This document shows positions 1 through 64,000 of a stretch of 64,000 nt of DNA, piece by piece. The position numbers and the translations under genes were made by a program. The stretch comes from a virus (taxonomy: Duplodnaviria > Caudoviricetes), in the IMG/VR virus record IMGVR_UViG_3300018405_000011. The stretch is one strand, 5' to 3'. Numbering within the stretch: the stretch's first letter is position 1; each line of letters opens with the position of its first letter. Below the pieces are notes generated by a model. That model was not told the origin of the DNA. It saw only the letters and a list, made by a program, of their open reading frames with translations, and made no database searches.

Positions 1-1845
1 TTGCTGGTTTTCGCGCTGACCTTTAGCAAGCTCTTTCTGGATGCGCGCCCCAGATAGATTGCGCTGACTTAGATTCCCTTTAGATTGGTTAATCATGGAA
101 AGGATTTCTGAGGTAACTGCTTCGTCCCCATAATCCATCTCTTTTAGGCTTTCTATGTTAAACGCTTTTCCTTTTTGAGACTGTCCCAGTAATACGGCAC
201 GTAAAGCCTCATCCGCTTCCGGTGAAAGCTCTACTCCAGACCCTACGCCTAGTAATCTTACCAGGGCATCGGCGTAACGATTACGGCTACGCGTATCATC
301 ACCGAATATAGTTTTCTGGAGCTGTTGCTTAGCTTCACTTTCACGGACAATACCACCTTCCTCGAAGGAGTACATTTGACGTTCAGCGCTTTGCCCTGTT
401 CGGATTTGTTCGAGTTCCTGTAACTGTCTAGATAAGAAGGAAGGGATAATGTCAACCAAACTGCGGCGTTCTAGTTCACTCCATGTAACTGGGGCGGCTA
501 ACTCATCCAACTTAGGCTGGTCTATCTGTAGCCCTTTAACGGTATTACGAGGAATGATATCCCGTAGCCCATCCTTAATAAAGGACGCATCTAACGCCCC
601 TAAGGCAGGTACCTTATCCAGTATGCTCTGTGGAAGAACCTTACCATCCCAGTTACGTAACTCCTCGTTAAAGATAGAAGGGAAGTTTTCGAACAAATAC
701 ATGAGTTCATTAGACTTCGTCTTTAACGAGGGAGAGCGCTCTATGTACTTTCTAAGCTTATTACCGATACCTTTACTTAACTTAACCCCTACGGTACTCT
801 GTAGCACATCACCGGCTAGCGAACCCCCTAGACGAAGTTTTTCTTCTAAAGACATGTCACCTAAGTCTAAGCCATCGGAAGAAATAATGTCCGTGATAGT
901 GCCCATGTTCGTTGCTAAATCTTGAACAAAGCCATCGATTTTCTTACGGATGTTTTCTTTGGTTTTACCCAGAAACTTATCCTGATACTCTTCGATAGTA
1001 TCCCCTACATTACCATAGAGCCTTTGTTTCTGAGACTGCATAAACCCTTCAGTCGTCTGGATTTTTACAGCTTCAGGTAATGCAGTGTTATGAACAATAG
1101 ACGCTAGTTGTGCATCTACGTCACGGGAATGCCCTGTAAAGATACGCAATAGGTCACGCTGAGCAAAGTATTGTAAATGTTGAAGCTCGAGTGATTTCTG
1201 TTGCCATTTAAAGTTGACAGTGTCATTATAGCCGACGAGTCGACTGACTTGGTCAAGTACCAGACGTGTCGATTCTAAAGAGCTGCTATTAAACAAGTCC
1301 GCTTTAGCTTCTACCGCGGCTGCACGTTCGCCACTCAGTGCGTTCTGTTCGACAAGAGCACGCTGTGCCCCAAATACCGATTTAAGGGTACTGTCGATTA
1401 ATAGACGGTCGGCACTATAAGCACCTTTTGCTTCTGGTATGGTTTCTTCATCTGGGCTCCAGCTTTTTAGAAGATCTTTTATCTTCCCATCGACTAAGTC
1501 TGGTAAACTGTCGGCCTTTTTTGCAATGGCTTTTCTAAGGTCTTTTAGTGGTTTTTCTAGCTGCTTCATCGAACCATTGTATAGGTCCATAAAGAAAGCT
1601 GCGCCTTGGTCGGCTGCGCCTAATGCGCTGCTATACCCTTCTGGCAAAGCATTTTTTGCAATGATGCCAGCATGCTTAGAAACCGTATTCTTTTCAGTTA
1701 TTGAGTCCTTTGCCCCTAGGGCTATTGACTCAATAACTTTTCTTGTTCCCAGCTCTTTGGGCGTCTTTGGTTCACTTGGCTGGCTGTCATCCAGTGAATC
1801 TAAAATAGAATCCAAATCATCCAAATCGAATTTATCGTTTGCCAT
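1..1845 (-). CDS. Large tail-associated protein, phiKZ gp181-like (tape-measure/lytic transglycosylase family), N-terminal part; runs off the window edge
   Basis: Not in the ORF track because it is open-ended. ATG at 1845 is preceded by GGAG on the minus strand. Translation MANDKFDLDDLDS...QQKSLELQHLQYFAQRDLLRIFTG...IVHNTALPEAVK resembles gp181-family N-termini as recalled. Divergent from vRNAP beta', as in phiKZ/SPN3US. Confidence 0.7.
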   Translation of the reverse strand, partial: MANDKFDLDDLDSILDSLDDSQPSEPKTPKELGTRKVIESIALGAKDSITEKNTVSKHAGIIAKNALPEGYSSALGAADQGAAFFMDLYNGSMKQLEKPLKDLRKAIAKKADSLPDLVDGKIKDLLKSWSPDEETIPEAKGAYSADRLLIDSTLKSVFGAQRALVEQNALSGERAAAVEAKADLFNSSSLESTRLVLDQVSRLVGYNDTVNFKWQQKSLELQHLQYFAQRDLLRIFTGHSRDVDAQLASIVHNTALPEAVKIQTTEGFMQSQKQRLYGNVGDTIEEYQDKFLGKTKENIRKKIDGFVQDLATNMGTITDIISSDGLDLGDMSLEEKLRLGGSLAGDVLQSTVGVKLSKGIGNKLRKYIERSPSLKTKSNELMYLFENFPSIFNEELRNWDGKVLPQSILDKVPALGALDASFIKDGLRDIIPRNTVKGLQIDQPKLDELAAPVTWSELERRSLVDIIPSFLSRQLQELEQIRTGQSAERQMYSFEEGGIVRESEAKQQLQKTIFGDDTRSRNRYADALVRLLGVGSGVELSPEADEALRAVLLGQSQKGKAFNIESLKEMDYGDEAVTSEILSMINQSKGNLSQRNLSGARIQKELAKGQRENQQ

Positions 1846-1942
1846 ATGTGTTCTCCGGAGAACAATGATATATTGATGTACGTGCTTTGGGCGTCCCCAA
1901 GGCGCGTATAAGTCTCAAAGGATTTGCCACTAAGGAATCACC

Positions 1943-3391
1943 ATGAAACCGAAATTACTTCCCTTTAACATCAGTTTTGTCAGGGATGTCGATAATACCT
2001 TTGCCGGTCTATTGCCCGTGCAGTCCCTACAGCTCTTCGAAGGAAAGAATGGCGACTTTAACCCACAGGGGTTATACTCTAATGTTATTTTTGGTCGTCA
2101 GGGCGATAGTGCCCGTGAAACCAAAGAATCTTACATTAATCTAAAGGTTCCTATTTTCCATCCCTTATATTTTAAAGAACTGATTGCCTTAAAGCAACTG
2201 TATCTAGACATACTCACACGTCAAGGCTATGCAACCTGGGATGCTGAAGAAAAAGACTTTGTACGCGCTGACATCATGACAGGGGAAACCGGCTTTGCAT
2301 TCTTTACTTCTCATTTTAACGAGATTGAGTTTAAACGCAATAAGTCACAGCGACGTGACCTGCGTATCGACCTGTTAGAGAAATATCGCCATCAGGCTTT
2401 TATTAAGCGTCTCTTTGTCATCCCTGCCGGTATTCGTGATATCGAAATTACAGAAGATGGGCAACCTAAAGAAGAAGACATTAACCCACTGTATCGACGT
2501 GTGATTTCCGTAGCCAATACCATTAACGTGGATTTTGAGCAGCGTAATAGCTCACTCTTAGACGAAGCTAAAGCTAACTTACAGAAAGCCGTTGTAAACA
2601 TCTACGACTACATCTTTAACATGTTAGAAGGTAAGCGAGGGATTCTACAGGGTAAGCTAGCCTCACGTAAAATCATTGGCTCTACACGTAACGTACTTTC
2701 GTCTATGGAAGTGGGTTCGTCTTATCTAGGCGATGAACGCCAGCCCGGTTTAAACACGACGATTATTGGCCTGTTTCAATACATCAAAGGAAACGAAGCC
2801 TATGTTACGGAATACGCATTCCGTAAGCTGTTTCTTTCTGACTTATTTGACGAGTATGAAGACCCGCGTCTGATAGACCGAGAATCACTTAAAGCGGTAG
2901 CTGTCACCCTTTCTGACAAAGCTAGAGAGAAATGGTTAACCAGTGAGGGATTAGAAGGCATCATCAATGGCTTTGCAGATGCCACCCTTAGACATAACCC
3001 AGTTACTATCGACGGTAAGTATTTAAGACTCATCTATAATGACGGAAAACAATATCGGATTATGCAAGACATCCGTGAGTTACCGGAAGGATACGATAAG
3101 GCGTATGTTACCCCGATGTCATGGGCAGAGATGTTCTATTTATTATCTAAAGATAACATTAAAAAGAACATGGCGTTCTGTACCCGGTACCCAGTAACGG
3201 GACTAGGCTCTATTTATGCATCAGAGATTTATGTTAAAACAACAGTCAATGGCTTACTGTTAGAAGAACTGGATGCGGACTTTAACCCTACGGGCAACAA
3301 AGCCCTAGAATTTCCGGATACAAAAAATAAACTGCCTTTCTTTGATACCATGGCGGTTAGCCCATATATGCTAAAGCCATTAGGTGCGGAT
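1943..3391 (+). CDS. Virion RNA polymerase beta'-like subunit (phiKZ gp180-like), exon 1
   Basis: FHP, RRLFVIPAGIRD, GKRGILQGKLASRK and RYPV motifs of beta'. Ends ...PLGAD, the first half of the catalytic ADFDGD motif. Confidence 0.9.
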
Positions 3392-3889
3392 AAAATTAAT
3401 GTAAACCATTAGAAGTCCGCCTGCGCAGTAATGTGCAGTAAATAAACTCCTCTAATTGCGGGAAGTTCTTGTTAGGTCTCAAGTACTCCCTTTACATGGA
3501 AACATCGTAAAGGTTAAAGTTAACGACTTTGGTTTTATAGTGATAATCTTGAGAATAGAGAAAATCGACGCAGCGAAGTTCCTAAGTCTATTAACAGATA
3601 TGGAATGAGTTCAACGACTATCGAAAGCTTAACTCCAGGAGAAATACCCGGAGGGATAATAGCCTAAGGTCAACATGCCTTAGGGGAAGCGAGTAGAGTA
3701 CGCCCACAAGTGAATGGTGGGGCTGTGATGGCTTAAATGGAAATGGGGAGCCCCTATAGCGCGGTAACAGTTCTATAGGGTGATGATATAGTCTCTTCGG
3801 CGAAAGCCCTTCCTGGGGTACTCCAGGTCGTCTAGCGAGAGCTAGAGCTGTATAACAGTAGGTGCGTTACGAGCACCTAGAAGACAAAG
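3392..3889 (+). mobile_element. ORF-less group I intron (498 nt) in the ADFDGD motif of vRNAP beta'
   Basis: 5' exon ends in U (GCGGAT) and pairs 6/6 with IGS GTCCGC (3415-3420), including the U.G wobble. Core elements: P AATTGCGGGAA (3454), Q ATCGACGCAGCGAAG (~3563), R GTTCAACGACTA (3609-3620), S ATGATATAGTCT (3783-3794). Terminal G at 3889; splicing restores GAD|FDGD. Confidence 0.92.
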
Positions 3890-4060
3890 TTTGATGGAGA
3901 TGTACTATCCTGTACACTCATTAATAGTGATGAGGGGGTTGCCGAGGCGAAAGCTAGACTGGCTGCTAAATCTACCTACATCTCGCCTAACGGCGGTTTA
4001 ACGTATAACCTCACAACGGACGTCAGCGACCTTGTGTTAAAAATAATGACGGGTGATTAA
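3890..4060 (+). CDS. Virion RNAP beta'-like subunit, exon 2 (56 aa; spliced product about 539 aa)
   Basis: TTT GAT GGA GAT = FDGD, then VLSCTLINSDEG...KIMTGD and TAA two bases before the next ATG. Confidence 0.9.
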   Translation, partial: FDGDVLSCTLINSDEGVAEAKARLAAKSTYISPNGGLTYNLTTDVSDLVLKIMTGD

Positions 4061-4062
4061 CC

Positions 4063-7000
4063 ATGACACTGATTAATGTCGATAATTTCATGCGACGCTT
4101 AGGGGCAAGGGAGAACCTACTGCTTACTTCAACCCCGCTAGTTGACATGATTAACTTAACGATGCCTAAAGGTACGTTATTGCATTATGTACCATTAAGT
4201 CCTGACGACCGAGGGTTCCGTGCAGACAGTTTACTTGCTGTACACTGGCCTACACGGATTCGCGTTAATCTAATTACAGAAGGGCTTTATCCTAACGGTA
4301 GAACACAGAACATTCAGTTTAACGCAATGAAGTATACTAAAGAGTACTTTAAGCGTCAGCCCGGTTTAAAGCGCAGTCGTAATTTAGAGCGTGACATTAT
4401 GGATGAACGTGACATGGTCGTCTTAGACTATACGTTGATTCCGCGTATGGTGCGCTATGCTCACAGTGTAGATGTGTATCAAAACTTCTGGGCTAACATG
4501 GCAGAAACGGTCATCCAGCAGATTAACCGAGTTAATGGACGTCGCCCACAGTTCATTCAGATTCCTATTGGTGGACATTGGATGACCGAAGCGGAGTTTA
4601 AAGTAAACTTAGAAGGTATCAGCGTTTCACACCGTGAACGACTTAGAGACCCAGCACTTCAATGGGTACTGGAAATCTACCGCATGTTAAAAGGGGCACC
4701 GAGCCTCATTGAGAAGATTACATCGGAAGACGTTTACTTTATATTCACCGTGGACACTAAGTCAGTCTTCTTGCCATTATCGGTACTTTATACTTTTGCA
4801 GATACCGATGCGCTTGCCGGGGCTAAGTTTCATGACCTGTTAGAAAAGCTTTTGATGACGCGCACGGTTTCTGACGAAGAAGCGGGGGCGATTTCAAAAG
4901 AAGCCGATACAGAAGATGCAAGTGATGAAGCCGTATCAAAACTGATGCCACCTGCATTACAGCAGCAGCTAGGGGAAATGGTAGAAGTCGGGTTATTAAC
5001 GGCGGCTCAGCAGAAACGCTATGCAAACGCAATTGTTGCTATGGCAGAGATTCCATCTCCGGATGGTAAAACTACTCTGGCTGAGTTTGCTACTGTTACT
5101 CCAGAAGACACGGTCATTGACCCAGACATCAATGTGCCGATTGATACTCCCATAGTACCAGAAAAAGCATTAAAGTCTACAGTCGCGAACATGAAGTCTA
5201 AGTATGTGCGTGAAGTCATGGACAAAGACATCGCTAATGTGTTCCTATCGTTAAACCGAGGCGGGGTTATCTTACGCGACTATAATGTCACTAAAACCGC
5301 AGACGCGTTAGAAGAAACGCAGACGCTGGAGATTACACTCCTGCCGGTGGTAGGGCGTGAAACCACCTTTAAAATAGAACTTCCTGTATTTAATGAAGAC
5401 GGAACGTTTATGGTAGGGGGGATCCGATACAGCATAGATAACCAAAAAACCGACATCCCGATTCGTAAGACAAAATCGAACCAAGCAGGCATTACTTCTT
5501 ACGCGGGTAAAATCTTTATCAATCGAAGTGGGTTAGCTAAGAACGACAGTGACCGATGGTTGCGTAAAGTTATCCGTGAAACTGCCATGAGTACGGCGGA
5601 TGAGCGAGTAACTAGCTTACGTTATGGCACTAACGCCGTACCTAACGTACTGCTGCCAAGAGACTACACTGCACTTATGGTTGACTACAGTGGGTTTAAG
5701 TCTGGTGACCTAACCTTTGACTTTGTATACAGTGGACGCATTGAGCGTTACGGTAAAGAAGTTGTTTCTCGTTTAGAGAAGAAAGGTTCAGTTATCTGCG
5801 GCACCTATAAAGGTGAGCCAATGGTCATGGATGTAAATGGGTTCATTACTGGTAAAGACTTACCTGGACTAGACATCTTAGGTACGCTAGGTGGTAGCTG
5901 GGGTAAACGCCCTGGTGACATTGCTGTCTTTAAGTCGGGTCGACGTGAAGTACCGGTTATTTATTTCATTGCCTACCATTTGGGTTTGGACAAGACTCTA
6001 CGTAAGTTAAAGGTACCTCATCGCTGGGAGACCTTAGACAAACGTTTAAGTCCAGGACTTAATGAAATCGCGGTAAACTTTGCCGATGAACGCATATACA
6101 TTACCGTATCAGACCCGCTACAAGCGATACTGTGGAATGGCTTAGCCGACATGGAGGACATGACGCGGCGCCTTAACAGTGCCGAGTTTAACCGTAAAGA
6201 CGGTTGGATGGCTTCCTTAAGTCATTACGGGGCGAATAAGTGGCATACTGATAACTGGACATTAATGAACGATTTGTTTTTAGACCCTATCACGTTAGAA
6301 GTATTGCGTGACATGAAAGAGCCTGAAAACTTAATTGACTTGTTTATTCGTGCTGCCGACCTGGTTAAGACCAATGATGCCCCTCGTGAATCCGACCCTA
6401 AATACATGCGTATTCGTGGGCTAGAACGTGTATCTGGACTTATCTATCTTGCCATGTACGAAGCTATTGCTGAGCAACGACGTAAGCCTAACGCGCGTAA
6501 TGAACCTATTACCATCGCGCCTACGGAGATATTGCGACGTCTAAATGAAGATGCATCCGTGCAACTTGTGTCTGAGATTAACCCTATCCATGCACTAAAG
6601 GAACAAGAGGCAGTTACCCTATCAGGAACAGGCGGACGTACCGCTCGTACACTGGTAAAACGTAACCGTGTCTTTGACCAAAACGACTTAGGAATTTTAA
6701 GTGAAAGTACCCCGGACTCTGCTAAAGTAGGGATACGTGGGTTCTTAACCCCAAATGCTAAAGTCCAGAGTCTTCGTGGTATGTATGGCGAGTATGATCC
6801 AGATGACGGTTCGAGTTCATTACTATCTACAACCGCATTAACGCTACCTGACATGGACCGTGATGATGGGAAACGCGCCGCTTTAGGGGCAATACAGCAG
6901 TCAGCGGTTGTCCCTACGGTCGGCAGTGAACCCATGCCGTATCGTACTGGATATGACGCTGTTATTGCTTCCCGCCTATCTGACTTCTTTGTCTTTAGGG

Positions 7001-7998
7001 CAAAGCAAGATGGTGAAGTCGTTAAAGTTACCGATAATGTCATTCAGGTAAAATACGAAGACGGGAGTAAGGAAGGTTACCGACTGGGTACAAAACATGG
7101 CGTTGTAGCCGGGGAACTCATCCCTCATAATTACGTTACGGATAAGGTAAAAGGAAGTCGGTTTAAAATAGGATATGTATTGGCCTGGAACAGTGGTTTC
7201 TTTACCCGTGATTTCTTTAACCCAGAAAACGTCATTATGTTGTCGGGTGTACCCGCTGTTGTCGCTCTAAAGGAAGGTAACGATACGTTAGAAGATGGTT
7301 CAGCTATCAGTGATGCCTTTAGAAGAAAACTGATGACTTCAGTTTCTAAGAATAAAGGGATTATGGTTGACTTTGACCAGGAAATTGAAGGATTAGTTTC
7401 AGTAGGGGACGTAGTTGAGTTTGATACTAAACTGGTAACCATTAAGGAAGCGGGTACTTTAGGGTTAGAGAAAACCGATGCGGCTCTATTAGCCCTAAGT
7501 AAACTGTCCAGTCAATCTCCTAAAGCTAAAGTAGGGGGTAAAGTTTCCCGCATTGAAGTCTTCTATATGGGAGACCCTTCCGAAATGAGTCCTTCATTAA
7601 AAGCTTTAGTTGAAGCAGACAATGCTCGACGTGAGAAAGAGGTCAAGGACTTAAATCGAAGCACGGCTGGTAAAACCGGACTCGTACGTAAACCTACGTT
7701 TATCTCAGGTGAAAAACTGGTTCCGGGTAAAGTGATTATCAGTATTTATATTGATATGGAACTGGAGTCGGGCATCGGTGATAAGTCAGTCGTGGCTAAC
7801 CAGCTTAAAACGGTGCATGGGCGTACACTGGAAGGGATTAACCGAACCGAAGACGGGCGAGACATTGACCTGATATTCGGCGCTCAATCAGTGAATAACC
7901 GAATTGTATTATCCTGTATTATCCAAGGGGTAATGAACATGACGGTGCGGAAAAAGAATCAGCTTTTAGCCGAAGCTTATCTGGCAGCAGGGGAGTAA
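4063..7998 (+). CDS. Virion RNA polymerase beta-like subunit (phiKZ gp178-like)
   Basis: 1311 aa with beta motifs SESTPDSAKVG, QQSAVVP...PYRTGYD, GDKSVVANQLK and IDLIFG; directly follows the beta' gene. Confidence 0.87.
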   Translation: MTLINVDNFMRRLGARENLLLTSTPLVDMINLTMPKGTLLHYVPLSPDDRGFRADSLLAVHWPTRIRVNLITEGLYPNGRTQNIQFNAMKYTKEYFKRQPGLKRSRNLERDIMDERDMVVLDYTLIPRMVRYAHSVDVYQNFWANMAETVIQQINRVNGRRPQFIQIPIGGHWMTEAEFKVNLEGISVSHRERLRDPALQWVLEIYRMLKGAPSLIEKITSEDVYFIFTVDTKSVFLPLSVLYTFADTDALAGAKFHDLLEKLLMTRTVSDEEAGAISKEADTEDASDEAVSKLMPPALQQQLGEMVEVGLLTAAQQKRYANAIVAMAEIPSPDGKTTLAEFATVTPEDTVIDPDINVPIDTPIVPEKALKSTVANMKSKYVREVMDKDIANVFLSLNRGGVILRDYNVTKTADALEETQTLEITLLPVVGRETTFKIELPVFNEDGTFMVGGIRYSIDNQKTDIPIRKTKSNQAGITSYAGKIFINRSGLAKNDSDRWLRKVIRETAMSTADERVTSLRYGTNAVPNVLLPRDYTALMVDYSGFKSGDLTFDFVYSGRIERYGKEVVSRLEKKGSVICGTYKGEPMVMDVNGFITGKDLPGLDILGTLGGSWGKRPGDIAVFKSGRREVPVIYFIAYHLGLDKTLRKLKVPHRWETLDKRLSPGLNEIAVNFADERIYITVSDPLQAILWNGLADMEDMTRRLNSAEFNRKDGWMASLSHYGANKWHTDNWTLMNDLFLDPITLEVLRDMKEPENLIDLFIRAADLVKTNDAPRESDPKYMRIRGLERVSGLIYLAMYEAIAEQRRKPNARNEPITIAPTEILRRLNEDASVQLVSEINPIHALKEQEAVTLSGTGGRTARTLVKRNRVFDQNDLGILSESTPDSAKVGIRGFLTPNAKVQSLRGMYGEYDPDDGSSSLLSTTALTLPDMDRDDGKRAALGAIQQSAVVPTVGSEPMPYRTGYDAVIASRLSDFFVFRAKQDGEVVKVTDNVIQVKYEDGSKEGYRLGTKHGVVAGELIPHNYVTDKVKGSRFKIGYVLAWNSGFFTRDFFNPENVIMLSGVPAVVALKEGNDTLEDGSAISDAFRRKLMTSVSKNKGIMVDFDQEIEGLVSVGDVVEFDTKLVTIKEAGTLGLEKTDAALLALSKLSSQSPKAKVGGKVSRIEVFYMGDPSEMSPSLKALVEADNARREKEVKDLNRSTAGKTGLVRKPTFISGEKLVPGKVIISIYIDMELESGIGDKSVVANQLKTVHGRTLEGINRTEDGRDIDLIFGAQSVNNRIVLSCIIQGVMNMTVRKKNQLLAEAYLAAGE

Positions 7999-8113
7999 TC
8001 CCCTGCATTTCCACGAATTAGATGACCCTAAAGTACTTTAAGGGGAAATCTTATTTTTGCATTTTACGCTGCATTGAGCGGCGACTATATTTAAACCACT
8101 GGAGTTTATAGTG

Positions 8114-8287
8114 ATGAAACAGAATCTTCAGAATGTTGCTATCGCCGCGACAACAATTGAAGTTGCAGTAACGGCTATTCGTGACTTAGCCGGGACGAAC
8201 TTAAGTGGCTCCGACATGAAAGACCTTGAGGATATCTATGCTCAAGAACTACACGCCCAGGTAATGGAGGCGGCAAATGCTCAGTAA
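8114..8287 (+). CDS. Small 57-aa protein, below the ORF-track cutoff
   Basis: GGAG RBS; MKQNLQNVAIAATT...QVMEAANAQ; stop overlaps the next start. Same position as a small gene between vRNAP beta and the head gene in SPN3US-like phages (recalled). Confidence 0.55.
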   Translation: MKQNLQNVAIAATTIEVAVTAIRDLAGTNLSGSDMKDLEDIYAQELHAQVMEAANAQ

Positions 8288-9704
8288 TCAAACCATGCAT
8301 GCGGCTACGTCGTTTGCAAACAGCCTAGCGGCTTCTAACATCGCCCTGGATGTACATCGTAATGGCCCGATTGATTTAATCATGGCTACGATGAACCCTA
8401 TTGAAGAAAACCCAAATGATAGTGAAGCTATCATGCAGGCAGCGCGTCCTTTAAATAGTGGTTTTGACCCACACACGGCAGAAGTTCGCCGTGTAGCGAC
8501 TATGCTGGCAGCGCGTGTAGCGGGTAACATTAAACTTGCACGTAATGAAATCAACCCGATGATTCGCGATATTATTGCGACATGTGAAAAGAGAAAGCAC
8601 GAAATCGAAAGTGATTCTCCATTAAACATTCGTATTAAGAATATTGCCGTTTTGCCAACCTTTACTTCTAGTGAACTAGAGGGCATGTACGAGCGCTTTA
8701 AGTTAGGAACGTTCCGTCCGGTGACACTCGGTGGCCCTATCCGTACTAAACTCATCGGGGCAATGACCGATGACCTTTTGTATGAAGGTCTAAAGCGTGG
8801 CAATGATGTTTGGAACACCGGCATTATGCAAGCGCTAAAAGAAGGTCGTGAGTGTTGTGGTTTTACCAATGCCTCTGACTTACTATTACGTGACGCAGAG
8901 TTAGCGTACGGGTCAGTAAAGTGGTTCCATGACCCAACGAACTTAATTAACTTCCTGTTTGTTTCCTCAGTACTCAATGGAAAAATGCCATCGGTTAATA
9001 TCGAAGACTTCTCCATGACTGAACGAGCTGAGCTTGCTAAGCTACAGGCGTATTACGGAAATAAACTGGCGATTCAGATTCGCACAGTGACGGATTTTGC
9101 CGCATCCGGTAACTTTATCTTTGTTGCGGAAAGTACTCGTAAAGAACTCTATGTTTATACGAAGAACTATCTGAAGTGGATTGAAGACGGCGGTAACGCT
9201 GATGCCTTAATCGGTGCAGTAGCTTCTGGTGAAGAAAGTATTGCCGGTGTGTCTTTCAGTATCAAAGATAAGACTGAGCACTACATGAATGTCTATAAGA
9301 CACTGGAGTCTCGCTACCGTGCTAAGCAGCGCATGATTACTACTACCGAAATGAAAGATGTGATTGAGACATCGGTCTATCGCACTATTCATTCTACGCT
9401 ACTGGATGACCAGATGCGTACGGCTGTAGCAAACGCAAAAGCCTTCTTCTCAAAACACCCACTGCAAACAAACGAAGACATTTTGGGCTATACCCGCCGT
9501 GCGGTGTGTCGTACATTTGCAGCGAATACTTCATGTCTAGAAATCTTAAACGACATTGACGCGTTTATGGAAGATAATGAAGGTATGACAATTGAACGTG
9601 CTGCGGTATTAGCCGGTATTCGTCTACTCGCGAAATGGAGTGCAGCGCAATTGAGTGTATGTCGTACTGCGGTGCGTGGGCCTGCGCCTGTCACTTCTCT
9701 TTAA
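8277..9704 (+). CDS. Virion/head protein, phiKZ gp177 / SPN3US gp243-like by synteny
   Basis: 475 aa lying between vRNAP beta and the gp176/protease genes. Confidence 0.5.
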   Translation: MLSNQTMHAATSFANSLAASNIALDVHRNGPIDLIMATMNPIEENPNDSEAIMQAARPLNSGFDPHTAEVRRVATMLAARVAGNIKLARNEINPMIRDIIATCEKRKHEIESDSPLNIRIKNIAVLPTFTSSELEGMYERFKLGTFRPVTLGGPIRTKLIGAMTDDLLYEGLKRGNDVWNTGIMQALKEGRECCGFTNASDLLLRDAELAYGSVKWFHDPTNLINFLFVSSVLNGKMPSVNIEDFSMTERAELAKLQAYYGNKLAIQIRTVTDFAASGNFIFVAESTRKELYVYTKNYLKWIEDGGNADALIGAVASGEESIAGVSFSIKDKTEHYMNVYKTLESRYRAKQRMITTTEMKDVIETSVYRTIHSTLLDDQMRTAVANAKAFFSKHPLQTNEDILGYTRRAVCRTFAANTSCLEILNDIDAFMEDNEGMTIERAAVLAGIRLLAKWSAAQLSVCRTAVRGPAPVTSL

Positions 9705-9721
9705 ACTCAATAACGAATAAG

Positions 9722-9748
9722 ACCTCTCTCTTACGAGGGAGGTTTTTA
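9722..9748 (+). terminator. Intrinsic terminator
   Basis: ACCTCTCTC-TTAC-GAGGGAGGT hairpin followed by a T-run. Confidence 0.6.
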
Positions 9749-9764
9749 TTCCATAGGTTTTCTT

Positions 9765-10490
9765 ATGGACGTAACACAATTAAAACGTGATGCTTCACGT
9801 ATCCATAAAGCCATTCATGTCGATTTAGAAAATCAAGTACTCGTGGCGAAAGAGCGTCTAGAGCTCATGGTACCGGAACACTATTTCAATGGTAAACTAG
9901 GAACAATTGACGAAGACTGGCGGGTCGCAGGCATTGTTGCGTGGATTGTCGATGGACATTATGGAGTATCATTAGTGAACTCCATGATATCATTAAGTCC
10001 TGAAGAAACCACCATTGTTAAAGTGGACGACGTCAACTACTTTCACTTTACTTGGACAACAGGGGCTTTGATTACCAAGAACTTTAACCTACCTCAACAA
10101 AAGTCACTGGTGTTTGAAATCTACGATGAAATCGTGGCAAAAGGGAAACAGCCATGGTATGTAAAGCACTTAGACCGAGCAGAGCTCTTTTACAGTGCGC
10201 CTAAGTTTGCTGGGGTTGACTTACGGTCTTCTCAGTCCATGCAATCCATCTTCTGTTCGTCGTGTATGCGTGACCCTAGAGACCGCAGTAAGCCAGCCCG
10301 TGAAAGCTTCGAGACACAGGACGACTACATGAATGCGGAAATCGACGTCATTCCTTTACGAAGTGTGGCCTTCGGTGCCGATAATGCGGCATCGCGTCTT
10401 CTAGGTTCATACTTAAGCACCGGTGTGGTTTCAGAGCTGGTTAACCCGTCTGAAACTGTCGAAGAAATAGAAACCCTTTTAAGGATGTAA
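9765..10490 (+). CDS. phiKZ gp176 / SPN3US gp244-like small vRNAP-associated subunit
   Basis: 241 aa immediately upstream of the protease; C-terminal SETVEEIETLLR. Assignment rests on recalled synteny. Confidence 0.5.
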   Translation: MDVTQLKRDASRIHKAIHVDLENQVLVAKERLELMVPEHYFNGKLGTIDEDWRVAGIVAWIVDGHYGVSLVNSMISLSPEETTIVKVDDVNYFHFTWTTGALITKNFNLPQQKSLVFEIYDEIVAKGKQPWYVKHLDRAELFYSAPKFAGVDLRSSQSMQSIFCSSCMRDPRDRSKPARESFETQDDYMNAEIDVIPLRSVAFGADNAASRLLGSYLSTGVVSELVNPSETVEEIETLLRM

Positions 10491-10493
10491 ACG

Positions 10494-11288
10494 ATGAGTA
10501 CTATTGCGCTATACGAATGCAACATACTGAAAAGTAAAAATAAGGTTGGTCGATTAAAGACTGATGCAAATGGCTATCGTGAGATATGTCTAGGGGCGTT
10601 TAACTGCTTAACCGAGAAGGGGGAATTCTATCCTTTTACACAGGCGGTTAAAAACATGTTTAAACCCGGTTCCCGTCTACTACACCAAATCGAAACAGGT
10701 CGTCTGCGTGGGGAAATTGAGCACCCTTACCCAGTACCAGGCATGACATTCCCACAATACCTCAACCGCGTAAAGATGGTTCACAATCAGTTTGTCGCCC
10801 ATCATATCAAATCTGTACGTTTAGAGACGGCTAAAGACCATCGCGGTAATAATGTCGTTAGTGTTATCGGTATGGTAAAAGGTTCAGGTCCATATGGAGA
10901 ACAACTCGATAAGAAATTTGAGAACCCAGATGAGAACGTAGATTTCTCGGTACGTACGTTAACTACCCCTACTCCTGAAATCAATGGTGTTCCTCAAAAG
11001 GTGATTAATTTACTGATTACTTGGGACCAAGTTAACATGGGCGGTGTAGCTATTGCTAACCGTTATGATACTCCTTCTCTAGAATCTATGGATAGTGACA
11101 TCATATGGACACCAGAAAACGCACAGCGCTTTGAAATTACAGAAGCGACTCTAGCGGCGGCTGAACTCTGTGAGTCTGTAGGTACGGGCATGGAAAGCGA
11201 TATGCTCATTGACTCTACACTTATCCGCACCAGTCTAGGCTGGGAAAAGGTACAGCTTATTGGTCCTCGTAGCTCAGTAAACTGGTAA
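10494..11288 (+). CDS. Prohead (head maturation) protease, phiKZ gp175-like
   Basis: RLRGEIEHP His motif, VDFSVRTL Ser motif and ITWDQVN Asp motif of phage prohead serine proteases. Confidence 0.78.
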   Translation: MSTIALYECNILKSKNKVGRLKTDANGYREICLGAFNCLTEKGEFYPFTQAVKNMFKPGSRLLHQIETGRLRGEIEHPYPVPGMTFPQYLNRVKMVHNQFVAHHIKSVRLETAKDHRGNNVVSVIGMVKGSGPYGEQLDKKFENPDENVDFSVRTLTTPTPEINGVPQKVINLLITWDQVNMGGVAIANRYDTPSLESMDSDIIWTPENAQRFEITEATLAAAELCESVGTGMESDMLIDSTLIRTSLGWEKVQLIGPRSSVNW

Positions 11289-11297
11289 GGGGGGATT

Positions 11298-11597
11298 ATG
11301 GAGTATATTGATATTGCTTTTGGGGTCACCTATGTAGTACTGATAGCGGCACTTCAATATGTTAAGCTGTTTATGACCGAGAAAGAACTTCAGTTCTGGG
11401 CTCCGATACTCCGTCAACTTATCCTAGTGATGGCTGGGTTTCGTGTACAAGTCGGTGCTAACGGTAATGTTACCTTTACCCAAGGCACGGCTTATGTAAG
11501 TCACGATACCGTTAAAGGAAGGACGGGTAAACTCATATTAGCCATCCAGTCCATTGCAACGGCTTTGGCCGGTGGCGGCGCATACGTTACAGGGTAA
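11298..11597 (+). CDS. Small hydrophobic membrane protein
   Basis: 99 aa, GGGGG RBS, hydrophobic N- and C-terminal segments. Confidence 0.55.
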   Translation: MEYIDIAFGVTYVVLIAALQYVKLFMTEKELQFWAPILRQLILVMAGFRVQVGANGNVTFTQGTAYVSHDTVKGRTGKLILAIQSIATALAGGGAYVTG

Positions 11598-11647
11598 ATG
11601 TTAGGTGGCTAGGGGCTTAGAGTGCCTCTAGCTGCTGTTTTTCTGTG

Positions 11648-11675
11648 TTTCAAGAAAACGTGACACCTATATAAC
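11648..11675 (+). promoter_or_regulatory. Phage early-type promoter (ACCTATATAAC) with an extended upstream element
   Basis: Matches the recurrent ACCTATATWMC motif, similar to the phiKZ early TATATTAC promoter. Positions 11648-11672 are identical over 25 bp to 47424-47448. Confidence 0.7.
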
Positions 11676-11771
11676 CATAATGAATTAACCAATATAAAAC
11701 GAAAGTTTTCTCTCCTCTAGATACTTAAGTATCTAGAGGAGAGAGAGACTTTTTTATTTAGAGGAGTCACC

Positions 11772-12047
11772 ATGTACGCTTTTATATTACGTGCGATTAA
11801 CTATACGCCCAAAGGGGAGCACCCTACTAAAACCAGTAAGGTCAAAATGGCTTTAGGTGTATTTCTACTGATTGGCTTCTTTCTATCAATAGCATGGCTT
11901 ACTGTTACAGGGCACCCACTGGAAGCCCTAGAACTGATTACGGCACTTATAGTCGTCTATGTACTAGCAACACCCAAACCGCGTGTTGAAAAGAAAAAGC
12001 CTGCTAAAAAAGAAACCGAAACTAAAACTGATACAGATACGGAGTAA
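11772..12047 (+). CDS. Small two-TM membrane protein
   Basis: GAGGAG RBS; two hydrophobic helices and a charged tail. Confidence 0.7.
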   Translation: MYAFILRAINYTPKGEHPTKTSKVKMALGVFLLIGFFLSIAWLTVTGHPLEALELITALIVVYVLATPKPRVEKKKPAKKETETKTDTDTE

Positions 12048-12053
12048 TATCAC

Positions 12054-12302
12054 ATGTTTGCAACTATTAAATCTCGCATGATTCGCCTTGGGAACTTTCT
12101 TATTTTTAACTACTTAGATTGTGCAATCGAAAGACCTATCTCACTTATTATCAATATACTCGTAGCAACTGCGATTGTTTATGCACTTGCCTTTATGGGC
12201 ATTACTGGCTTTATAGGCGCATTACTAGGAGCTATCATTAACATTTCTCTTAAACGTGCTGTACTGCTGTTTTGTTTAAATCGCTCATGTGCTTATGCAT
12301 AA
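12054..12302 (+). CDS. Small membrane protein with MFATIK N-terminus
   Basis: GGAG RBS; two hydrophobic segments. Confidence 0.7.
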   Translation: MFATIKSRMIRLGNFLIFNYLDCAIERPISLIINILVATAIVYALAFMGITGFIGALLGAIINISLKRAVLLFCLNRSCAYA

Positions 12303-12350
12303 GCACTGATTCATAACTCCACCACCAACCCATTAAGAAGGAACACTATT

Positions 12351-12608
12351 ATGTTTGCCGCTATTAAAAATACGTTTAACCGTACCGTTAACGACTTTAA
12401 ACACTCAGGTGTTTACATTACATGTAGTGCGTTTGCATCAGTCTATCTGCTTGTTATGCTAGTATGTATCGCCGTTCTAGCAATTTCCATTATGCTAGAA
12501 TCCATCTTCCATATGGCAGGGATGCTATGCATCGTAGCACTCGTTGCGTTTATCGTCGATTGCGCTCTAACTTACTACAAATCTGACCTTAGTACTGTAC
12601 TTGCTTAA
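12351..12608 (+). CDS. Small membrane protein with MFAAIK N-terminus
   Basis: AAGGAA RBS; two long hydrophobic segments. Confidence 0.7.
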   Translation: MFAAIKNTFNRTVNDFKHSGVYITCSAFASVYLLVMLVCIAVLAISIMLESIFHMAGMLCIVALVAFIVDCALTYYKSDLSTVLA

Positions 12609-12655
12609 GTACACTCTAAACTACAACCATTACTTTATTAAGAAGGAACATTACC

Positions 12656-12994
12656 ATGTTTGCTACTATTAAAAACGCTTTAACTGTTGCGCTAGAAGCA
12701 ACAAAAGAATTCTTCATGGGCTTAAATCTAACAATGGTGTTAGGTGCAGTCGGTCTATTAGCTGCGGCTGCCTTAACTTGGTCCCTATGTAAACGTTACC
12801 TTGCTAAGAAAAACTCTACTGAGTCTAACGACTCGGCAGCAACCGAAGAGGTAGTAAAGCCTGCGGAAACTAACGCGACTGTATCCGAACAAGCTAAAGA
12901 GTTTAGTGCTGTAAAAGAGTCCATCGCAAAAATCCACGGGGACATTGAAGAGGTTCTAGAACAACTCGACGGTACCGCTGTGGCTAACGCTTAA
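12656..12994 (+). CDS. Membrane-anchored coiled-coil protein with MFATIK N-terminus
   Basis: AAGGAA RBS; one TM segment and an acidic helical C-terminus. Confidence 0.7.
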   Translation: MFATIKNALTVALEATKEFFMGLNLTMVLGAVGLLAAAALTWSLCKRYLAKKNSTESNDSAATEEVVKPAETNATVSEQAKEFSAVKESIAKIHGDIEEVLEQLDGTAVANA

Positions 12995-13079
12995 CACAAC
13001 AATTAAGGTCGCTAGCGCAACCAGAAGGCATCTCTGCAGGGGTGCCTTCGACTGGCGCTATAGGCCGACTGGAGGACAT

Positions 13080-13832
13080 ATGTTTAGTACACTCATTAAT
13101 AAAATTACCCAACACGCCAGACGAGTAGGAATGGCCATACTGGTTATATTAACCCTAGGTTTCTACTCTCCAGCAGATTATGCTTTCCGGGTTCAAGTCG
13201 ACGTCGCCATGCCAGAGCCGCGTACTGTAGAAGTGCCATGCTGCTATAAAGAATCTCCGGTACATAAAACTGCGCCTATGCAAACAAATTCACCGGTGGA
13301 TAAAGAGAGCCATGCTTTTGACTTTCTTTCGAGTGACACAATGCCAACTCCTAAAAAGGAAACGGTAGAAAGCGCTCCTGTAGCCTCCCCTTATGTGAAT
13401 CAGCGACCAGTAATAGGTGCACGTAAACGCGCTTATATTACGGCGTCAGAGCACGAGGAACGTATTCGTCAAAGAGGACTTTACTCTAACACTCCTGTAA
13501 ACAGTATGGTGTATGAGGATGGGAATATATTTCAATTAGACCACCGTCAGTATACGCCTCGCTTTTCTATAAATCCAGGCGACATCGCGATGGAAGGTTT
13601 TCAGAAGAACATTACCGACTATTACTTACTAACCGGTGTAACGATAGACGACCATCCTTTAAATGAGGAAGAAACGGTACGTTTAGATTTACCACGGGAC
13701 CATCCATACTATGGCATGCGTCAAATCGATATATGGAAAGCTCTAAATTACCCTGACTTACGCCCTGGCGTACCAGGTGATGCGCGATATGCCCGTTATG
13801 GCTTATTATCCGTGAACGAGACCCTCGTTTAA
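13080..13832 (+). CDS. Membrane-anchored hypothetical protein with MFSTLI N-terminus
   Basis: GGAGGA RBS; N-terminal hydrophobic segment, Pro-rich linker, globular C-terminus. Confidence 0.7.
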   Translation: MFSTLINKITQHARRVGMAILVILTLGFYSPADYAFRVQVDVAMPEPRTVEVPCCYKESPVHKTAPMQTNSPVDKESHAFDFLSSDTMPTPKKETVESAPVASPYVNQRPVIGARKRAYITASEHEERIRQRGLYSNTPVNSMVYEDGNIFQLDHRQYTPRFSINPGDIAMEGFQKNITDYYLLTGVTIDDHPLNEEETVRLDLPRDHPYYGMRQIDIWKALNYPDLRPGVPGDARYARYGLLSVNETLV

Positions 13833-13915
13833 TTTCGCAATAATTAACCACCCTGGGGCTTTCTATAGAGCCCCCCTTTTGTTCAAACTACAACTCTAGA
13901 TGGTAAGGAAACAAC

Positions 13916-14206
13916 ATGAAACACCTTAAAACTATAAGAACTACGCTAGGTAACCGAAAAGAAATGGACGATTTCTTTCTACGATTTAAGACCACTAAAA
14001 CCCTCAGCCACGCTTTTGAAAGTGTCTTACGTCGAAACAATGTTGATTTAAACTGTGAAACCTTTAAGTGTGCTAAAGAAAGCGCCATTCGTCGAAAAGC
14101 CCCTGCCGTAGTACTTGAGTTTATTGAGGCAGCGGAGGCAAGAGAAGAAGCCTTAGCTAAACATTCATTACAGGTAAGTACAGACGGTTGGTTTATTGAC
14201 CTCTAA
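13916..14206 (+). CDS. Hypothetical protein
   Basis: AAGGAA RBS; 96 aa. Confidence 0.6.
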   Translation: MKHLKTIRTTLGNRKEMDDFFLRFKTTKTLSHAFESVLRRNNVDLNCETFKCAKESAIRRKAPAVVLEFIEAAEAREEALAKHSLQVSTDGWFIDL

Positions 14207-14237
14207 ACGCGACAGTTGCATTTATAAAGCAAGTAAA

Positions 14238-14248
14238 ACCTATATTTC
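14238..14248 (+). promoter_or_regulatory. Phage early-type promoter motif
   Basis: AAAACCTATATTTCCATAATG, nearly the same context as 45731. Confidence 0.6.
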
Positions 14249-14286
14249 CATAATGATAATCAACCCACAATCAGAGAGTGAAAACT

Positions 14287-14709
14287 ATGAATAGTACAGT
14301 ATCCGCACTAGCTAAACTACTAAAAGGTAAAGTACGTGAAGACGATGGTCTTATTGTAGCTGGTAAAGAAACCTATGTGGAATTAAGACCTGAAGGCGTT
14401 ACTGAAGAACAACTAGACAAAGTCAATCAGTACAATACGGATTACCTGGCGGCTTCAGCATTGGTTACCGGTGAACTTGCACATGCGTCACCTCATGATA
14501 CCGTTAATGGTGCATTTGAAGGCGGTGACCATATTGGCTTTGAACATCTCTTTCAAAGAAAGGTCACTATCGAAGGGGAAGAGCGTCATAACTACATGAC
14601 ATCTGCCATTATGAATGACTTCGGTACATCTAAAGATGGTATTGCTGCGGTACATAGCCATATTGCCCAGCTAATTACTTCTGAAGAAACCGTCGCTGAA
14701 GAAGAGTAA
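14287..14709 (+). CDS. Acidic hypothetical protein
   Basis: ATG at 14287 preferred over GTG at 14278; followed by a hairpin terminator at about 14725-14752. Confidence 0.6.
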   Translation: MNSTVSALAKLLKGKVREDDGLIVAGKETYVELRPEGVTEEQLDKVNQYNTDYLAASALVTGELAHASPHDTVNGAFEGGDHIGFEHLFQRKVTIEGEERHNYMTSAIMNDFGTSKDGIAAVHSHIAQLITSEETVAEEE

Positions 14710-14789
14710 GGTCCCTATTGGCTAGATGAGGGAGGGAAAACCTTCCCTCATCTAATAAAGTCTGCTTTTATTAATAGAAGGAAAGTGCC

Positions 14790-15035
14790 GTGATATATCT
14801 AGGACGATTGGAAACTCCTAAACAAGTTAACAATGAGCGCGTTGCGCTGATTGCAAAATTCATGCGATTAACTAACCGCATTAGCCAATTAAAGAAAAAG
14901 TACGTAGGGAAAGTCCCGTACTGCAAAACTAAAATTACTCCGGTCAGTGGTGACTGCACCATTGAAAGTATTACCATGCAAATTACTCAAGCGGAACAGG
15001 TATTACGCGAACTTCAGGAAGGGGCGGCGACATGA
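14790..15035 (+). CDS. Hypothetical basic protein
   Basis: GTG start after AAGGA; ATGA overlap with the next ORF. Confidence 0.55.
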   Translation: MIYLGRLETPKQVNNERVALIAKFMRLTNRISQLKKKYVGKVPYCKTKITPVSGDCTIESITMQITQAEQVLRELQEGAAT

Positions 15036-15211
15036 CCATGAAAGACCCGATTTCTGGTGAGCTCATGGATGTATTTGCTCCTATTCTTTTTATTGAAGAA
15101 GATGAAGAGCCGGTCGATGTGTTAGGGAACATCGATTTCGATGAGTACTTCTTTGACCCTACCCATCTCATCGATATGGAAGATGCGGTTCCCCCAGAAC
15201 CAGAACCATAA
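15032..15211 (+). CDS. Very acidic 59-aa protein, not in the ORF track
   Basis: Start overlaps the upstream stop (ATGA); MTMKDPISGELMDVFAPILFIEEDEEPVDVLGNIDFDEYFFDPTHLIDMEDAVPPEPEP; ends at a terminator. Confidence 0.55.
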   Translation: MTMKDPISGELMDVFAPILFIEEDEEPVDVLGNIDFDEYFFDPTHLIDMEDAVPPEPEP

Positions 15212-15216
15212 AAGAA

Positions 15217-15255
15217 CTCTTCCTCTCTAGTGCCTAGGCACTAGAGAGGAAAGAG
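15217..15255. terminator. Bidirectional terminator between converging operons
   Basis: CTCTTCCTCTCTAGTGCC / GGCACTAGAGAGGAAAGAG inverted repeat with A- and T-rich flanks. Confidence 0.7.
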
Positions 15256-15272
15256 TCATCTTATTTTTTTTA

Positions 15273-16133
15273 TTACAAGCTAGATGCTACGTTGTTTACA
15301 GCAGCACGCCCACCAATAGGCACAGCATCATCCGCTACGTTAACCGATAGCCCTGAAGTAAATGCAGTTAATGAGCGTGGCGCTAGGCCCTGCTTATTCA
15401 CTGAATCCAAATACTCCATGGCCATTGCGTTAACGGCGTCGCCTACCATAGTAAATGCCGTGAACTCTACTGACTGTTCTAGACCTTCTAAGGCTTCGCC
15501 TACCGCACGTTGCGATTCGTCTGTAAAGCCCTTAGGCATCATGTTTGAGCACAGGAACGCTGAAGTTACACCTGTCATTGAACGGTTAGGTTCAATAAAC
15601 AACACAACCATTGACTGGAAGTCTGGAGTAATCGCAGGCGAACCTGCTTCTTCATACGACGGTTTATTAATGATTGAAGGGTGACCTAAGTCGCCTTCTT
15701 GCATTAACTCATCCATCCAGTCTTCGATGATGCGAGTAATCGGCTTACCGTCTAACTCGTCCCATACGAAAGTAGGAGTAGAACGGTCACGAGTAACCTT
15801 AGTTACCGTTTCAAACATCTCGCCGCCATTGGATGCAATTGTTTCTAAGAATTCGGCGTTCTTAGAACGTACGAGGCCCGTAATGGATTTTGGTAACAAT
15901 TCAACCATTGCCTTTAAAAAGGCAATGCGGTCCGTACCGTCATCCTGTAGCTGCATACCTGTAGGTTCTTGAATAAGAACCGCAATTAAGCGGCCCTTAA
16001 CCAGTTTACCTGCATTTGCCCAGTTAGCAAAATCAGGGATGAAGCCGTTTTGACCGCCCACACGTGGGTCAGCCACACCTGAGTTTGAATTACGGTTCAA
16101 ACTGTGGGCGCTGTCTAATAAAACCTGTGACAT
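15273..16133 (-). CDS. Tail tube protein (phiKZ gp30-like)
   Basis: 286 aa directly after the sheath gene; FVWDELDGKPI and SAFLCSNMMPK motifs. Confidence 0.8.
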   Translation of the reverse strand: MSQVLLDSAHSLNRNSNSGVADPRVGGQNGFIPDFANWANAGKLVKGRLIAVLIQEPTGMQLQDDGTDRIAFLKAMVELLPKSITGLVRSKNAEFLETIASNGGEMFETVTKVTRDRSTPTFVWDELDGKPITRIIEDWMDELMQEGDLGHPSIINKPSYEEAGSPAITPDFQSMVVLFIEPNRSMTGVTSAFLCSNMMPKGFTDESQRAVGEALEGLEQSVEFTAFTMVGDAVNAMAMEYLDSVNKQGLAPRSLTAFTSGLSVNVADDAVPIGGRAAVNNVASSL

Positions 16134-16148
16134 TTATCCGGCCTCCGG

Positions 16149-18182
16149 TTACGCATCGAGGTCGCTACGGCGACGAGCGATGATGTTAAATTGCTGAACA
16201 GTGCGCATAACATCTGCATAGACTTCAATGTCCATGTTAGAGCTATATCCACGCAGTTCGTCGGCGGCGGTCTTATAAGACGTTCCACGAATCGTCACGC
16301 GACCGTCGTAACGGTTAGCGACTTTACCATCGAACGTTTCTTCTACACGTTGATGATATTGGGAATCTGTCTCTTTAGAACCACCTGACGTCTGTGCCCA
16401 AGTCAGTGCTGCTTGTTTAGTCACATCCACCATGATTTGCATCACGATGTCTGAGTTTAGTACCGAAGTACTGTTCTCATAGATGGACTGAATAGCCGGC
16501 CAACCGATTTCAGTACGGCCTAGGTATTCAACACCGTTGACGCCATAATCCCAGAAGTTGTCTTTTGGTGTCTGTGGCACATACGTGTTAGTCACACCTG
16601 ACAACTCAGTAACCAGTTTTGCTGGGTACTCGTCATAAGACTCAACCGACTTCATAATGCCGCTACCAGCACCTAGGTACTTAGCACGTTTATGGATTAA
16701 GTCAATGATGAGTGGTACGGTACGTTTACGTAAAGAAGACGTCCATGTACCTACAGAGCGAGTAATGGTAGCACGGCAGACACCCGTACCATAGACGCTA
16801 GACTCTGGAGTCAGACGTGCGGCGTTAAGTAGCACTAACGCTACTGAGCTTTCAGCAGCAATGTCATTTGGAACCGTACCTTCGACATGTGTACAGATAC
16901 CAACGTGGATGTCCGGTCTTTGACCTAGAGTCGCCAACATTGATTTCTTAGTGTCTAATGTAAAGCCAGTGTCGTACATTACTGAGAATGGGAATCGCAA
17001 CATGTCCTTTACAGGGTTCAGTGGGTTTTCCCAACCAGTTTCAAGCTCACTGCGTACAAGATCGTCGTACGTAGCATCTGTCATGTCACCGTCATCACCA
17101 CCTTTTAAGTAGTGTGTTGTTGCGCTATTTAGGGCAACAGAGTCCGATGATAGACGCACGGTTTCGTGCTCGATACCTTCCCAGCTAATCGCGGTAAATG
17201 GGTTGATTAGATGTGCGTCGGCAATGGCCGTGCCCGTTTCTGCTTCTTCAGTTACCTTAATGGCATCGAGGATAGTTTTTAGGTTATCTTCGTAGAAGTA
17301 GATTTGACCAAAAGGACCATAGCGCTTGACTTGACCCGCTGTAAAGTCTTGCCAGTCTTCCACTAGACGCTCTAGACCAAATGTTTGACCCGTGTTCTTA
17401 TTAGTAACACCTGGCTTAAAGCTCACATCAATCGAACGGTCAGCATTAATAGAAGGAACCACGACAGGTGTACTTTCTGCAGTTTCACGCTCAACGATCG
17501 CAAAGCGGTACATCATGGTGTTTTGGTCTTCTACTACAAATGCATCGGCTGGGTCAGCCGTTTTCAAATGTGGTACCGACATACGCATGCCGATGTTATT
17601 GCCGTATTTACCTTTAGAAGACGCTTCGAATTCTAAAATAGGGTAAATAGTCGATTCTTCACCGACTTTACCCACTAAGGTACCCGGAGTTTGATTTGGA
17701 ATCGCACCGGCTTCGAGTTCATCGACTGGGGATACTGTCCAGCGGATTAAAGAACCATCAAAGGTTACACCACTGTTGGTAATAGGGCCGTTCTCATCCG
17801 AAGTAACAGTGCCATCGGTAGCACGTACGTATTCTTCGAATGTTTGAACTACGACTTCTGCGCTTAGTACAAAGCGCCCTTTCTTAGCCGTTTCACTTAG
17901 GATACGGTGGACATAAAAAGCATTACCCGCAGCGTTAGCTGTGAGTGCGGCTACGGTTTGGTGTGAGAAGTATTCTTTCAGTTCGTCTGCGGCATCTTTA
18001 CCATACATACGTAGGAAATCTGCGCCAACCACCAACTCATCCGTCTCAGGACCTTTTGGTGTACGAAGGAAAAAGCGTGGTAAGTGGATAGGCAACTCGT
18101 CGCGCTCTGCAGGTAACGCACGGGTTGACAAATCTTGCCAGCCTTTGAATACTGCTCTTGGAGTACTTTTATTAAGAGACAT
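16149..18182 (-). CDS. Contractile tail sheath protein (phiKZ gp29-like)
   Basis: 677 aa; N-terminal GWQDLS...PIHLP, LKGGDDG and YDTGFTLDTKK motifs. Confidence 0.85.
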   Translation of the reverse strand: MSLNKSTPRAVFKGWQDLSTRALPAERDELPIHLPRFFLRTPKGPETDELVVGADFLRMYGKDAADELKEYFSHQTVAALTANAAGNAFYVHRILSETAKKGRFVLSAEVVVQTFEEYVRATDGTVTSDENGPITNSGVTFDGSLIRWTVSPVDELEAGAIPNQTPGTLVGKVGEESTIYPILEFEASSKGKYGNNIGMRMSVPHLKTADPADAFVVEDQNTMMYRFAIVERETAESTPVVVPSINADRSIDVSFKPGVTNKNTGQTFGLERLVEDWQDFTAGQVKRYGPFGQIYFYEDNLKTILDAIKVTEEAETGTAIADAHLINPFTAISWEGIEHETVRLSSDSVALNSATTHYLKGGDDGDMTDATYDDLVRSELETGWENPLNPVKDMLRFPFSVMYDTGFTLDTKKSMLATLGQRPDIHVGICTHVEGTVPNDIAAESSVALVLLNAARLTPESSVYGTGVCRATITRSVGTWTSSLRKRTVPLIIDLIHKRAKYLGAGSGIMKSVESYDEYPAKLVTELSGVTNTYVPQTPKDNFWDYGVNGVEYLGRTEIGWPAIQSIYENSTSVLNSDIVMQIMVDVTKQAALTWAQTSGGSKETDSQYHQRVEETFDGKVANRYDGRVTIRGTSYKTAADELRGYSSNMDIEVYADVMRTVQQFNIIARRRSDLDA

Positions 18183-18397
18183 CTATGAAATCCTCAAGAC
18201 AGTTTATAAACTTGTTTGCTCTAACGTTAAAGCGGCTAAATCCCATAGGGAATACCCTAGGGCGTAACTCCGCCACGAGTCACTTTTTAACAGACTGATT
18301 AGTGTTCACCTTATTACAGCAGGGTAAACTCTATAAGATTGGTATTAAATAAAAACAGGCCTAGCTAATCTGTTTTTCTTACACTCTGGATATAATC

Positions 18398-19330
18398 ATG
18401 ATTGATACAGCATATGAAACTACCTACGGGCGTCAGTTTAAAAACCTTTTTACTGAAGCCATGGATTTCTCCATTAAAAACATTCTAAGACGCAGTGACA
18501 ATATTCTTCCTTTCGGAGAGAAAGAAAACCTCTTTAAAATCTCTCCTGAGATTACGACTGATGAACTCCTGCCTTTCCGTTTACCGGTTTCTTTTACTTA
18601 CCGAGACAAGTTCTATACGGTAGTTGACACACGTGCATTCGAAGGGGCAGACGGTAAGATTCGTCAGCAGCGTGAACTTGATGCTTTAGCGATGCGTGCT
18701 AAATACATGCACAGTTGGATTGAAGAGCCAAGTCTCTATGAATCTGTCTTACCCGAACTGTCCATTCTTTTTGCGGAATGGATGGTTCAATCCATTACTC
18801 AACGCCACGGTCCTACCATTGCCCAGCAAGAAATTATTCGCATTTATCTAGCATGTTATTACCGTACCCTTATGTTTACGGCGGACGACTTAAAACAAGT
18901 CGATGCAGATTATCTCGGTGAAGTCCTATTTAAGTTTGCAGTGACTCAACTTAAAATGCCGCGTGACTTTGTTACTAGCGTTATGGAAGATGAGAACTTT
19001 ATTAAGGTTCTTAACAACCTGATTGCCGTAGGTAAAAGCGACTTAAATAACTGGTTGACTGGGCTTAACCTCTATCTAGATACACCGGCAATACGTTTAG
19101 ACAGTTCGGCGTTAATTATCCTGACGGTATCCGCGAGCTGGATGGGTTGGGGTGCACAAGACATTGCCGGTACGGCTATTGAGTATCCGCCTATGTTAGC
19201 CTACATGGCCAATATGGCGATGACCCTAGGGGTCTATCGACGCACCAAGATAGGAATGGCTGTAGAAGCCTGTAAGCGTCGACGTGTGAAAATGGAGACC
19301 TTAACCAGTTGGGCAAAGGAAATCATCTAA
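18398..19330 (+). CDS. Structural protein (phiKZ gp28-like)
   Basis: Starts MIDTAYETTYG; divergent from the sheath; synteny with gp28-27-26-terminase. Confidence 0.6.
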   Translation: MIDTAYETTYGRQFKNLFTEAMDFSIKNILRRSDNILPFGEKENLFKISPEITTDELLPFRLPVSFTYRDKFYTVVDTRAFEGADGKIRQQRELDALAMRAKYMHSWIEEPSLYESVLPELSILFAEWMVQSITQRHGPTIAQQEIIRIYLACYYRTLMFTADDLKQVDADYLGEVLFKFAVTQLKMPRDFVTSVMEDENFIKVLNNLIAVGKSDLNNWLTGLNLYLDTPAIRLDSSALIILTVSASWMGWGAQDIAGTAIEYPPMLAYMANMAMTLGVYRRTKIGMAVEACKRRRVKMETLTSWAKEII

Positions 19331-19348
19331 CCATTTTAGGGGCGCACC

Positions 19349-22222
19349 ATGATTGATTTATCAACGGCCTTAATTCGAGACGCACTGACAAATGCCTGGG
19401 CAAACCCTGCCCAGGATAGACAGGTCCTAATTAAGCCAAAACAAGTAACCTCTGCACGAGGAACCATAGGGGCTTACCGTACGCCTTACAGTAGCTATCC
19501 GGTTCCCGATACCACCCATCGATGGATGCTTTATGAGTATGGGCAACTGCCGCCTCGATTTATTGGGTTAGACTTAGATAACTCAGTGTGGCGTTCTCTT
19601 AAAGAAGTCATGTCCCAGGAGGACGTGATCGCATTTCCAATGATACGTCATCGTATGCTTATGACGTCTACGGTAAAGGTAATTCGTCTTAATAACAATA
19701 ACCTTTTGTTTGCCGTAGAGATGGCATCCAATGCAGCGTTAATGAAAACAGATACTGACCTCTATGTTCGTTTTTACAGTAATGCGTTCTTTAGTACTGT
19801 AGAAGGCAGTGCCTATGGCGGTATTGAAACAGACGGCATTTTTGCGACAGATGGGACTGAAGCCGCGGCTCTACTGTCAGTATACAATACTTCTGGATAT
19901 GCAAACAGCGGTACGACATGGTGGTTTAAAAACGGTTATCTTACAGATAAGCCGACAGTTAACGACATTGCTATTGGCGATAACCTCCAGTACATATGGG
20001 ACTCATCGGGTATTCAGTACTACGATGTCCAGTTGAAGAACCTAACTTCCTTTACTAGCATTAAAGATCAAGTCTCTAAACTGTTGTTGGTAACGCCCGG
20101 TTACGTAGATACTGACTTAGTGTTCTATGACGATATCGAAATCTTCTTATACTCCGTTGATTTAAATGGTAAGAAGAAAGGTTGCTACTATGATCGTCAA
20201 CGCGTATCGGATTTAAGTCAAGTCACTTATCGTGACTGGAGTTTAGATGGTACACGCCTATCCGAAGTCATCTTAGAGCAAAATGGAGAGATTAACTACT
20301 CCTCGGCTTTTGTTCGAGTATACCTGCGTAAAACGGTAGCGATTACAACCGATATCGGTGACGGGTCTTACCTCGGTGACTTTTATAATATTGATGCGGC
20401 TGACCGCTATCGCATTCTTACCGGAAGCTACGGTAGCTTAACACGCTGGAAAGCGGCTGAGCTGGAAAACTCTCCGTTCATGAAATGGCTAGGAAGTGTA
20501 GGTACGGCATTAACGGAAGAGGACGTGCATCAGGTCTATAATTACTACGGGCTTCAACGTGCTGTACAGTTACCGGTTAAAAATGCAGGGGCATGGATTT
20601 TACCAGAAATGGCAAAGCAAGGCTGCCTTGTGGTTAATCTAGATTCCAATGGCGAATACCTAAGCCAGCAAGTCTATACTGAGGCAAGTTTTGGTATCGG
20701 GGTCCATACCCCAGTAGGGGATGTTGCAGATATCCTTGTCTACTGTGGTAACCTAATCACGACTCCAGTAGCAATGGACTTACCCGTGGTGTTAGGAAAT
20801 GATATTCCAGGTATCTTTGATGAAGAGCGGTTTTATTATGTCGGTGCGACACAGCAATGGGTAATTGCCACACAAGGGGCAGATTACACGTATACCGCCT
20901 CTACAGGGGCGATAGAGTGGTCATCGACTCATAACAGTACTTCTAAACTAAAACGCAGTGCTGGGCATTACACGCATCGTGAGCTTACCATTCCCTACAG
21001 TTCACTCTGTACACCAATCGATATCTTTGCGAATGGCACCCTTCCATCATCTAAACATGACTTTGGTCGAGTAGATGTATGGATAGATAACCAACGTGCT
21101 GTACCGGGATTGGATTATTTCGTGGATGGCTTTAAGTTGTACCTAACCACGAAAGAGTACATCGATTTAGAAACCGATGTAGACTCTAATCCACAACTTG
21201 CCCACGTTCGTTTTATTGCCCATGGTTTACCTAAGGATAGCGAAGCAGGTCAATATGGCTTTGTCGTGGAAGGAATGGTGAATCACGATAACGATATTGA
21301 TTTGGTTAAGAACCGCAATCAGACGTTGTTTATTAATGGCCGTAAGACGGATGTAAGTCAAGTATGGCTTGCTGAGGACTATCGTGGGGAATACGCGGTT
21401 AGATTTTCTACCGGGACTCTAGTGTCGTGGAGGGAAGGGACTGAGTATGTAGAGTACACACCTGTCGTCTATGACCGTGTTCTGTATGTTGCGCCATTAG
21501 GTGGCGTTGGCGCAACCCAGGTCTTTGATGAGACATTGTGGTTACGTGTATGGGAACTTAGTCATTTTACCTATGATGATAATGGGGTTACCCGCCACGT
21601 GAAGATTCACGCCGGTAAAGATACTGTACTAGTACGAAGTGTTGCCGTAGATGGCATTGAGGAAGAACCCGATACGTTTATTCCGCTGGCTTTGGGGGCT
21701 GACTATCAGCTTACCCCAGGATTGCCACTATCTGCTCCTCCAGCAAATGCCAGTACTTATCAGTTCACCAGTACTGCCAATGTCATTTCTCGTTTTGTCG
21801 CGCAGACCCTCGCTGAAAATGAAGCAGATAGTCGGACTATGACATCGACCATCTCTGCTTACCTAGAGGCACTCAGTCCGTCATATGAACTTAAAGGACC
21901 GATTAATATCCCTAGGCAGCACAGAGTCGTCAGTCCATTTATATCAGCGCTTACTAAGGCTATTCAAGCCGGGGAAATCAACCTGACCAGCGCTGACTTA
22001 AGTGAAGCGGCGGTCGATTTTCTTACTCGGGACTATCAGTATCTCTTTCATTATGACCCAGTCTATGACGATACGCAAAACCATGACTTTATTACTGGTT
22101 ATGGGCACTGTGAACTAGAAGCCATTGCGCTGCCAGCAAGGGCAGTCAACTTCCTAGCAAAATGCAGTGAGTATTTCTTTGACGGGCGTATACAAATTAA
22201 CCGCGACTTTACCATCGCGTAA
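19349..22222 (+). CDS. Large baseplate/structural protein (phiKZ gp27-like)
   Basis: 957 aa; WANPAQDRQ N-terminus and SQVTYRDWSL motif; synteny. Confidence 0.62.
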   Translation: MIDLSTALIRDALTNAWANPAQDRQVLIKPKQVTSARGTIGAYRTPYSSYPVPDTTHRWMLYEYGQLPPRFIGLDLDNSVWRSLKEVMSQEDVIAFPMIRHRMLMTSTVKVIRLNNNNLLFAVEMASNAALMKTDTDLYVRFYSNAFFSTVEGSAYGGIETDGIFATDGTEAAALLSVYNTSGYANSGTTWWFKNGYLTDKPTVNDIAIGDNLQYIWDSSGIQYYDVQLKNLTSFTSIKDQVSKLLLVTPGYVDTDLVFYDDIEIFLYSVDLNGKKKGCYYDRQRVSDLSQVTYRDWSLDGTRLSEVILEQNGEINYSSAFVRVYLRKTVAITTDIGDGSYLGDFYNIDAADRYRILTGSYGSLTRWKAAELENSPFMKWLGSVGTALTEEDVHQVYNYYGLQRAVQLPVKNAGAWILPEMAKQGCLVVNLDSNGEYLSQQVYTEASFGIGVHTPVGDVADILVYCGNLITTPVAMDLPVVLGNDIPGIFDEERFYYVGATQQWVIATQGADYTYTASTGAIEWSSTHNSTSKLKRSAGHYTHRELTIPYSSLCTPIDIFANGTLPSSKHDFGRVDVWIDNQRAVPGLDYFVDGFKLYLTTKEYIDLETDVDSNPQLAHVRFIAHGLPKDSEAGQYGFVVEGMVNHDNDIDLVKNRNQTLFINGRKTDVSQVWLAEDYRGEYAVRFSTGTLVSWREGTEYVEYTPVVYDRVLYVAPLGGVGATQVFDETLWLRVWELSHFTYDDNGVTRHVKIHAGKDTVLVRSVAVDGIEEEPDTFIPLALGADYQLTPGLPLSAPPANASTYQFTSTANVISRFVAQTLAENEADSRTMTSTISAYLEALSPSYELKGPINIPRQHRVVSPFISALTKAIQAGEINLTSADLSEAAVDFLTRDYQYLFHYDPVYDDTQNHDFITGYGHCELEAIALPARAVNFLAKCSEYFFDGRIQINRDFTIA

Positions 22223-22237
22223 TGGGGATGAAAACCA

Positions 22238-23896
22238 ATGGCTTCAAGTCTATATATCCATACACCGGACACGAACCGTTTTAATATTTGGCATATTAGC
22301 GATTTGTACTTCGGTGAGCCGCCTTCTAAAGAAGTGTGGCGCCCTAATGTTAACGACATGGTAATTGACTGGGATGTCGGCATCTATCGTGTGCTATCGG
22401 TAAACGAGGAATCCATTCCAGTATTGCAGCTTATCAGTCGTTTCAGTCAGGACAGCCGCTTTAACACAGAGTCTACTTCTCTTATTACAGCACTGTCAGA
22501 TTACCAGCCTTCGGCGGCTACTAAAATCTTTATCGATACTAGCGTTAGTCCAGCTATCCTTAGTGTTGACGGTCGGTTTGTCTGTTATGGGAGTGAGCCT
22601 ACGCGCTGCGTATTCTTCCGTGGCACAGACACCTCTATCAATGGAGAGGTCATTTCTGAAGTCTACAATGGTTCAGGCGATCTTATCGGTGACCAAGTCC
22701 CTCTAGAGCTTATTAATGCAGAGGGCACCATTAAGCGACCAGTACAGTTTAAAACCACTAAGGCGATTGAAGCTGGTGAGGTGGTTACTGCAGTATTTTA
22801 TACCGACTCTAATGGCGTCTATAGCAAACAGCCATTTTTGGTATCGAGTTCTGCAGGTTTTAGACCTGGCGATATTTCTGAGAAATACATCGACAGTATC
22901 TCCCTACGAGGAGACGCCCTGTCTGATACTCAGGAAGACCTCATTGAAAACACCGTGGGTACGCCACTGAACGTGGCCCTTCTAAAAGGGGTACTGCACT
23001 ATAATGACGGCAGTGAAACCGAAGTAGGAATTGACGGAGTGAAAATGGTCCTACGTGGACTGAACAACTTCGATACGTCTTACGTAGGTACACCGACCAG
23101 CGTAGTGCTGCAGTACTACCCTAGTCTAAATGAGAAGTTTATCAATGGGAGCATTAACGGGTCACCGTCAATCTCTCATGTCTATAAACTGGCGAATATC
23201 GCACGTGACAGTTCATTCAGTCTGAAAATCTTCATTGTTCCAGTATGGGATGCGGGTACCACTAGTTATAGCTATCGCTATTTCTTAGTAAACCTAGAAG
23301 GGGATTTGTTTACAGAAGTTACGGCTGACGTAGACGCGATGTTGGAAGGTGGTGGGTTATTATCTGGTACAGACTTTACGACGCGTCAAGACGCGGTGTT
23401 TAGTCTAGACATGAGTACGATTTCACCGACTATCTATGGCACGTATGTACATACCCAGAAGACGGATATTACGATTGACCAACCAGGGGCTATCTCTGGA
23501 CAAACCTGGTTAATTGACTACATCGGAGATCAAACTAACATGTTTGGTCAAGACCTGAAGGCGTCATGTAATGCTATCGGTGACACCATTAACATTGCTA
23601 ATGGCATTGGTATTCTAGAGAACTGGTTAACGGAACTCTACTATGCCATCGAACCACTGTACGATAACACGGTACTGACTCAAGCACCAACACCAACGCA
23701 CTTCTCACTCATCTACGATGACGTCGAGACAGACAAGGTGGTGCTCACTGACTACAGCTCTAATATTCCACTCTCGGTAGGTATGGGTAACTTTACCAAC
23801 CAAGACACCGTCATGGTACGCTGGATTTTAGAAACTGTAGATGGGGATAAAACCCTAGGTATCACACCGTTGTTTATTAAGAACGACCTAGCCTAA
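22238..23896 (+). CDS. Baseplate/structural protein (phiKZ gp26-like)
   Basis: 552 aa; RFNIWHISDLY...PNVNDMVID N-terminus; upstream of terminase. Confidence 0.62.
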   Translation: MASSLYIHTPDTNRFNIWHISDLYFGEPPSKEVWRPNVNDMVIDWDVGIYRVLSVNEESIPVLQLISRFSQDSRFNTESTSLITALSDYQPSAATKIFIDTSVSPAILSVDGRFVCYGSEPTRCVFFRGTDTSINGEVISEVYNGSGDLIGDQVPLELINAEGTIKRPVQFKTTKAIEAGEVVTAVFYTDSNGVYSKQPFLVSSSAGFRPGDISEKYIDSISLRGDALSDTQEDLIENTVGTPLNVALLKGVLHYNDGSETEVGIDGVKMVLRGLNNFDTSYVGTPTSVVLQYYPSLNEKFINGSINGSPSISHVYKLANIARDSSFSLKIFIVPVWDAGTTSYSYRYFLVNLEGDLFTEVTADVDAMLEGGGLLSGTDFTTRQDAVFSLDMSTISPTIYGTYVHTQKTDITIDQPGAISGQTWLIDYIGDQTNMFGQDLKASCNAIGDTINIANGIGILENWLTELYYAIEPLYDNTVLTQAPTPTHFSLIYDDVETDKVVLTDYSSNIPLSVGMGNFTNQDTVMVRWILETVDGDKTLGITPLFIKNDLA

Positions 23897-23906
23897 ATAA
23901 AATCCT

Positions 23907-23940
23907 ATAGAGGGGTGCCTTCGGGTACCCCCTATATTTT
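23907..23940 (+). terminator. Intrinsic terminator
   Basis: GGGGTGCC-TTCG-GGTACCCC hairpin followed by a T-run. Confidence 0.65.
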
Positions 23941-23961
23941 TATATCTTAGGAGTGTAAGAG

Positions 23962-26100
23962 ATGATTCTACATGCCGGAGACTGGGGATATTATCCTAAC
24001 GCCATAGCGGATACCACAACTAAGAACGCTAGCTTTCTCCATTATGCGAAAACCCTAACCGCCTTAGGGGTAGAAAACCACGCATGGCCATTGGCTCTGC
24101 ATAACCCTGAAATCCAGGGCATAGACCCCTTCAACAGTAAACTCACTGTAGAAGAAGTCGCTGCTATCTCGTATGAATCTAAATTTAACTATTGGTATTT
24201 CTTACGGGAAGTCTCTAGGGTTCCACAAACCGGTACCACCATCCCTTCTTGCTATTTAGCAAACCGAGCTAATATGGCACTGAACTGGTGTTTCTTAAAT
24301 AACATTGACTTCGCTAACATTATGCCCCGTCAGTGTGGTAAGTCGGTCGGAGCTGACGTATTAAACAACTGGTTAATGCATGTTAGTGGCGTTAACTTAA
24401 ACATACAGCTCATTACGCGCGGTGATGACCTGCGTGTTAAAAACATTAAGCGGCTAAAAGCCATCCGGGATTTACTCCCTCCTTATCTAAACTTTTACCG
24501 TCCAGGCAAGGACGCTAATAACACCGAGCGCTTAACCTGTATGGCGCTTGAGAATGAATATGTGACTGCTGTTGCACAAAAAGATAAAGCAGCAGCAGAT
24601 AACCTAGGGCGTGGATTGACATCGTCCATTATTCAGGCGGATGAACCACCATACTGTGCAAACATACATATATCTTTGCCTGTAGCGCTGGCAGGTGCCG
24701 GTACGGCTCGTGATTTGGCTGAAGCGAACGGTACGTTCTATGGTAACATCTATACAACAACGGCTGGTAAAAAGGATACGCCGGAAGGGAAGTACATGTA
24801 CGACCTTATCCACTCCGGTATGTACTGGACTGAAAAGCTATTAGATGCCGGTAGCCGTGAACAAGCCTGGGACATGATTGCACTGCACAGTAAACGTCGG
24901 TTGGTAAACGGTACGTTCTCACATCGCCAGATAGGTAAAGACGATGAATGGTTACGCAAGAAGATTATCGACTCTACAGGGGATAAAGATGCGGCGGAGC
25001 GCGACTATCTGAACCAATGGACATCCGGTAGTGAGAGCTCACCTTTATCAGTAGCGCTTAACAGAGCCGTAGCGCAGTCTAAGAAAGAAGCTACCTATAC
25101 GCAACGCTTTAAACAGAACTACCTCTTAGATTGGTTTATAGGGCGTGCCGACATGCAGTCTAGGCTCATGAACAATGAAATCATTCTAAACATCGACCCG
25201 TCTCAGCTTGTAGGGGAAGACGGTAACGGAGTGGTGATAGAAGACCTGCGTAATATGGAAGTAATTGCCGGTACAGATATTACGACTTCTAATATCTTCA
25301 GTTTTGCCAGTTGGGTGACTGACATGTTGGTGATGTTTAAGAAAATGACCTTAGTCATTGAGAATGCGGCATCCGGACAAGCCATACTTGACATCGTGGC
25401 ACACCAACTCATGCAGTTAGGTATTAACCCATTCAGACGTATCTTTAACCGCGTTATCGATAACCCTATCTCCATGAAGGCAGCCTATCTTGACGTCGTT
25501 GAAAACAGTGACAAGTGTGAACCTGAGCTTTATGAGAAATACAAAAAGTATTTTGGGTTTAATACGAATGGGGCGACTCGCCCACTACTGTACGGAATGG
25601 TACTTCAGAAAGCGGCTAAATCCACTGCTCATTTATGTAACCATCCTGCTCTAGTAGAACAGATACTGAGTTTGGTGAAAAAGAATGGGCGTGTAGACCA
25701 CCCATCAGGCGGTCACGATGATATGGTTATCGCGTGGTTGCTTGGACACTGGTTCAGTACTTATGCTCAAAACTTAGCCTGGTACGGAATCCGCCCAGGG
25801 GTCGTGCAGTCACTGGTGAGTGAGTTAGGCGCCGAACTGAGTGACGAAGAGATACGTGACCGTATCTTTAGGGAAGGATTGATTAAGCGCATTAACGGCT
25901 TAAAAGAGAAACTGGAGACTTGTAATGACATTGTACTGACACAGTCATACTCAATGCAGATTAAGTTGCTGGTGGCTCAACTTGACGATACTGACTTTGA
26001 AGCTAAGGTTATGGCAGACATCCGGGCTATTAGTGAAGAGAAAGGTAAGGAGAAACGTTCGTTAAGTCAAATCCTTAAAGAAGAAAATAAGTATTACTAA
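23962..26100 (+). CDS. terL: Terminase large subunit (phiKZ gp25-like)
   Basis: Walker A PRQCGKS, Walker B IIQADE, nuclease motifs NIDPS and GGHDDMVIAW. Confidence 0.92.
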   Translation: MILHAGDWGYYPNAIADTTTKNASFLHYAKTLTALGVENHAWPLALHNPEIQGIDPFNSKLTVEEVAAISYESKFNYWYFLREVSRVPQTGTTIPSCYLANRANMALNWCFLNNIDFANIMPRQCGKSVGADVLNNWLMHVSGVNLNIQLITRGDDLRVKNIKRLKAIRDLLPPYLNFYRPGKDANNTERLTCMALENEYVTAVAQKDKAAADNLGRGLTSSIIQADEPPYCANIHISLPVALAGAGTARDLAEANGTFYGNIYTTTAGKKDTPEGKYMYDLIHSGMYWTEKLLDAGSREQAWDMIALHSKRRLVNGTFSHRQIGKDDEWLRKKIIDSTGDKDAAERDYLNQWTSGSESSPLSVALNRAVAQSKKEATYTQRFKQNYLLDWFIGRADMQSRLMNNEIILNIDPSQLVGEDGNGVVIEDLRNMEVIAGTDITTSNIFSFASWVTDMLVMFKKMTLVIENAASGQAILDIVAHQLMQLGINPFRRIFNRVIDNPISMKAAYLDVVENSDKCEPELYEKYKKYFGFNTNGATRPLLYGMVLQKAAKSTAHLCNHPALVEQILSLVKKNGRVDHPSGGHDDMVIAWLLGHWFSTYAQNLAWYGIRPGVVQSLVSELGAELSDEEIRDRIFREGLIKRINGLKEKLETCNDIVLTQSYSMQIKLLVAQLDDTDFEAKVMADIRAISEEKGKEKRSLSQILKEENKYY

Positions 26101-26107
26101 AACGACA

Positions 26108-26141
26108 TTACTCTCCTTCCCCGTTAAAGGAAGGAGAGTAA
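26108..26141. terminator. Bidirectional terminator
   Basis: TTACTCTCCTTCC / GGAAGGAGAGTAA inverted repeat between converging genes. Confidence 0.65.
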
Positions 26142-26154
26142 TTGTCTATTCTGG

Positions 26155-27381
26155 TTAAGTTGAAGAACTGCCGCCGGATTTAAGGGTAAAGATACGCAGG
26201 ATGAGATAGATGTAAAGGGCAACGCCTGTGGCGACCCGCATAGCTGGTCTAGCTCTAGGTACCGCTTCTTCTACGAGTTCAACACATAGGCGCTTAATCG
26301 TAATCAAATCTTTGCGTTTGGTACGTGAAGAACGATAGTAGTCTCGGCATTTACTAATCATAGCAGGGACATCCGTAAGCGATATACCGTCACCACGAGA
26401 GACATCAAACAACATGATAACTAGTTCTTCGGATAGCTCATCGAGTTGAGGACGTAAGACACGGCTGTTTTCTGACATGTAAGATAAGGTATCTCTAAGG
26501 TAACGAATGTCAGCAGTTGTGACCACTGTCATTGTGTCTTCTAGTAACGACTCCTTAATGAGTTCGGCTTTAGTCTTGTAGCGTCCCTTTAAGTCCTCAA
26601 TGAGTTCTCTTTGGAAGCTACGGACGTTACCGACGACCTTAACACCTTCATGTTCACCTATGCGGCTAAAACTACCAATGCGTGCTTCTTGGTCTTTAAT
26701 GCGATGGAAGGATTCCGTTAAAGCGTTTAAGACGTCGGTTAAACGGTCCTGTAGGTCATTTGCCCACTTAGCCACATCATAGGTGCCTTGGAATGTTTGA
26801 AGCTGCTGACGCCATAGGAACTTATCTGAAACGACTTGTTCACCACGCATCTTAAGTAGTTCAAACCAGCTCCCTGCTTTCTTTAAATCCGACCGATAGT
26901 CCAATGACTCATAGTGAGCCATGGCAATGGATTCATTGGCTTTAAATCGAAAACGGTTACGCATGCCTGATGTTAAGTGTTTCATGTGGGCGCCGATAAT
27001 GGTGTATACAATACCAATCTCTTTTTCGTCTTGAGAAAGACGGCTGGTAGCAATACGGTGAGCCACATATAGAAACGAAAGGTTCATGAGACTAGAAGCC
27101 ACGCGCCAGCGAGATTCAATCCCGTCTAGCTCGTAGATGTCATTCTGGCAATCTTCAATATCGATAATACCACAGATTTCTTCTAGCCAATAGCGACCGT
27201 CGACTTCGTCCATCCATACCGCACGGTAAACCCCTAAGAGGTGCCCACCGAAAAAATTGGTGTGTTCTTCATTTTTGTTTGCGAACTTCTGGACGAACTG
27301 AAGTACGCGATTGATAAATTGCTTATCGACCTCAATGTTGGTATAGGTATCCATTAGGTCTTTGAGTGATGGAAATGCCAT
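26155..27381 (-). CDS. Virion structural protein (phiKZ gp32 / SPN3US gp262-like)
   Basis: 408 aa; NKNEEHTNFFGGHLLGVY motif; convergent with terminase. Confidence 0.62.
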   Translation of the reverse strand: MAFPSLKDLMDTYTNIEVDKQFINRVLQFVQKFANKNEEHTNFFGGHLLGVYRAVWMDEVDGRYWLEEICGIIDIEDCQNDIYELDGIESRWRVASSLMNLSFLYVAHRIATSRLSQDEKEIGIVYTIIGAHMKHLTSGMRNRFRFKANESIAMAHYESLDYRSDLKKAGSWFELLKMRGEQVVSDKFLWRQQLQTFQGTYDVAKWANDLQDRLTDVLNALTESFHRIKDQEARIGSFSRIGEHEGVKVVGNVRSFQRELIEDLKGRYKTKAELIKESLLEDTMTVVTTADIRYLRDTLSYMSENSRVLRPQLDELSEELVIMLFDVSRGDGISLTDVPAMISKCRDYYRSSRTKRKDLITIKRLCVELVEEAVPRARPAMRVATGVALYIYLILRIFTLKSGGSSST

Positions 27382-27449
27382 AAAGTTATCCTATCAGTGA
27401 GGATGAATAAAAAGAGTATCTAGAGGATTCGTTTTCGGCACGGGTTAAA

Positions 27450-27460
27450 ACCCATATTAC
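27450..27460 (+). promoter_or_regulatory. Phage early-type promoter motif
   Basis: AAAACCCATATTAC upstream of the 27545 operon. Confidence 0.55.
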
Positions 27461-27544
27461 CTTAACGCATAAACACTACCTGTTAACTATAGGGAATACT
27501 TATAACCATGTTCAACATTTTAACTTTACTGTGCGAGGCACATT

Positions 27545-28312
27545 ATGAATGCAAAGAAAGAGCAAGAAGCTCGAGTTGCCGCCATGCGGCTAGTACTCGA
27601 CCACTACAGGCGAGATACCGTCAGTCCCATTTTTATTACGCCGGAGATACTTAGGGAATACCACTACCAGCTAAAGGATGTTGACCGTGTAGTTGTGTTT
27701 ATTGGGTTTGACATTAACAGCCCATTAATGATACCGACAGGAACGCACTTTAAACAAGATGTATGGGTGGTAGAGTCCATCTATCGCTCCGCAATTGACG
27801 TAACTATCGAAGGTGACATGTATTTCATGGACACTGAGATTAGATTACGTTATGGAACCGACATCGTAATTAATACCCACCCTCTGGCTGAAGTCAAAGG
27901 TATCCACCGCTTCGATGCAGTGAGTTGGGAGCACTGGAAGTCTGAAAAGATACGGACACGACTTATGGGTAACAAAGCTGTTAGAGTCTTTCATAACGAA
28001 ACCGACGCTAAAGTGTTACAACAGAAGTTCCGCGATGTCTTTTTAGCCCTCCCTACATTTCCACTGAAAGATTTTATTAAACTCCTTCCGTCAGTCAAAC
28101 TTTTGTATAATAAAAATAAGGGGCTACATAAAGTAGTCGGTGATATCATCATAAAAGGACCTTACCGATACACCATACCCGAAAACCTATTATTCACAGG
28201 AGACGTCAGTCATCTAGATTACATCCAGCAAGACTATCCATCAACCACTCGGATAGAAGGCGGTAAAATCGAGATGCTGAGTTACTTCAACTATGCTGAC
28301 AACAACCCTTAA
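27545..28312 (+). CDS. Hypothetical protein
   Basis: 255 aa; GAGG RBS. Confidence 0.65.
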   Translation: MNAKKEQEARVAAMRLVLDHYRRDTVSPIFITPEILREYHYQLKDVDRVVVFIGFDINSPLMIPTGTHFKQDVWVVESIYRSAIDVTIEGDMYFMDTEIRLRYGTDIVINTHPLAEVKGIHRFDAVSWEHWKSEKIRTRLMGNKAVRVFHNETDAKVLQQKFRDVFLALPTFPLKDFIKLLPSVKLLYNKNKGLHKVVGDIIIKGPYRYTIPENLLFTGDVSHLDYIQQDYPSTTRIEGGKIEMLSYFNYADNNP

Positions 28313-28652
28313 TCAAAAGAAACTTATCGTAGTCGGTAATTTCTTCTCCTGTAACGGGGAGATAGGAAACCCACTGCGCGTGGCCTATACGGGAGCGGAT
28401 GTTGCCCCGTGGCTAAAAGAAGCCTTTGATAATAACGTATCTGAAGAAGACTATGGCGCACTCGCCCAACACCCAGACCCTCATGTGAGGTGTCTGGTTG
28501 CTCGTAATCTAGAATGTCTGGATATACTGGCAAATGATGTCGATGCTTCAGTACGTCAAATTGCAAAGGAAGCTTTGCGCTATACTAGAGGACCCATGCG
28601 GGACCCGATTGATATAAAGCGTGAATTTCACCATGAATGGGTGCGGCAGTAA
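28293..28652 (+). CDS. Small protein with HEAT/LRV-like repeats
   Basis: LAQHPDPHVRCLVARN and LANDVDASVRQIAKEAL repeats. Confidence 0.55.
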   Translation: MLTTTLNQKKLIVVGNFFSCNGEIGNPLRVAYTGADVAPWLKEAFDNNVSEEDYGALAQHPDPHVRCLVARNLECLDILANDVDASVRQIAKEALRYTRGPMRDPIDIKREFHHEWVRQ

Positions 28653-28739
28653 TCCCATAGACTCAGGACAATAAATTAAACCTTTAATTTATGCCCTCTT
28701 CGTATTTTAAACCCACTAATCCGTAAACAGGAGTTTTAC

Positions 28740-29690
28740 ATGAGTAATTGGCAAGGCGGTGGCGGTAACTGGGGCGGTAAACGCGCTCCTAAGCCACGTC
28801 CACAACACGGTCCAGAGCACGAACTAGAGCCACGCATTGAAGCTATCTTACGCAAAGACCGTAATGTCCCTAAGAACTATCACAGTCCAGGTGAATCTCC
28901 ATCGCGTGAAACCATACTGTTAGAAGGTGACCCAGAACGTCAAAGTATTGAAGTACCAAAAGCGGCAATGTTGTTTAAGCAAGCAGGCTACCCACTGAAC
29001 CACGACCAGTATCCACCGATTAAGAAGTTTAATTCTGAATACCCAGATTCAAACTACTACTTCGTACACAGCGGTCCTGTATTCTGGAAGAAAGACGAAA
29101 ACTTCCGTCATATCCCGACATACTCACGTTATGTCATCGACCGCTTCGGTCGTGTACTCAATGCCTGCACTGGTGTTGCTGTACAACCTGAAAACGATCG
29201 TATGTATAAACTGGTGGCTGATGGTCCTGCCTTTAGCAATAACCCATACTGGGCAGCTAAAGACACACTGCTGATGTTAGCATTCAGTACCTTACCTGAA
29301 AACTTCATTGACTATGGCGGTGGTACATACAGCCATGAGCTTAAAGTTGATGCAGAGAAAGGTGAGTACACATGGGTTGCTCGTCCAGCAGTGAAAGTCC
29401 GCAATGGCGAAACTGGTCAAACGAAGTTATATCGTAATTTCCCTGAGTTTATTGAATGTGCGGTAAAAGACTTCCAGCAAGCCGGTGATTTACGACGTCA
29501 AATCCGTACACCGATTGATGGCGTTCTGACCGTAGGTCCGTTCCAAATCAAGCTAGCAGAAGAAACGGCGATGCCTGAACTTCCAGTGGCTAGCGAAAGC
29601 AGTTCTACTGCGGCAGTCAGTGAGCCTGCTCCAGCAGCAGCCACACAAGAAGAAACCGTCGATATTGATTTCGATGATTTAGAATTCTAA
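28740..29690 (+). CDS. NUMOD4/NUMOD1-like protein lacking an HNH active site, with Gly/basic N-tail and acidic C-tail
   Basis: FRHIPTYSRYVIDRFGRVLN (NUMOD4-like) and VKVRNGETG (NUMOD1-like); no H-N-H signature; ends VDIDFDDLEF. Confidence 0.5.
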   Translation: MSNWQGGGGNWGGKRAPKPRPQHGPEHELEPRIEAILRKDRNVPKNYHSPGESPSRETILLEGDPERQSIEVPKAAMLFKQAGYPLNHDQYPPIKKFNSEYPDSNYYFVHSGPVFWKKDENFRHIPTYSRYVIDRFGRVLNACTGVAVQPENDRMYKLVADGPAFSNNPYWAAKDTLLMLAFSTLPENFIDYGGGTYSHELKVDAEKGEYTWVARPAVKVRNGETGQTKLYRNFPEFIECAVKDFQQAGDLRRQIRTPIDGVLTVGPFQIKLAEETAMPELPVASESSSTAAVSEPAPAAATQEETVDIDFDDLEF

Positions 29691-29745
29691 CATGAACTAG
29701 TGTACTGTCTGATTTCGGTCAGACAGTACACTAATAGGAGCTTTT

Positions 29746-31023
29746 ATGAAAATATACTTAGTAGGTGGTGCAGTACGTGACATAGCAATGGGCTTAAGTC
29801 CAAAGGACTTTGACTATGTGGCTGTTGGCGGTAATCCCGATTATTTTCAGGAATGGAAGATGGTCGGTAAAGACTTTCCGGTTTTTATTGAACCGGCACA
29901 TGGATGGGAAGTTGCATTAGCACGTAAAGAAAGTAAGACAGGACTAGGGTATACCGGTTTTTCTATAGAGTGGGAAGGGGTGACTCTAGAAGAAGATTTA
30001 GCTCGACGTGACCTGACCATCAATGCAATGGCGCAGGAAGTTGACTGGGAGCAAACGGTTGAGAAAGGGTACCCTATAACAACCGGGGATATCATAGACC
30101 CCTACGGTGGCTTAGACAGTCTTAAGAACCGATTGTTGCATCCGACCTCAGTGCGGTTCGAAGAGGACCCAGTGAGGCTATTACGCGCCGGGCGCTTTCT
30201 AGCACGGTATACTGAGTTTAAGCCGAGTGTCCAGTTAATCGAAGTTTGTAAAAGAATGGCGCGACAGGGTACAATGGGTGAACTTAATGCGGCCCGTGTA
30301 TGGAAAGAAACGGAAAAGGCCCTAACTGAGCACTTTCCAGTGAACTACTTCGACTTCATTACCCAGTTTGACTTTCCCTTTGTACGGTTCTTACGGGCAA
30401 TGAAACATACCCGTGAGGACAATGCTTATCATCGTGAAGAGTCTGTCTATGACCATACAATGATGGTATTAGCTCATGCCAGTCAAACCGATAATAATCC
30501 TAGGCTTAACTTTGCCTGCTTAATGCATGACATTGCTAAACCCTATTGTTATGCAACTCAAGGGAATGGACATGGACATGAAGAGGTAGGAGTAGGGATG
30601 GTTAAAGAGTTCTGCTCTACATGGAGTATACCTAAGGCATATCGAGATTCGGCCATTGCAGTTACACGTTACCACCAAATGGTACATTCTGCACTAGGAC
30701 GTAATGGCGATAGTCCGCTTAGACCACGCAGTGTTATGACTCTCTTCAATGGCATCCATGCCTTTAATCAACCCGATAATTTAGAGTTTCTACTGCAAGC
30801 ATGTTTCGCTGACCATTACGGACGCATTGGCGATGAGCCCCCAGCCGTTTATCGCAATAGCGAGTTTCTAAAGGAGTGTTATGCCGCAGCTTCGCAGGTT
30901 GACGCACAAGCTTTAGCCGCTCGTCTTATCGAGAAGGGGAACTGCGCAGGACACGTCATTGGTGAACGTATCAATGAAGCGAGATGTAAAGCTATCTCGG
31001 TGGTCCGTAACCAATGGGTTTAA
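29746..31023 (+). CDS. cca: Class II tRNA nucleotidyltransferase (CCA-adding) with HD domain
   Basis: YLVGGAVRD, DFDY, EDLARRDLTINAMA, DPYGG and EDPVRLLRAGRF motifs; HD domain YDHTMMV...LMHDIAKP...HGHEEVG. Confidence 0.9.
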   Translation: MKIYLVGGAVRDIAMGLSPKDFDYVAVGGNPDYFQEWKMVGKDFPVFIEPAHGWEVALARKESKTGLGYTGFSIEWEGVTLEEDLARRDLTINAMAQEVDWEQTVEKGYPITTGDIIDPYGGLDSLKNRLLHPTSVRFEEDPVRLLRAGRFLARYTEFKPSVQLIEVCKRMARQGTMGELNAARVWKETEKALTEHFPVNYFDFITQFDFPFVRFLRAMKHTREDNAYHREESVYDHTMMVLAHASQTDNNPRLNFACLMHDIAKPYCYATQGNGHGHEEVGVGMVKEFCSTWSIPKAYRDSAIAVTRYHQMVHSALGRNGDSPLRPRSVMTLFNGIHAFNQPDNLEFLLQACFADHYGRIGDEPPAVYRNSEFLKECYAAASQVDAQALAARLIEKGNCAGHVIGERINEARCKAISVVRNQWV

Positions 31024-32180
31024 TAAGTTAGATTAGGTTATCTGCGTGATAGCAGATAACCTATCTTTTTAACTTAACTTATTTTTCTCTCTATAAAAGC
31101 CCAGAAGGCGGTTTAGATATAAATCAACCCACTTGCCTTAGTTAACTAAAATAACCCTCTTAGAAATCGATACAATGCGTTTTAAGCTATATTTGAATAC
31201 AAAGATTAAAGTAAGTTAAAAACATCCTGTTAAAGTTATGTTTTCTTAGTAGGTAATTTTGACTCTTGTAAAATACCCAATTTTGACCTAAATATTTTTA
31301 AGTGCGATGACTTTCTAAAATTAGGACATTTCTCTCTATCCATTGCCCCACCTTTAGTATGCCTTAATTTGTAAAAATTTACAGAGCCGATCAAATTAAG
31401 ATGAGGAGCTTTTCTAGATCTATTTTTTTCTAAAGAAAAAAATAAGTAATTATTAATATATATAGAAAAAAATATTTTAATAAGATTAGTCATATAAAGA
31501 TATTAAAAAAAAACAACTGAAAGTTGTTTTTAAAGAATATAAAACCTAAAAGAAAAAGATCAGGAACTCGAACTACGTTCTCATTCTGGAAATTAGATCG
31601 GTTTAAATATATCTCGAAGAGTCTGCTATGAGTGTAAGCACTCATAGACTCACTAGGAAGATTCTAGAGAAAAGTTTAGTAGGTTTATATAAAAACTCAA
31701 CATTTACACTCTACTCCTCCTGAGGACTACCTCAGGAGAGATGAAGTAAACTTTCAAAAAACATTGGATTATAACTGATGCCTCCCTTGAGGGGAGTCAT
31801 AGAAAGTCCCGGAGGGAGATCTAAAATAAACAAAATATATTTGGGCCGCGACGCGACGCCGTCGGGCACACCTCTGGCAAAAATAAAGTCCCTAATGCCC
31901 TCTAAAAGTTCCTGTATCGAACGTAGAGCCACGTTAAAGTATTAAGGTGATAGATTGCTTACCTTTTACATTATCGTCGCTCTAATCGCTTTACAGAGAA
32001 GATTTTATATTTTAATCAAAAACAGTAAAAACACATTCCTGTCTCCTTTTACGGAAGACAGGAATGGTTTGTAAACCCCGTAGGGGAGGTGCCACTAAGA
32101 TACCAGAGTGTGAAAACAGTGGCACCTCTATTCATCGCTGTAGCTAGGTCTAATAATTACAGCCATACAATTGGTGCGAT
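31024..32180. other. About 1.15-kb AT-rich non-coding tract with many inverted repeats
   Basis: No credible ORF; long A/T runs; perfect hairpins at e.g. 31626-31647, CTCCTGAGG-ACTA-CCTCAGGAG and CATTCCTGTCT...AGACAGGAATG. Confidence 0.65.
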
Positions 32181-32636
32181 ATGAAAACAACCGTAACCTA
32201 TCTCGAGGACATCTGTGATGTAGCACGGCTACGCACGGGGGATGTTCTTATCAATTTCTGTAACTGTCGCTGTGAATGGCGGAGTGATTGGCAGCAATCT
32301 TTAAAGCGTGCTTGTCAGAACGCATACATTGCCGATTTGAATACCCGTAAGGGAGACGCTACTAAGTTAGGCATGGTAACATGGGCTAAAGAACGTAATG
32401 GGGTCTTTGTTGTAAACCTATACTGTTACATTGAACATACCAAAGAACCTTTAACCACCATTGAGGAAAACCTCTATCGAGGACTTAAGGTGGTTCATGC
32501 CCTGTTCCCTAAGAGTAGGGTAGTTGTCCCTGCCCATGTGCCTTGTATCCTGCCTCGATGGCATACTTCACTTATGCAGCAACTCCATAGCGTACTGCAT
32601 GACCGAGACCTTGTTTTGTACGTAGACGGTAAATAG
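32181..32636 (+). CDS. Divergent macrodomain-like (A1pp) protein
   Basis: LINFCNC...AYIADLNTRKGDATKLG...VVNLYC matches phage macrodomain patterns, but the Gly-rich loop is degenerate. Confidence 0.55.
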   Translation: MKTTVTYLEDICDVARLRTGDVLINFCNCRCEWRSDWQQSLKRACQNAYIADLNTRKGDATKLGMVTWAKERNGVFVVNLYCYIEHTKEPLTTIEENLYRGLKVVHALFPKSRVVVPAHVPCILPRWHTSLMQQLHSVLHDRDLVLYVDGK

Positions 32637-32722
32637 AGACCCAGTCACCGAAGTGACTGGGGTACAACAGGCGACTCACGTGAAGCCACAAAGCTCTCTA
32701 CTAAATTTGTAAGTTATCTAAA

Positions 32723-32733
32723 ACCTATATTAC
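32723..32733 (+). promoter_or_regulatory. Phage early-type promoter motif
   Basis: AAAACCTATATTAC. Confidence 0.65.
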
Positions 32734-32770
32734 TTCAGTGATATACTCTAATAAACCAAAGGAGACTGTT

Positions 32771-33499
32771 ATGTCTAACGAACTTTTAAAACCACAAGAA
32801 TTATTGGCGCTCTGTAAACAGAACTTTGAATCCGACTCCCTTACCTTGGAAGACAGTGACAGTCTGAAGACAGCCCTGGAAGGATATGTACAGACTTACC
32901 CAGCCGTAGCGAAGGGGTTGTTTTATTCACAGAGCGAGAACGGTGTGTTGTGTACCGAACTTAACGACTATGTGGCTCGACTGTTCATGCAGTACCTGGA
33001 TGACCTGGTTAAGCTGAACCAGACGGTCTATGTGAAAACCTCTACATTCAACATCCAAGATACCGCAATGCCTAAAGCGATGCAGGCAGCACTATACAAA
33101 GCTATCCCGTATTACCTTAATGGCCCATGGTGCGTTACTGTCGATAAAGACCTACGTCAGTTCAGTCGCCGCTATCTAGCAGAAGACTCGGTTAGTCAGA
33201 TTGAAAAGATTAAGCGCATAACCGAGCGTCGTTTGCGTTATATCGCACCCGGCTCACCTGTCAGCATCGTTGGCGGCGGGGATAACCAGCACCGTGTAGG
33301 CATCCTCTGTGAAGCTAAGGGCGATATCCATTTAGGTTGGACAGAGTGTACTATTGCGTTCAGTGCCGGCGGTAATCTGGTAGAGTACGCAACCTATCAC
33401 CGTTCTGAGATACGTCCATTTAGTACCCAGAAGAAAGACCTAGATAAAATCGGTCAGTCTTTATGGGATACCTTAGAAGCTAAATTGGTAAAGGCGTAA
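32771..33499 (+). CDS. Hypothetical protein
   Basis: ATG at 32771 after AAGGAG is preferred over GTG at 32738. Confidence 0.65.
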   Translation: MSNELLKPQELLALCKQNFESDSLTLEDSDSLKTALEGYVQTYPAVAKGLFYSQSENGVLCTELNDYVARLFMQYLDDLVKLNQTVYVKTSTFNIQDTAMPKAMQAALYKAIPYYLNGPWCVTVDKDLRQFSRRYLAEDSVSQIEKIKRITERRLRYIAPGSPVSIVGGGDNQHRVGILCEAKGDIHLGWTECTIAFSAGGNLVEYATYHRSEIRPFSTQKKDLDKIGQSLWDTLEAKLVKA

Positions 33500-33546
33500 C
33501 TTCAGAACCTATAACCCCCCCCCCATCATGAGAGGAGTATTAAAGC

Positions 33547-33738
33547 ATGCAACCCAGTAAGTCAGAAGCGGATTACGAGCTTATACGTAAAGGCGAATGC
33601 CCTAAGTGTCATGCTGTCGGTACCCTACAGGAAATCTCCTTAGGACATGGCGGCATGATAGCCTGTACCCGCTGTAATCAGGAATGGGACCTCGTTACCC
33701 TCATGCATGGGGCTAACCCCACTAAAACTCAATCTTAG
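33547..33738 (+). CDS. Small Zn-ribbon protein
   Basis: CPKC...CTRC in 63 aa; GAGGAG RBS. Confidence 0.6.
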   Translation: MQPSKSEADYELIRKGECPKCHAVGTLQEISLGHGGMIACTRCNQEWDLVTLMHGANPTKTQS

Positions 33739-33752
33739 AAGGGATATTAATC

Positions 33753-34052
33753 ATGGCGATTATTACAGAATGGTGGTGGCTAGCGTTACTAGTAGGGCTG
33801 CCTGCTGGCATAGCAATCAGTCTCATCAATCACCGCACCATGCGTAATTGTAAATCCCCTGTTTTTCCAGAAACGGAATTAAAGGAAATTATAGCGACCT
33901 GTCGCAGTGAAGGGAAATCCCCTAAGCAAGCCCTTTCATTAGCGAGGGTTTATCTCATCAACCATGGCCATATGGGTTCCAGTTGTGGTTTCCATTTAGA
34001 AAGGCTGGTCTCTGAAGAGTACTACGGTAAACTTCCTTTAAGTACCGGTTAA
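33753..34052 (+). CDS. Membrane-anchored hypothetical protein
   Basis: N-terminal TM segment; AAGGGA RBS. Confidence 0.6.
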   Translation: MAIITEWWWLALLVGLPAGIAISLINHRTMRNCKSPVFPETELKEIIATCRSEGKSPKQALSLARVYLINHGHMGSSCGFHLERLVSEEYYGKLPLSTG

Positions 34053-34142
34053 GGTACTGTGCTATTGCTCCTACTGTCCTTTACGGGGCAGTAGGAGCTT
34101 TATTTCTTTCTATCTTAATTTTTCATAGATTGGAGATAACGC

Positions 34143-34751
34143 ATGTCGTTACTACAACCAAAAATCAAACGGGTATCTGGGTACGGTAACTTAGACGTAG
34201 AGAACCCTGACCCTCAGCGTTATATGCAATGGGCGTGTTTACTACACGCCATAGTAAAGCGAGATAAAATCCCTACGGGTGACTTCCTAACCTACAGTGC
34301 GTTTTCACACTGGTTAGACAGTGTCGACTATAGACCGAGCCATACTCGCTTGGTTGACCTATCCCCTTTACTGGAACCTGGAAACTGTCTAGGTACAGAG
34401 CACTATGTTTGTTTACCTGTAGACGAAGCTTATCAGGTTCGAATTACAGTTAAGCAGAGTAAGGCAGGGTTACCTCGATGGGTACGTCGGTCTAACAGTC
34501 ACCGTACCGCTTATGCGTTTACTATTACTCAGTATTTGAAAACGGGTAATCGTGTTATACGTGGTACTCGTAATACTCCCTTAGAAGCTCACAATGAAGC
34601 TCTAAGGGTTTTTATTGGTAATCTTAAACGTATCTACCAGGGTAATTCTAATTCGTTAAATAGAGCTGTTTTAGAGCGTTCTATTGAAGTACTAGAATCT
34701 CGTTATAAAAGTAATCTTACTCTTATTGAGAATAAGGTATTTTTTATTTAA
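34143..34751 (+). CDS. Degenerate homing-endonuclease-like protein with AP2-like C-terminus
   Basis: GYGNLD...YMQW...FLTYSAFSHWL...GNC...LPRWV...TPLEAH follows the phage GVGIND/DKD-type His-Me + AP2 family, but the LDKD motif is lost. Confidence 0.5.
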   Translation: MSLLQPKIKRVSGYGNLDVENPDPQRYMQWACLLHAIVKRDKIPTGDFLTYSAFSHWLDSVDYRPSHTRLVDLSPLLEPGNCLGTEHYVCLPVDEAYQVRITVKQSKAGLPRWVRRSNSHRTAYAFTITQYLKTGNRVIRGTRNTPLEAHNEALRVFIGNLKRIYQGNSNSLNRAVLERSIEVLESRYKSNLTLIENKVFFI

Positions 34752-35078
34752 CTTTACTTGCCTAATATTTTGAGGGGGGTACCGAGCAGAGCGAGGTGGG
34801 GGGAGATACCCCCCTCTATCTAATATTAGAAATAGTATTATGAAACTGTGAGTACTCAATACTCACAGAGGAGATCATGAACACTGTGTACTGATAGACA
34901 GTACACACATGAGAGACATTTAAGCCCTACTATCGTACTATAACCTGATGATTCTATCTACTCTCCTAGAAAGAGAGTAGATAGGGTTATAGACTGTATT
35001 TAGGGATATTATGATTTATCTGTTTACTTTGAGTAAACAGAGTAGTAAGTACTGAATACTTAGAAAAGGAGAAAAGAG

Positions 35079-35672
35079 ATGAGTCGATTAGTATGTGGAT
35101 TGGGTATCAATGACATAGAGAACCCTGTCGTGATTAAAGACAATGGTCTGATTGTCTATCGATGTCCATTCTACGCCAGATGGCACCATATGTTAAGTTT
35201 GGCTAAAAAGCGTGGCTATGACGTGTGTCCTGAGTTTCTTAAGTTTAGTGGATATAAGGCCTTTTTAAAGCGCAGTGGGTATACTGACGGTAAACTCGTC
35301 CTGTTACTGCCGGCTTATCTAAGCACCTCAGTCATTGACCCTACCTCCGTTGCCGTATTAGACGCTCACCAGGTTCGCTACATTACGAATATCCGTTGGA
35401 GTCGTAAAGCCCTACCTTGGGTAACAGCACGTAACAGAGGCTACGTAGGTGACTTAACCCTACACTATCCAGTCACGCATCGTGCTACCCATCGTGGGGA
35501 TAACGAGCTGGATATTCATCTACGATGCTTAGCGGATAAGATTAAAGACTTAACTCACTTAGCTGAGGAGTATCGTACTAACCCATGGACCTTTCACAGC
35601 TTACGTCGGCTAGTTTCCCATATGGAGAATTCCTTTAAGGAATGTCTCCCTTATGCCCCTGACCCATTTTAA
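35079..35672 (+). CDS. Degenerate homing-endonuclease-like protein, distant paralog of 34143
   Basis: LVCGLGIND...CPFYARWHHML...VCPEFLKFSGYKAFL; LDKD position replaced by LVLL. Confidence 0.55.
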   Translation: MSRLVCGLGINDIENPVVIKDNGLIVYRCPFYARWHHMLSLAKKRGYDVCPEFLKFSGYKAFLKRSGYTDGKLVLLLPAYLSTSVIDPTSVAVLDAHQVRYITNIRWSRKALPWVTARNRGYVGDLTLHYPVTHRATHRGDNELDIHLRCLADKIKDLTHLAEEYRTNPWTFHSLRRLVSHMENSFKECLPYAPDPF

Positions 35673-35938
35673 TCAATTCTCCCTCTTTACGGAGGGAGTT
35701 TCCTATTTCTTTTTTTGTAATTATTATTTACAGACTCGTGTTATATAGGTAGTGGATAACCGACATTTGCCTCCAGCAAATGGGTAGGGGATTATGATCT
35801 TAAAAGAATCTAGAAAGATCTTGTAAATAGATCGTGAAAATTAACAAGGTAATCCTATGTAGGTTTTACCTAAAACAACGTCGTTATTCACTCAGCCTCA
35901 ATCGACTAAGGGTATCCATTTACCCTAGGAGAATGATC

Positions 35939-36322
35939 ATGCTCACAGGAAACTACATAGAAATGTTTGAAGTATTAGGAATTAGTCTAGGGTACCTTAT
36001 CCTCATCGTGCTATTTCTGACGATTGCCGTAGGCAGCTTCATTGCTGCAGGGCCATTTAATCAAAATGCCATGGATGCCGTCAAAGAAGAAGAGATAGAG
36101 CGGTTAGCACTAATCCTCAAAACCAAACTCATCTATAGTCCTCGCTTATCTAACCCTAAGCGATGGATACAACACCGATGTTCCAAACACTGTAAGAACA
36201 CTTCCCTAGAATCTAAGTTTACGTCACACGACATTGACACCATTGTCATGAAGGCACGGGTATTAGTCCATGACTATCGTCGTACCGTAGGTCGCCTAAA
36301 AGAGGAAGGTAAACTCATATAA
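35939..36322 (+). CDS. Membrane-anchored hypothetical protein
   Basis: AGGAG RBS favours ATG at 35939; N-terminal TM segment. Confidence 0.6.
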   Translation: MLTGNYIEMFEVLGISLGYLILIVLFLTIAVGSFIAAGPFNQNAMDAVKEEEIERLALILKTKLIYSPRLSNPKRWIQHRCSKHCKNTSLESKFTSHDIDTIVMKARVLVHDYRRTVGRLKEEGKLI

Positions 36323-36340
36323 CAACTAAGTAGGCTAGCT

Positions 36341-36727
36341 ATGGACGCGGAGCGCGAACTCATCTACCAACTCCTCTCCATTGCCGGTATTATCGCCGGT
36401 GGCATCTTTGCGATATGGAAGGGGTATTTACAAAAAAAGAATACTCGCCTGGAACTCATCACCGTCAATAAGAAACGGGAGATTCAGAAAGAGAAAGTAT
36501 TCATTGCAAAATTCATTGCCTCTATCGCCTTAATGCTGGCACGTACTGAAAATGCCCCTTTAGGAGGGCGTCATTTCTCTAGAGCAAAGGAGTTCTATCT
36601 AGAGTATGGACATCTATTAGGTCATGAGCCTAAGGTGTACCCTGGACTGTTTAAGCTTGCTAAGAAGATAGCGGTACGTGACTTGTCTCAGGGAGTAGAC
36701 CCGGAGTCTTACTACGATGAAGATTAA
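36341..36727 (+). CDS. Membrane-anchored hypothetical protein
   Basis: N-terminal TM segment LLSIAGIIAGGIFAIW. Confidence 0.6.
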   Translation: MDAERELIYQLLSIAGIIAGGIFAIWKGYLQKKNTRLELITVNKKREIQKEKVFIAKFIASIALMLARTENAPLGGRHFSRAKEFYLEYGHLLGHEPKVYPGLFKLAKKIAVRDLSQGVDPESYYDED

Positions 36728-36776
36728 CCGGGTACTATAATTAAATGTGTGAAACTGACAGTAGGGAAGGTTGTCA

Positions 36777-37064
36777 ATGATAGTACGCTTGAGTTTAGTG
36801 CTCCTTGCGTTATGGTCATTCTACAGCTTGTCTGTCTTCGTACATACGCGTGTTATTCCAGTTGATAGCCCATGGGTAGTTGCTTTAGAAAGCAATTCCC
36901 ATGATAGTGCTATCATTCCAGCCGGAATAGCGCTGGAGCGACGAATTGAATCCGGGATTATCCAATCTTGTGTAGACCACAAGAAGAATGGCCCGGCATT
37001 CGTAGATGGACATAGATGTGACCATAACACACAACAATACCGGTTGGTTTGGGAAACAGGCTGA
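36777..37064 (+). CDS. Secreted or membrane hypothetical protein
   Basis: Signal-like N-terminus and two Cys; ATG at 36777. Confidence 0.55.
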   Translation: MIVRLSLVLLALWSFYSLSVFVHTRVIPVDSPWVVALESNSHDSAIIPAGIALERRIESGIIQSCVDHKKNGPAFVDGHRCDHNTQQYRLVWETG

Positions 37065-37203
37065 ATGTATGGTTAATCTATACGACGCCTAAAATGGCTT
37101 AAGTCCCATATATCTTTTTGTTTATTAGACCGTCCATAGATAGGTCAGCCTTAAATGGCAAAACAAAACAGTCCGTCAATACTGAGAGATTGATATAAGA
37201 CCT

Positions 37204-37235
37204 CCTAGGGAGATAGCTAATGCTATCTCCCTAGG
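37204..37235. terminator. Bidirectional terminator
   Basis: CCTAGGGAGATAGC-TAAT-GCTATCTCCCTAGG. Confidence 0.65.
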
Positions 37236-37255
37236 CACTCTTATCTTTTTTCTTT

Positions 37256-38032
37256 TTAATAGATACCGCCTAACATGATACCGATATGTTCACGGCTGGC
37301 TTCAGGGTCACTGAAGATGGCGATGCGATGGAACGTGTCCTCGATGAATTCTTGATATCGCACATACGCGTCTTCCATCTGGTCTAGCCGACTCAGTAAA
37401 CGGTCGTTAGGCGTACCACCAGTCGATGAACCACTGCCAATTTGAATGGATACGCGGTTGTAGACAATGGCTTCGGTCGCCATCACGCAGAGGTTAGCAA
37501 AGTCTCTCCAGTAAGCTTTATCGACAGTAGAGAACTGCTCGTCATAGGAAAGAACGCATTTTAACCAAGCAATACCGCCTAGCGTTTCATGTACCAGTAC
37601 GGTATTCGGACCGACTAATCGTACATTCGAAATTCCTGCACTTTCAAAAGGTGTAGAGGACGCCAACATGGCATTCGCGGCATTAGTTAATGGGTCTGAC
37701 CCAGTATCGAAGTTATTCCTACGTGCCCCGTACTCGATGGCCATTACTCTGGAGATTTCGCGTCCTTGAGTCATAGAGGTAGGTATGCGGTAGATGTAGG
37801 CGCCTTCAGCAACAGTCGGTGTTAGTCCAGACAAATCAATGTTCGTGTGTTGACCACCGATGGTGTTAAGGTCTGGTAATACAAACTGGTCAATGACTTC
37901 ACTCTTAATGAGCCATTCCAAAGAAGTCGTGTTATGTCGTTGATAGAGGGAATGTTGTTTAAAGGCCATATTAAGTAAATCGTAAGGAATACGGTTTCTA
38001 ATATGGGATATGACGTAATCGATTAATTCCAT
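37256..38032 (-). CDS. Conserved virion protein (phiKZ gp42 / SPN3US gp8-like)
   Basis: RIPYDLLNMAF, FVLPDLNTIGGQ and YRIPTSMTQGR motifs as recalled; divergent from PhuZ. Confidence 0.55.
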   Translation of the reverse strand: MELIDYVISHIRNRIPYDLLNMAFKQHSLYQRHNTTSLEWLIKSEVIDQFVLPDLNTIGGQHTNIDLSGLTPTVAEGAYIYRIPTSMTQGREISRVMAIEYGARRNNFDTGSDPLTNAANAMLASSTPFESAGISNVRLVGPNTVLVHETLGGIAWLKCVLSYDEQFSTVDKAYWRDFANLCVMATEAIVYNRVSIQIGSGSSTGGTPNDRLLSRLDQMEDAYVRYQEFIEDTFHRIAIFSDPEASREHIGIMLGGIY

Positions 38033-38125
38033 TGCTCTCGGCCCCTTTGTGGTCTTTTACGGGTGACGTGAATAGGATAGGGTATGGGCCCTAGTATACA
38101 TAATGTTTAAAAGGAAAACAACACA

Positions 38126-39127
38126 ATGAAAACCAAACTAATGATTTACGGCTGTGGTGGTACAGGACTTAACCTACTGCAGGATGTGATTGACCACCCT
38201 AATCTACCGACTCAATCACCGGTAGATGCTGTACGTATTGACCTGTCTAACGCAAACGAGCGTAAGGACTGTCCTCTACCAAATTACTCTATTCCTGGTA
38301 CCGGCGCTGGTAAAGACCGTGCTTTAGCACTCGAACAAACACGTCCTCACATTGACGACATCCTTAAGCAGCACTTACCTGGCACCAACAACATCGTACT
38401 GTTCAGTGCCGCAGGCGGTACGGGTTCAGTCGTTGGTCCTCTTATTATCGCTGAACTGTTACGTCGCGGACATTCTGTAACAGCCTTTGTAGTAGGTTCT
38501 ACCTTAACGGGTAAGCACTGTAAGAACACACATAAAACATTGCTTACCTTACAGCAGCAAGTACGCAACATTAAAGTGCCTTTAGCATTGGCGTATTATG
38601 AGAACGCAGAAACTGAGACTGAGACAGGTCGTAAAGGTAATCGCCCTATGGTCGATAAGACGATTGCTAACGATATTTACCGTATGTCTCTTCTTTCTTC
38701 AGAAACACATCGTGAGCTTGACCGTAACGACTTTAAGAACTTCTTAGACTATCGTAAAGTTACCGATGTACCACCACAGCTTACCGAAATTATCTTTGGT
38801 GTAGTGGGCGATGAGAACGCGAATGACTTTAGCGCATACCAAGGTTCCGTTATCAGTTCTGTCTCTGTGCTACGCTCTAAAGCCGATACGGGTCCTGACT
38901 TAGGTCAGCCTTATGGCGCCGAAGGTTACTATCAAGAAGAAGTCGTAGAAGAGTACGGTGATAAAGCCCATGGCCAATGTGCGATTCTGACAACATTGAA
39001 TCTAAGCACCTATATGGATAATGTGCTGGCACGACTACAGCATTTAGAAGAAGTGGAAGAAAACCTAAAGCGCGATAACGGTTTCCGCTGTGATATTGCT
39101 TCTGATGACGATGACGTCCTACTATAA
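38126..39127 (+). CDS. phuZ: PhuZ phage tubulin
   Basis: IYGCGGTG, GAGKDR, tubulin signature SAAGGTGSVVGP, ELDRND T7 loop and an acidic C-terminal tail ending DDDDVLL. Confidence 0.93.
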   Translation: MKTKLMIYGCGGTGLNLLQDVIDHPNLPTQSPVDAVRIDLSNANERKDCPLPNYSIPGTGAGKDRALALEQTRPHIDDILKQHLPGTNNIVLFSAAGGTGSVVGPLIIAELLRRGHSVTAFVVGSTLTGKHCKNTHKTLLTLQQQVRNIKVPLALAYYENAETETETGRKGNRPMVDKTIANDIYRMSLLSSETHRELDRNDFKNFLDYRKVTDVPPQLTEIIFGVVGDENANDFSAYQGSVISSVSVLRSKADTGPDLGQPYGAEGYYQEEVVEEYGDKAHGQCAILTTLNLSTYMDNVLARLQHLEEVEENLKRDNGFRCDIASDDDDVLL

Positions 39128-39152
39128 CCATTAAAATCCAAATAATTCTGTT

Positions 39153-39163
39153 ACCTATATTAC
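39153..39163 (+). promoter_or_regulatory. Phage early-type promoter motif
   Basis: ACCTATATTAC upstream of the ten-gene array. Confidence 0.65.
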
Positions 39164-39182
39164 CTGGGTAGCAGAATTATTA

Positions 39183-39563
39183 ATGGAGTTTCTTATGCAT
39201 ACTGCATATATTCAATCTTTAACCCCTGAGCAAATACAGTTATTAAACCACGTTATACAAACCTATGACTCTTCCTTTGTGCCGTCCTCCTCGCGTCATG
39301 TATCATACCGCTTACGCATCTACGAACAAATCATTGGAACGCTATTAGCGGAACACTGGGGGGCGAGGTTTAAACCCCATCTTACCCAGAGCTATGTCCA
39401 GCTACAGCAGTATGTCAGAACCTGTACCAATAAAGAAATACTTTTAAGTGTTTTAAAACCCATTCCATTGTGGCAAGTAACTTTCCATGTGGAGTTTATT
39501 GACCCTGTGTCGTTTATTGTCTATGAAGAAGGAGCAAGAAGGCCATGCGCCCCGATTATTTAA
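39183..39563 (+). CDS. Hypothetical protein (array gene 1; start may be 39195)
   Basis: First ORF after the promoter; overlaps the next ORF. Confidence 0.65.
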   Translation: MEFLMHTAYIQSLTPEQIQLLNHVIQTYDSSFVPSSSRHVSYRLRIYEQIIGTLLAEHWGARFKPHLTQSYVQLQQYVRTCTNKEILLSVLKPIPLWQVTFHVEFIDPVSFIVYEEGARRPCAPII

Positions 39564-40042
39564 AATCCATGGTACTGGATACCTACACTCTCGCTTCTAG
39601 ACTACTGTCCCATGCTGACTATATGCAACACGAACTAATGCAGCCATGGCCATTTCCTTTTAAGCCCACTATCGAAGTCTTCCAAGGAATGCTAGTAGCC
39701 CATGCTAAAGACATCGTAGAGTATAGTCTATGTGCCCACATTCGTGGACATCATGATTCTCAGCTAGAGCTATGCTGTCAATCCCTAACGGGACGTAATA
39801 ATCCAGAACAGGCTCAGTCCTTAAAGCGCTTCTATAATGAAATCGCAGGAATGGACTGGCATGAGCGAATCATTGCTTTAGTCGGTACACAAACCTACGA
39901 CATCTGGAATATTGATGCGACACCCGACACAGTAGTCATCGTACATATAGGTGATTTTCGAATAATGGAGTGGGAACGAGACCATATGGAAAACGGAGAG
40001 TATTATGCAGACCCCATTACTATTAGGAATTCACGACGTTAA
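39545..40042 (+). CDS. Conserved hypothetical protein (array gene 2)
   Basis: AAGGAG RBS; TYDIWNI...HIGDFRIMEWER C-terminus seen in chimallivirus gp43-type genes (recalled). Confidence 0.6.
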   Translation: MRPDYLKSMVLDTYTLASRLLSHADYMQHELMQPWPFPFKPTIEVFQGMLVAHAKDIVEYSLCAHIRGHHDSQLELCCQSLTGRNNPEQAQSLKRFYNEIAGMDWHERIIALVGTQTYDIWNIDATPDTVVIVHIGDFRIMEWERDHMENGEYYADPITIRNSRR

Positions 40043-40406
40043 GGAGTGCCTGGGTGCGACTCTAGAGACCTATGGGTTTGTGTTCCATGGGCCTCTAGAA
40101 GAAATCGTTAAGCACGAATTCGAATGTCATTTCTATGGTAAGACCTTTCGTGACCTCACGGTATCTCCGTTAGAAGAGTACTTTGACAATAACCGTGTTC
40201 CTACCGATTACCGCCACTACATATACTCCGTGTTAGCAGAACAGTTCAGTCGCCTTATTGACCGCATTGTTGATAGCCAAGCACGTGAGTATTACCATTA
40301 CCAATTAGAATGGGTAGATAACCTTACCGTCTATTTACATAGATTGGAACCTACTCTTACCGATACATCTAGTTCATCACTGGAGGGACTGTTATGCAGT
40401 TATTAG
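40005..40406 (+). CDS. Hypothetical protein (array gene 3)
   Basis: GGAG RBS; overlaps both neighbours. Confidence 0.62.
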   Translation: MQTPLLLGIHDVKECLGATLETYGFVFHGPLEEIVKHEFECHFYGKTFRDLTVSPLEEYFDNNRVPTDYRHYIYSVLAEQFSRLIDRIVDSQAREYYHYQLEWVDNLTVYLHRLEPTLTDTSSSSLEGLLCSY

Positions 40407-41092
40407 TAAACCACCACGATGCAGGTAGTCCGTATTATCGTAATAAAGCACTAGCCGCGGTTGCGGCTAGTGCTTTATATTCTTTAGCACAGACTTTTCT
40501 TTGCAGAACGTATAATCGTCATCAGGACTTGAATGAAGTGAACGGCATGTTCCGTCACGCTATTTCTGCCCTATTGAACGAAACCCCGGTCGAGCACTAC
40601 TACGACCCAGAACCATGTAGCTGTACCACACATTATGTCCAGTGCCCCCAATGTTTAGATAAACAAAATACATTAAGTGCGTCTGGCCTAGTATTAGATA
40701 GTCTACCCTTTGCTGATTTACATGTCCAGAACTGCGAGTGTTATGACCAAGAAAGCATTTGCCAGTCATGTCTGATGAACGAGCAATATGAACGTGAAAT
40801 TGAAATGATCATTTACGAGTTGTCTAACAACATGATGATTACACGCGAAATGATAGACTTTCTAATGGCTTACCCGTCACCAAACGTTTATCTGATTGAC
40901 GATAATACCATCATGTTAACTGACCAAAACTTGCCTCAGTACAGCCTGCCTGCGTATAATAACACTGCTCCTGGATTTGGAGTATTCCGTAATGCAATGG
41001 TGGGTGGTCCAGTGCAGAGCATAAAGTCCTATCTTAACGCTACACCAACACATGTCTTTTATCCTCATGCGCTAATGGATGCAGAGTTATGA
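40394..41092 (+). CDS. Cys-cluster protein (array gene 4)
   Basis: Two C-x-C-x6-C-x2-C clusters. Confidence 0.65.
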   Translation: MQLLVNHHDAGSPYYRNKALAAVAASALYSLAQTFLCRTYNRHQDLNEVNGMFRHAISALLNETPVEHYYDPEPCSCTTHYVQCPQCLDKQNTLSASGLVLDSLPFADLHVQNCECYDQESICQSCLMNEQYEREIEMIIYELSNNMMITREMIDFLMAYPSPNVYLIDDNTIMLTDQNLPQYSLPAYNNTAPGFGVFRNAMVGGPVQSIKSYLNATPTHVFYPHALMDAEL

Positions 41093-41430
41093 AGTTAGTC
41101 ATCCATTTTAAACATATTCACCTCCTACAGGGCATTCCTGTAGGGAGTGACTTATGGGAGATGTGGAAACTGGCAATAGAGATGCACTGCTGGAATATTC
41201 CGCATAGTGAGATACGCGCTGAGTTACAGGAATTTGAAGGGTGTTTTAATAATGGTAATGTAGACTGGAAGGTAGAATTTACAGACATTATAGATACCAT
41301 AATCCACACACTAGCATCCTCAGCTAAACAAGACCACAGCGCGCTATTATGTGAGTATGATGGTCTAACGCTGGATGACATCGATGTGTTGGATTCGGAA
41401 AGTCTAATATTGGAGTTTAACAATGAGTAA
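41089..41430 (+). CDS. Acidic hypothetical protein (array gene 5)
   Basis: Coupled overlap with both neighbours. Confidence 0.62.
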   Translation: MKLVIHFKHIHLLQGIPVGSDLWEMWKLAIEMHCWNIPHSEIRAELQEFEGCFNNGNVDWKVEFTDIIDTIIHTLASSAKQDHSALLCEYDGLTLDDIDVLDSESLILEFNNE

Positions 41431-41782
41431 CTTTATTGTATTGTTGCACCATGAAGACATCATGGACTACATCGAAGGCACTGACTATACCTTTAAGCAT
41501 GCCTTAGGGGTCTGGGTACGTGGTCTTATTATGGGTCGGTCAGAAATGGCCATCTTTAAAGACGTTGAGACTCTCTTTAGTGGACCAGAAGAAGAGTTTG
41601 AAGACTTCTGTGATGATGTCACTACGATTATGGCCAATATCGATGAGGGTAGTCTCAGGCGAGTTAAGTCTCTTTACTGTGCCAAGGAAGAAGAGATAGG
41701 CGCCAGTGCCTTAGCGTGCTATGTCGAGGTTAATGCTATTGACCAGCATACGCTAGGCTTTACCGTAACAGGGATAAAGTAA
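41423..41782 (+). CDS. Acidic hypothetical protein (array gene 6)
   Basis: GGAG RBS; coupled. Confidence 0.62.
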   Translation: MSNFIVLLHHEDIMDYIEGTDYTFKHALGVWVRGLIMGRSEMAIFKDVETLFSGPEEEFEDFCDDVTTIMANIDEGSLRRVKSLYCAKEEEIGASALACYVEVNAIDQHTLGFTVTGIK

Positions 41783-42139
41783 ATGTCTAAATACTTACAC
41801 CGAGTCGTGGCCCCGTCTAATGGCGTACTAGAGCAAATCCTAGGAAGGTTCTGCAGTAGTAATGTTCCACCGGACGATTTTGAGACTCGTCTCAGGGATG
41901 TTCTTAGCTTTACCTACTCTACAGTTCGTGGAATAGAATGCGAACCGTTCCCTTTCGAAACCCTAGAAGGAGATAAAATCGTTAAGGCAAGACTTCAGCT
42001 ATTTAAGCAAATCATAAGTAGCCTTAGTGAGGCTGCCCTAGTCGAACTGAGGTATGACTCTTCTGTGGGTAATGACCTCATCTTTTTAACGGTGACCTAT
42101 GAGCCAAAACCCAACATCCCCAACCCCCACTATCGGTAA
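41783..42139 (+). CDS. Hypothetical protein (array gene 7)
   Basis: Start abuts the upstream stop. Confidence 0.6.
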   Translation: MSKYLHRVVAPSNGVLEQILGRFCSSNVPPDDFETRLRDVLSFTYSTVRGIECEPFPFETLEGDKIVKARLQLFKQIISSLSEAALVELRYDSSVGNDLIFLTVTYEPKPNIPNPHYR

Positions 42140-42536
42140 CCTTCAGCAAATGATAATCCAGGTCATAGGGATACAGAAACTGATTAACCTTTATCCAGAG
42201 GGATTTTCAGTGATGATTAAACCTACCCTGGACTGTCTATTGCAAGGCATCCGTGATAGAGATGATATATTAGAACATCTCTACGAAGATACCTGTGAAG
42301 GGTTATTGGTCCGTGTTTGCCACTGTCACTCCATGCGCATGGACTGTGCTGACTGTGAAGACATGGCCCACGTTGATAGTCTAGCCATCGGGCTGTTAGA
42401 CGCCCTTTTAGAACTACTGTTAAAATCGGACTTAGTATTGGATGAGATGGCAGTCTTTCTTTCACCGAGTCATTTCTTTGACTACCAAGTCCGTGTATTG
42501 GACAATGATAGTCTAGTACTTGATAAGAGGCTATAA
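42099..42536 (+). CDS. Cys-cluster protein (array gene 8)
   Basis: CHCHSMRMDCADC motif. Confidence 0.6.
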   Translation: MSQNPTSPTPTIGNLQQMIIQVIGIQKLINLYPEGFSVMIKPTLDCLLQGIRDRDDILEHLYEDTCEGLLVRVCHCHSMRMDCADCEDMAHVDSLAIGLLDALLELLLKSDLVLDEMAVFLSPSHFFDYQVRVLDNDSLVLDKRL

Positions 42537-42538
42537 CA

Positions 42539-42886
42539 ATGGAACCCTTTGAAAAGGTCTCTTTAATCATAAGAGACCCCTCTTTAAGTGAATATGTCAC
42601 TAAACTCAAAGAGATACACTGGTATGACTTACCCATTGAAAACGAAGTCGACCCATTCGTGTACGCTCAAGAAATGTTCTTAAAGTTAAATAACGACATT
42701 TATGGCGCCACTCAAGGTAAGTACTGTGACCCTGAAATTGTAGATGCCTTCTTAGAGTTTAAAGCCAAACTCGAGCACTCCATTGCATCCAATCATTACT
42801 TACCTCTCTATCGCTTAGAACACCTTACACTGGCTAGTGTAGAGTTTGTTTCCATGGACGGCGATGTTGTCGCTGTCTTTGATTAA
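42539..42886 (+). CDS. Acidic hypothetical protein (array gene 9)
   Basis: GAGG RBS. Confidence 0.62.
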   Translation: MEPFEKVSLIIRDPSLSEYVTKLKEIHWYDLPIENEVDPFVYAQEMFLKLNNDIYGATQGKYCDPEIVDAFLEFKAKLEHSIASNHYLPLYRLEHLTLASVEFVSMDGDVVAVFD

Positions 42887-42916
42887 AAGAATCTAGTAGG
42901 ATTAAGGAGATTACCC

Positions 42917-43333
42917 ATGACCATTTATGACATTGTCCCTGGACAGAAACTGAAGTTTTCAATCTATGGACAGATTAACAGCGTGAAGAACTTCGAAGGA
43001 ACAATTGCCGGGCTAGTACTCGGCAGCTATGTTCCACAAACCGAAGACCCTTCCATTAACCATGCTAACATTTACCCAACCTTACCGGACTCTCGTAAAG
43101 AAGCGTTCCAAGACCTTTATACTTCATACCAGTATGTTCAGCTAGTACGTGCGGATAACAGCATTGTATATATCGGACTACCATGGATTAATGATGCAAC
43201 CATTGAGTCTTTAGAAAACGTTATTTGTGACATCCGCCTAACTAACTTTAAAGCTTCTCGTCGTGACGAACTCGTTCTCAAGTTAGCACAGTGGAACTTT
43301 GATGTAGAAAAGATAACGGTATCGACCGAGTAA
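42917..43333 (+). CDS. Conserved chimallivirus protein preceding DNA polymerase (phiKZ gp49-like)
   Basis: HANIYPTLP...YQYVQL...GLPWI motif; position directly upstream of the polymerase. Confidence 0.6.
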   Translation: MTIYDIVPGQKLKFSIYGQINSVKNFEGTIAGLVLGSYVPQTEDPSINHANIYPTLPDSRKEAFQDLYTSYQYVQLVRADNSIVYIGLPWINDATIESLENVICDIRLTNFKASRRDELVLKLAQWNFDVEKITVSTE

Positions 43334-43534
43334 TTATTTTAAATGGGCTTGTCTTATAGCATAGGTAAAGGCGGGTCCAGTTCATGATCGCACATGAATG
43401 GCTTTACCAATTGGGTTTGGACAACAAAGTGTTGTTATTTTTCAGATACTCTAGGCTTCGTGCTTAGGGTATCTGTTTTTTTTTTTGCTTTTTTACAAGA
43501 CATGGGAATAGATTAGACCCAAAAGGAGATAACC

Positions 43535-45700
43535 ATGTCCGCCTTTGTAAAACCTTTAGATTACTATAGCCGAGATTATGACATCATCGGTAACTATAAG
43601 CAGTCCATGTCACAGGTCATTCATCTGTGCACTGGCGCAACAGTAGAAGAAGCACGTTCATTTTTAGATGTCAAAATGGATAATGAGTGGAAACCTAAAT
43701 CCCCTCAAATGAAAGCTCTGATGCGTGAACCCCGCGCTGACCGTGCTAAAAAGAAAATCGATTTTTTATCTTACATGGACTGGGTGTCAGCACAGAACCA
43801 TATCTTAGCCCCAAACCTTATCTGTTACGCTAACCCTAACATTGAAGAATCTTTCCTTTCTGGCTTTATCTCCAACAACCTAGCAACTCGTTCTGCGGTT
43901 AAGAAGGAAGGTCAAGCAGCCGGTATGGCTGGGGATAAGGAACATGAGAAGTTTTGTGACCTATTACAAGCTAACTATAAAATCCGAAACAACTCTATCA
44001 GTGGCGCACTATCGAGTCCGTTCAACCCATTGTACTACGCTTCGTCTCATACATCCTTAACCAGTGTGTGTCGTACGATTACGTCGTATGCCAATGCCTG
44101 CAATGAAAAGTTAATGGCCTCTAACCGCCATTACTATAGCCCTGAGGTTACAATAGAGAACATTGCCTATGTTACCTCCCATGCTGACCTAACTGCCGTG
44201 TCAATGGCAATGGATGCGTTTAACATTAGTCCGCCATCGGTTGACTTTGTGTTAAACCAAATCTTTGAATCTACCAGACTGTACTGGAATCAGGAATCGT
44301 CAGAAGCCATGATTGAAACCATGGTTCGCAATATGACGGATGTTGAACGCGCTGCCTTTAGCTTTACAGGTGACCTACACGCGCTCCATCAGTCTAACGA
44401 TACTGTGGTTCGTTTATTCTATGATAAACTTTCTACGCGCACTGCGCCGGTCATGGATAAGGCAGAGCAGGAAAAATGGCTAGGTGTCGCTGAAGATAAT
44501 GAAATCGCTCTAGCGTCTTTATTGTGTTCAGACTTTATGAAAGGTAAAAAACCAAAAGACCTAGACCCAGAAGGTTATGGGGTTTGGATTGGACACATCA
44601 AGAATGTACTGACGGTGCTGGATGAATATCAGCTCTTTATTGACGCATTCATCAGTACTCGTCTAATGGTAGGGGCTATCCATAGTTTACCCACGATTGT
44701 ACGTAAGGTCGTCGTAGGGTCAGACACAGACTCTTCTATCTTTAGTACGCAGAAGCAAGTGAAGTGGTATACTGGCGCGATAGACTTTAGTCATGCTGCC
44801 GTGCAAGCCGGAGCCATTACGTCGTATCTCGCTTCACAACACATTGTGCATACCTTAGCACTGCTGTCAGGGCAGATGGCTGTTAAGAAAGACTTACTAT
44901 TTAAACTCTCTATGAAATCAGAGTTCTATAGTAAAGGATACTCGCAAACCGGGGTCACAAAGGTATACACTATGTCAATAGACGCTCAGGAAGGAAACGT
45001 TTTTGGTAAACCTAAACTTGAGGTGAAAGGTGTACTATTAAAGAGCTCTAAACTCCCAGGTCCTGTGCGTGATGAAATTGAGAAATTCATCTGGTACTGC
45101 ATGGGTGCCCCTGGTGTAAAAGGAGGAATATCCCCACTGCAACCTGCTGCCATTTTAGCCAAGATAGAGCATCGCATTATGCATCACTTACGTAGTGGTA
45201 ATACGACGTACTTTAAAACCGAACAGATTAAGACTACAGCTACTTATGCAGCAGAAGACAGTGCTGCGCAGGTGGTGTGTAAAGACATATGGAATGAACT
45301 GTTTGGGGCAGAGAAAGGGTATATCGAGCAACTGCCGGCGGATGCCTATAAGGTTAACGTTGATTTAAGCAAGATGGATAAGCTTATGGCATGGGGTGAC
45401 ATGTTAGGACAAGATAAGAAGAACAAACTTCGTGAGTTCTTACATCAGCGAGGTAAGTCGTCCATGACACAGCTATTAGCCCCTACAGAGCTAATGGAAG
45501 GAGGCGTGATACCTAAAGAGTTGCTAATGGTAATGGATACGAGAAAGGTACTCTTTTCTCTGATGCAGCCATTTTATATTCTGAGTAACGCATTAAGCCT
45601 TAATATCGCTAACTCTAAGTTCACCCATTTCTGGAGTGATGACTTTACAGAAGAACAGGCAGATAAACATTTGCCAGAAGGATACACCATAGAAATCTAG
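43535..45700 (+). CDS. Family B DNA polymerase, polymerase domain (phiKZ gp50-like split enzyme)
   Basis: Motif B YKIRNNSISG, motif C VGSDTDS, and LEVKGVLLKSS; no N-terminal exonuclease domain. Confidence 0.85.
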   Translation: MSAFVKPLDYYSRDYDIIGNYKQSMSQVIHLCTGATVEEARSFLDVKMDNEWKPKSPQMKALMREPRADRAKKKIDFLSYMDWVSAQNHILAPNLICYANPNIEESFLSGFISNNLATRSAVKKEGQAAGMAGDKEHEKFCDLLQANYKIRNNSISGALSSPFNPLYYASSHTSLTSVCRTITSYANACNEKLMASNRHYYSPEVTIENIAYVTSHADLTAVSMAMDAFNISPPSVDFVLNQIFESTRLYWNQESSEAMIETMVRNMTDVERAAFSFTGDLHALHQSNDTVVRLFYDKLSTRTAPVMDKAEQEKWLGVAEDNEIALASLLCSDFMKGKKPKDLDPEGYGVWIGHIKNVLTVLDEYQLFIDAFISTRLMVGAIHSLPTIVRKVVVGSDTDSSIFSTQKQVKWYTGAIDFSHAAVQAGAITSYLASQHIVHTLALLSGQMAVKKDLLFKLSMKSEFYSKGYSQTGVTKVYTMSIDAQEGNVFGKPKLEVKGVLLKSSKLPGPVRDEIEKFIWYCMGAPGVKGGISPLQPAAILAKIEHRIMHHLRSGNTTYFKTEQIKTTATYAAEDSAAQVVCKDIWNELFGAEKGYIEQLPADAYKVNVDLSKMDKLMAWGDMLGQDKKNKLREFLHQRGKSSMTQLLAPTELMEGGVIPKELLMVMDTRKVLFSLMQPFYILSNALSLNIANSKFTHFWSDDFTEEQADKHLPEGYTIEI

Positions 45701-45730
45701 TTAGTAAAATGTGTTTCAGTGCAAAGTAAA

Positions 45731-45741
45731 ACCTATATTCC
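45731..45741 (+). promoter_or_regulatory. Phage early-type promoter motif
   Basis: AAAACCTATATTCCCATAGTG. Confidence 0.6.
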
Positions 45742-45837
45742 CATAGTGTATATGAGTAAATAAAACAATGACTCTGTGTCCCTTAAGCCTTCGCTTAAGG
45801 GACACTCGGTCTTTTTTCTTTTTTAGGGAGTATAAAA

Positions 45838-46122
45838 ATGCGCATTTCAAATATGGAAATCAATGAAGACTTTACCGTTCAATGTATTAAAGGCAGTCTG
45901 GTTGCAGTTATTACCATTGGCCTATTTAAAACCAGTGATATTAAAACTGAACGAGTCGTGGTTCAGTTACAGCGTAAGGGTAAGTTAGACACTATCTACG
46001 ATGCTGTAACTCGTAAAGCCTTAGCTATCTCTTTACGTGATAAAGGCATTAAGTCAGCTACTGATGTAGAAGCTTACTTATATGAAGAGATGTTAAAGCG
46101 ATACGCGATATTCGAAGCATAA
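45838..46122 (+). CDS. Hypothetical protein
   Basis: GGGAG RBS; own promoter; terminator hairpin at 46122-46153. Confidence 0.62.
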   Translation: MRISNMEINEDFTVQCIKGSLVAVITIGLFKTSDIKTERVVVQLQRKGKLDTIYDAVTRKALAISLRDKGIKSATDVEAYLYEEMLKRYAIFEA

Positions 46123-46159
46123 ATAGAGAGGAGGGCAAACCCGTCCTCTCTATTTTTTT

Positions 46160-47242
46160 TTAGTTAAACGAGAAAGCAACGTCTGTATAGCCTAAGGTGA
46201 TTAAGTCCACAATATCTCGGTTAGGGGCTTTTTCAATCACGCGTTGCGACCTTAATACACGGTCGTATTTGCGCCATAGGTTTTCCTGTGTAGTCTGCTC
46301 TGGGTTATTAGGAGTAAACTTAAGGCATACCTGAATAGAAGGGATAATCGCCGCAAACTGAACCCAGTGATTCTGTGGACTAATGTCAGTGGCCAATTCA
46401 GGTAGCCCTATACCCATGTCCGGATACACAAACGAAGGTACATGGGATAGTATTTTCTCCCATGTAGCAGAACGGTTGGATACGTCCTCTAGAAGCCCAT
46501 AAAGGGTTTCGAGTAACTCACTGGTGCGGTTAGGAATAGCGAGATGAGTAGGAAAGCTCCCACTATCCATCTCCCATGCCCCCTTACCTATTACTAGGCT
46601 GCGCATCATGATGGCGTCCATCTGTGACCACATCATAGATGGGTATACGTATTGTCCGATAAAGTGCTCAATCCGACGCTGATATTCTACAGGCAGCTTT
46701 TGGTTTTCCAGATGCCAACCTAAATACATGTAGGCGAGTAGTCCTATGTCGATGCTTACGACACAGTAGTTAATGTCTCCCTCATCAATGAGGTCTGGGC
46801 GAACATATGACCCTTTAACGCCCGCTCGGTCGATTACGCGTAGAGGTTGGAGGGTTTTCCATGGAGCTTGACTAAATACACGGTGGCGGTTTTTCACCAC
46901 GGTCTCTGCGACTAGTATTGTCTGTGTGCGCTCTCCGTAAAAGAGGCCACTGAATGCTTCACCCGAATTCTGCGATGTGGTAATGCCAACACTAAAAGCA
47001 AGCTCTTCAATGTTCTCATTAACCTTATTATACAGCCCTAAGGAATCGGTTGTCAATAGCCCTTGTAGTCGATAGCATAGACGTACAATAGGACTGGACA
47101 TGTCAATCGGCACATACTTGTTGTTATAGTAGTTAATTGCCGTTGCTATGTTTTTGGCTTGAAGTTTTACCAAGCGGTCAAGCCCTGCCTCTATTGTGAG
47201 TCCACGAGACAGGCCAGTAAATGTTTTAAAAAGGGGTAACAT
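46160..47242 (-). CDS. Conserved core protein between DNA polymerase and chimallin (phiKZ gp52-like)
   Basis: 360 aa, opposite strand; GITTSQNSGEAFSGLFYG, WKTLQPLRV and SIDIGLL motifs; synteny. Confidence 0.6.
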   Translation of the reverse strand: MLPLFKTFTGLSRGLTIEAGLDRLVKLQAKNIATAINYYNNKYVPIDMSSPIVRLCYRLQGLLTTDSLGLYNKVNENIEELAFSVGITTSQNSGEAFSGLFYGERTQTILVAETVVKNRHRVFSQAPWKTLQPLRVIDRAGVKGSYVRPDLIDEGDINYCVVSIDIGLLAYMYLGWHLENQKLPVEYQRRIEHFIGQYVYPSMMWSQMDAIMMRSLVIGKGAWEMDSGSFPTHLAIPNRTSELLETLYGLLEDVSNRSATWEKILSHVPSFVYPDMGIGLPELATDISPQNHWVQFAAIIPSIQVCLKFTPNNPEQTTQENLWRKYDRVLRSQRVIEKAPNRDIVDLITLGYTDVAFSFN

Positions 47243-47423
47243 GACATGGCCTCTAGTAATAAAAAATATGGATGTCCTATAGGATGTGGACGATGCACTT
47301 TGGTGTTATCGCCCAGTGCAAAAATGCTATTAGAGGAATAAGTAACTATACTTTGCCTAATAGTATGTTAGAGTTTATCCTTGATTGGGTAAACCTAACA
47401 GGTAGACTGTCCACTTTTCTGTT

Positions 47424-47451
47424 TTTCAAGAAAACGTGACACCTATATTCC
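47424..47451 (+). promoter_or_regulatory. Early-type promoter of chimallin, 25 bp identical to the 11648 promoter
   Basis: TTTCAAGAAAACGTGACACCTATAT then TCC. Confidence 0.7.
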
Positions 47452-47555
47452 CCATATGCTTTAACATCATTAAAACAATTGATGTTAGCGGAAATAAGCC
47501 ATACACGGCTTTTTCTTTTATTTAAATTATCATATCTCACCAGAGGATATTTACT

Positions 47556-49433
47556 ATGTTCGATCCAAATGAAAACAAAGCACCTAAAGCAACTAAAGTT
47601 CCAGCAGGCGACAATACTCAAGCAACATCGCAATCAAGCGACTTTTTCTCTGACTATCTAGCCGGTGCTTCTGACGTAGCATCACGTTCTTCTGAAATCG
47701 TAGTTAAGGCAGTTGAGTTCCTAAACAAACGTTCTGAAGACGCTAAGCGTCTAAACGCTGACCGTGTAGGTCTACGTTTCACTCACATCGATGACGAAAC
47801 AGCGCTAGGTCTACCTGTTATCATCGCTTACAACACTAAAGGTCCGGTTAACGGTTTCTTCACTATCATCGTTGAAGAAGGCGCATACGACGGTAAGTTA
47901 AAAGGTCGTGAAGTACATGTACTGAACGAACAGATTGTTATCGACCAATCGACTTCTGATTATTGGGATGGTATCTTAGTTACAACTATCGCTAAGCATC
48001 TGAAGCAGCTTACTCAAAAAGACTATGCGCACAATAGCTACATGGTTGCACGCGAGTGCATGGACTTGTCTAACGAGAAGTACCTAGGTGCACTATACGC
48101 GACATCAGAGCGTAACCTAATGTCTCTGTCTGTAGTTAATGTCCCAACAATCGAAAACTTGAACCAACACGGTCTGTCATTGGAAATAAGCCATGACGTA
48201 TCACCTGGTGCAACAGTTGAAGATTTAGAAGGTAACCCTGTTTACTGTGACGTTGAATCAACCGTAAGTCTAGGTGTGCCACGTGACCGCAACAACAAAA
48301 ACCGTTCACACAATGCCCGTGAGCGTCGTGCTACTCTTGTAAACGTACGTAGTTACCTAGACTTCGTGTTCCAACCAGCAAGTCAAGTCGCTACGTTACC
48401 TGGCACTCAAGAAATGATTCGCCCAGCATACCACCCAGTATTGATTCAAGCAGACAGCTCAGGTATCGATGCTCAAACTGGTAAAGCATTTGAATCACGT
48501 GAAACTGCACTGTTCGCATTGCTAGCAATGGCAGAGCTGGCGGCTAACCGTAACTACATCAACATTCTGCGTCGTAACCACGGCGGTAAACCAGAAATTG
48601 GTGTATTAGGCTACCGTTGGGAAGGTCGCTACGGTGTACAAGACTGGGTACCGGCCGAAGTAGAAATCGATAAAGGTATCGCTACTGGCATGAACTCAGG
48701 TCGTCAAACACTGGATGCTTACCTAAAACGTAACGTACACGACACTATTACAGTAGCAGTCGACGTACTACGCGGTGGTCGTAACGCATGGATCTATGAA
48801 CCATACGTACAGTCAGTGCTAGCGAACAACCCAAATGACCGTCTAGAAGCGAACACCAATATTGTTCGTATGATTGACGCGTTCACTAAAGGTCACTTCT
48901 CTGCACTATGGCCAGAAAACAAACCTATCTTCCAAGAGTCTGTTGTTGCAGTACACTCAGCAACTTACTTAGACAAAGATGGTCACGTACATGACGTACG
49001 TGAATGTGGTACGCTACAGCTACACCAACTTTACAAAGAGCAAACTGATGCACGCATGGCTGAGTTTGAAAAATCAATGGCACCGGGTGGTTCTAACGGT
49101 GATGTTGGTCTAGTCAACATTCACAATCGTCGTCAAGTACTAAAACAAGTACTAGGTGCAGAAATCAATGGTATGATTGAACGTCTGTTCTACATGCCTG
49201 ACTTCTTCCCTGTGTTCTTAGAAGCGTGTGGTCGCGCTGGTCTTCGTGTTAGCTCTGAAGGTCTACACGACACAACTGTAGCTGGTAACATGGGCGTGGA
49301 TAACTTCCACGCTGGTCAAATGCCTACAATGACAGGTATTTACCAAACCTCTACAGGTGGTTATGCAAACGGCCAAGGTCAATACATCGGTGGCAACTAC
49401 AGCTACGGTGCATATGGTGCCTACAACGGTTAA
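47556..49433 (+). CDS. chmA: Chimallin, major phage nuclear shell protein (phiKZ gp54-like)
   Basis: 625 aa; position between the gp52-like gene and nvRNAP beta'; disordered N-terminus and Gly/Tyr-rich C-terminus; visibly high-expression codon bias; early promoter and strong terminator. Call rests on synteny and size, not alignment. Confidence 0.8.
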   Translation: MFDPNENKAPKATKVPAGDNTQATSQSSDFFSDYLAGASDVASRSSEIVVKAVEFLNKRSEDAKRLNADRVGLRFTHIDDETALGLPVIIAYNTKGPVNGFFTIIVEEGAYDGKLKGREVHVLNEQIVIDQSTSDYWDGILVTTIAKHLKQLTQKDYAHNSYMVARECMDLSNEKYLGALYATSERNLMSLSVVNVPTIENLNQHGLSLEISHDVSPGATVEDLEGNPVYCDVESTVSLGVPRDRNNKNRSHNARERRATLVNVRSYLDFVFQPASQVATLPGTQEMIRPAYHPVLIQADSSGIDAQTGKAFESRETALFALLAMAELAANRNYINILRRNHGGKPEIGVLGYRWEGRYGVQDWVPAEVEIDKGIATGMNSGRQTLDAYLKRNVHDTITVAVDVLRGGRNAWIYEPYVQSVLANNPNDRLEANTNIVRMIDAFTKGHFSALWPENKPIFQESVVAVHSATYLDKDGHVHDVRECGTLQLHQLYKEQTDARMAEFEKSMAPGGSNGDVGLVNIHNRRQVLKQVLGAEINGMIERLFYMPDFFPVFLEACGRAGLRVSSEGLHDTTVAGNMGVDNFHAGQMPTMTGIYQTSTGGYANGQGQYIGGNYSYGAYGAYNG

Positions 49434-49461
49434 TTTGTAGTATTAAACCTACGTAAGAAAT

Positions 49462-49510
49462 AAGCTGAAGGCTGCGGTGAAAGCCGTGGTCTTCAGCTTT
49501 CTTATCTTTT
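49462..49510 (+). terminator. Intrinsic terminator after chmA
   Basis: AAGCTGAAGGCTGCGG-TGAAAG-CCGTGGTCTTCAGCTT followed by a T-run. Confidence 0.7.
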
Positions 49511-49554
49511 TTCTTTTTCTGTATAAAGCACTACTACTAACAAGGATAGCACGA

Positions 49555-50304
49555 ATGCCAAAAATCTTTTATCTCTCTACTGACACGGAAACCTTAGGGT
49601 TTAATGGACCGGTACGATTGCCAGATGGCACTATAGTCCAAGGTTGTGCATATTACCCTATCGTACAGATTGCAGGTAAGTTATTAGACGGACATTTAAA
49701 CGAACTAGCCCACTTTAATTATTTCATTCAACCTACCGCAGCACAAATGGCACGTGCCCTACCTGAAACTGTAGAATTTCATATTAAAAATGGTTTTGAC
49801 AAAGCATGGGACTCGGCCGAGCGCTTAAGTATCGAAGATGCACAGGTGGCTATCTACCAGTTCCTAGTCAGTCATCTGTCTATTCACTGCCCTGAGTACA
49901 TTAAAGAAGGGAAACTTCCTGAATACAAATACGATAACCCTGCAGTTATTATACTGCATGGTAAGTCTGTTAATTTCGATCGTACCTTTTTAAACTGCCA
50001 GTTACCTGAAATCGGTATGATACTAGGGCATCAAACCGCGGATGTCTCCGCTATCCGTACGTTAATGTACCCAGTAAAGCATTTACCTAACCGACTCTCT
50101 AAGACAACGTCTACCCATGATGCACTCGATGACGTCAATGCAGCGATTGCTGACCATAAGGCCATCTTAGATTTCTTAAACCTCGTCCCTGTACCCAAAG
50201 GCAAGTATCACTATTTAGAAGATGTCACTAACGTAGTATCTGAACAAAACAAAACCTATATTGCTAAAGTGATAACCTTCCTAAAAACCCACCTCTTTAA
50301 ATAA
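49555..50304 (+). CDS. Oligoribonuclease-like DEDDh 3'-5' exonuclease
   Basis: STDTETLG (ExoI), HGKSVNFDRTFL (ExoII), ADVSAI and THDALDD (ExoIII), Orn-like spacing. ATG at 49555 after AAGGA. Confidence 0.78.
   Translation: MPKIFYLSTDTETLGFNGPVRLPDGTIVQGCAYYPIVQIAGKLLDGHLNELAHFNYFIQPTAAQMARALPETVEFHIKNGFDKAWDSAERLSIEDAQVAIYQFLVSHLSIHCPEYIKEGKLPEYKYDNPAVIILHGKSVNFDRTFLNCQLPEIGMILGHQTADVSAIRTLMYPVKHLPNRLSKTTSTHDALDDVNAAIADHKAILDFLNLVPVPKGKYHYLEDVTNVVSEQNKTYIAKVITFLKTHLFK
50254..50264 (+). promoter_or_regulatory. Early-type promoter inside the exonuclease gene, upstream of nvRNAP beta'
   Basis: AAAACCTATATTGC, about 50 bp before the 50315 start. Confidence 0.5.
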
Positions 50305-50314
50305 GGAGTTTTAC

Positions 50315-51646
50315 ATGATAGGTGCCCGTGTCTTTAACTTCGTTAACTTAGACAATGTTATCCAGCGGATGGATAAACCTCCCATTATCATTAACCAGCT
50401 TGCGCTCGATACGGAAGAAGACAGAAAACTCTTAGAGTCTTTAACCGTAACACGCTATGAAGCTACTGACGTGTTTTCTACTGTCCCTATGTGTTCCTGC
50501 CGCCGCACTAAGGTCGCTGAAGCCTTAGGGACTATCTGTGAGCACTGTGGTACAGAAGTCGTGTCTCACCACAACCAAGCCATGGAATCCGAACTGTGGA
50601 TATCCGTCCCAGACGGGATTGAGTATTTCCTTTCTCCTCTGCCATGGATATTCTTAAATCAACGCCTCTCTGCTCGAGGCTTTAACGGCTTACAATGGGC
50701 CATGGATTCTAAAATCCCAGACCCAGAAGAGTCTAACAAGAAAGCCTCTTCTATTGTTAACCGCTTTAAACAAGCGGGTTTTGTTCGTGGGTTATCTCAC
50801 CTCAAAGACCAATTCGACACTATAGTCGATGTTGCTATTAGAGAAACCCAATCGGCTCAAAAGCGAGTTGAGTTACTAAACTTCATTGACTACTACAAGG
50901 ATGCCCTGTTTGTCAAACACATCCCTATTCCGTCTAAGGTCGCGTTTACCATAGAGAATACCGCCTATGGTAACTATTTCGACCGTACAATGACTTCCGC
51001 AATAGAAGCCATCTTCTCAGCAGCAGGTACGTCCTCTATGCGTAACATCAAACGCTTAGAGTCACGCTTTACCTCTATCTTAGTTAACCTAACGGCTTAC
51101 TATGAAGACGTGGTTACCAATAACCTGTCATCTAAGTCAGGATGGCTGCGCCGAGTAAACTACGGCACTCGTATGAACTATTCCTTCCGGAATATCATTA
51201 CGTCCTACCATGGTCTACATGAGGTCGATACGATATTGGTTCCGTACCATCAGCTATTAACGGTGTTAGAACCTTTAGTCGTGGCTCACCTCATCCGTGA
51301 GTATAACCATACCCACAGTCAGGCTCAAGCCTATGTAATCCAACACGCTACCGATAAAGACCCACTGTTGTGGGAAATATTGGAAATGTTCATTGACGAA
51401 ACGCCACCTGTGCCTGTATCGGAAACAGCGCACGTAGTGACGCTAGATAAGGGAGGAAGACCGGTACTCACGGATTTACCGTGTACACTTACTACACGTA
51501 AGGTTAGAACCGGTGGAGGTATACGCTGTGCCCTTACGCGCTATCCCTCATTATCCCGTTCTAGCACGCAGGGCGTTAGGATAGTTGGATTAAGTGACTG
51601 CGAGATAAGGATTTCAGTCCTTGCTCTACGTGGTCCAAACGCCGAC
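50315..51646 (+). CDS. Non-virion RNAP beta'-like subunit (phiKZ gp55-like), exon 1
   Basis: Zn-ribbon CSC...CEHC; KSGWLRRVNYGTR and RYPSLSR motifs; ends GPNAD. Confidence 0.9.
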
Positions 51647-53021
51647 AAACTAAAGTACAGTTTGCTCCATTAAGGAGAAACTCGTGGAAATTAAACTACA
51701 CGGAGACACTTTCAGAAAATCTTTAGAACATCCTTCTATTGTCGTTTCTCGGACCGGCAAACTCTTTAATCTAAAAGAAAACGCTTACATTGAAATCAAT
51801 CCTCCTAAAGAAGATTGGTACTTGACGTTTACTTCTCCTGACACAGGCAAGACATCATTACTCCATCGCTTAGTTGGGGAATGCTGGGTGTCTAACCCTA
51901 GCCCGGAAACGTTCACCCTGATTAACCATAAGAACGGTAATAAACATGACCCGCACTTTGGAAATCTAGAGTGGACCGACCATAGTGGTAATATACGTCA
52001 CGCCTATGAACATGGTCTACGTACCGAAATGCAGACACTCGAAGTTTTCGATAAAGTAACACAGAAATGGTTTAAATCTAAAGGTCTAAATAAGACCGCG
52101 GCCTTAATCGACCTATCTCCGGCGCAACTGTCTTATCACCTTAAGGCAAAGGGCTGGTTTGAAAATGCCAATTTCATCACTCAGCTTTCTAACCTGGAAA
52201 GCCGTAAGGTGGCTGACCGTACTTTGTTTCCAGTAGGTGTTTTCGCCAAAGATATCGAAACAGGGAAGGTCGTTATAGCTGAAAACATTTCGCGCCTATC
52301 TAAAACCATAGGGGTTCCGAAGTCCAATATAAGACGTTGCATAGTGAAGGGAAAAGAATACCCCTCCAATGGCTACTTGTTTAGTTTGGACGGTGAGTTC
52401 CCAGAGACATGGAAAGATAACCATCGGACTAAAAAAGCCGTGGTCTACTTACATGAAGACGGGCGTAGAGTAATTGCCGTTTCGGATAGAGAAGCACAGA
52501 AACTGACAGGTATTAATGCTAAGCGTATAGTTAGAATGAAGAAAGAAGGTTCATCCTTTAAAGGTTGGAAAGTGCAAACTGGATAAGTCCGCCTCTATGG
52601 TGACATACAGGTGAGAATACGTGAATTGCTGGTAAAGTCTAAAGCCTAACACCAAAACGGATAGCGAAAGCTAAAACGGTAACGGTGACGAAAGTCAGAA
52701 AAGACGTTAGGATGACCTATGGTGAGAGCCTAAGGGTTTTGACAATGGACAGCTCAGCAGCCAAGCGCCTACGGATTGTTGTGATAACAAGCTATGGTGA
52801 AGGTTCAACGACTATTACTGGGTACGGCACCCGATGTAGGAGAGCAAGCGCCTCCGAAGTGCGTATATCTGGAGTTGACTGAAGAAGTCTTATTCTCCAG
52901 AACTGATATAGTCTCGGCGTATCGCAAGATACCTGCTAGCCTGTGATGGTTAGTCGTCCGGTGAAACCCCGGAGCAGCATTAAGTTGCGGGTAAGGGATA
53001 GCATCCTTACTGAAGATAACG
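51647..53021 (+). mobile_element. Group I intron (1375 nt) with an HNH gene in the P1 loop, in the NADFDGD motif of nvRNAP beta'
   Basis: P AATTGCTGGTAA (52624), Q TCAGCAGCCAAG (52754), R GTTCAACGACTA (52803), S CTGATATAGTCT (52903), putative IGS GTCCGC (52587-52592), terminal G at 53021. Splicing restores NAD|FDGD. Confidence 0.9.
51684..52586 (+). CDS. Intron-encoded HNH homing endonuclease (I-HmuI-like, NUMOD repeats)
   Basis: LHRLVGECWV...INHKNGNKHDPHFGNLEWTDHSGNIRHAY plus C-terminal NUMOD1-like repeats; GTG start after AAGGAG. Confidence 0.9.
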   Translation: MEIKLHGDTFRKSLEHPSIVVSRTGKLFNLKENAYIEINPPKEDWYLTFTSPDTGKTSLLHRLVGECWVSNPSPETFTLINHKNGNKHDPHFGNLEWTDHSGNIRHAYEHGLRTEMQTLEVFDKVTQKWFKSKGLNKTAALIDLSPAQLSYHLKAKGWFENANFITQLSNLESRKVADRTLFPVGVFAKDIETGKVVIAENISRLSKTIGVPKSNIRRCIVKGKEYPSNGYLFSLDGEFPETWKDNHRTKKAVVYLHEDGRRVIAVSDREAQKLTGINAKRIVRMKKEGSSFKGWKVQTG

Positions 53022-53213
53022 TTCGACGGTGACCAAATGACAGGGTCTATTGCTTTAGATGAATACATGGCTGAACGCATGAGTTTACTCGCGCCTCACT
53101 ATGACGTTTATTCTACGGCATACCCTTTAACATTAAAGCATAACATCGGTTTACCGTCTGTTACTGTTACAAACAAAGCAGAATGGATGGCATCCGAAGT
53201 TATGGTTATTTAA
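53022..53213 (+). CDS. Non-virion RNAP beta'-like subunit, exon 2 (63 aa; spliced product about 507 aa)
   Basis: TTC GAC GGT GAC CAA ATG = FDGDQM, then ...LAPHY...MASEVMVI and stop. Confidence 0.9.
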   Translation, partial: FDGDQMTGSIALDEYMAERMSLLAPHYDVYSTAYPLTLKHNIGLPSVTVTNKAEWMASEVMVI

Positions 53214-53288
53214 ATTAGAAAAAAAGAATAGTCTGCAGGTAGTGACTACTACCTGCGGTTGTTCTATCTATAAAGAGAAGTGTATAGG

Positions 53289-53819
53289 ATGATAGTAACT
53301 AAACTCAAGTTTTATTACGGAGCGTGTACAGGTTTCTTCCATCGGAACATGCGCAAGATCATTCCTAAATGGAATCAAGCTGCAATCGATAAGGCATCAG
53401 AATGGCCTGGTATTACCCTTATTCCGCTTGTGGCTGAACGAATAGGTATTGTATCTGGATGCCCATTACCGGGATACGTAATGATGCTGCAACCTATTCG
53501 GGACTATGACCTTTTGCTCCAAGAACAATGGAAGGTCAATAACATCTGTCTAGACGAGTGGGTCTATTCGTCCGCCTGGCTAACAATGGTACAGTCTAAA
53601 ACTATCACTGAAGATTCCTACTTTAGATATCTAAAGTACTTCCATGACCTAGACGTACAGTGGAAAGCGGGTACGTTAAAAGGAATGCCTACTTTAAGCC
53701 AAAATGTCTATAACGATTATGGAGCCGACGAGATGGCTTTAGTCATTGATATAAAGAATGCTTTATTCGAGATATTCAATAGTAAAGCCCTCACCGATAA
53801 ACCCTACGTGATGTTATAA
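53289..53819 (+). CDS. Hypothetical protein
   Basis: About 176 aa; start at ATG 53289 or GTG 53280. Confidence 0.6.
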   Translation: MIVTKLKFYYGACTGFFHRNMRKIIPKWNQAAIDKASEWPGITLIPLVAERIGIVSGCPLPGYVMMLQPIRDYDLLLQEQWKVNNICLDEWVYSSAWLTMVQSKTITEDSYFRYLKYFHDLDVQWKAGTLKGMPTLSQNVYNDYGADEMALVIDIKNALFEIFNSKALTDKPYVML

Positions 53820-54031
53820 GGCTATCTTACCTTAACACCCACATTATGTTTAAGCTAATTTGCAGGAGTACAGTAAATGCAACCGTGTCTATGGGAAAGA
53901 ATTAAAATTTGGTTTTGTGAGAATTTCGAACATAAGTTTGATAAGTCTAAGGCATGGGTCTTTAATGGTCATCGGCATAATACATGTAAGCGATGTCGCC
54001 GAGTTATTTCTACCACGCTGGAGAACGATTA

Positions 54032-54199
54032 ATGTGCTATTCCCTGCTAGAGTGTTATTTCGACGGAACATTAGTCATTATAATAGTAGCACTTATAGCC
54101 ATCGCGGCCCTAGCCATGGCTCTAAGCCCATATCGCCGTAAAGTATATGTCACTTTGGCACCCTTCAGGAGAATACCAACCATTGATAAAAGGGAATAA
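54032..54199 (+). CDS. Small single-TM protein
   Basis: GGAG RBS favours ATG at 54032. Confidence 0.5.
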   Translation: MCYSLLECYFDGTLVIIIVALIAIAALAMALSPYRRKVYVTLAPFRRIPTIDKRE

Positions 54200-54203
54200 G
54201 TAA

Positions 54204-54455
54204 ATGAAGCATGACCCCGCAGAAGATGAGCTGTCAACGCATGATTTTAAAGGAGAATTTATTAGAAATGGAATCCGTTATGTCACTTACTGGAATTATG
54301 GCCAAAATATACCACATGGTGTTATTCCTGACACCATAAAGGATCTTCGTCGACGTGGCGCACCATTGACCGGAACGATTACTGTCGAAGGACTGAGTGA
54401 CTACTTAAATAAATATGTCAGAGGTTCAAATGAAGTGGTGGAAAGGAACAATTAG
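54204..54455 (+). CDS. Hypothetical protein
   Basis: AAGGGA RBS; 83 aa. Confidence 0.55.
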   Translation: MKHDPAEDELSTHDFKGEFIRNGIRYVTYWNYGQNIPHGVIPDTIKDLRRRGAPLTGTITVEGLSDYLNKYVRGSNEVVERNN

Positions 54456-54885
54456 AAGACTTCAGGAAGACATGGTGTTAGTCGTAGGAACGAACCCAGC
54501 CGGGAGACATGGCAAGGGTGCTGCTAAGTTTGCGATGCAGTTCGGTGCTAAATACGGTCAAGGGAGAGGGATGATGGGGCAGACTTATGGTCTTGTTACT
54601 AAGAACCTCAATAAAGACTTTATAGAGCAACACGGTAACCGAGAGATACATTACGACAAGACTGGCCCACGTTCTTTATCTAAGGAACAGGTTGAAGAGA
54701 ATATCTTTGATATGTACACCATCGCGATGACCCTTCCTGCATTGCGCTTCATCGTTATCTATCAGGCTACAGACGACAATCTAAACGGATACACTGCTAA
54801 AGAAATGTGGGAGATGTTTACTCACGTAGACCCACCCGATAACATCTATTTCCATGTTAGCTTTAAAAAGTTCTTAACAGAATAA
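54430..54885 (+). CDS. Macro-like phage protein (GSN-x-G-x-HGxGAA family)
   Basis: VLVVGTNPAGRHGKGAAKFAMQFGAKYGQGRGMMGQTYGLVTK; GAGG RBS favours ATG at 54430. Confidence 0.62.
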   Translation: MKWWKGTIRRLQEDMVLVVGTNPAGRHGKGAAKFAMQFGAKYGQGRGMMGQTYGLVTKNLNKDFIEQHGNREIHYDKTGPRSLSKEQVEENIFDMYTIAMTLPALRFIVIYQATDDNLNGYTAKEMWEMFTHVDPPDNIYFHVSFKKFLTE

Positions 54886-54886
54886 A

Positions 54887-54897
54887 ACCTATATTAC
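54887..54897 (+). promoter_or_regulatory. Early-type promoter for the operon that contains both IscB elements
   Basis: AAAACCTATATTAC. Confidence 0.65.
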
Positions 54898-54979
54898 TTA
54901 TGTGACCCAGCCTTCTTAGCAATAAGAAGTATCTTTTAACCAATACCTCTTATGCTATGAAACCCAATTGGAGAACACA

Positions 54980-55609
54980 ATGCTTAATACCATTTATGCC
55001 GATAGCGACGTCGGCATTGCCAGTTTGTTTGGTCGGCCCAGCCAAGCCTTACAAGCTAGAATCAATCAAGGGGTACAGGCTTTCTTAGAAAGAACCAGCC
55101 CCTATTGTTCAGACTTAGCGGCATCGGTAGCCCACCGTTTCCATGAATATACACATGGTGACTTTGCCCGCCGTGTAAATAGCGTCCGTGGGTACATTAA
55201 TCAAAGCTTTAAATCTGATGGAATCCGTTATCTATCTAATGTAGAAGAGTTACAGAATGCCCCTGCATCAATGCGTCATTATGTAATGGCACATCCTGGC
55301 ATGCGTGAACTCTATCAGCAAAACTGTATCGAAGGCTATGGCGATGCTTATCGTGATGCTTCGCCAACAGGTATTGGTCGCACTCACTACGACTATCGCG
55401 TCATTACTAATGGTGTTGTACAAGCAGAAGAAATGGATGACGGAGAAACAAGAATGATAGCTCGTCGTTATTACGAAGCGGTAGTGCCTGAGTACACGCC
55501 TACGTTAAGCGATAAGGCCGCAGTACAGATTACCTACGATGTACTGACTCGTCATTTACGTGACTCATTGCTTGACCCTAGTTCTGAAAACAATGCCTTA
55601 ATCGGCTAA
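54980..55609 (+). CDS. Conserved chimallivirus core protein (phiKZ gp59-like, reported as an import factor in phiKZ)
   Basis: HPGMRELYQQNCIEGYGDAYRDASPTGIGRTHYDYRVITNG motif as recalled; ATG at 54980 after GGAG. Confidence 0.55.
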   Translation: MLNTIYADSDVGIASLFGRPSQALQARINQGVQAFLERTSPYCSDLAASVAHRFHEYTHGDFARRVNSVRGYINQSFKSDGIRYLSNVEELQNAPASMRHYVMAHPGMRELYQQNCIEGYGDAYRDASPTGIGRTHYDYRVITNGVVQAEEMDDGETRMIARRYYEAVVPEYTPTLSDKAAVQITYDVLTRHLRDSLLDPSSENNALIG

Positions 55610-55662
55610 TAAAAGAAAGGGCGTTTGTCCTTTCTTTTTTGTCAACTATAGGAACCACCATC

Positions 55663-56076
55663 ATGCCCGTACCTGCAATAGGCACTCTATCGTCAGACGG
55701 TTACGTTACTGACCCTAAAAAACAACTTTCGTATATGTTTGCCCACATATTCGAAACCCGTCATAATGACACCATCCTTTTCACAGGACAACTTACTTCG
55801 ATTCAGTTACTGACCGCTAAGTACGCTAAAGACAGTGCGGTGTTTCGTACCGAACTTACGGCAGCATTAACAAAATACTTTTCTCGTGTCTTTGATAGTG
55901 CTAAAGTTATCGTTACCACTGAAGATATCGATGAGTCTAGCTACATGGCTTCTATAGACGTCAAGGTGACGCGTAATGGCGAACTTTATAGCTTAGGTGC
56001 TGAGCTGTCTATAGACCCCTTAAAATCCATTACACGCCTGATTAAGGAGATTAACCAGTCAATAACCTCCCCCTAA
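55663..56076 (+). CDS. Conserved structural protein (phiKZ gp62-like); last 5 residues and stop supplied by the IscB element
   Basis: MPVPAIGTLSSDGYV...HIFETRHNDT motif; C-terminus KEINQ-SITSP overlaps the element left end. Confidence 0.6.
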   Translation: MPVPAIGTLSSDGYVTDPKKQLSYMFAHIFETRHNDTILFTGQLTSIQLLTAKYAKDSAVFRTELTAALTKYFSRVFDSAKVIVTTEDIDESSYMASIDVKVTRNGELYSLGAELSIDPLKSITRLIKEINQSITSP

Positions 56077-56304
56077 AGGGGTAGGCTTGTAAAAGCCTAA
56101 TTGACCAGCCTTAGTTCTTAACAGAACTACGTTATCTTAGTTATCATACCCTGGGGTGGCCGGTCCAGCCCCAGGCTCTATGCAGGCTCTGTAAACAGTT
56201 CTAGAGGTAAGAACCGTCAACCTGGTGAGCCGATTACGGTAAGCTTTGATAACATTGGCGAGGACCACTTAACTGCTTAAATGCACGTAAACAGGAACGA
56301 TATT
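56058..56304 (+). ncRNA. omegaRNA scaffold 1 (guide is the host sequence just 5' of 56058)
   Basis: GTCAA...TTGACCAGCC, ACTACGTT, ATACC and CATTGGCGAGG elements typical of omegaRNA; compensatory changes relative to copy 2. Confidence 0.85.
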
Positions 56305-57762
56305 ATGTCTAATTCCGTATTCGTCTTAAATGACGATAAAACGCCCTTAATGCCGTGTAAGCCGGCTAGGGCGAGATTATTATTAAAACAAGGTAGGGCG
56401 GCTGTGTTTAGAACCCATCCCTTTACTATCATTCTAAAAGAACAGATAGAGAACCCTGTACTGGAAACGATAAGGGTAAAGGTAGACCCCGGTAGTAAAA
56501 CCACCGGGATAGCCTTAACAGTTCACTATAAAAGAGGAGTAAAGTGCATCTGGGGAGCCAACCTAGAACACCGAGGTCATGCTATAAAAGATGCATTACT
56601 ATCTAGAGCACAGTGTCGTAGAGGGAGGCGTGGCCGAAAGTTACGCCACCGTAAACCTAGATTCTTAAATCGGTTTAAACCTGAGGGATGGCTTGCACCA
56701 AGCATTATGTCTAGAGTAGATAATACACTAACTTGGGTAAATCGCTTGATGCGGTACTGTCCTGTGGGACAGGCCTCTGTAGAACTTGTTAAGTTTGATA
56801 TGCAGAAGATGGAAAATCCTGAGGTTACAGGTAAAGGATACCAACAAGGTACTTTACACAACTATGAAGTTAAAGAATACTTACTGTATCGCTATAACCA
56901 TACTTGTCAGTATTGCAAAGGCGTCAGTAAAGACCATATTCTAGAGATAGAGCACATTGTACCTAAATCTAAAGGAGGCACGAATAGTATTGGTAATCTA
57001 ACTTTAGCCTGTTCGAGCTGTAACCGACATAAGAATAACCATACTTTGAAAGACTGGTTAGAAATAAACCGTGGTCTAAAAACACCTCTGGCTAAAGCCA
57101 GGGTACGTAACATCCCTAGTGTGATATCAAGACGTAAACCTACGCTTAGAGACGCTGCCGCTGTCAATGCGACGAGACATAGGCTAGTAGAAGAGCTAGG
57201 GTTTTTAGGACTACCGACGGAGTCGGAGGGAGGGCATGTTACGAAGTATAACCGCCGCCGGCAAGGCTATCCGAAGGACCACTGGATAGATGCTGCGCTA
57301 GTAGGTGATACGGGCAGTAACGTGCACATACCGAAATCTACGCATCCGTTACTTATTAAAAAGACTAAAGTTAATAACCGTCAAATGACTAGGCCGGATA
57401 AGTATGGTTTTCCTAGAACTAAACCTAAAGGCCCGTCTAAAGCCTTCGGGTTTAAAACAGGTGATGTGGCTAAGCATGGTAGGCTTATTGGCCGCGTAGC
57501 GATAAGAACATGCGGTTACTTTAACTTTTTAGGTAAAGGCTGCAGTTACCGGCACTTAAAACGTATCCAGTCAGTAGATGGTTACCAGTACACCGACGGT
57601 AAGTTAACAAGTCTAATAACAGAAACCGACTACTTGCCATGGTTTACTTATGTACATTCCGTTACTAAAATAGATGGTAGTGCTAAAAAGATAACTGGCA
57701 AGCTTAATAAGGAGGGAAAGAGATTTTTATGTACACCAAAAAATACATCAGGCACGTCCTGA
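56305..57762 (+). CDS. iscB: IscB RNA-guided endonuclease 1 (485 aa)
   Basis: PLMP domain, RuvC-I VDPGSK, RRGRR bridge helix, RuvC-II VELVKFD, HNH CQYC...EIEHIVP...GGTN...NL...CNRHK, RuvC-III KDHWIDA. Start inferred from alignment with copy 2. Confidence 0.93.
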   Translation: MSNSVFVLNDDKTPLMPCKPARARLLLKQGRAAVFRTHPFTIILKEQIENPVLETIRVKVDPGSKTTGIALTVHYKRGVKCIWGANLEHRGHAIKDALLSRAQCRRGRRGRKLRHRKPRFLNRFKPEGWLAPSIMSRVDNTLTWVNRLMRYCPVGQASVELVKFDMQKMENPEVTGKGYQQGTLHNYEVKEYLLYRYNHTCQYCKGVSKDHILEIEHIVPKSKGGTNSIGNLTLACSSCNRHKNNHTLKDWLEINRGLKTPLAKARVRNIPSVISRRKPTLRDAAAVNATRHRLVEELGFLGLPTESEGGHVTKYNRRRQGYPKDHWIDAALVGDTGSNVHIPKSTHPLLIKKTKVNNRQMTRPDKYGFPRTKPKGPSKAFGFKTGDVAKHGRLIGRVAIRTCGYFNFLGKGCSYRHLKRIQSVDGYQYTDGKLTSLITETDYLPWFTYVHSVTKIDGSAKKITGKLNKEGKRFLCTPKNTSGTS

Positions 57763-57802
57763 TTCCTCAGGGGACTAAAGTCCCCGGTATTCTCAGGAGA
57801 AA
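57763..57802 (+). repeat. Right-end subterminal hairpin of IscB element 1
   Basis: TTCCTCAGGGGACTAAAGTCCCCGGTATTCTCAGGAG; same CTAAAG loop as the left end; also supplies the RBS of the next gene. Confidence 0.75.
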
Positions 57803-57807
57803 ATAAA

Positions 57808-58284
57808 ATGAGTGGTTTTATAGTCCCAGAAAACGTTTTTCCTTCTATTAAGGAAAGTTTGTTCCGTGACCGTTATTTGCCTGCCTTCATTAATAACGAT
57901 AAAGAGCTTTGCTTAGAGTGGGTAGAGCGCATCTCTATCTCTCCCTTTGCAAAAGTACGTGTAGTCGATGATTCGGATATGGATAAGATTCTATTTGAAG
58001 TCCCGCCACTAGTACGTGGTCCAGAGACTCAGATAGGCGGAAACTTCAATGCCGTAATGCAAACCGCTAGCCGTATTGCAGAAAACTACAACAGTAAAGT
58101 GACTGAGCGCTATATCCGTGATACGTTAAATGGGCGCTTTGTCTGTGAAACCGAATCCGACGCTGACATGGAAGCGTGGATTGACATTGCAATTCGTTAT
58201 GGATATAGTCGTCCAGATACACCACAATCTACTGCCTCAGGAAACAATAATGGATTGGTTAACGAAGAAGAAGACTGGGATTAA
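57808..58284 (+). CDS. Conserved chimallivirus protein (phiKZ gp63/64-like)
   Basis: FRDRYLPAF...VRVVDD...LFEVPPL motif; precedes the SbcD-like gene. Confidence 0.55.
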   Translation: MSGFIVPENVFPSIKESLFRDRYLPAFINNDKELCLEWVERISISPFAKVRVVDDSDMDKILFEVPPLVRGPETQIGGNFNAVMQTASRIAENYNSKVTERYIRDTLNGRFVCETESDADMEAWIDIAIRYGYSRPDTPQSTASGNNNGLVNEEEDWD

Positions 58285-59422
58285 CATCCTTTACTTTTCC
58301 GATGTACATATGCTTCATCCCCGTGTACGCAGTCGAGATATTGCTGACCGATTACAAAAGCTAATCCTTAATGTTATCAAACACCATGTGTTAGACTATA
58401 TCATCATTGCTGGGGACTTTTATGATGAAAGTGGCTATTTACCCGATGAAGATGTATTTGTAGTAGAAGAGTTTATACGTGTGCTGATTCATCTATGTGC
58501 ACATAATCATATCAAGCTTCGGATACTAGAAGGTACCCCGTCCCACGATAGAAAGCAATCTCGCCACTTCGTTAAGGTAAATAATTTCCTTAGTGGAAAA
58601 GAAAAGGCCGACTTAAAATACATCGAGACATTGGACATTGTTAAGGAAGAAGATGGTTCGACATGGCTTTATGTCCCAGATGAATGGCATCATGACCCAG
58701 ATGTTGTCTGGAAGCAGGTACGGGATAGGCTGAATCAGGAAGGTTTAACTCAGGTAGACTTTTCCGTAACACACGGGATGTATAAGCACCATGTACCACA
58801 TGGACTGGATTTAAAAGCCCATGACCCTGACCGGTATCTGGATATCACCCGTTACTATGTAGACAATGGGCATATCCATACAAAGTCTGTCTACAAAGAC
58901 AGGTTCATTACCAATGGGTCACCTGACCGTTTGGCTATGGGGGAAGAGGAAAGTAAAGGGATATGGATGGCTCATGTAAGTAGTCACTCACGTATGGAAG
59001 ACAAATTGTTTTTCTTTGAAAATAAAGAAGCCACGTATATGGTAACTTTAGACATTAAAGAACATACCTTTGAGAGAAGTAAAGAAGTCATCGAGTCCCA
59101 TTGCCATCCTACAGAAAGACGCTTTATTCGTCTGGAAATCTCAGAAGAGCTTTATAGTCAAGGACTGATGAGTTATTTCCAAGACTTATACCCTAATATA
59201 GTCTGGACAAAAAAGGTCACTCGCAATGACAATATGCAAGTCTCTTTTTTAGAGGCATTAAATGCTAAAGTGCACAATAGACCTATTAATGCCAACACAA
59301 TCGAAGACCTTTTCTTAGAAGAAGCACGTCTTCGTAATGTAGACGAGAATGAGGTTATAGATGCCTTAGCTTTTTTGAAATCCCAACCCTTTTATGTCAG
59401 TAACCTCCCCCTAAAGGGGTAG
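58250..59422 (+). CDS. SbcD/Mre11-like metallophosphoesterase nuclease (phiKZ gp65-like); last 8 residues supplied by IscB element 2
   Basis: FSDVH, AGDFYD, EGTPSHD, THG, NGHIH and NGSPDRL motifs; ATG at 58250. Confidence 0.85.
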   Translation: MDWLTKKKTGINILYFSDVHMLHPRVRSRDIADRLQKLILNVIKHHVLDYIIIAGDFYDESGYLPDEDVFVVEEFIRVLIHLCAHNHIKLRILEGTPSHDRKQSRHFVKVNNFLSGKEKADLKYIETLDIVKEEDGSTWLYVPDEWHHDPDVVWKQVRDRLNQEGLTQVDFSVTHGMYKHHVPHGLDLKAHDPDRYLDITRYYVDNGHIHTKSVYKDRFITNGSPDRLAMGEEESKGIWMAHVSSHSRMEDKLFFFENKEATYMVTLDIKEHTFERSKEVIESHCHPTERRFIRLEISEELYSQGLMSYFQDLYPNIVWTKKVTRNDNMQVSFLEALNAKVHNRPINANTIEDLFLEEARLRNVDENEVIDALAFLKSQPFYVSNLPLKG

Positions 59423-59642
59423 GCATGTAAGTGCCTAACTGACCAGCCTTAGTCCCGTTAGGGACTACGTTATCTTAGTTATCATACCCCGGTGTGGCCG
59501 GTCCAGCACCGGGCGCTATGCAGGCTCTGTAAACATACCTAGAGGTAGGGTAAGTCAACCTGGAGAGCCGATTACGGTAAGCTTTGATAACATTGACGAG
59601 GACCACGTAACTGCCCTACGGGCACGTAAAGGGAACGATATT
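59396..59642 (+). ncRNA. omegaRNA scaffold 2
   Basis: Aligns end to end with scaffold 1, with compensatory substitutions in six stems. Confidence 0.85.
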
Positions 59643-61115
59643 ATGTCTAATTCCGTATTCGTCTTAAATGACGATAAAACGCCATTAATGCCGTGTAAAC
59701 CGGCACGGGCGAGATTATTATTAAAACAAGGTAGGGCAGCAGTTTTCAGAAAGCAGCCCTTTACTATCATTATGAAAGAACAGATAGAAAACCCTGTTCT
59801 TGAGAACATTGAGGTAAAGATAGACCCCGGTAGTAAAACCACCGGGATAGCGCTAGTAATGAATACTAAACGTGGAGCTAGATGTATCTGGGGTGCCAAC
59901 CTTAAGCACCGAGGTCAGCAGATACGTGATGCCTTATTGTCCCGCGCTCAAACGCGACGGGGGCGACGCAGTCGTAAACTGCGCTACCGTAAGCCTCGAT
60001 TTTTAAACCGAGTTAAATCTAAAGGGTGGTTGGCGCCCAGTATTTACACTCGAGTAGATAATACCCTCACTTGGGTTAACCGTCTTATGCGCTATTCGCC
60101 AGTGACGTCGGCAGTGGTTGAACTCGTTAAGTTTGATATGCAAAAGATGGAAAACCCGGAGATTGCAGGTAAGGCGTATCAGCGAGGAAGTCTCTTTAAC
60201 TATGAAGTTAAAGAGTATTTACTGTATCGATATAACCACACCTGTCAGTATTGTTCTGGTGCATCTAAAGACCCCATTTTGGAGATTGAACATATTGTTC
60301 CTAGAGCATCAGGTGGTAGCAATCGACTGAGTAACCTGACACTCTCCTGTGCGACATGTAACCGAGAGAAAGGGAAACTGTCTTTGGCTGACTGGAAGGA
60401 TAAATGTACCCACCGAAAAAACCCTATTGACATGAAGCGATTAAAAGGTATTGTTCGAGTGGGACAGAACATTAAGCCCGCACTGAAAGATGCGGCTGCC
60501 GTGAACGCTACTCGATATCGTCTAGTAGCTGAGCTGGACTATCTGGGACTACATACGGAAACCTCAGGAGGACACATTACCAAATATAATCGTAAGCAAC
60601 AGGGTTATCCGAAGGACCATTGGATAGATGCTGCTTTAGTCGGAGAAAGGGGTTCTCACGTTCATATCCCTCCGGAGTTACATCCTTTAATCATTAAAAA
60701 GGTAAAAGTTAATAACCGCCAGATGACAAAGCCTGACAAATATGGCTTCCCTCGAACGAAAGCTAAAGGTCCTTCCCGAGCTTTCGGTTTTAAGACAGGA
60801 GATATCGCGGCTTCCCCGTTTGGCGTGGGGAGGGTGGTCATCCGGACCTCGGGTACTTTTAACGTATTAGGAAGAGATGTTAGCTGGAAGCGTTTAGTCC
60901 ATCTCTCCTTTACTGACGGTTACGAATATGTGGACCAACGCATCGTCAAGATGATTGTTGATAAGCATACTGTAATTAAAGAGGTGTTTGAGAGAGTCAT
61001 ATCAAAAACATTAATTGACGCCGATTCCCTTCTCATAGAAGGTACATTGAATCGTAAAGTAGTTCATGGTATCCGTAGGGACAGTAAAACTAGAGACCAT
61101 ACTAAACTATATTAA
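59643..61115 (+). CDS. iscB: IscB RNA-guided endonuclease 2 (490 aa)
   Basis: PLMP, IDPGSK, RRGRR, VELVKFD, CQYC...EIEHIVP...CNREK and KDHWIDA all intact. Confidence 0.93.
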   Translation: MSNSVFVLNDDKTPLMPCKPARARLLLKQGRAAVFRKQPFTIIMKEQIENPVLENIEVKIDPGSKTTGIALVMNTKRGARCIWGANLKHRGQQIRDALLSRAQTRRGRRSRKLRYRKPRFLNRVKSKGWLAPSIYTRVDNTLTWVNRLMRYSPVTSAVVELVKFDMQKMENPEIAGKAYQRGSLFNYEVKEYLLYRYNHTCQYCSGASKDPILEIEHIVPRASGGSNRLSNLTLSCATCNREKGKLSLADWKDKCTHRKNPIDMKRLKGIVRVGQNIKPALKDAAAVNATRYRLVAELDYLGLHTETSGGHITKYNRKQQGYPKDHWIDAALVGERGSHVHIPPELHPLIIKKVKVNNRQMTKPDKYGFPRTKAKGPSRAFGFKTGDIAASPFGVGRVVIRTSGTFNVLGRDVSWKRLVHLSFTDGYEYVDQRIVKMIVDKHTVIKEVFERVISKTLIDADSLLIEGTLNRKVVHGIRRDSKTRDHTKLY

Positions 61116-61131
61116 TCATAAGGAGTAAACG

Positions 61132-61908
61132 ATGACTCCACGTACCGTAGGAGAAAAGTTAGCGTTTTCAGTAGGGACAGCTATCCCTTTAGAGGAACAC
61201 GTTGTTTCAGATGGGTATAAAGCCGACGCTATTCTGTTAAACGTGAAAACGTTATTTAGAAACTTCTGGGGGGCGTGGCCAAATACCGACCGTCCTCCAG
61301 TACAGCAAATGTTTGAGCTTTTTGTAGAAGAAGTTAGAGACATTATGGCACTGTGTCAAACGATGGGAATAACACCTGTCCTATATCACTTGACTTATGC
61401 CTCACTGAGCAATCGTTATCCGAATGCTACGTTAGTAGTTCCTAAGACCGATAACCAGAAGGCCTATGCCAGCGCCGAAGCAGCTATGATGAAGGTAGCC
61501 ATTAGTCAGTTCCCAGAAATGGTAAAGAGCGATTTAACATTACCGTCTTTTAACGGAAACGTTTATCTGTTAAGTTCATACCCAGTAGACTTACTTAATG
61601 CGCATCGCTATGTATCGTTAAAGTTACTCGAGAGCCATACGGGGAATGTGAAAGGACGCGCTGAGTGGTTTAGTAAACTCAGTAACGCTCCTGAACTACA
61701 ACACCTTCCATTTAACCATTTCATGTTACAGGTATTTGGTGACCGGGCTACTCAGTTTGTAGGCCAATCCCAGAAGATAAAGAAAGCCGTCATTAAACTA
61801 GCACTTTCTCGTAACTGGAATCAGTCTACTACCCTTACCCGTATACGTGAAAATCTCACATCGATTGAAGACAGTGACTTGCGCAAACAGTGCCTGTCAT
61901 TTGTCTAA
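61132..61908 (+). CDS. Conserved chimallivirus core protein (phiKZ gp66-like)
   Basis: NVKTLFRN, YPVDLL, LLESHTG and LPFN...LQVFGD motifs; synteny. Confidence 0.55.
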   Translation: MTPRTVGEKLAFSVGTAIPLEEHVVSDGYKADAILLNVKTLFRNFWGAWPNTDRPPVQQMFELFVEEVRDIMALCQTMGITPVLYHLTYASLSNRYPNATLVVPKTDNQKAYASAEAAMMKVAISQFPEMVKSDLTLPSFNGNVYLLSSYPVDLLNAHRYVSLKLLESHTGNVKGRAEWFSKLSNAPELQHLPFNHFMLQVFGDRATQFVGQSQKIKKAVIKLALSRNWNQSTTLTRIRENLTSIEDSDLRKQCLSFV

Positions 61909-61928
61909 CCCGACAATAAGGATACCCT

Positions 61929-62615
61929 ATGACAGGCTATGTAAAAACCCCACTGAGTCATCGTAAGCTGGCACTTCGAGGTGTTCCCTACTCCGAAGAC
62001 AGTTATAAGGCACCGCAGTTTGTACCCGACATGTTCGCTGGTAACCCGCAGTTAGTTGCCTGGGCAGAGTTTCCAGAAGAAAAAGACAAAGTCGATAGCC
62101 GCACTGGAAAGTCCATGTGGAAGGTACCCATTAAGGCCTCTACAAGCTGGCCTAGACTGCGCAGCTTATTGATGGACATAAAGTCATTGATTGGTAACAG
62201 TGACCCCGTAGTGAGACGCGTAGAGACCCTTACACTACCACCGGACGAAAGCGGTGAAGGAGTAGGCACTGGACGAGTGCATCAGGCCTACATCTATTAT
62301 GGCCGAGCCAAATCTGGGCACTTGTTCATTGCTCTAGAAAACGCAGACCGACCACGATGTACTTTCTTGTTTGAAGAAGACAGTTGGCATAATTACCAAA
62401 GTAAAGAAGACAGTCAGCAGGCTGCCTCTGTACGTTCGGATAATGTGGCGCTGGGGTATATTGATACGCTTATCGATACATACCAGTGGGTCTTTACTAA
62501 CAAGTATGACCCTGACTTCGTTCCAAAACGAAAACCACGCATTCCGCCAAACCCTGTGTACGAAGAGCAACCTAAAACGGAAACGACTCCTGTTGTAACA
62601 GAAGGCTGGGAATAA
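61929..62615 (+). CDS. chmC: ChmC-like phage-nucleus RNA-binding protein (phiKZ gp67 position)
   Basis: Located just before the gp68-like gene; YGRAKSGHLFIAL...RPRCTFLFEEDSWH resembles recalled family motifs. Confidence 0.5.
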   Translation: MTGYVKTPLSHRKLALRGVPYSEDSYKAPQFVPDMFAGNPQLVAWAEFPEEKDKVDSRTGKSMWKVPIKASTSWPRLRSLLMDIKSLIGNSDPVVRRVETLTLPPDESGEGVGTGRVHQAYIYYGRAKSGHLFIALENADRPRCTFLFEEDSWHNYQSKEDSQQAASVRSDNVALGYIDTLIDTYQWVFTNKYDPDFVPKRKPRIPPNPVYEEQPKTETTPVVTEGWE

Positions 62616-62624
62616 AGCGATCAT

Positions 62625-62653
62625 TAGCTACGTCCTTTTAAAGGACGTAGCTA
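62625..62653 (+). terminator. Intrinsic terminator
   Basis: TAGCTACGTCCTT / AAGGACGTAGCTA inverted repeat. Confidence 0.6.
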
Positions 62654-62723
62654 TCCTTCTTTTGCCTTATTTAACGAGGCGCGTGAATTCTCTGGAAGGT
62701 GGCTATTTTCAGCCATTTTTAAA

Positions 62724-62734
62724 ACCTATATTAC
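62724..62734 (+). promoter_or_regulatory. Phage early-type promoter motif
   Basis: AAAACCTATATTAC upstream of 62772. Confidence 0.65.
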
Positions 62735-62771
62735 TCTTATGTATACCCACTATTAACATTAGGAGAACACC

Positions 62772-64000
62772 ATGTCTTTAGCCATATCTATCATACCCGC
62801 CACTAAGCGGCTATCGACTTCCTATAAAGGAAAGGAGATTACGTGGCAGTATAGCGTATGGGGACGGTTAAACACTGAGCCAACCGAGCGTATTTTCGGT
62901 GCGACCAACGACTATCTGGCAACTCTACCCGAAGCCGTTCAAGATGACCTATGGGCGTGTTACGAAGAAGCCAATGATTTATTACTGTCTATTGGTAACT
63001 TAAAAACCTTAGAGTCTGACTTGATTACTATTGTTAACCGTATGTCACAACATTTTGATTTTGACCATCTGCTTAACTGGGCAGTTACCAAAGGTAATAT
63101 TCTACCAGACACTAATATTGAAGAGCGCAACAACACGACTAACCCTGACTCAATGCACTATGTTCGCCAAGACGCTCATGAAATGGCGGTGTTCTGCGTA
63201 CTGGTAAAACTCATTACGCCAATCTGGGGACCATACATCAACCATGTTAAAGACGAAGTAGGCAATCTACAAAAAGAACGTATTGCTGCGCGTATCTTTG
63301 CAAAGTCTGCGTTTTCTGAAATGCGCCCATATGTACGCATTCAAGATTACCTAACCATACTTGCAGAAGTCAAAACCAAAAACATCAATACAGCAATGAT
63401 GTATGGCCTGCCAAAAACAGACCTAGACAGTTTCCTGATGGGGTTAACACTGACTCGTCGTTTTACGGTTATCCCGCTGCGTGCAAAGGGACAGCCGTCA
63501 ATTGTAGCCTATGTCTTTAAGTTCCTAGAAGACAAAATCACGCAATTAGGAAACGGACCATATCGTGACAAGTTCCCATTAGGACAAGGGACATCACAGG
63601 AATCCGACAGCTTTGCTGACCAGTACCGTATCTCTCAAGATGTATCGGACATGATACCGATTGAGATAGAGTACTATTTGGAAGATGTTCCTCGTATCTG
63701 TGAAACCATGGGACTCGATGAAACAGGCCTAGAAGACGTCGTAGCACTGCGCCGTGCTCTAAAGGAAAACAAACGTTTTAAAATTATTGACGTTATCCAT
63801 GAAGTGATTCCGGCGTTAGTGTTTAGACACGTTGTCTCACCTGCCCTGCATCGTCATCTATGCCGTGACGCACGATTAACCTTAATCGCCGTTACTGCGG
63901 TATACTGCCATGTACGTGGCTTAACAGATATCACTCGACTGCTTACGGCAGTTAAACAACCATTAGACCTTACTGAAATGGAGATGGGGACTCAAAATGG
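62772..64000 (+). CDS. nvRNAP promoter-specificity subunit (phiKZ gp68-like), partial
   Basis: Open to the window end, so absent from the ORF track. AGGAG RBS; MSLAISII...KLITPIWGPYI...; position after the ChmC-like gene. Confidence 0.65.
   Translation, partial: MSLAISIIPATKRLSTSYKGKEITWQYSVWGRLNTEPTERIFGATNDYLATLPEAVQDDLWACYEEANDLLLSIGNLKTLESDLITIVNRMSQHFDFDHLLNWAVTKGNILPDTNIEERNNTTNPDSMHYVRQDAHEMAVFCVLVKLITPIWGPYINHVKDEVGNLQKERIAARIFAKSAFSEMRPYVRIQDYLTILAEVKTKNINTAMMYGLPKTDLDSFLMGLTLTRRFTVIPLRAKGQPSIVAYVFKFLEDKITQLGNGPYRDKFPLGQGTSQESDSFADQYRISQDVSDMIPIEIEYYLEDVPRICETMGLDETGLEDVVALRRALKENKRFKIIDVIHEVIPALVFRHVVSPALHRHLCRDARLTLIAVTAVYCHVRGLTDITRLLTAVKQPLDLTEMEMGTQN

Follow-up and report, generated by a model that had tools for sequence, protein, structure and literature searches.

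Two non-autonomous IS200/IS605-type IscB-omegaRNA elements at gene junctions of a chimallin-encoding jumbo phage as probable RNA-guided homing elements

Introduction

IscB is the ancestor of Cas9. The phage nucleus is well established to exclude Cas9-like nucleases, and its chimallin shell keeps out Cas9 and restriction enzymes. Among the closest described systems, GstIscB and its element ISGst5 belong to the related IS200/IS605 'ISC' elements, in which IscB cuts donor joints via the TnpA-adjacent motif TTCAT and most copies lack tnpA (Meers et al., 10.1101/2023.03.14.532601). ISGst5 is ordered as guide outside the element end, omegaRNA, iscB, end hairpin and TAM; its TAM is also the target motif of the transposase, and GstIscB cuts the element-free junction. 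The OgeuIscB-omegaRNA complex is known from structures (PDB 7XHT, 7UTN, 8CSZ), and for phages and plasmids that share a cell by co-infection, homing independent of TnpA has been proposed (PMC13565253).

Selfish nucleases of phages offer further comparisons. In the chimallivirus PhiPA3, the intron-encoded HNH endonuclease gp210 cuts a core gene of a relative and acts against co-infecting PhiKZ (Birkholz et al., 10.1101/2023.09.30.560319); it recognises its site by protein contacts and lies in a self-splicing intron. The free-standing homing endonucleases SegF, SegB and MobE of T-even phages are intergenic, lying between conserved genes in some relatives and missing from others, and mixed infections let them spread through break repair; they work without a guide RNA, and sequence differences in a nearby gene are what separates self from non-self (PMC13565253). 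Full-length IscBs (42-47% identical) occur in Ralstonia phages Adzire and Simangalove, Microcoleus phage My-WqHQDG, a Nodularia phage and the uncultured 484-kb LR756508, none of which encodes chimallin; the chimallin search gave no match in LR756508 and matched the positive control, Vibrio phage Yong. No full-length IscB (at least 80% coverage) was found in a phiKZ-like phage among 50,697 INPHARED records, and the searchable literature yielded no paper on such systems in nucleus-forming phages, as the original prediction for this locus had supposed.

Results

The analysed DNA, here called the window, is a stretch of 64,000 nucleotides (IMG/VR record IMGVR_UViG_3300018405_000011) and forms part of a phage genome larger than 215 kb. 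We found a gene for a chimallin-type nuclear shell protein at 47556-49433 (phrog_4795, E 1.4e-35), subunits of split, multisubunit RNA polymerases of the phiKZ type (RNAP subunit PHROGs 2986, 2987 and 3148), and a weak tubulin match at 38126-39127 (E 5e-6, below the Pfam cut-off). Judged by its genes, the phage is a chimallin-encoding phiKZ-like jumbo phage from freshwater. The three marks of a Chimalliviridae-type host (chimallin, phiKZ-type RNA polymerases and PhuZ tubulin) were all found, the tubulin by a weak match, and nucleus formation is predicted from the genes alone. The neighbourhood of the IscB elements contains the following features.

51684-52586: HNH ORF, preceding the group I intron
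52545-52934: group I intron, 3.1 kb upstream of the IscB elements
55639-56076, + strand: upstream conserved gene, phrog_3294 (PHROG match)
58250-59422, + strand: SbcD-like nuclease gene, 390 aa (phrog_100, E 4e-39)

The genes flanking the elements are kept across phiKZ-like phages: the 258-aa gene matched 290 records and frequently adjoins the SbcD-like gene. The group I intron and HNH ORF about 3 kb upstream of element 1, which recall the intron-encoded HNH nuclease gp210, had originally been noted as lying close by and do so. The two elements are made up as follows.

56042-56057, + strand: predicted guide of omegaRNA-1, TTAAGGAGATTAACCA, the final 16 nt of the upstream gene, immediately 5' of the HEARO
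56058-56273, + strand: omegaRNA-1 scaffold (HEARO), left end of element 1 (RF02033, 139 bits, E 7e-29, model 1-211/211)
56305-57762, + strand: iscB-1, 485 aa (Pfam RRXRR and HNH; alternative upstream ATG at 56281)
57763-57807, + strand: right end of element 1, read from the sequence
57770-57785, + strand: right-end hairpin of element 1, GGGGACTAAAGTCCCC, with the same CTAAAG loop as the left hairpin
57795-57799, + strand: Shine-Dalgarno AGGAG in the right end of element 1, now serving the downstream gene
57808-57813, + strand: candidate TAM of element 1, ATGAGT, doubling as start codon of the 158-aa gene
59380-59395, + strand: predicted guide of omegaRNA-2, the 16 nt immediately 5' of the second HEARO scaffold
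59396-59611, + strand: omegaRNA-2 scaffold (HEARO), left end of element 2 (RF02033, 117 bits, E 2e-23, full length)
59643-61115, + strand: iscB-2, 490 aa (Pfam RRXRR and HNH)
61116-61131, + strand: right junction of element 2, TCATAAGGAGTAAACG

The original prediction had named two intact iscB-omegaRNA systems, and the Pfam matches, the full-length RF02033 matches and the complete set of RuvC and HNH catalytic residues bear this out. Both scaffolds scored above the RF02033 gathering score of 83 bits. Each lies upstream of its own iscB on the same strand, and the two starts are 3338 nt apart, in agreement with the 3.3 kb first noted. Similarity between the elements begins exactly at 56058, followed in omegaRNA-1 by a first hairpin with the CTAAAG loop. 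Compensatory changes were found in 27 of 47 predicted pairs among 8 phage copies, and also between omegaRNA-2 and omegaRNA-1. As read from this covariation, both omegaRNAs are intact and under structural selection; like that of OgeuIscB, they are of the HEARO type.

The Pfam RRXRR profile (PF14239) was covered whole, 1-174/174, by both IscB-1 (E 4e-71) and IscB-2 (E 9e-72), and HNH (PF01844) was matched at E 8e-13 and 6e-12, respectively. Translation of iscB-1 probably begins at 56305 (MSNSVF...), a start that is kept in 3/3 copies and corrects the upstream ATG. The two proteins are 68% identical and are unrelated beyond about residue 430. In an alignment of 38 sequences (numbered by the 485-aa form of IscB-1), the RuvC residues D61, E160, H326 and D329, the HNH residues H217 and N240, and the Cys4 zinc site C201, C204, C236 and C239 were invariant; pairwise alignment placed the same RuvC motifs in IscB-2, both IscBs have the HNH and zinc-site residues, and the RuvC residues align with the OgeuIscB motifs IDPG, VLEL and KDHYLDA. 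The dN/dS value was 0.22 between IscB-1 and IscB3, the IscB of the third element described below, and 0.10 between IscB-1 and IscB-2, where dS is saturated. By these substitution patterns, both nucleases are intact and under purifying selection.

In the AlphaFold model of IscB-1 (pLDDT 80.5), residues 5-431 aligned to the structures of IsrB, OgeuIscB and OrufIscB (Z 16-18) and spanned the whole OgeuIscB chain (Z 17.2), so that the IscB fold is predicted for IscB-1. OgeuIscB shares this fold and the catalytic residues; its chain residues 4-495 aligned to the model at Z 16-17 and its sequence matched at E 4e-25, although identity at structure-aligned residues is only about 21-24%. Residues of about 441-485 extend past the solved end of OgeuIscB, and about 441-477 form an extra C-terminal module; most members of the clade carry such an extension of about 50 aa, which is absent from solved IscBs. 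All features tested for IscB membership (N-terminal PLMP/RRXRR with split RuvC, HNH, an upstream omegaRNA and the fold) were found.

Elements 1 and 2 are both absent from two relatives, Vibrio phage Yong and a closer metagenomic relative, in line with the prediction that element-free alleles exist. Element 1 (56058-57807) lies exactly inside a conserved ATGA stop/start overlap, of which the start of the 158-aa gene is part in relatives. Joining 56057 to 57808 restores, without any indel, the ...GAGATTAACnn/ATGA... junction kept in L012 and Yong: ...GAGATTAACCA/ATGAGT in this phage is colinear with ...AACGC/ATGAGT in L012 and ...AACCG/ATGACA in Yong. The homology of the phrog_3294 gene to its relatives stops at 56057/56058, and its final five codons and stop are now supplied by omegaRNA-1; element 1 gives the upstream gene this new stop codon and the downstream gene a new ribosome-binding site. 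By C-terminal alignment to relatives, the final eight codons and stop of the SbcD-like gene are likewise supplied by omegaRNA-2. The right boundary of element 2 falls between 61113 and 61132, where several joins restore the SbcD-like stop codon. These comparisons show that each element is inserted as a discrete unit where one gene ends, in a conserved co-oriented gene block.

The right end of element 1 is common to the third element (e3) at another site, up to ...GAGAAAATA. Both elements terminate directly before ATGA, there is no target duplication, and the reconstructed empty sites are colinear with those of relatives. Matching hairpins stand at both ends of element 1, of e3 and of the distant clade members L016 and L021. 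Element 1 has the hairpin pair of IS200/IS605 elements; element 2 lacks it, no right-end hairpin being found at 61116-61131. A Pfam scan of 39 window ORFs detected no tnpA (Y1_Tnp, PF01797), as first noted, and neither element has space for a further ORF. Without a tnpA of their own, the elements can therefore only be non-autonomous members of IS200/IS605 (ISC). The hairpins kept in element 1, e3, L016 and L021 suggest that TnpA in trans also matters.

On a phage contig about 80% related to this one, the sites of elements 1 and 2 are both empty, and the contig carries e3, which is about 86-86.7% identical to element 1 at the nucleotide level (86.7% across 1750 nt, right end included). The omegaRNA of e3 is a mosaic of element 1-like and element 2-like parts. 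In L015, a HEARO and an IscB are flanked by the orthologue of 18398-19330 on one side and that of 19349-22222 on the other. The corresponding site in the window is vacant.

19331-19351, + strand: empty site for e3 in this phage, insertion point between 19348 and 19349, before ATGATT

Three sites are used across the two related phages, each vacant in the other phage. IscB-1 and IscB3 differ by a dS of 0.43 (pS 0.33), whereas 11 backbone orthologues of the same phage pair gave pS 0.60-0.84 and dS from 1.2 to saturated. Judged from this difference in synonymous divergence, the elements therefore moved between the phages long after the phages had split. The IscBs fall in a supported clade of 23 rows (SH-aLRT 99), and 9 of the 10 clade members examined, the two copies of the window included, lie on phiKZ-like contigs. 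The best explanation of this distribution is an IscB lineage specialised on phiKZ-like phages, recurring there and recently exchanged.

The use of the 5' flank as guide agrees with the sequence: the guide position and the downstream ATGA fit the known IscB guide/TAM geometry, a guide length of 16 nt being assumed for both guides. The guide-1 flank shows homology to the vacant sites in relatives, where 13 of 16 positions are identical to guide 1, with TAM-proximal mismatches. Guide 2 occurs once in the window, and relatives' sites are too diverged to align with it; the e3 guide matches the empty site of this phage at 10 of 16 positions. Among recorded sequences, no sibling lacking the element matches a guide exactly, the best match being 13/16, and pattern scans of IMG/VR and JGI metagenome DNA for an exact-match empty target found nothing. 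The clusters of the flanking proteins hold a single member each.

Discussion

The reading that we favour, with a probability of about 60%, is that a chimallin-encoding jumbo phage carries two non-autonomous IS200/IS605-type IscB-omegaRNA (OMEGA) elements that act by RNA-guided homing and belong to a lineage specialised on phiKZ-like phages; they are probably RNA-guided selfish homing elements. The transcript of the gene block would carry each omegaRNA, with the preceding flank of about 16 nt as guide, and the loaded IscB would cut any genome where the TAM comes immediately after the guide sequence. This TAM would be ATGA-like for element 1, which is what the TTCAT-type motif of GstIscB gives as its reverse complement. 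The only genomes in the same cell to offer such targets would be those of this phage or its close kin that lack the element, and repair from the element-bearing genome would copy the element in, as 'non-restorative transposon homing'. New sites at ATGA gene junctions may occasionally be reached through a Y1 TnpA in trans; both end hairpins are retained in element 1, and element 2, its right hairpin lost, would rely on homing alone. IscB would also have to enter the phage nucleus.

The elements share with ISGst5 and its relatives the order of parts and, with most copies of these, the absence of tnpA; a motif beside the element would likewise serve as TAM and transposase target, and cutting of the same kind of element-free junction is predicted for the phage IscBs. 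From the text of the ISGst5 paper we infer that its TAM reads ATGAA in the direction of iscB; the phage elements have ATGAG/ATGAT, and their TAM probably differs from that of OgeuIscB. Unlike ISGst5, which sits in a bacterial chromosome, they lie in a lytic, putatively nucleus-forming phage, their ends bear translation signals of the neighbouring genes and their IscB has the extra C-terminal module. The likely target here is a co-replicating phage genome, in contrast to the sister chromosome after excision. A likeness to gp210, as a selfish chimallivirus nuclease cutting the core gene of a relative, is predicted, although recognition would use an RNA guide rewritten at each insertion and the element is intergenic. 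Intergenic placement and presence or absence among relatives also recall SegF, SegB and MobE, whose route of break repair is proposed here; unlike in those systems, the insertion itself parts the guide match from the TAM.

The original prediction had seen programmable homing endonucleases that cut core-gene alleles of co-infecting relatives. Its support lies in the insertions at core-gene junctions, the empty alleles and the movement between chimalliviruses; the best target, with only 13/16 positions and TAM-proximal mismatches, speaks against it. A tentative extension is that this IscB lineage has become adapted to phages that form a nucleus. The nuclease would pass the chimallin shell by means of the C-terminal module specific to the clade, or of some other surface, and would act among co-infecting chimalliviruses as a gene drive and exclusion system programmed by RNA, with each insertion at an ATGA junction rewriting the target while the element mends the translation signals. 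It seems to us unlikely that the elements are foremost the competition weapons also predicted, with IscB RNPs cutting core-gene junctions of co-infecting relatives to exclude them and homing secondary. In favour of this role, guide 1 has an unusually well-conserved target, with 13/16 positions kept even in Yong, where protein identity is about 50%; core genes of about 290 phiKZ-like phages hold both targets, IscB is under purifying selection, element 2 is intact despite its missing transposon end, and nuclease interference between nucleus-forming phages is a precedent (10.1101/2023.09.30.560319). Selfish homing, however, explains these data equally well, and the turnover of insertion sites in the clade resembles the cycle of a selfish element. 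Cas9-type enzymes are least tolerant of mismatches adjacent to the TAM, and by analogy those in every known relative would be poorly tolerated. On the present data, the weapon role is not distinguishable from plain selfish homing or transposition.

Still less likely are passenger insertion sequences, moved by a Y1 TnpA of the host or from elsewhere in the phage, with IscB limited to 'restorative homing', that is, re-cutting the donor joint on sister genomes after excision, and having no role between phages. The IS200/IS605-like hairpin pairs, the insertion beside a TCAT/ATGA motif without target duplication and the three different sites within one lineage agree with this, and restorative homing is the canonical published role of IscB; but no tnpA was found among the 39 scanned window ORFs, element 2 keeps its nuclease and RNA intact without a right-end hairpin, and a host TnpA would need access to DNA inside the shell. 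Moreover, many phage genomes co-replicate in each cell, so an active nuclease would make non-restorative homing almost automatic. That drift or hitch-hiking fixed the elements and left them as inactive relics, silent or in decay, is very improbable. Both insertions appear to be fixed in the recorded phage population, and element 2 has lost one end; but the ORFs are full-length with dN/dS of 0.10-0.22 and no catalytic residue lost, the omegaRNAs show covariation and exceed the Rfam threshold by a wide margin, and there has evidently been recent horizontal movement.

Nucleus-forming phages, known for shielding their DNA from DNA-targeting, RNA-guided nucleases, themselves carry, maintain under selection and exchange nucleases of the Cas9-ancestor type. 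Insertion into an ATGA overlap with an own stop codon and ribosome-binding site lets a transposon settle in a tight operon at little cost. Chimalliviruses resist Cas9-based engineering, and a compact programmable nuclease that can be imported would be an editing tool for them. These elements raise the questions of whether an RNA-guided nuclease can function inside the phage nucleus and by what means it would enter, whether OMEGA elements act as gene drives in virus populations without a transposase, and whether they influence recombination and competition among jumbo phages.

Intact IscB-omegaRNA elements in a chimallin-encoding phage

The window encodes a nuclear shell protein (chimallin), split RNA polymerase subunits of the phiKZ type, a phiKZ tail sheath and a divergent DNA polymerase, and a PhuZ-like tubulin was found as a weak match. 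Among isolates, the Vibrio phage vB_VmeM-Yong genomes (hereafter Yong) are nearest, with ~50-58% protein identity. The same phage is contained in freshwater metagenomes of four studies, on contigs of up to 215 kb; its complete contig is ENA ERZ27247441 k141_376318 (~215 kb). No near-identical phage was found when the region was compared by Megablast with 50,697 phage records, and a pattern search of IMG/VR found no relatives of the SbcD-like protein. The features on which the analysis rests are as follows.

47556-49433, nuclear shell protein (chimallin), phrog_4795, E 1.4e-35
56058-56273, strand of iscB-1, omegaRNA-1 (HEARO), 139 bits
56305-57762, iscB-1
59396-59611, strand of iscB-2, omegaRNA-2 (HEARO), 117 bits
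59643-61115, iscB-2

HEARO is the omegaRNA of IscB. Using Pfam, we found that two ORFs of ~490 aa cover the whole RRXRR profile (E 4e-71 and 9e-72) and that an HNH domain is present in both; a full-length Rfam HEARO match, scoring well over the gathering score of 83, lies 5' of each on its own strand. Comparison with solved IscBs (OgeuIscB 7XHT, E 4e-25) and an alignment of 38 sequences showed that the catalytic residues, D61, E160, H326 and D329 of RuvC and H217 and N240 of HNH, are all kept, as is the Cys4 zinc site. The original prediction of two intact iscB genes with all RuvC and HNH catalytic motifs, each with a full omegaRNA, was thus borne out. An AlphaFold model (pLDDT 80.5) gave Z of 16-18 on IsrB/IscB structures. 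The likely start of iscB-1 is 56305, which is conserved among copies, rather than the upstream ATG at 56281. IscB-1 and IscB-2 share 68% identity and are unrelated beyond ~residue 430.

Because dN/dS is 0.22 between IscB-1 and the IscB of e3, a third element on a related phage contig, and 0.10 between IscB-1 and IscB-2, and because 27 of the 47 predicted omegaRNA base pairs carry compensatory double changes among eight phage-borne omegaRNAs, the function of IscB and omegaRNA is, judged by these signatures, maintained. In the TAM-interacting region (residues ~385-395), an 8-residue loop (consensus VPxGKYxG) that most relatives have whole is absent from IscB-1 and e3, and just three of its residues are retained in IscB-2.

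Insertion sites and element borders

Yong and a closer metagenomic relative, Logan contig SRR22535648_19352 (92.9 kb; SbcD-like protein 82% identical), are empty at both element positions, and their flanking genes abut there, so element-free homologous alleles do exist in relatives. At element 1, the protein homology of the upstream gene stops at 56057 and the downstream gene begins at 57808. Joining these positions gives ...GAGATTAACCA/ATGAGT (slash, junction), which is colinear, with no indel, with ...AACGC/ATGAGT of the relative and ...AACCG/ATGACA of Yong, where the two flanking genes share an ATGA stop/start overlap. Element 1 therefore spans 56058-57807 (1750 bp). The upstream gene's lost stop codon is replaced by one in omegaRNA-1, five codons in; the element brings its own AGGAG ten bases 5' of the downstream ATG, and the native ribosome-binding site of the downstream gene is now stranded within the guide region. 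Elements 1 and 2 are similar from precisely the first omegaRNA scaffold base onward. Element 2 has its left border between 59395 and 59396 and its right border somewhere in 61113-61132, where several joins would each restore the stop codon.

Among the contigs of four public runs on 55600-61900, none joins across either element, although rare empty alleles would be lost in such contigs, whose breaks fall in stretches repeated between the two elements. Exact-pattern scans of IMG/VR and JGI metagenome contigs, from which the phage itself is absent, found neither of the reconstructed empty sites, nor the start of the downstream gene.

No Y1 transposase (tnpA) was detected among the 39 ORFs of the window that were covered by the Pfam scan, in agreement with the original prediction. 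A right-end hairpin is present in element 1, in e3 and at the clade loci L016 and L021, with a loop (CTAAAG, CCTAAAGG or CCTGAAG) that recurs in the first hairpin of the omegaRNA, the same arrangement as the two TnpA-binding hairpins of IS200/IS605. Element 2 has no right-end hairpin.

A third copy indicates movement between phages

In a 5.8-billion-protein collection, the closest homologue of IscB-1 (87% identical) is that of e3, on the relative's contig. With its own HEARO (129 bits), e3 is placed between orthologues of window genes 18398-19330 and 19349-22222, a junction that is empty in the window. Its right end is common to element 1, up to ...GAGAAAATA, and lies directly before ATGA (ATGATC). 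Along their full length the two elements share 86.7% DNA identity, and their IscB genes differ by dS 0.43 (pS 0.33), whereas eleven backbone orthologues of the two phages (11 of 12 gene rows; g209, read in the wrong frame, is left out) give pS 0.60-0.84 and dS from 1.2 to saturation; the terminase among them is 92% identical in protein but 78% in DNA. On this difference in dS, the elements are much younger than the split of the two phages, and the age contrast together with the different sites requires horizontal transfer or transposition, or both. In the e3 omegaRNA (L015, the relative's contig, 7754-7969), the first ~100 nt are 96% identical to element 2 and 87% to element 1, and beyond them e3 is like element 1; this mosaic suggests recombination between element types.

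Candidate TAM and guide targets

OgeuIscB uses the motif NWRRNA, which was rejected as TAM here, with no consistent fit across the three junctions. It has been reported that the guide of GstIscB is flank sequence, that its TAM, which adjoins the opposite end of the element, is TTCAT, the motif targeted by TnpA, and that its RNP cuts the joined, element-free site (10.1101/2023.03.14.532601). We infer that TTCAT would read as ATGAA in the iscB direction; the corresponding motif is ATGAG at element 1 and ATGAT at e3, and we prefer ATGA as the candidate TAM of these two elements. At element 1 and e3, ATAAR as a TAM common to both window elements fits the empty sites of the relatives only with indels of 3-5 nt and was rejected there, but it is a possible TAM of element 2. 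A comparison of clade locus L024 with Pseudomonas phage pPa_SNUABM_DT01 gave no TAM, the intergenic DNA being too diverged.

With the guide taken as the 16 nt 5' of the omegaRNA scaffold, guide 1 matches both relatives at 13 of 16 positions and the e3 guide matches the window phage at 10 of 16; no exact-match empty target is on record. The proposal that the elements act as homing endonucleases thus stands in part: element-free alleles exist in relatives, but the guide-1 match there is incomplete and its mismatches adjoin the TAM.

At 42897-42922, at the start of the SH3DP gene, a near-copy of the guide-1 target comes directly before ATGA (GATTAAGGAGATTA-CCC/ATGACC). Relative to the target reconstructed for element 1, it lacks one base and has one substituted; the 16-mer agrees with a single mismatch, far beyond chance. 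The likeness may reflect a translation-initiation context common to both sites, or the near-copy may be a potential off-target or secondary site.

A phage-associated IscB clade

IscB-1, IscB-2 and e3 fall in a 23-member clade (SH-aLRT 99) of a tree built from the 120 best homologues. The context is that of a phiKZ-like phage for 9 of the 10 members examined, the window's two copies counted.

Clade members examined outside the window
L015 (e3): relative's contig, phiKZ-like
L016, L019: adjoin PhuZ and DNA polymerase
L017: 531-aa neighbour like proteins of Xoo-sp14 and Yong
L020: adjoins phiKZ_gp29PR and PhiKZ_VTX
L021: RNase H like those of Goslar and RSF1
L024: RNase H 71.5% identical to that of Pseudomonas phage pPa_SNUABM_DT01
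L022: the tenth member, not among the nine phiKZ-like contexts

A full-length HEARO lies 5' of the clade iscB wherever the contig allows, L020 excepted. On that phiKZ-like contig (GCA_009771185.1, iscB 10001-11494) no upstream HEARO reaches the gathering threshold, and the omegaRNA may have diverged or been lost. In 18 of the 23 members the protein has at least 470 aa; by alignment, the extra length is an extension of 45-60 aa past the canonical C-terminal DGYxY, modelled as a beta-hairpin and a short helix (pLDDT 64-78) and lying past the end of every solved IscB.

Among 50,697 deposited phage genomes, no phiKZ-like phage has a full-length IscB match (at least 80% coverage). The only jumbo phage with a match there is LR756508 (484 kb), in which no chimallin was found, whereas the Yong positive control matches. 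IscB relatives in IMG/VR have 44-49% identity and lie in records classed as proviruses or linear fragments; neither chimallin nor Y1_Tnp was matched in these records.

Introns, transcription and occurrence

Directly after the RNA polymerase beta-like gene (50315-51673) come an HNH endonuclease ORF of 300 aa (51684-52586, phrog_59) and then a group I intron (52545-52934, 52 bits), an arrangement that recalls the gp210 intron of PhiPA3. In L012, the metagenomic relative with empty element sites, an intron lies at the equivalent position (3733-4111), but it is preceded by other ORFs, one of 458 aa in which NUMOD1 is faintly matched and one of 348 aa. Between the RNA polymerase beta'-like ORFs 1943-3412 and 4063-7998 there is another group I intron (3393-3810, 56 bits).

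Strong terminator-like hairpins at 53233-53258 and 62625-62653, whose stems of 11 and 13 bp run into T-rich tails, flank the co-oriented gene block containing elements 1 and 2, and since they bracket this block, the omegaRNAs are probably made from a single long read-through transcript. No data set listed as RNA contains the phage, apart from small amounts of its sequence in two wastewater 'RNA-Seq' runs, whose libraries may be DNA; one of them (2025) has a 281-nt iscB-1 piece (57329-57609), 100% identical at a depth of ~3, which may likewise be DNA, and also matches 55658-55808 with 0-1 differences at a depth of 2-3. Because wastewater contigs match pieces of the window with 0-1 differences, the phage or a near-identical one occurs beyond freshwater samples.

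Implications for nucleus-forming phages

In the literature searched, no paper deals in substance with IscB in jumbo or nucleus-forming phages. New here are the two-copy state, the exact reconstruction of an empty site at an ATGA overlap, the phage-associated IscB clade with its C-terminal extension, and the age contrast, which demonstrates movement between phages. A TCAT/ATGA target motif would explain insertions at the stop/start overlaps of co-oriented operons. The occupied site would be immune to its own RNP because GTCA, not the TAM, comes after the guide match. Many phage genomes co-replicate in one infected cell, and for this reason an active RNP would convert element-free genomes. Such conversion would amount to 'non-restorative transposon homing', as a 2026 review has proposed it (PMC13565253). 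The elements may also benefit the phage as weapons, a role for which the PhiPA3 intron endonuclease gp210 is the precedent (10.1101/2023.09.30.560319).

Follow-up and report, generated by a model that had tools for sequence, protein, structure and literature searches.

Two IscB–omegaRNA elements in a jumbo-phage operon: an ATGA and a likely ATAA-type insertion site and a probable role in RNA-guided homing

Two IscB–omegaRNA elements lie in sense orientation at gene junctions within one operon of the window, the whole 64,000-nucleotide stretch of DNA analysed here, which belongs to a nucleus-forming-type (phiKZ-like) jumbo phage from freshwater metagenomes. The reading that we favour, and consider probable, is that element A is inserted at N/ATGA (slashes mark junctions throughout), that element B likely occupies a variant, ATAA-type site, and that both are RNA-guided homing elements between co-infecting phages. 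A sequence-only reading had recognised the two elements and predicted an ATAAR target-adjacent motif (TAM) for both of them. The elements themselves hold up, with full-length HEARO scaffolds starting at 56058 and 59396 and intact RRXRR/HNH genes. The shared motif does not: ATAAA is missing from the relatives' empty site A, and in the window it lies in a variable tail that bears a Shine-Dalgarno sequence.

Two intact elements inside an operon

All features described here are on the plus strand. The gene upstream of element A (55639..56076; 145 aa, PHROG 3294, function unknown) was assigned from the ORF list, its PHROG and its homologues in Vibrio phage Yong and in L003, the closest relative (82% identity in SbcD). 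Its final 6 codons and stop fall inside the element, and the homologues end in EEINR-stop (Yong) and KEINA-stop (L003). Likewise, the final 9 codons and stop of an SbcD-like nuclease gene (58250..59422; PHROG 100, 3.8e-39; identified also by tblastn to jumbo-phage SbcD-like genes and by alignment with Yong) fall inside element B. IMG/VR scans with SbcD found no close relative, and a search of 50,697 phage records with the left-flank DNA returned zero matches.

Directly upstream of each iscB gene, on the same strand and ending 31 nt before its ATG, lies an omegaRNA (HEARO) scaffold matched over the full length of Rfam RF02033 (model positions 1-211): 56058..56273 with 139.1 bits in A and 59396..59611 with 117.2 bits in B. 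Across copies A, B and C, the last being a third copy in a related phage, the stems contain 9 pairs with compensatory changes. The iscB genes, 56305..57762 (485 aa) and 59643..61115 (490 aa, 67% identity to A), match Pfam RRXRR at 3.9e-71 and 9.2e-72 and HNH at 7.9e-13 and 6e-12, respectively, and solved IscB chains in the PDB match at 2.9e-42 to 3e-25. The arrangement that defines IscB, a split RuvC with an arginine-rich bridge (RRXRR) and an inserted HNH, is present, and all RuvC and HNH blocks are kept in A, B and C, including DPGSKTTG, EIEHIVP..GG..N and HWIDAA. As judged from sequence, the two are IscB–omegaRNA elements with intact RRXRR and HNH genes. Ka/Ks values of 0.18 (A versus C) and 0.10 (B versus A) indicate purifying selection on the IscB cores; for the C-terminal tail the value is 0.53. 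The last ~60 aa of IscB B are unrelated to A, and a homologue search with this tail matched only itself; such ~60-aa C-terminal extensions are phage-specific and absent from bacterial and small-phage IscBs.

The left ends are well defined. The terminus is GTCA in A (56058), in B (59396) and in C, and similarity between related element pairs stops exactly at GTCA. Position 1 of the HEARO model falls on 56058 and on 59396, so both left boundaries are independently supported. Immediately to the left lie the guide-encoding flanks, 56038..56057 in A, which is colinear with the ends of the relatives' genes and includes AAGGAG, the native Shine-Dalgarno sequence of the next gene, and 59376..59395 in B. 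The guides had been given as the left flanks ending in ..GATTAACCA (A) and ..CCCTTTTAT (B), and these do abut HEARO position 1. The claim that insertion is nearly silent without splicing is also borne out, since each of the three frames meets a stop codon within 9 codons of the element's 5' end; the host ORFs accordingly end inside the elements, at TAA 56074-56076 in A and TAG 59420-59422 in B.

At the other end, element A has a subterminal hairpin (57770..57785, GGGGAC-TAAA-GTCCCC; DNA fold z = -3.6) preceded by the family motif TTCCTC, a combination found in at least 19 other IscB elements. The tail that follows (57786..57807) has a homologue in copy C and is missing from L003 and Yong, where the site is empty; it holds AGGAG (57795-57799), a replacement Shine-Dalgarno sequence, as well as ATAAA (57803-57807). 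All copies have the left-end hairpin, whereas its right-end counterpart is perfect only in A, being bulged in C and missing from B (z = 0.2). Neither element has space for tnpA, and both are most likely non-autonomous ISC elements of the IS200/IS605 superfamily. A 'transposase' annotated beside a Nodularia phage IscB was discarded as a TnpB fragment.

The right boundary and target of element A

Site A is empty in both L003 (..ATTAAC GC/ATGAGT) and Yong (..ATTAAC CG/ATGACA), and ATAAA is absent from both. Because the upstream gene of these phages runs directly into ATGA, with no ATAAA between, element A is best read as spanning 56058-57807 with N/ATGAG as its target. The ATGAG at 57808..57812, which includes the start codon of a 158-aa gene, would then most likely be the target and TAM of A, in agreement with the relatives' N/ATGAG and N/ATGAC and with the family rule described below. 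The sequence-only reading had placed the junction at 57803 and obtained ..AAC CA/A TAA AATG for the join 56057/57803. This sequence is reproduced, but the comparison with related phages that it proposed goes against it: in L003 and Yong the empty site differs from ..AACCA/ATAAAATG and reads ATGAG and ATGAC, respectively. In alignment to L003 the ATGA join is gapless with a score of 82, whereas the ATAAA join reaches 57.5 with 10 gap characters, reflecting a 5-base length difference. Both joins yield one and the same protein end, KEINQ-stop. The ancestral junction was probably ..AAC CA/ATGAGT, with the stop provided by the TGA of ATGA in an N/ATGA stop/start overlap, which would make the target-adjacent motif ATGA(G), not ATAAA. 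The 5' end of element A gives the upstream gene its new stop, and the 3' tail gives the downstream gene a new AGGAG Shine-Dalgarno sequence.

Copy C provides a second site. Its IscB is 87% identical to that of A, its right end is homologous, and it ends ..GAGAAAATA/ATGATC. The corresponding empty site lies in the window at 19331..19351 (break 19348/19349, ..GCGCACC/ATGATT), located by blastn of the L006 flanks and by alignment; Yong is empty here too. The empty site reads ATGAT in the window and ATGTT in Yong; the target of copy C is again N/ATGA. Elements and empty sites are thus reciprocal between two related phages.

HEARO elements have their insertion point in front of ATGA or GTGA. When the right ends of other IscB loci were located by anchoring on the TTCCTC-type motif, [AG]TGA stood 12-30 nt past the hairpin in 19 of the 21 loci with a recognisable right end, and some of these RTGA-flanked ends (L012, L046) are not at gene starts; bacterial multi-copy IscB loci offered few usable pairs. 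The clearest case comes from Ralstonia phages. Adzire (filled) and Bakoly (empty), whose flanks are 99.6% identical, give an exact empty site, ..GGTGT/ATGAGAAAA, that is N/ATGAG, in which a target duplication is absent; the Adzire element also occurs in Alix and Heva, followed by ATGAG and ATGAT. The GTCA-ended ISC transposons described in 2016 were likewise inserted at N/ATGA, and the variant targets ATAA and ATCA belong to a co-mobilised IS605B element (Kapitonov 2016, PMC4810608).

Two features of the right ends count against the ATGA reading. The tail from hairpin to ATGA measures 22 nt in A and 20 nt in C, whereas an ATAA boundary puts 17 nt in both, and in all three copies ATAA follows such a boundary. 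We dropped the distance from hairpin to cut as a discriminator: tails in the family range from 12 to 25 nt, and the terminal ~8 nt of the right tail differ even between related elements, such as L035 and L040, so an equal distance is weak evidence.

The right boundary of element B and rival explanations

Where, then, does element B end? Its right boundary falls in the zone 61116..61131, which holds three candidate junctions: 61117/61118 (ATAAG), 61118/61119 (TAA in frame) and 61131/61132 (ATGAC). Joins at 61118 and 61119 beat the one at 61132 in alignment to L003 (about 25 versus 4.5) and to Yong (about 31 versus 23). The join 59395/61118 does read ..TTT TAT/ATA AGG AGT AAA CGA TGA, whose final TGA overlaps the ATG at 61132, and both right flanks that the sequence-only reading chose begin with ATAA(A/G), as it stated. 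The clean gene ends that it drew from the two joins are arithmetically correct; as evidence they fall away, since after a join one to two of the three frames should give a clean stop anyway. We conclude that element B starts at 59396 and ends between 61117 and 61131, the most likely flank starting with (A)TAAGGAG, a variant ATAA-type target. The ATAAG junction is plausible here, possibly off by one base. An ATGA boundary at B leaves SbcD without a stop; our reading therefore has to grant A and B motifs that differ at the third position, ATGA and ATAA, which counts against it.

A stricter version of the family rule would have B reach 61131, with N/ATGAC as its target, the GGAG-bearing 14 nt as its own tail and the SbcD stop lost (for example by a change of TAA to TAT), a loss that could have followed insertion since the element supplies stops in all frames. 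We regard this as possible but unlikely. It conforms to N/RTGA, ATGA starts all three downstream genes, a Shine-Dalgarno-like stretch lies just upstream of the ATG in the tails of A, C and L060, and IscB A and B have a well-conserved C-terminal TAM-interacting region in common. Yet, besides its poorer alignment, the join 59395/61132 fuses SbcD in frame to the next gene, the empty site would also be without a Shine-Dalgarno sequence, and TAA-GGAG-N6-ATG is a native junction type of the phage, found also at 50302. The opposite solution, ATAAR at both sites, would end the elements at 57802 and 61117, 5 and 14 nt before ATG, and take the native flanks ATAAA and ATAAG as the TAM. ATAAA has indeed been published as a TAM of IscB-1, the first IscB to be characterised (PMC11610941), and OrufIscB uses NTAAA (PMC13180657). 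In addition to the equal spacing in A and C, ATAA follows the unrelated right end of B, where the join gives the CGATGA overlap, a native-looking Shine-Dalgarno sequence and the best alignment to relatives; these may also be empty precisely for want of the motif. Against this, two independent sites (A and C) have the left flank abutting ATG in a sister phage and an outgroup, so that ATAAA and ATA must be indels coinciding exactly with the element, and copy C would carry ATAAT, not ATAAR. The family-wide target, backed by the exact empty sites in Ralstonia phages and by the literature, is RTGA, and in this phage ATAA often precedes ATG: it occurs within 20 nt upstream of 16 of the 59 ORF starts in the window (27%), which makes finding it twice by chance a ~7% event. 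We therefore hold a common ATAAR motif to be improbable.

The elements could also be immobile relics, or have been co-opted (for instance for a transcriptional or anti-competitor role unrelated to homing), with no cutting of empty sites. The loss of the right-end hairpin in B and its degradation in C would fit this, as would the unique C-terminal tails, whose Ka/Ks suggests drift. Empty alleles were not seen either: over 55600-61400, four freshwater metagenome runs contained the filled form alone and no empty-site joints, a comparison of contigs only that says nothing on rare empty alleles. Moreover, sites in known relatives mismatch the guides next to the TAM; those of L003 and Yong differ from guide A at 3 positions, two adjoining the TAM, which makes present-day homing into these relatives doubtful. 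However, purifying selection acts on intact IscB cores, whose RuvC and HNH blocks are all kept in the three copies, the omegaRNAs match the whole model and show compensatory changes, and loss of the hairpin touches TnpA-dependent transposition only, not RNA-guided cutting. Relic status or co-option thus appears to us a distinctly doubtful account of these loci.

Probable RNA-guided homing in the context of known systems

How might homing by elements A and B proceed? Read-through transcription of the host operon would yield an omegaRNA whose 5' guide comes from the terminal ~16-20 nt of the gene upstream. IscB with this omegaRNA would cut element-free alleles, in which a match to the guide is followed by ATRA, in co-infecting related phages, and repair by recombination from the element-bearing genome would copy the element in, amounting to homing and to exclusion of competitor markers. 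The carrier itself would be immune because GTCA, the start of the scaffold, directly follows the guide match, as the sequence-only reading had also argued. A bolder proposal is that IscB elements of nucleus-forming jumbo phages have shifted from TnpA-dependent transposition to purely RNA-guided homing and competitor exclusion, with C-terminal extensions possibly serving entry into the phage nucleus, the place of the competitor's DNA; we offer it as a long shot. In its favour, the transposase-binding right hairpin appears to be in decay (complete in A, bulged in C and lost from B) and the variable tail to have been reshaped into a ribosome-binding site.

For experiments, our reading means that IscB A and B (485 and 490 aa) should be tested with ATGA(N) beside the target, and B also with ATAAG, not with ATAAR alone. 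The reciprocal filled and empty sites in two related jumbo phages fit the idea of OMEGA nucleases as RNA-guided homing endonucleases, a role between phages that a 2026 review still calls theoretical (PMC13565253). The locus further shows how an element can be nearly silent within an operon, with stops in all three frames at its 5' end and a Shine-Dalgarno sequence at its 3' end. The Ralstonia phages, cultured with and without the element, are a tractable system in which to study homing.

Finally, we would place the two elements among known systems. With the ISC transposons (Kapitonov, Makarova, Koonin 2016, PMC4810608) they share the GTCA left terminus, subterminal hairpins (at the left end in all copies, at the right end intact only in A), lack of target duplication, insertion immediately 5' of ATGA (in A) and a mostly non-autonomous, iscB-only make-up; they differ in their jumbo-phage host, in the ~60-aa C-terminal extensions, and in the loss of the right-end hairpin from B, at its seemingly ATAA-type site. 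ISGst5/GstIscB of Geobacillus stearothermophilus likewise has its omegaRNA upstream of iscB, a flank-derived guide and an ATGA-type motif: the GstIscB TAM, TTCAT at the left end of the transposon, reads ATGAA in IscB orientation, donor joints are cleaved by IscB, and iscB elements show a bias towards the orientation of the gene upstream of them (Meers 2023, 10.1101/2023.03.14.532601). There, cutting of the element-free joint leads to recombinational re-copying, which restores the transposon in the bacterial chromosome after excision by TnpA, whereas the phage elements are without TnpA and their likely targets are the genomes of co-infecting phages. IscB-1 and OrufIscB (PMC11610941, PMC13180657) also pair IscB and a HEARO-type omegaRNA with a TAM 3' of the target, and the ATAAG flank of B resembles theirs; however, the proteins are distant (1.4e-15 to an OrufIscB-derived PDB chain) and the relatives' empty site A is without ATAAA. 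Ralstonia phages Adzire, Simangalove, Elie, Alix, Claudette and Heva (GenBank MT7407xx) also carry HEARO and iscB elements, for which the annotation says no more than 'HNH endonuclease'. Their IscB is 44% identical, they end in GTCA...hairpin-tail/ATGA, they are present or absent between near-identical phages (Adzire/Bakoly), and across three phage genera one and the same element is found at different sites; in contrast to ours, they reside in phages of 45-58 kb, lack the C-terminal extension and keep the right-end hairpin intact in every copy. Presence or absence between related phages and insertion at gene junctions also recall T4 Seg/Mob and intron-encoded HNH homing genes, as does the expected spread, in which the competitor is cut and recombinational repair then brings co-conversion. 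Unlike in those systems, the target would be recognised through a flank-derived guide RNA together with a 4-5 nt motif, not by protein alone.

Intact IscB elements within a phage operon

Elements A and B are both intact. Each begins exactly at GTCA with a full-length HEARO, the IscB omegaRNA (56058-56273, Rfam 139 bits, in A; 59396-59611, 117 bits, in B), followed ~30 nt later by an iscB gene (56305-57762, 485 aa, and 59643-61115, 490 aa) whose product carries the Pfam RRXRR and HNH domains and matches solved IscB structures. The two proteins are 67% identical up to residue ~430, after which they continue into unrelated tails. Such C-terminal extensions of ~60 aa are found in A, B (window 57595-57762 and 60935-61115) and copy C, the IscB element of the related phage contig L003; an IscB usually has ~425-445 aa. 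The tails of A and C are homologous (Ka/Ks 0.53), while that of B is unrelated to them and has no homologue among 5.8 billion proteins. Across the three copies, Ka/Ks of the IscB cores is 0.10-0.18, and the omegaRNA stems show nine compensatory pairs.

The elements neighbor genes for an SbcD-like nuclease and for three other proteins, of 145 aa (function unknown), 158 aa and 258 aa, whose closest named relatives are in Vibrio phage vB_VmeM-Yong (hereafter Yong) and other phiKZ-like jumbo phages. Contigs of the window's phage were found in four freshwater metagenome studies, each time with both elements. The window also contains two group I introns above the Rfam gathering score (3393-3810 and 52545-52934; 56.4 and 52 bits), and L003 contains one (3733-4111).

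The left boundaries and guides proposed by the sequence-only reading coincide with position 1 of the HEARO model, and in related element pairs from other genomes, similarity begins exactly at GTCA. Its joins were arithmetically correct, and both host genes now use element-supplied stops, as it had stated. Bases 1-27 of the scaffold (56058-56084 and 59396-59422) contain stops in all three frames (..CAA/CAG TAA; ..CCC TAA; ..GGG TAG), so that any upstream ORF reading in is terminated within nine codons. As A and B lie in sense orientation inside an operon, read-through transcripts would contain the guide, the left flank directly preceding GTCA.

Right end of element A and the family target

A protein search with SbcD identified an 82%-identical homologue on the 93-kb metagenomic contig L003, where sites A and B are both empty. 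Site A reads ..ATTAAC GC|ATGAGT in L003, ending the host protein at ..INA-stop via the ATGA overlap, and ..ATTAAC CG|ATGACA in Yong (..INR-stop). If element A ends at 57807, the window reads ..ATTAAC CA|element|ATGAGT. This join is colinear with L003 and gap-free (score 82), whereas a join after 57802, proposed from the sequence alone, requires a 5-nt indel (57.5). Both joins yield KEINQ-stop, so the proposed protein end was right, but the ATAAA flank is part of the inserted DNA. The ATAAR target-adjacent motif (TAM) is thus not upheld for A, as the empty sites read ATGAG in L003 and ATGAC in Yong.

Copy C provides the reciprocal case. This third IscB, at another locus of L003, is 87% identical to A, tail included, and has its own HEARO. 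Its right end is homologous to that of A (TTCCTC, hairpin, ..CTCAGGAGAAAATA) and adjoins ATGATC. The corresponding site is empty in the window (break 19348|19349, ..GCGCACC|ATGATT) and in Yong (..TTACC|ATGTTT). At two independent sites, A and C, each polarized by the outgroup, the insert thus extends exactly to ATG. In both cases, the native Shine-Dalgarno of the downstream gene (AAGGAG or GAGG) now lies within the guide, upstream of the element, and the element tail contributes a new AGGAG, ahead of the ATG by 8 nt in A and by 6 nt in C. The final ~8 nt of the tails vary even among close relatives (window 57786-57807; copy C 6481-6500; locus L060 ~4035-4055; loci L035/L040), and in phages they often resemble the Shine-Dalgarno and spacer of a gene starting at the ATGA target.

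Cultured Ralstonia phages offer an exact natural experiment for an empty N|ATGA site. In Adzire, a HEARO-iscB element (1185-2912) reads GTCA...GCAGACTG, and at its site Bakoly, with 99.6% identical flanks, reads ..GGACGGTGT|ATGAGAAAA. Adzire, Simangalove, Elie and Sarlave carry the element, which is precisely missing from the 99.6%-identical Bakoly and Jenny; 99%-identical copies occur at other sites in two further genera (Alix and Heva), followed by ATGAG and ATGAT. Annotation labels these elements merely 'HNH endonuclease' or hypothetical. In Heva (~360-400) and locus L020 (~2200-2260), the right-end remnant (hairpin and tail) of another ISC element adjoins the GTCA of a complete one, as expected if a second element inserted at the same retained ATGA, its guide then being the end of the first.

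The comparison was extended to IscB loci with 40-49% identity to A, 16 of them in IMG/VR and 33 in bacterial genomes, with a HEARO at all viral loci. With right ends located by a TTCCTC-type motif plus hairpin, [AG]TGA lies 12-30 nt past the hairpin in 19 of the 21 other loci with an anchored right end. At some (L012, L046) it is not a gene start, and ATGA starts account for only 41% of window ORFs. Empty sites had revealed N|ATGA as the target of ISC transposons with GTCA ends, ATAA and ATCA being used as well by a co-mobilized element (Kapitonov et al. 2016, PMC4810608). For GstIscB, the TAM measured at the left end was TTCAT, which reads ATGAA when oriented as IscB (Meers et al. 2023, bioRxiv 10.1101/2023.03.14.532601). 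The ATAAA cited in the sequence-only reading is a genuine TAM of the first characterized IscB, with NTAAA for OrufIscB (PMC11610941, PMC13180657), but does not carry over to A.

Right end of element B

The right end of B forms no hairpin (DNA fold z = 0.2). If it ended at ATGA (61131|61132), SbcD would lack a stop and be fused in frame to the next gene; this join also aligns poorly to L003 and Yong. Both 61117|61118, the boundary proposed earlier (flank ATAAG), and 61118|61119 align better and keep a native-looking GGAG; the latter places TAA in frame, and TAA-GGAG-N6-ATG is a native junction type of this phage (50302). We somewhat favor the earlier junction, within one base; the ATGA boundary is less likely, and the remaining probability falls elsewhere. 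Written as ATRA, a candidate motif would include ATGAG of A, ATGAT of C and ATAAG of B, and would match the generally purine-rich IscB TAMs such as NWRRNA. A metagenomic IscB locus (L061, 2252-4025; 489 aa, tailed, 52% identical to A) likewise has no recognizable right-end hairpin and continues with GGGAG-N7-ATGT, not ATGA, and so provides a second example of right-end degradation.

Possible homing between phages

That phages carry IscB genes was already known; they form PHROG 2214 ('HNH endonuclease') and are contained in 19 records of cultured phages. We propose that the RNP may cut element-free alleles in co-infecting relatives, after which recombination would copy the element into the cut allele. 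The reciprocal elements and empty sites of two related jumbo phages support this idea, as does the presence or absence of one element among Ralstonia phages, which, being cultured, are a ready system to test RNA-guided homing. Against present activity on the known relatives, their site A has three mismatches to guide A, two of them adjoining the TAM, and other sites have more. The proposal follows the donor-joint results for bacterial IscB and TnpB (Meers et al. 2023), and a 2026 review considers homing of this type theoretically possible for phages (PMC13565253).
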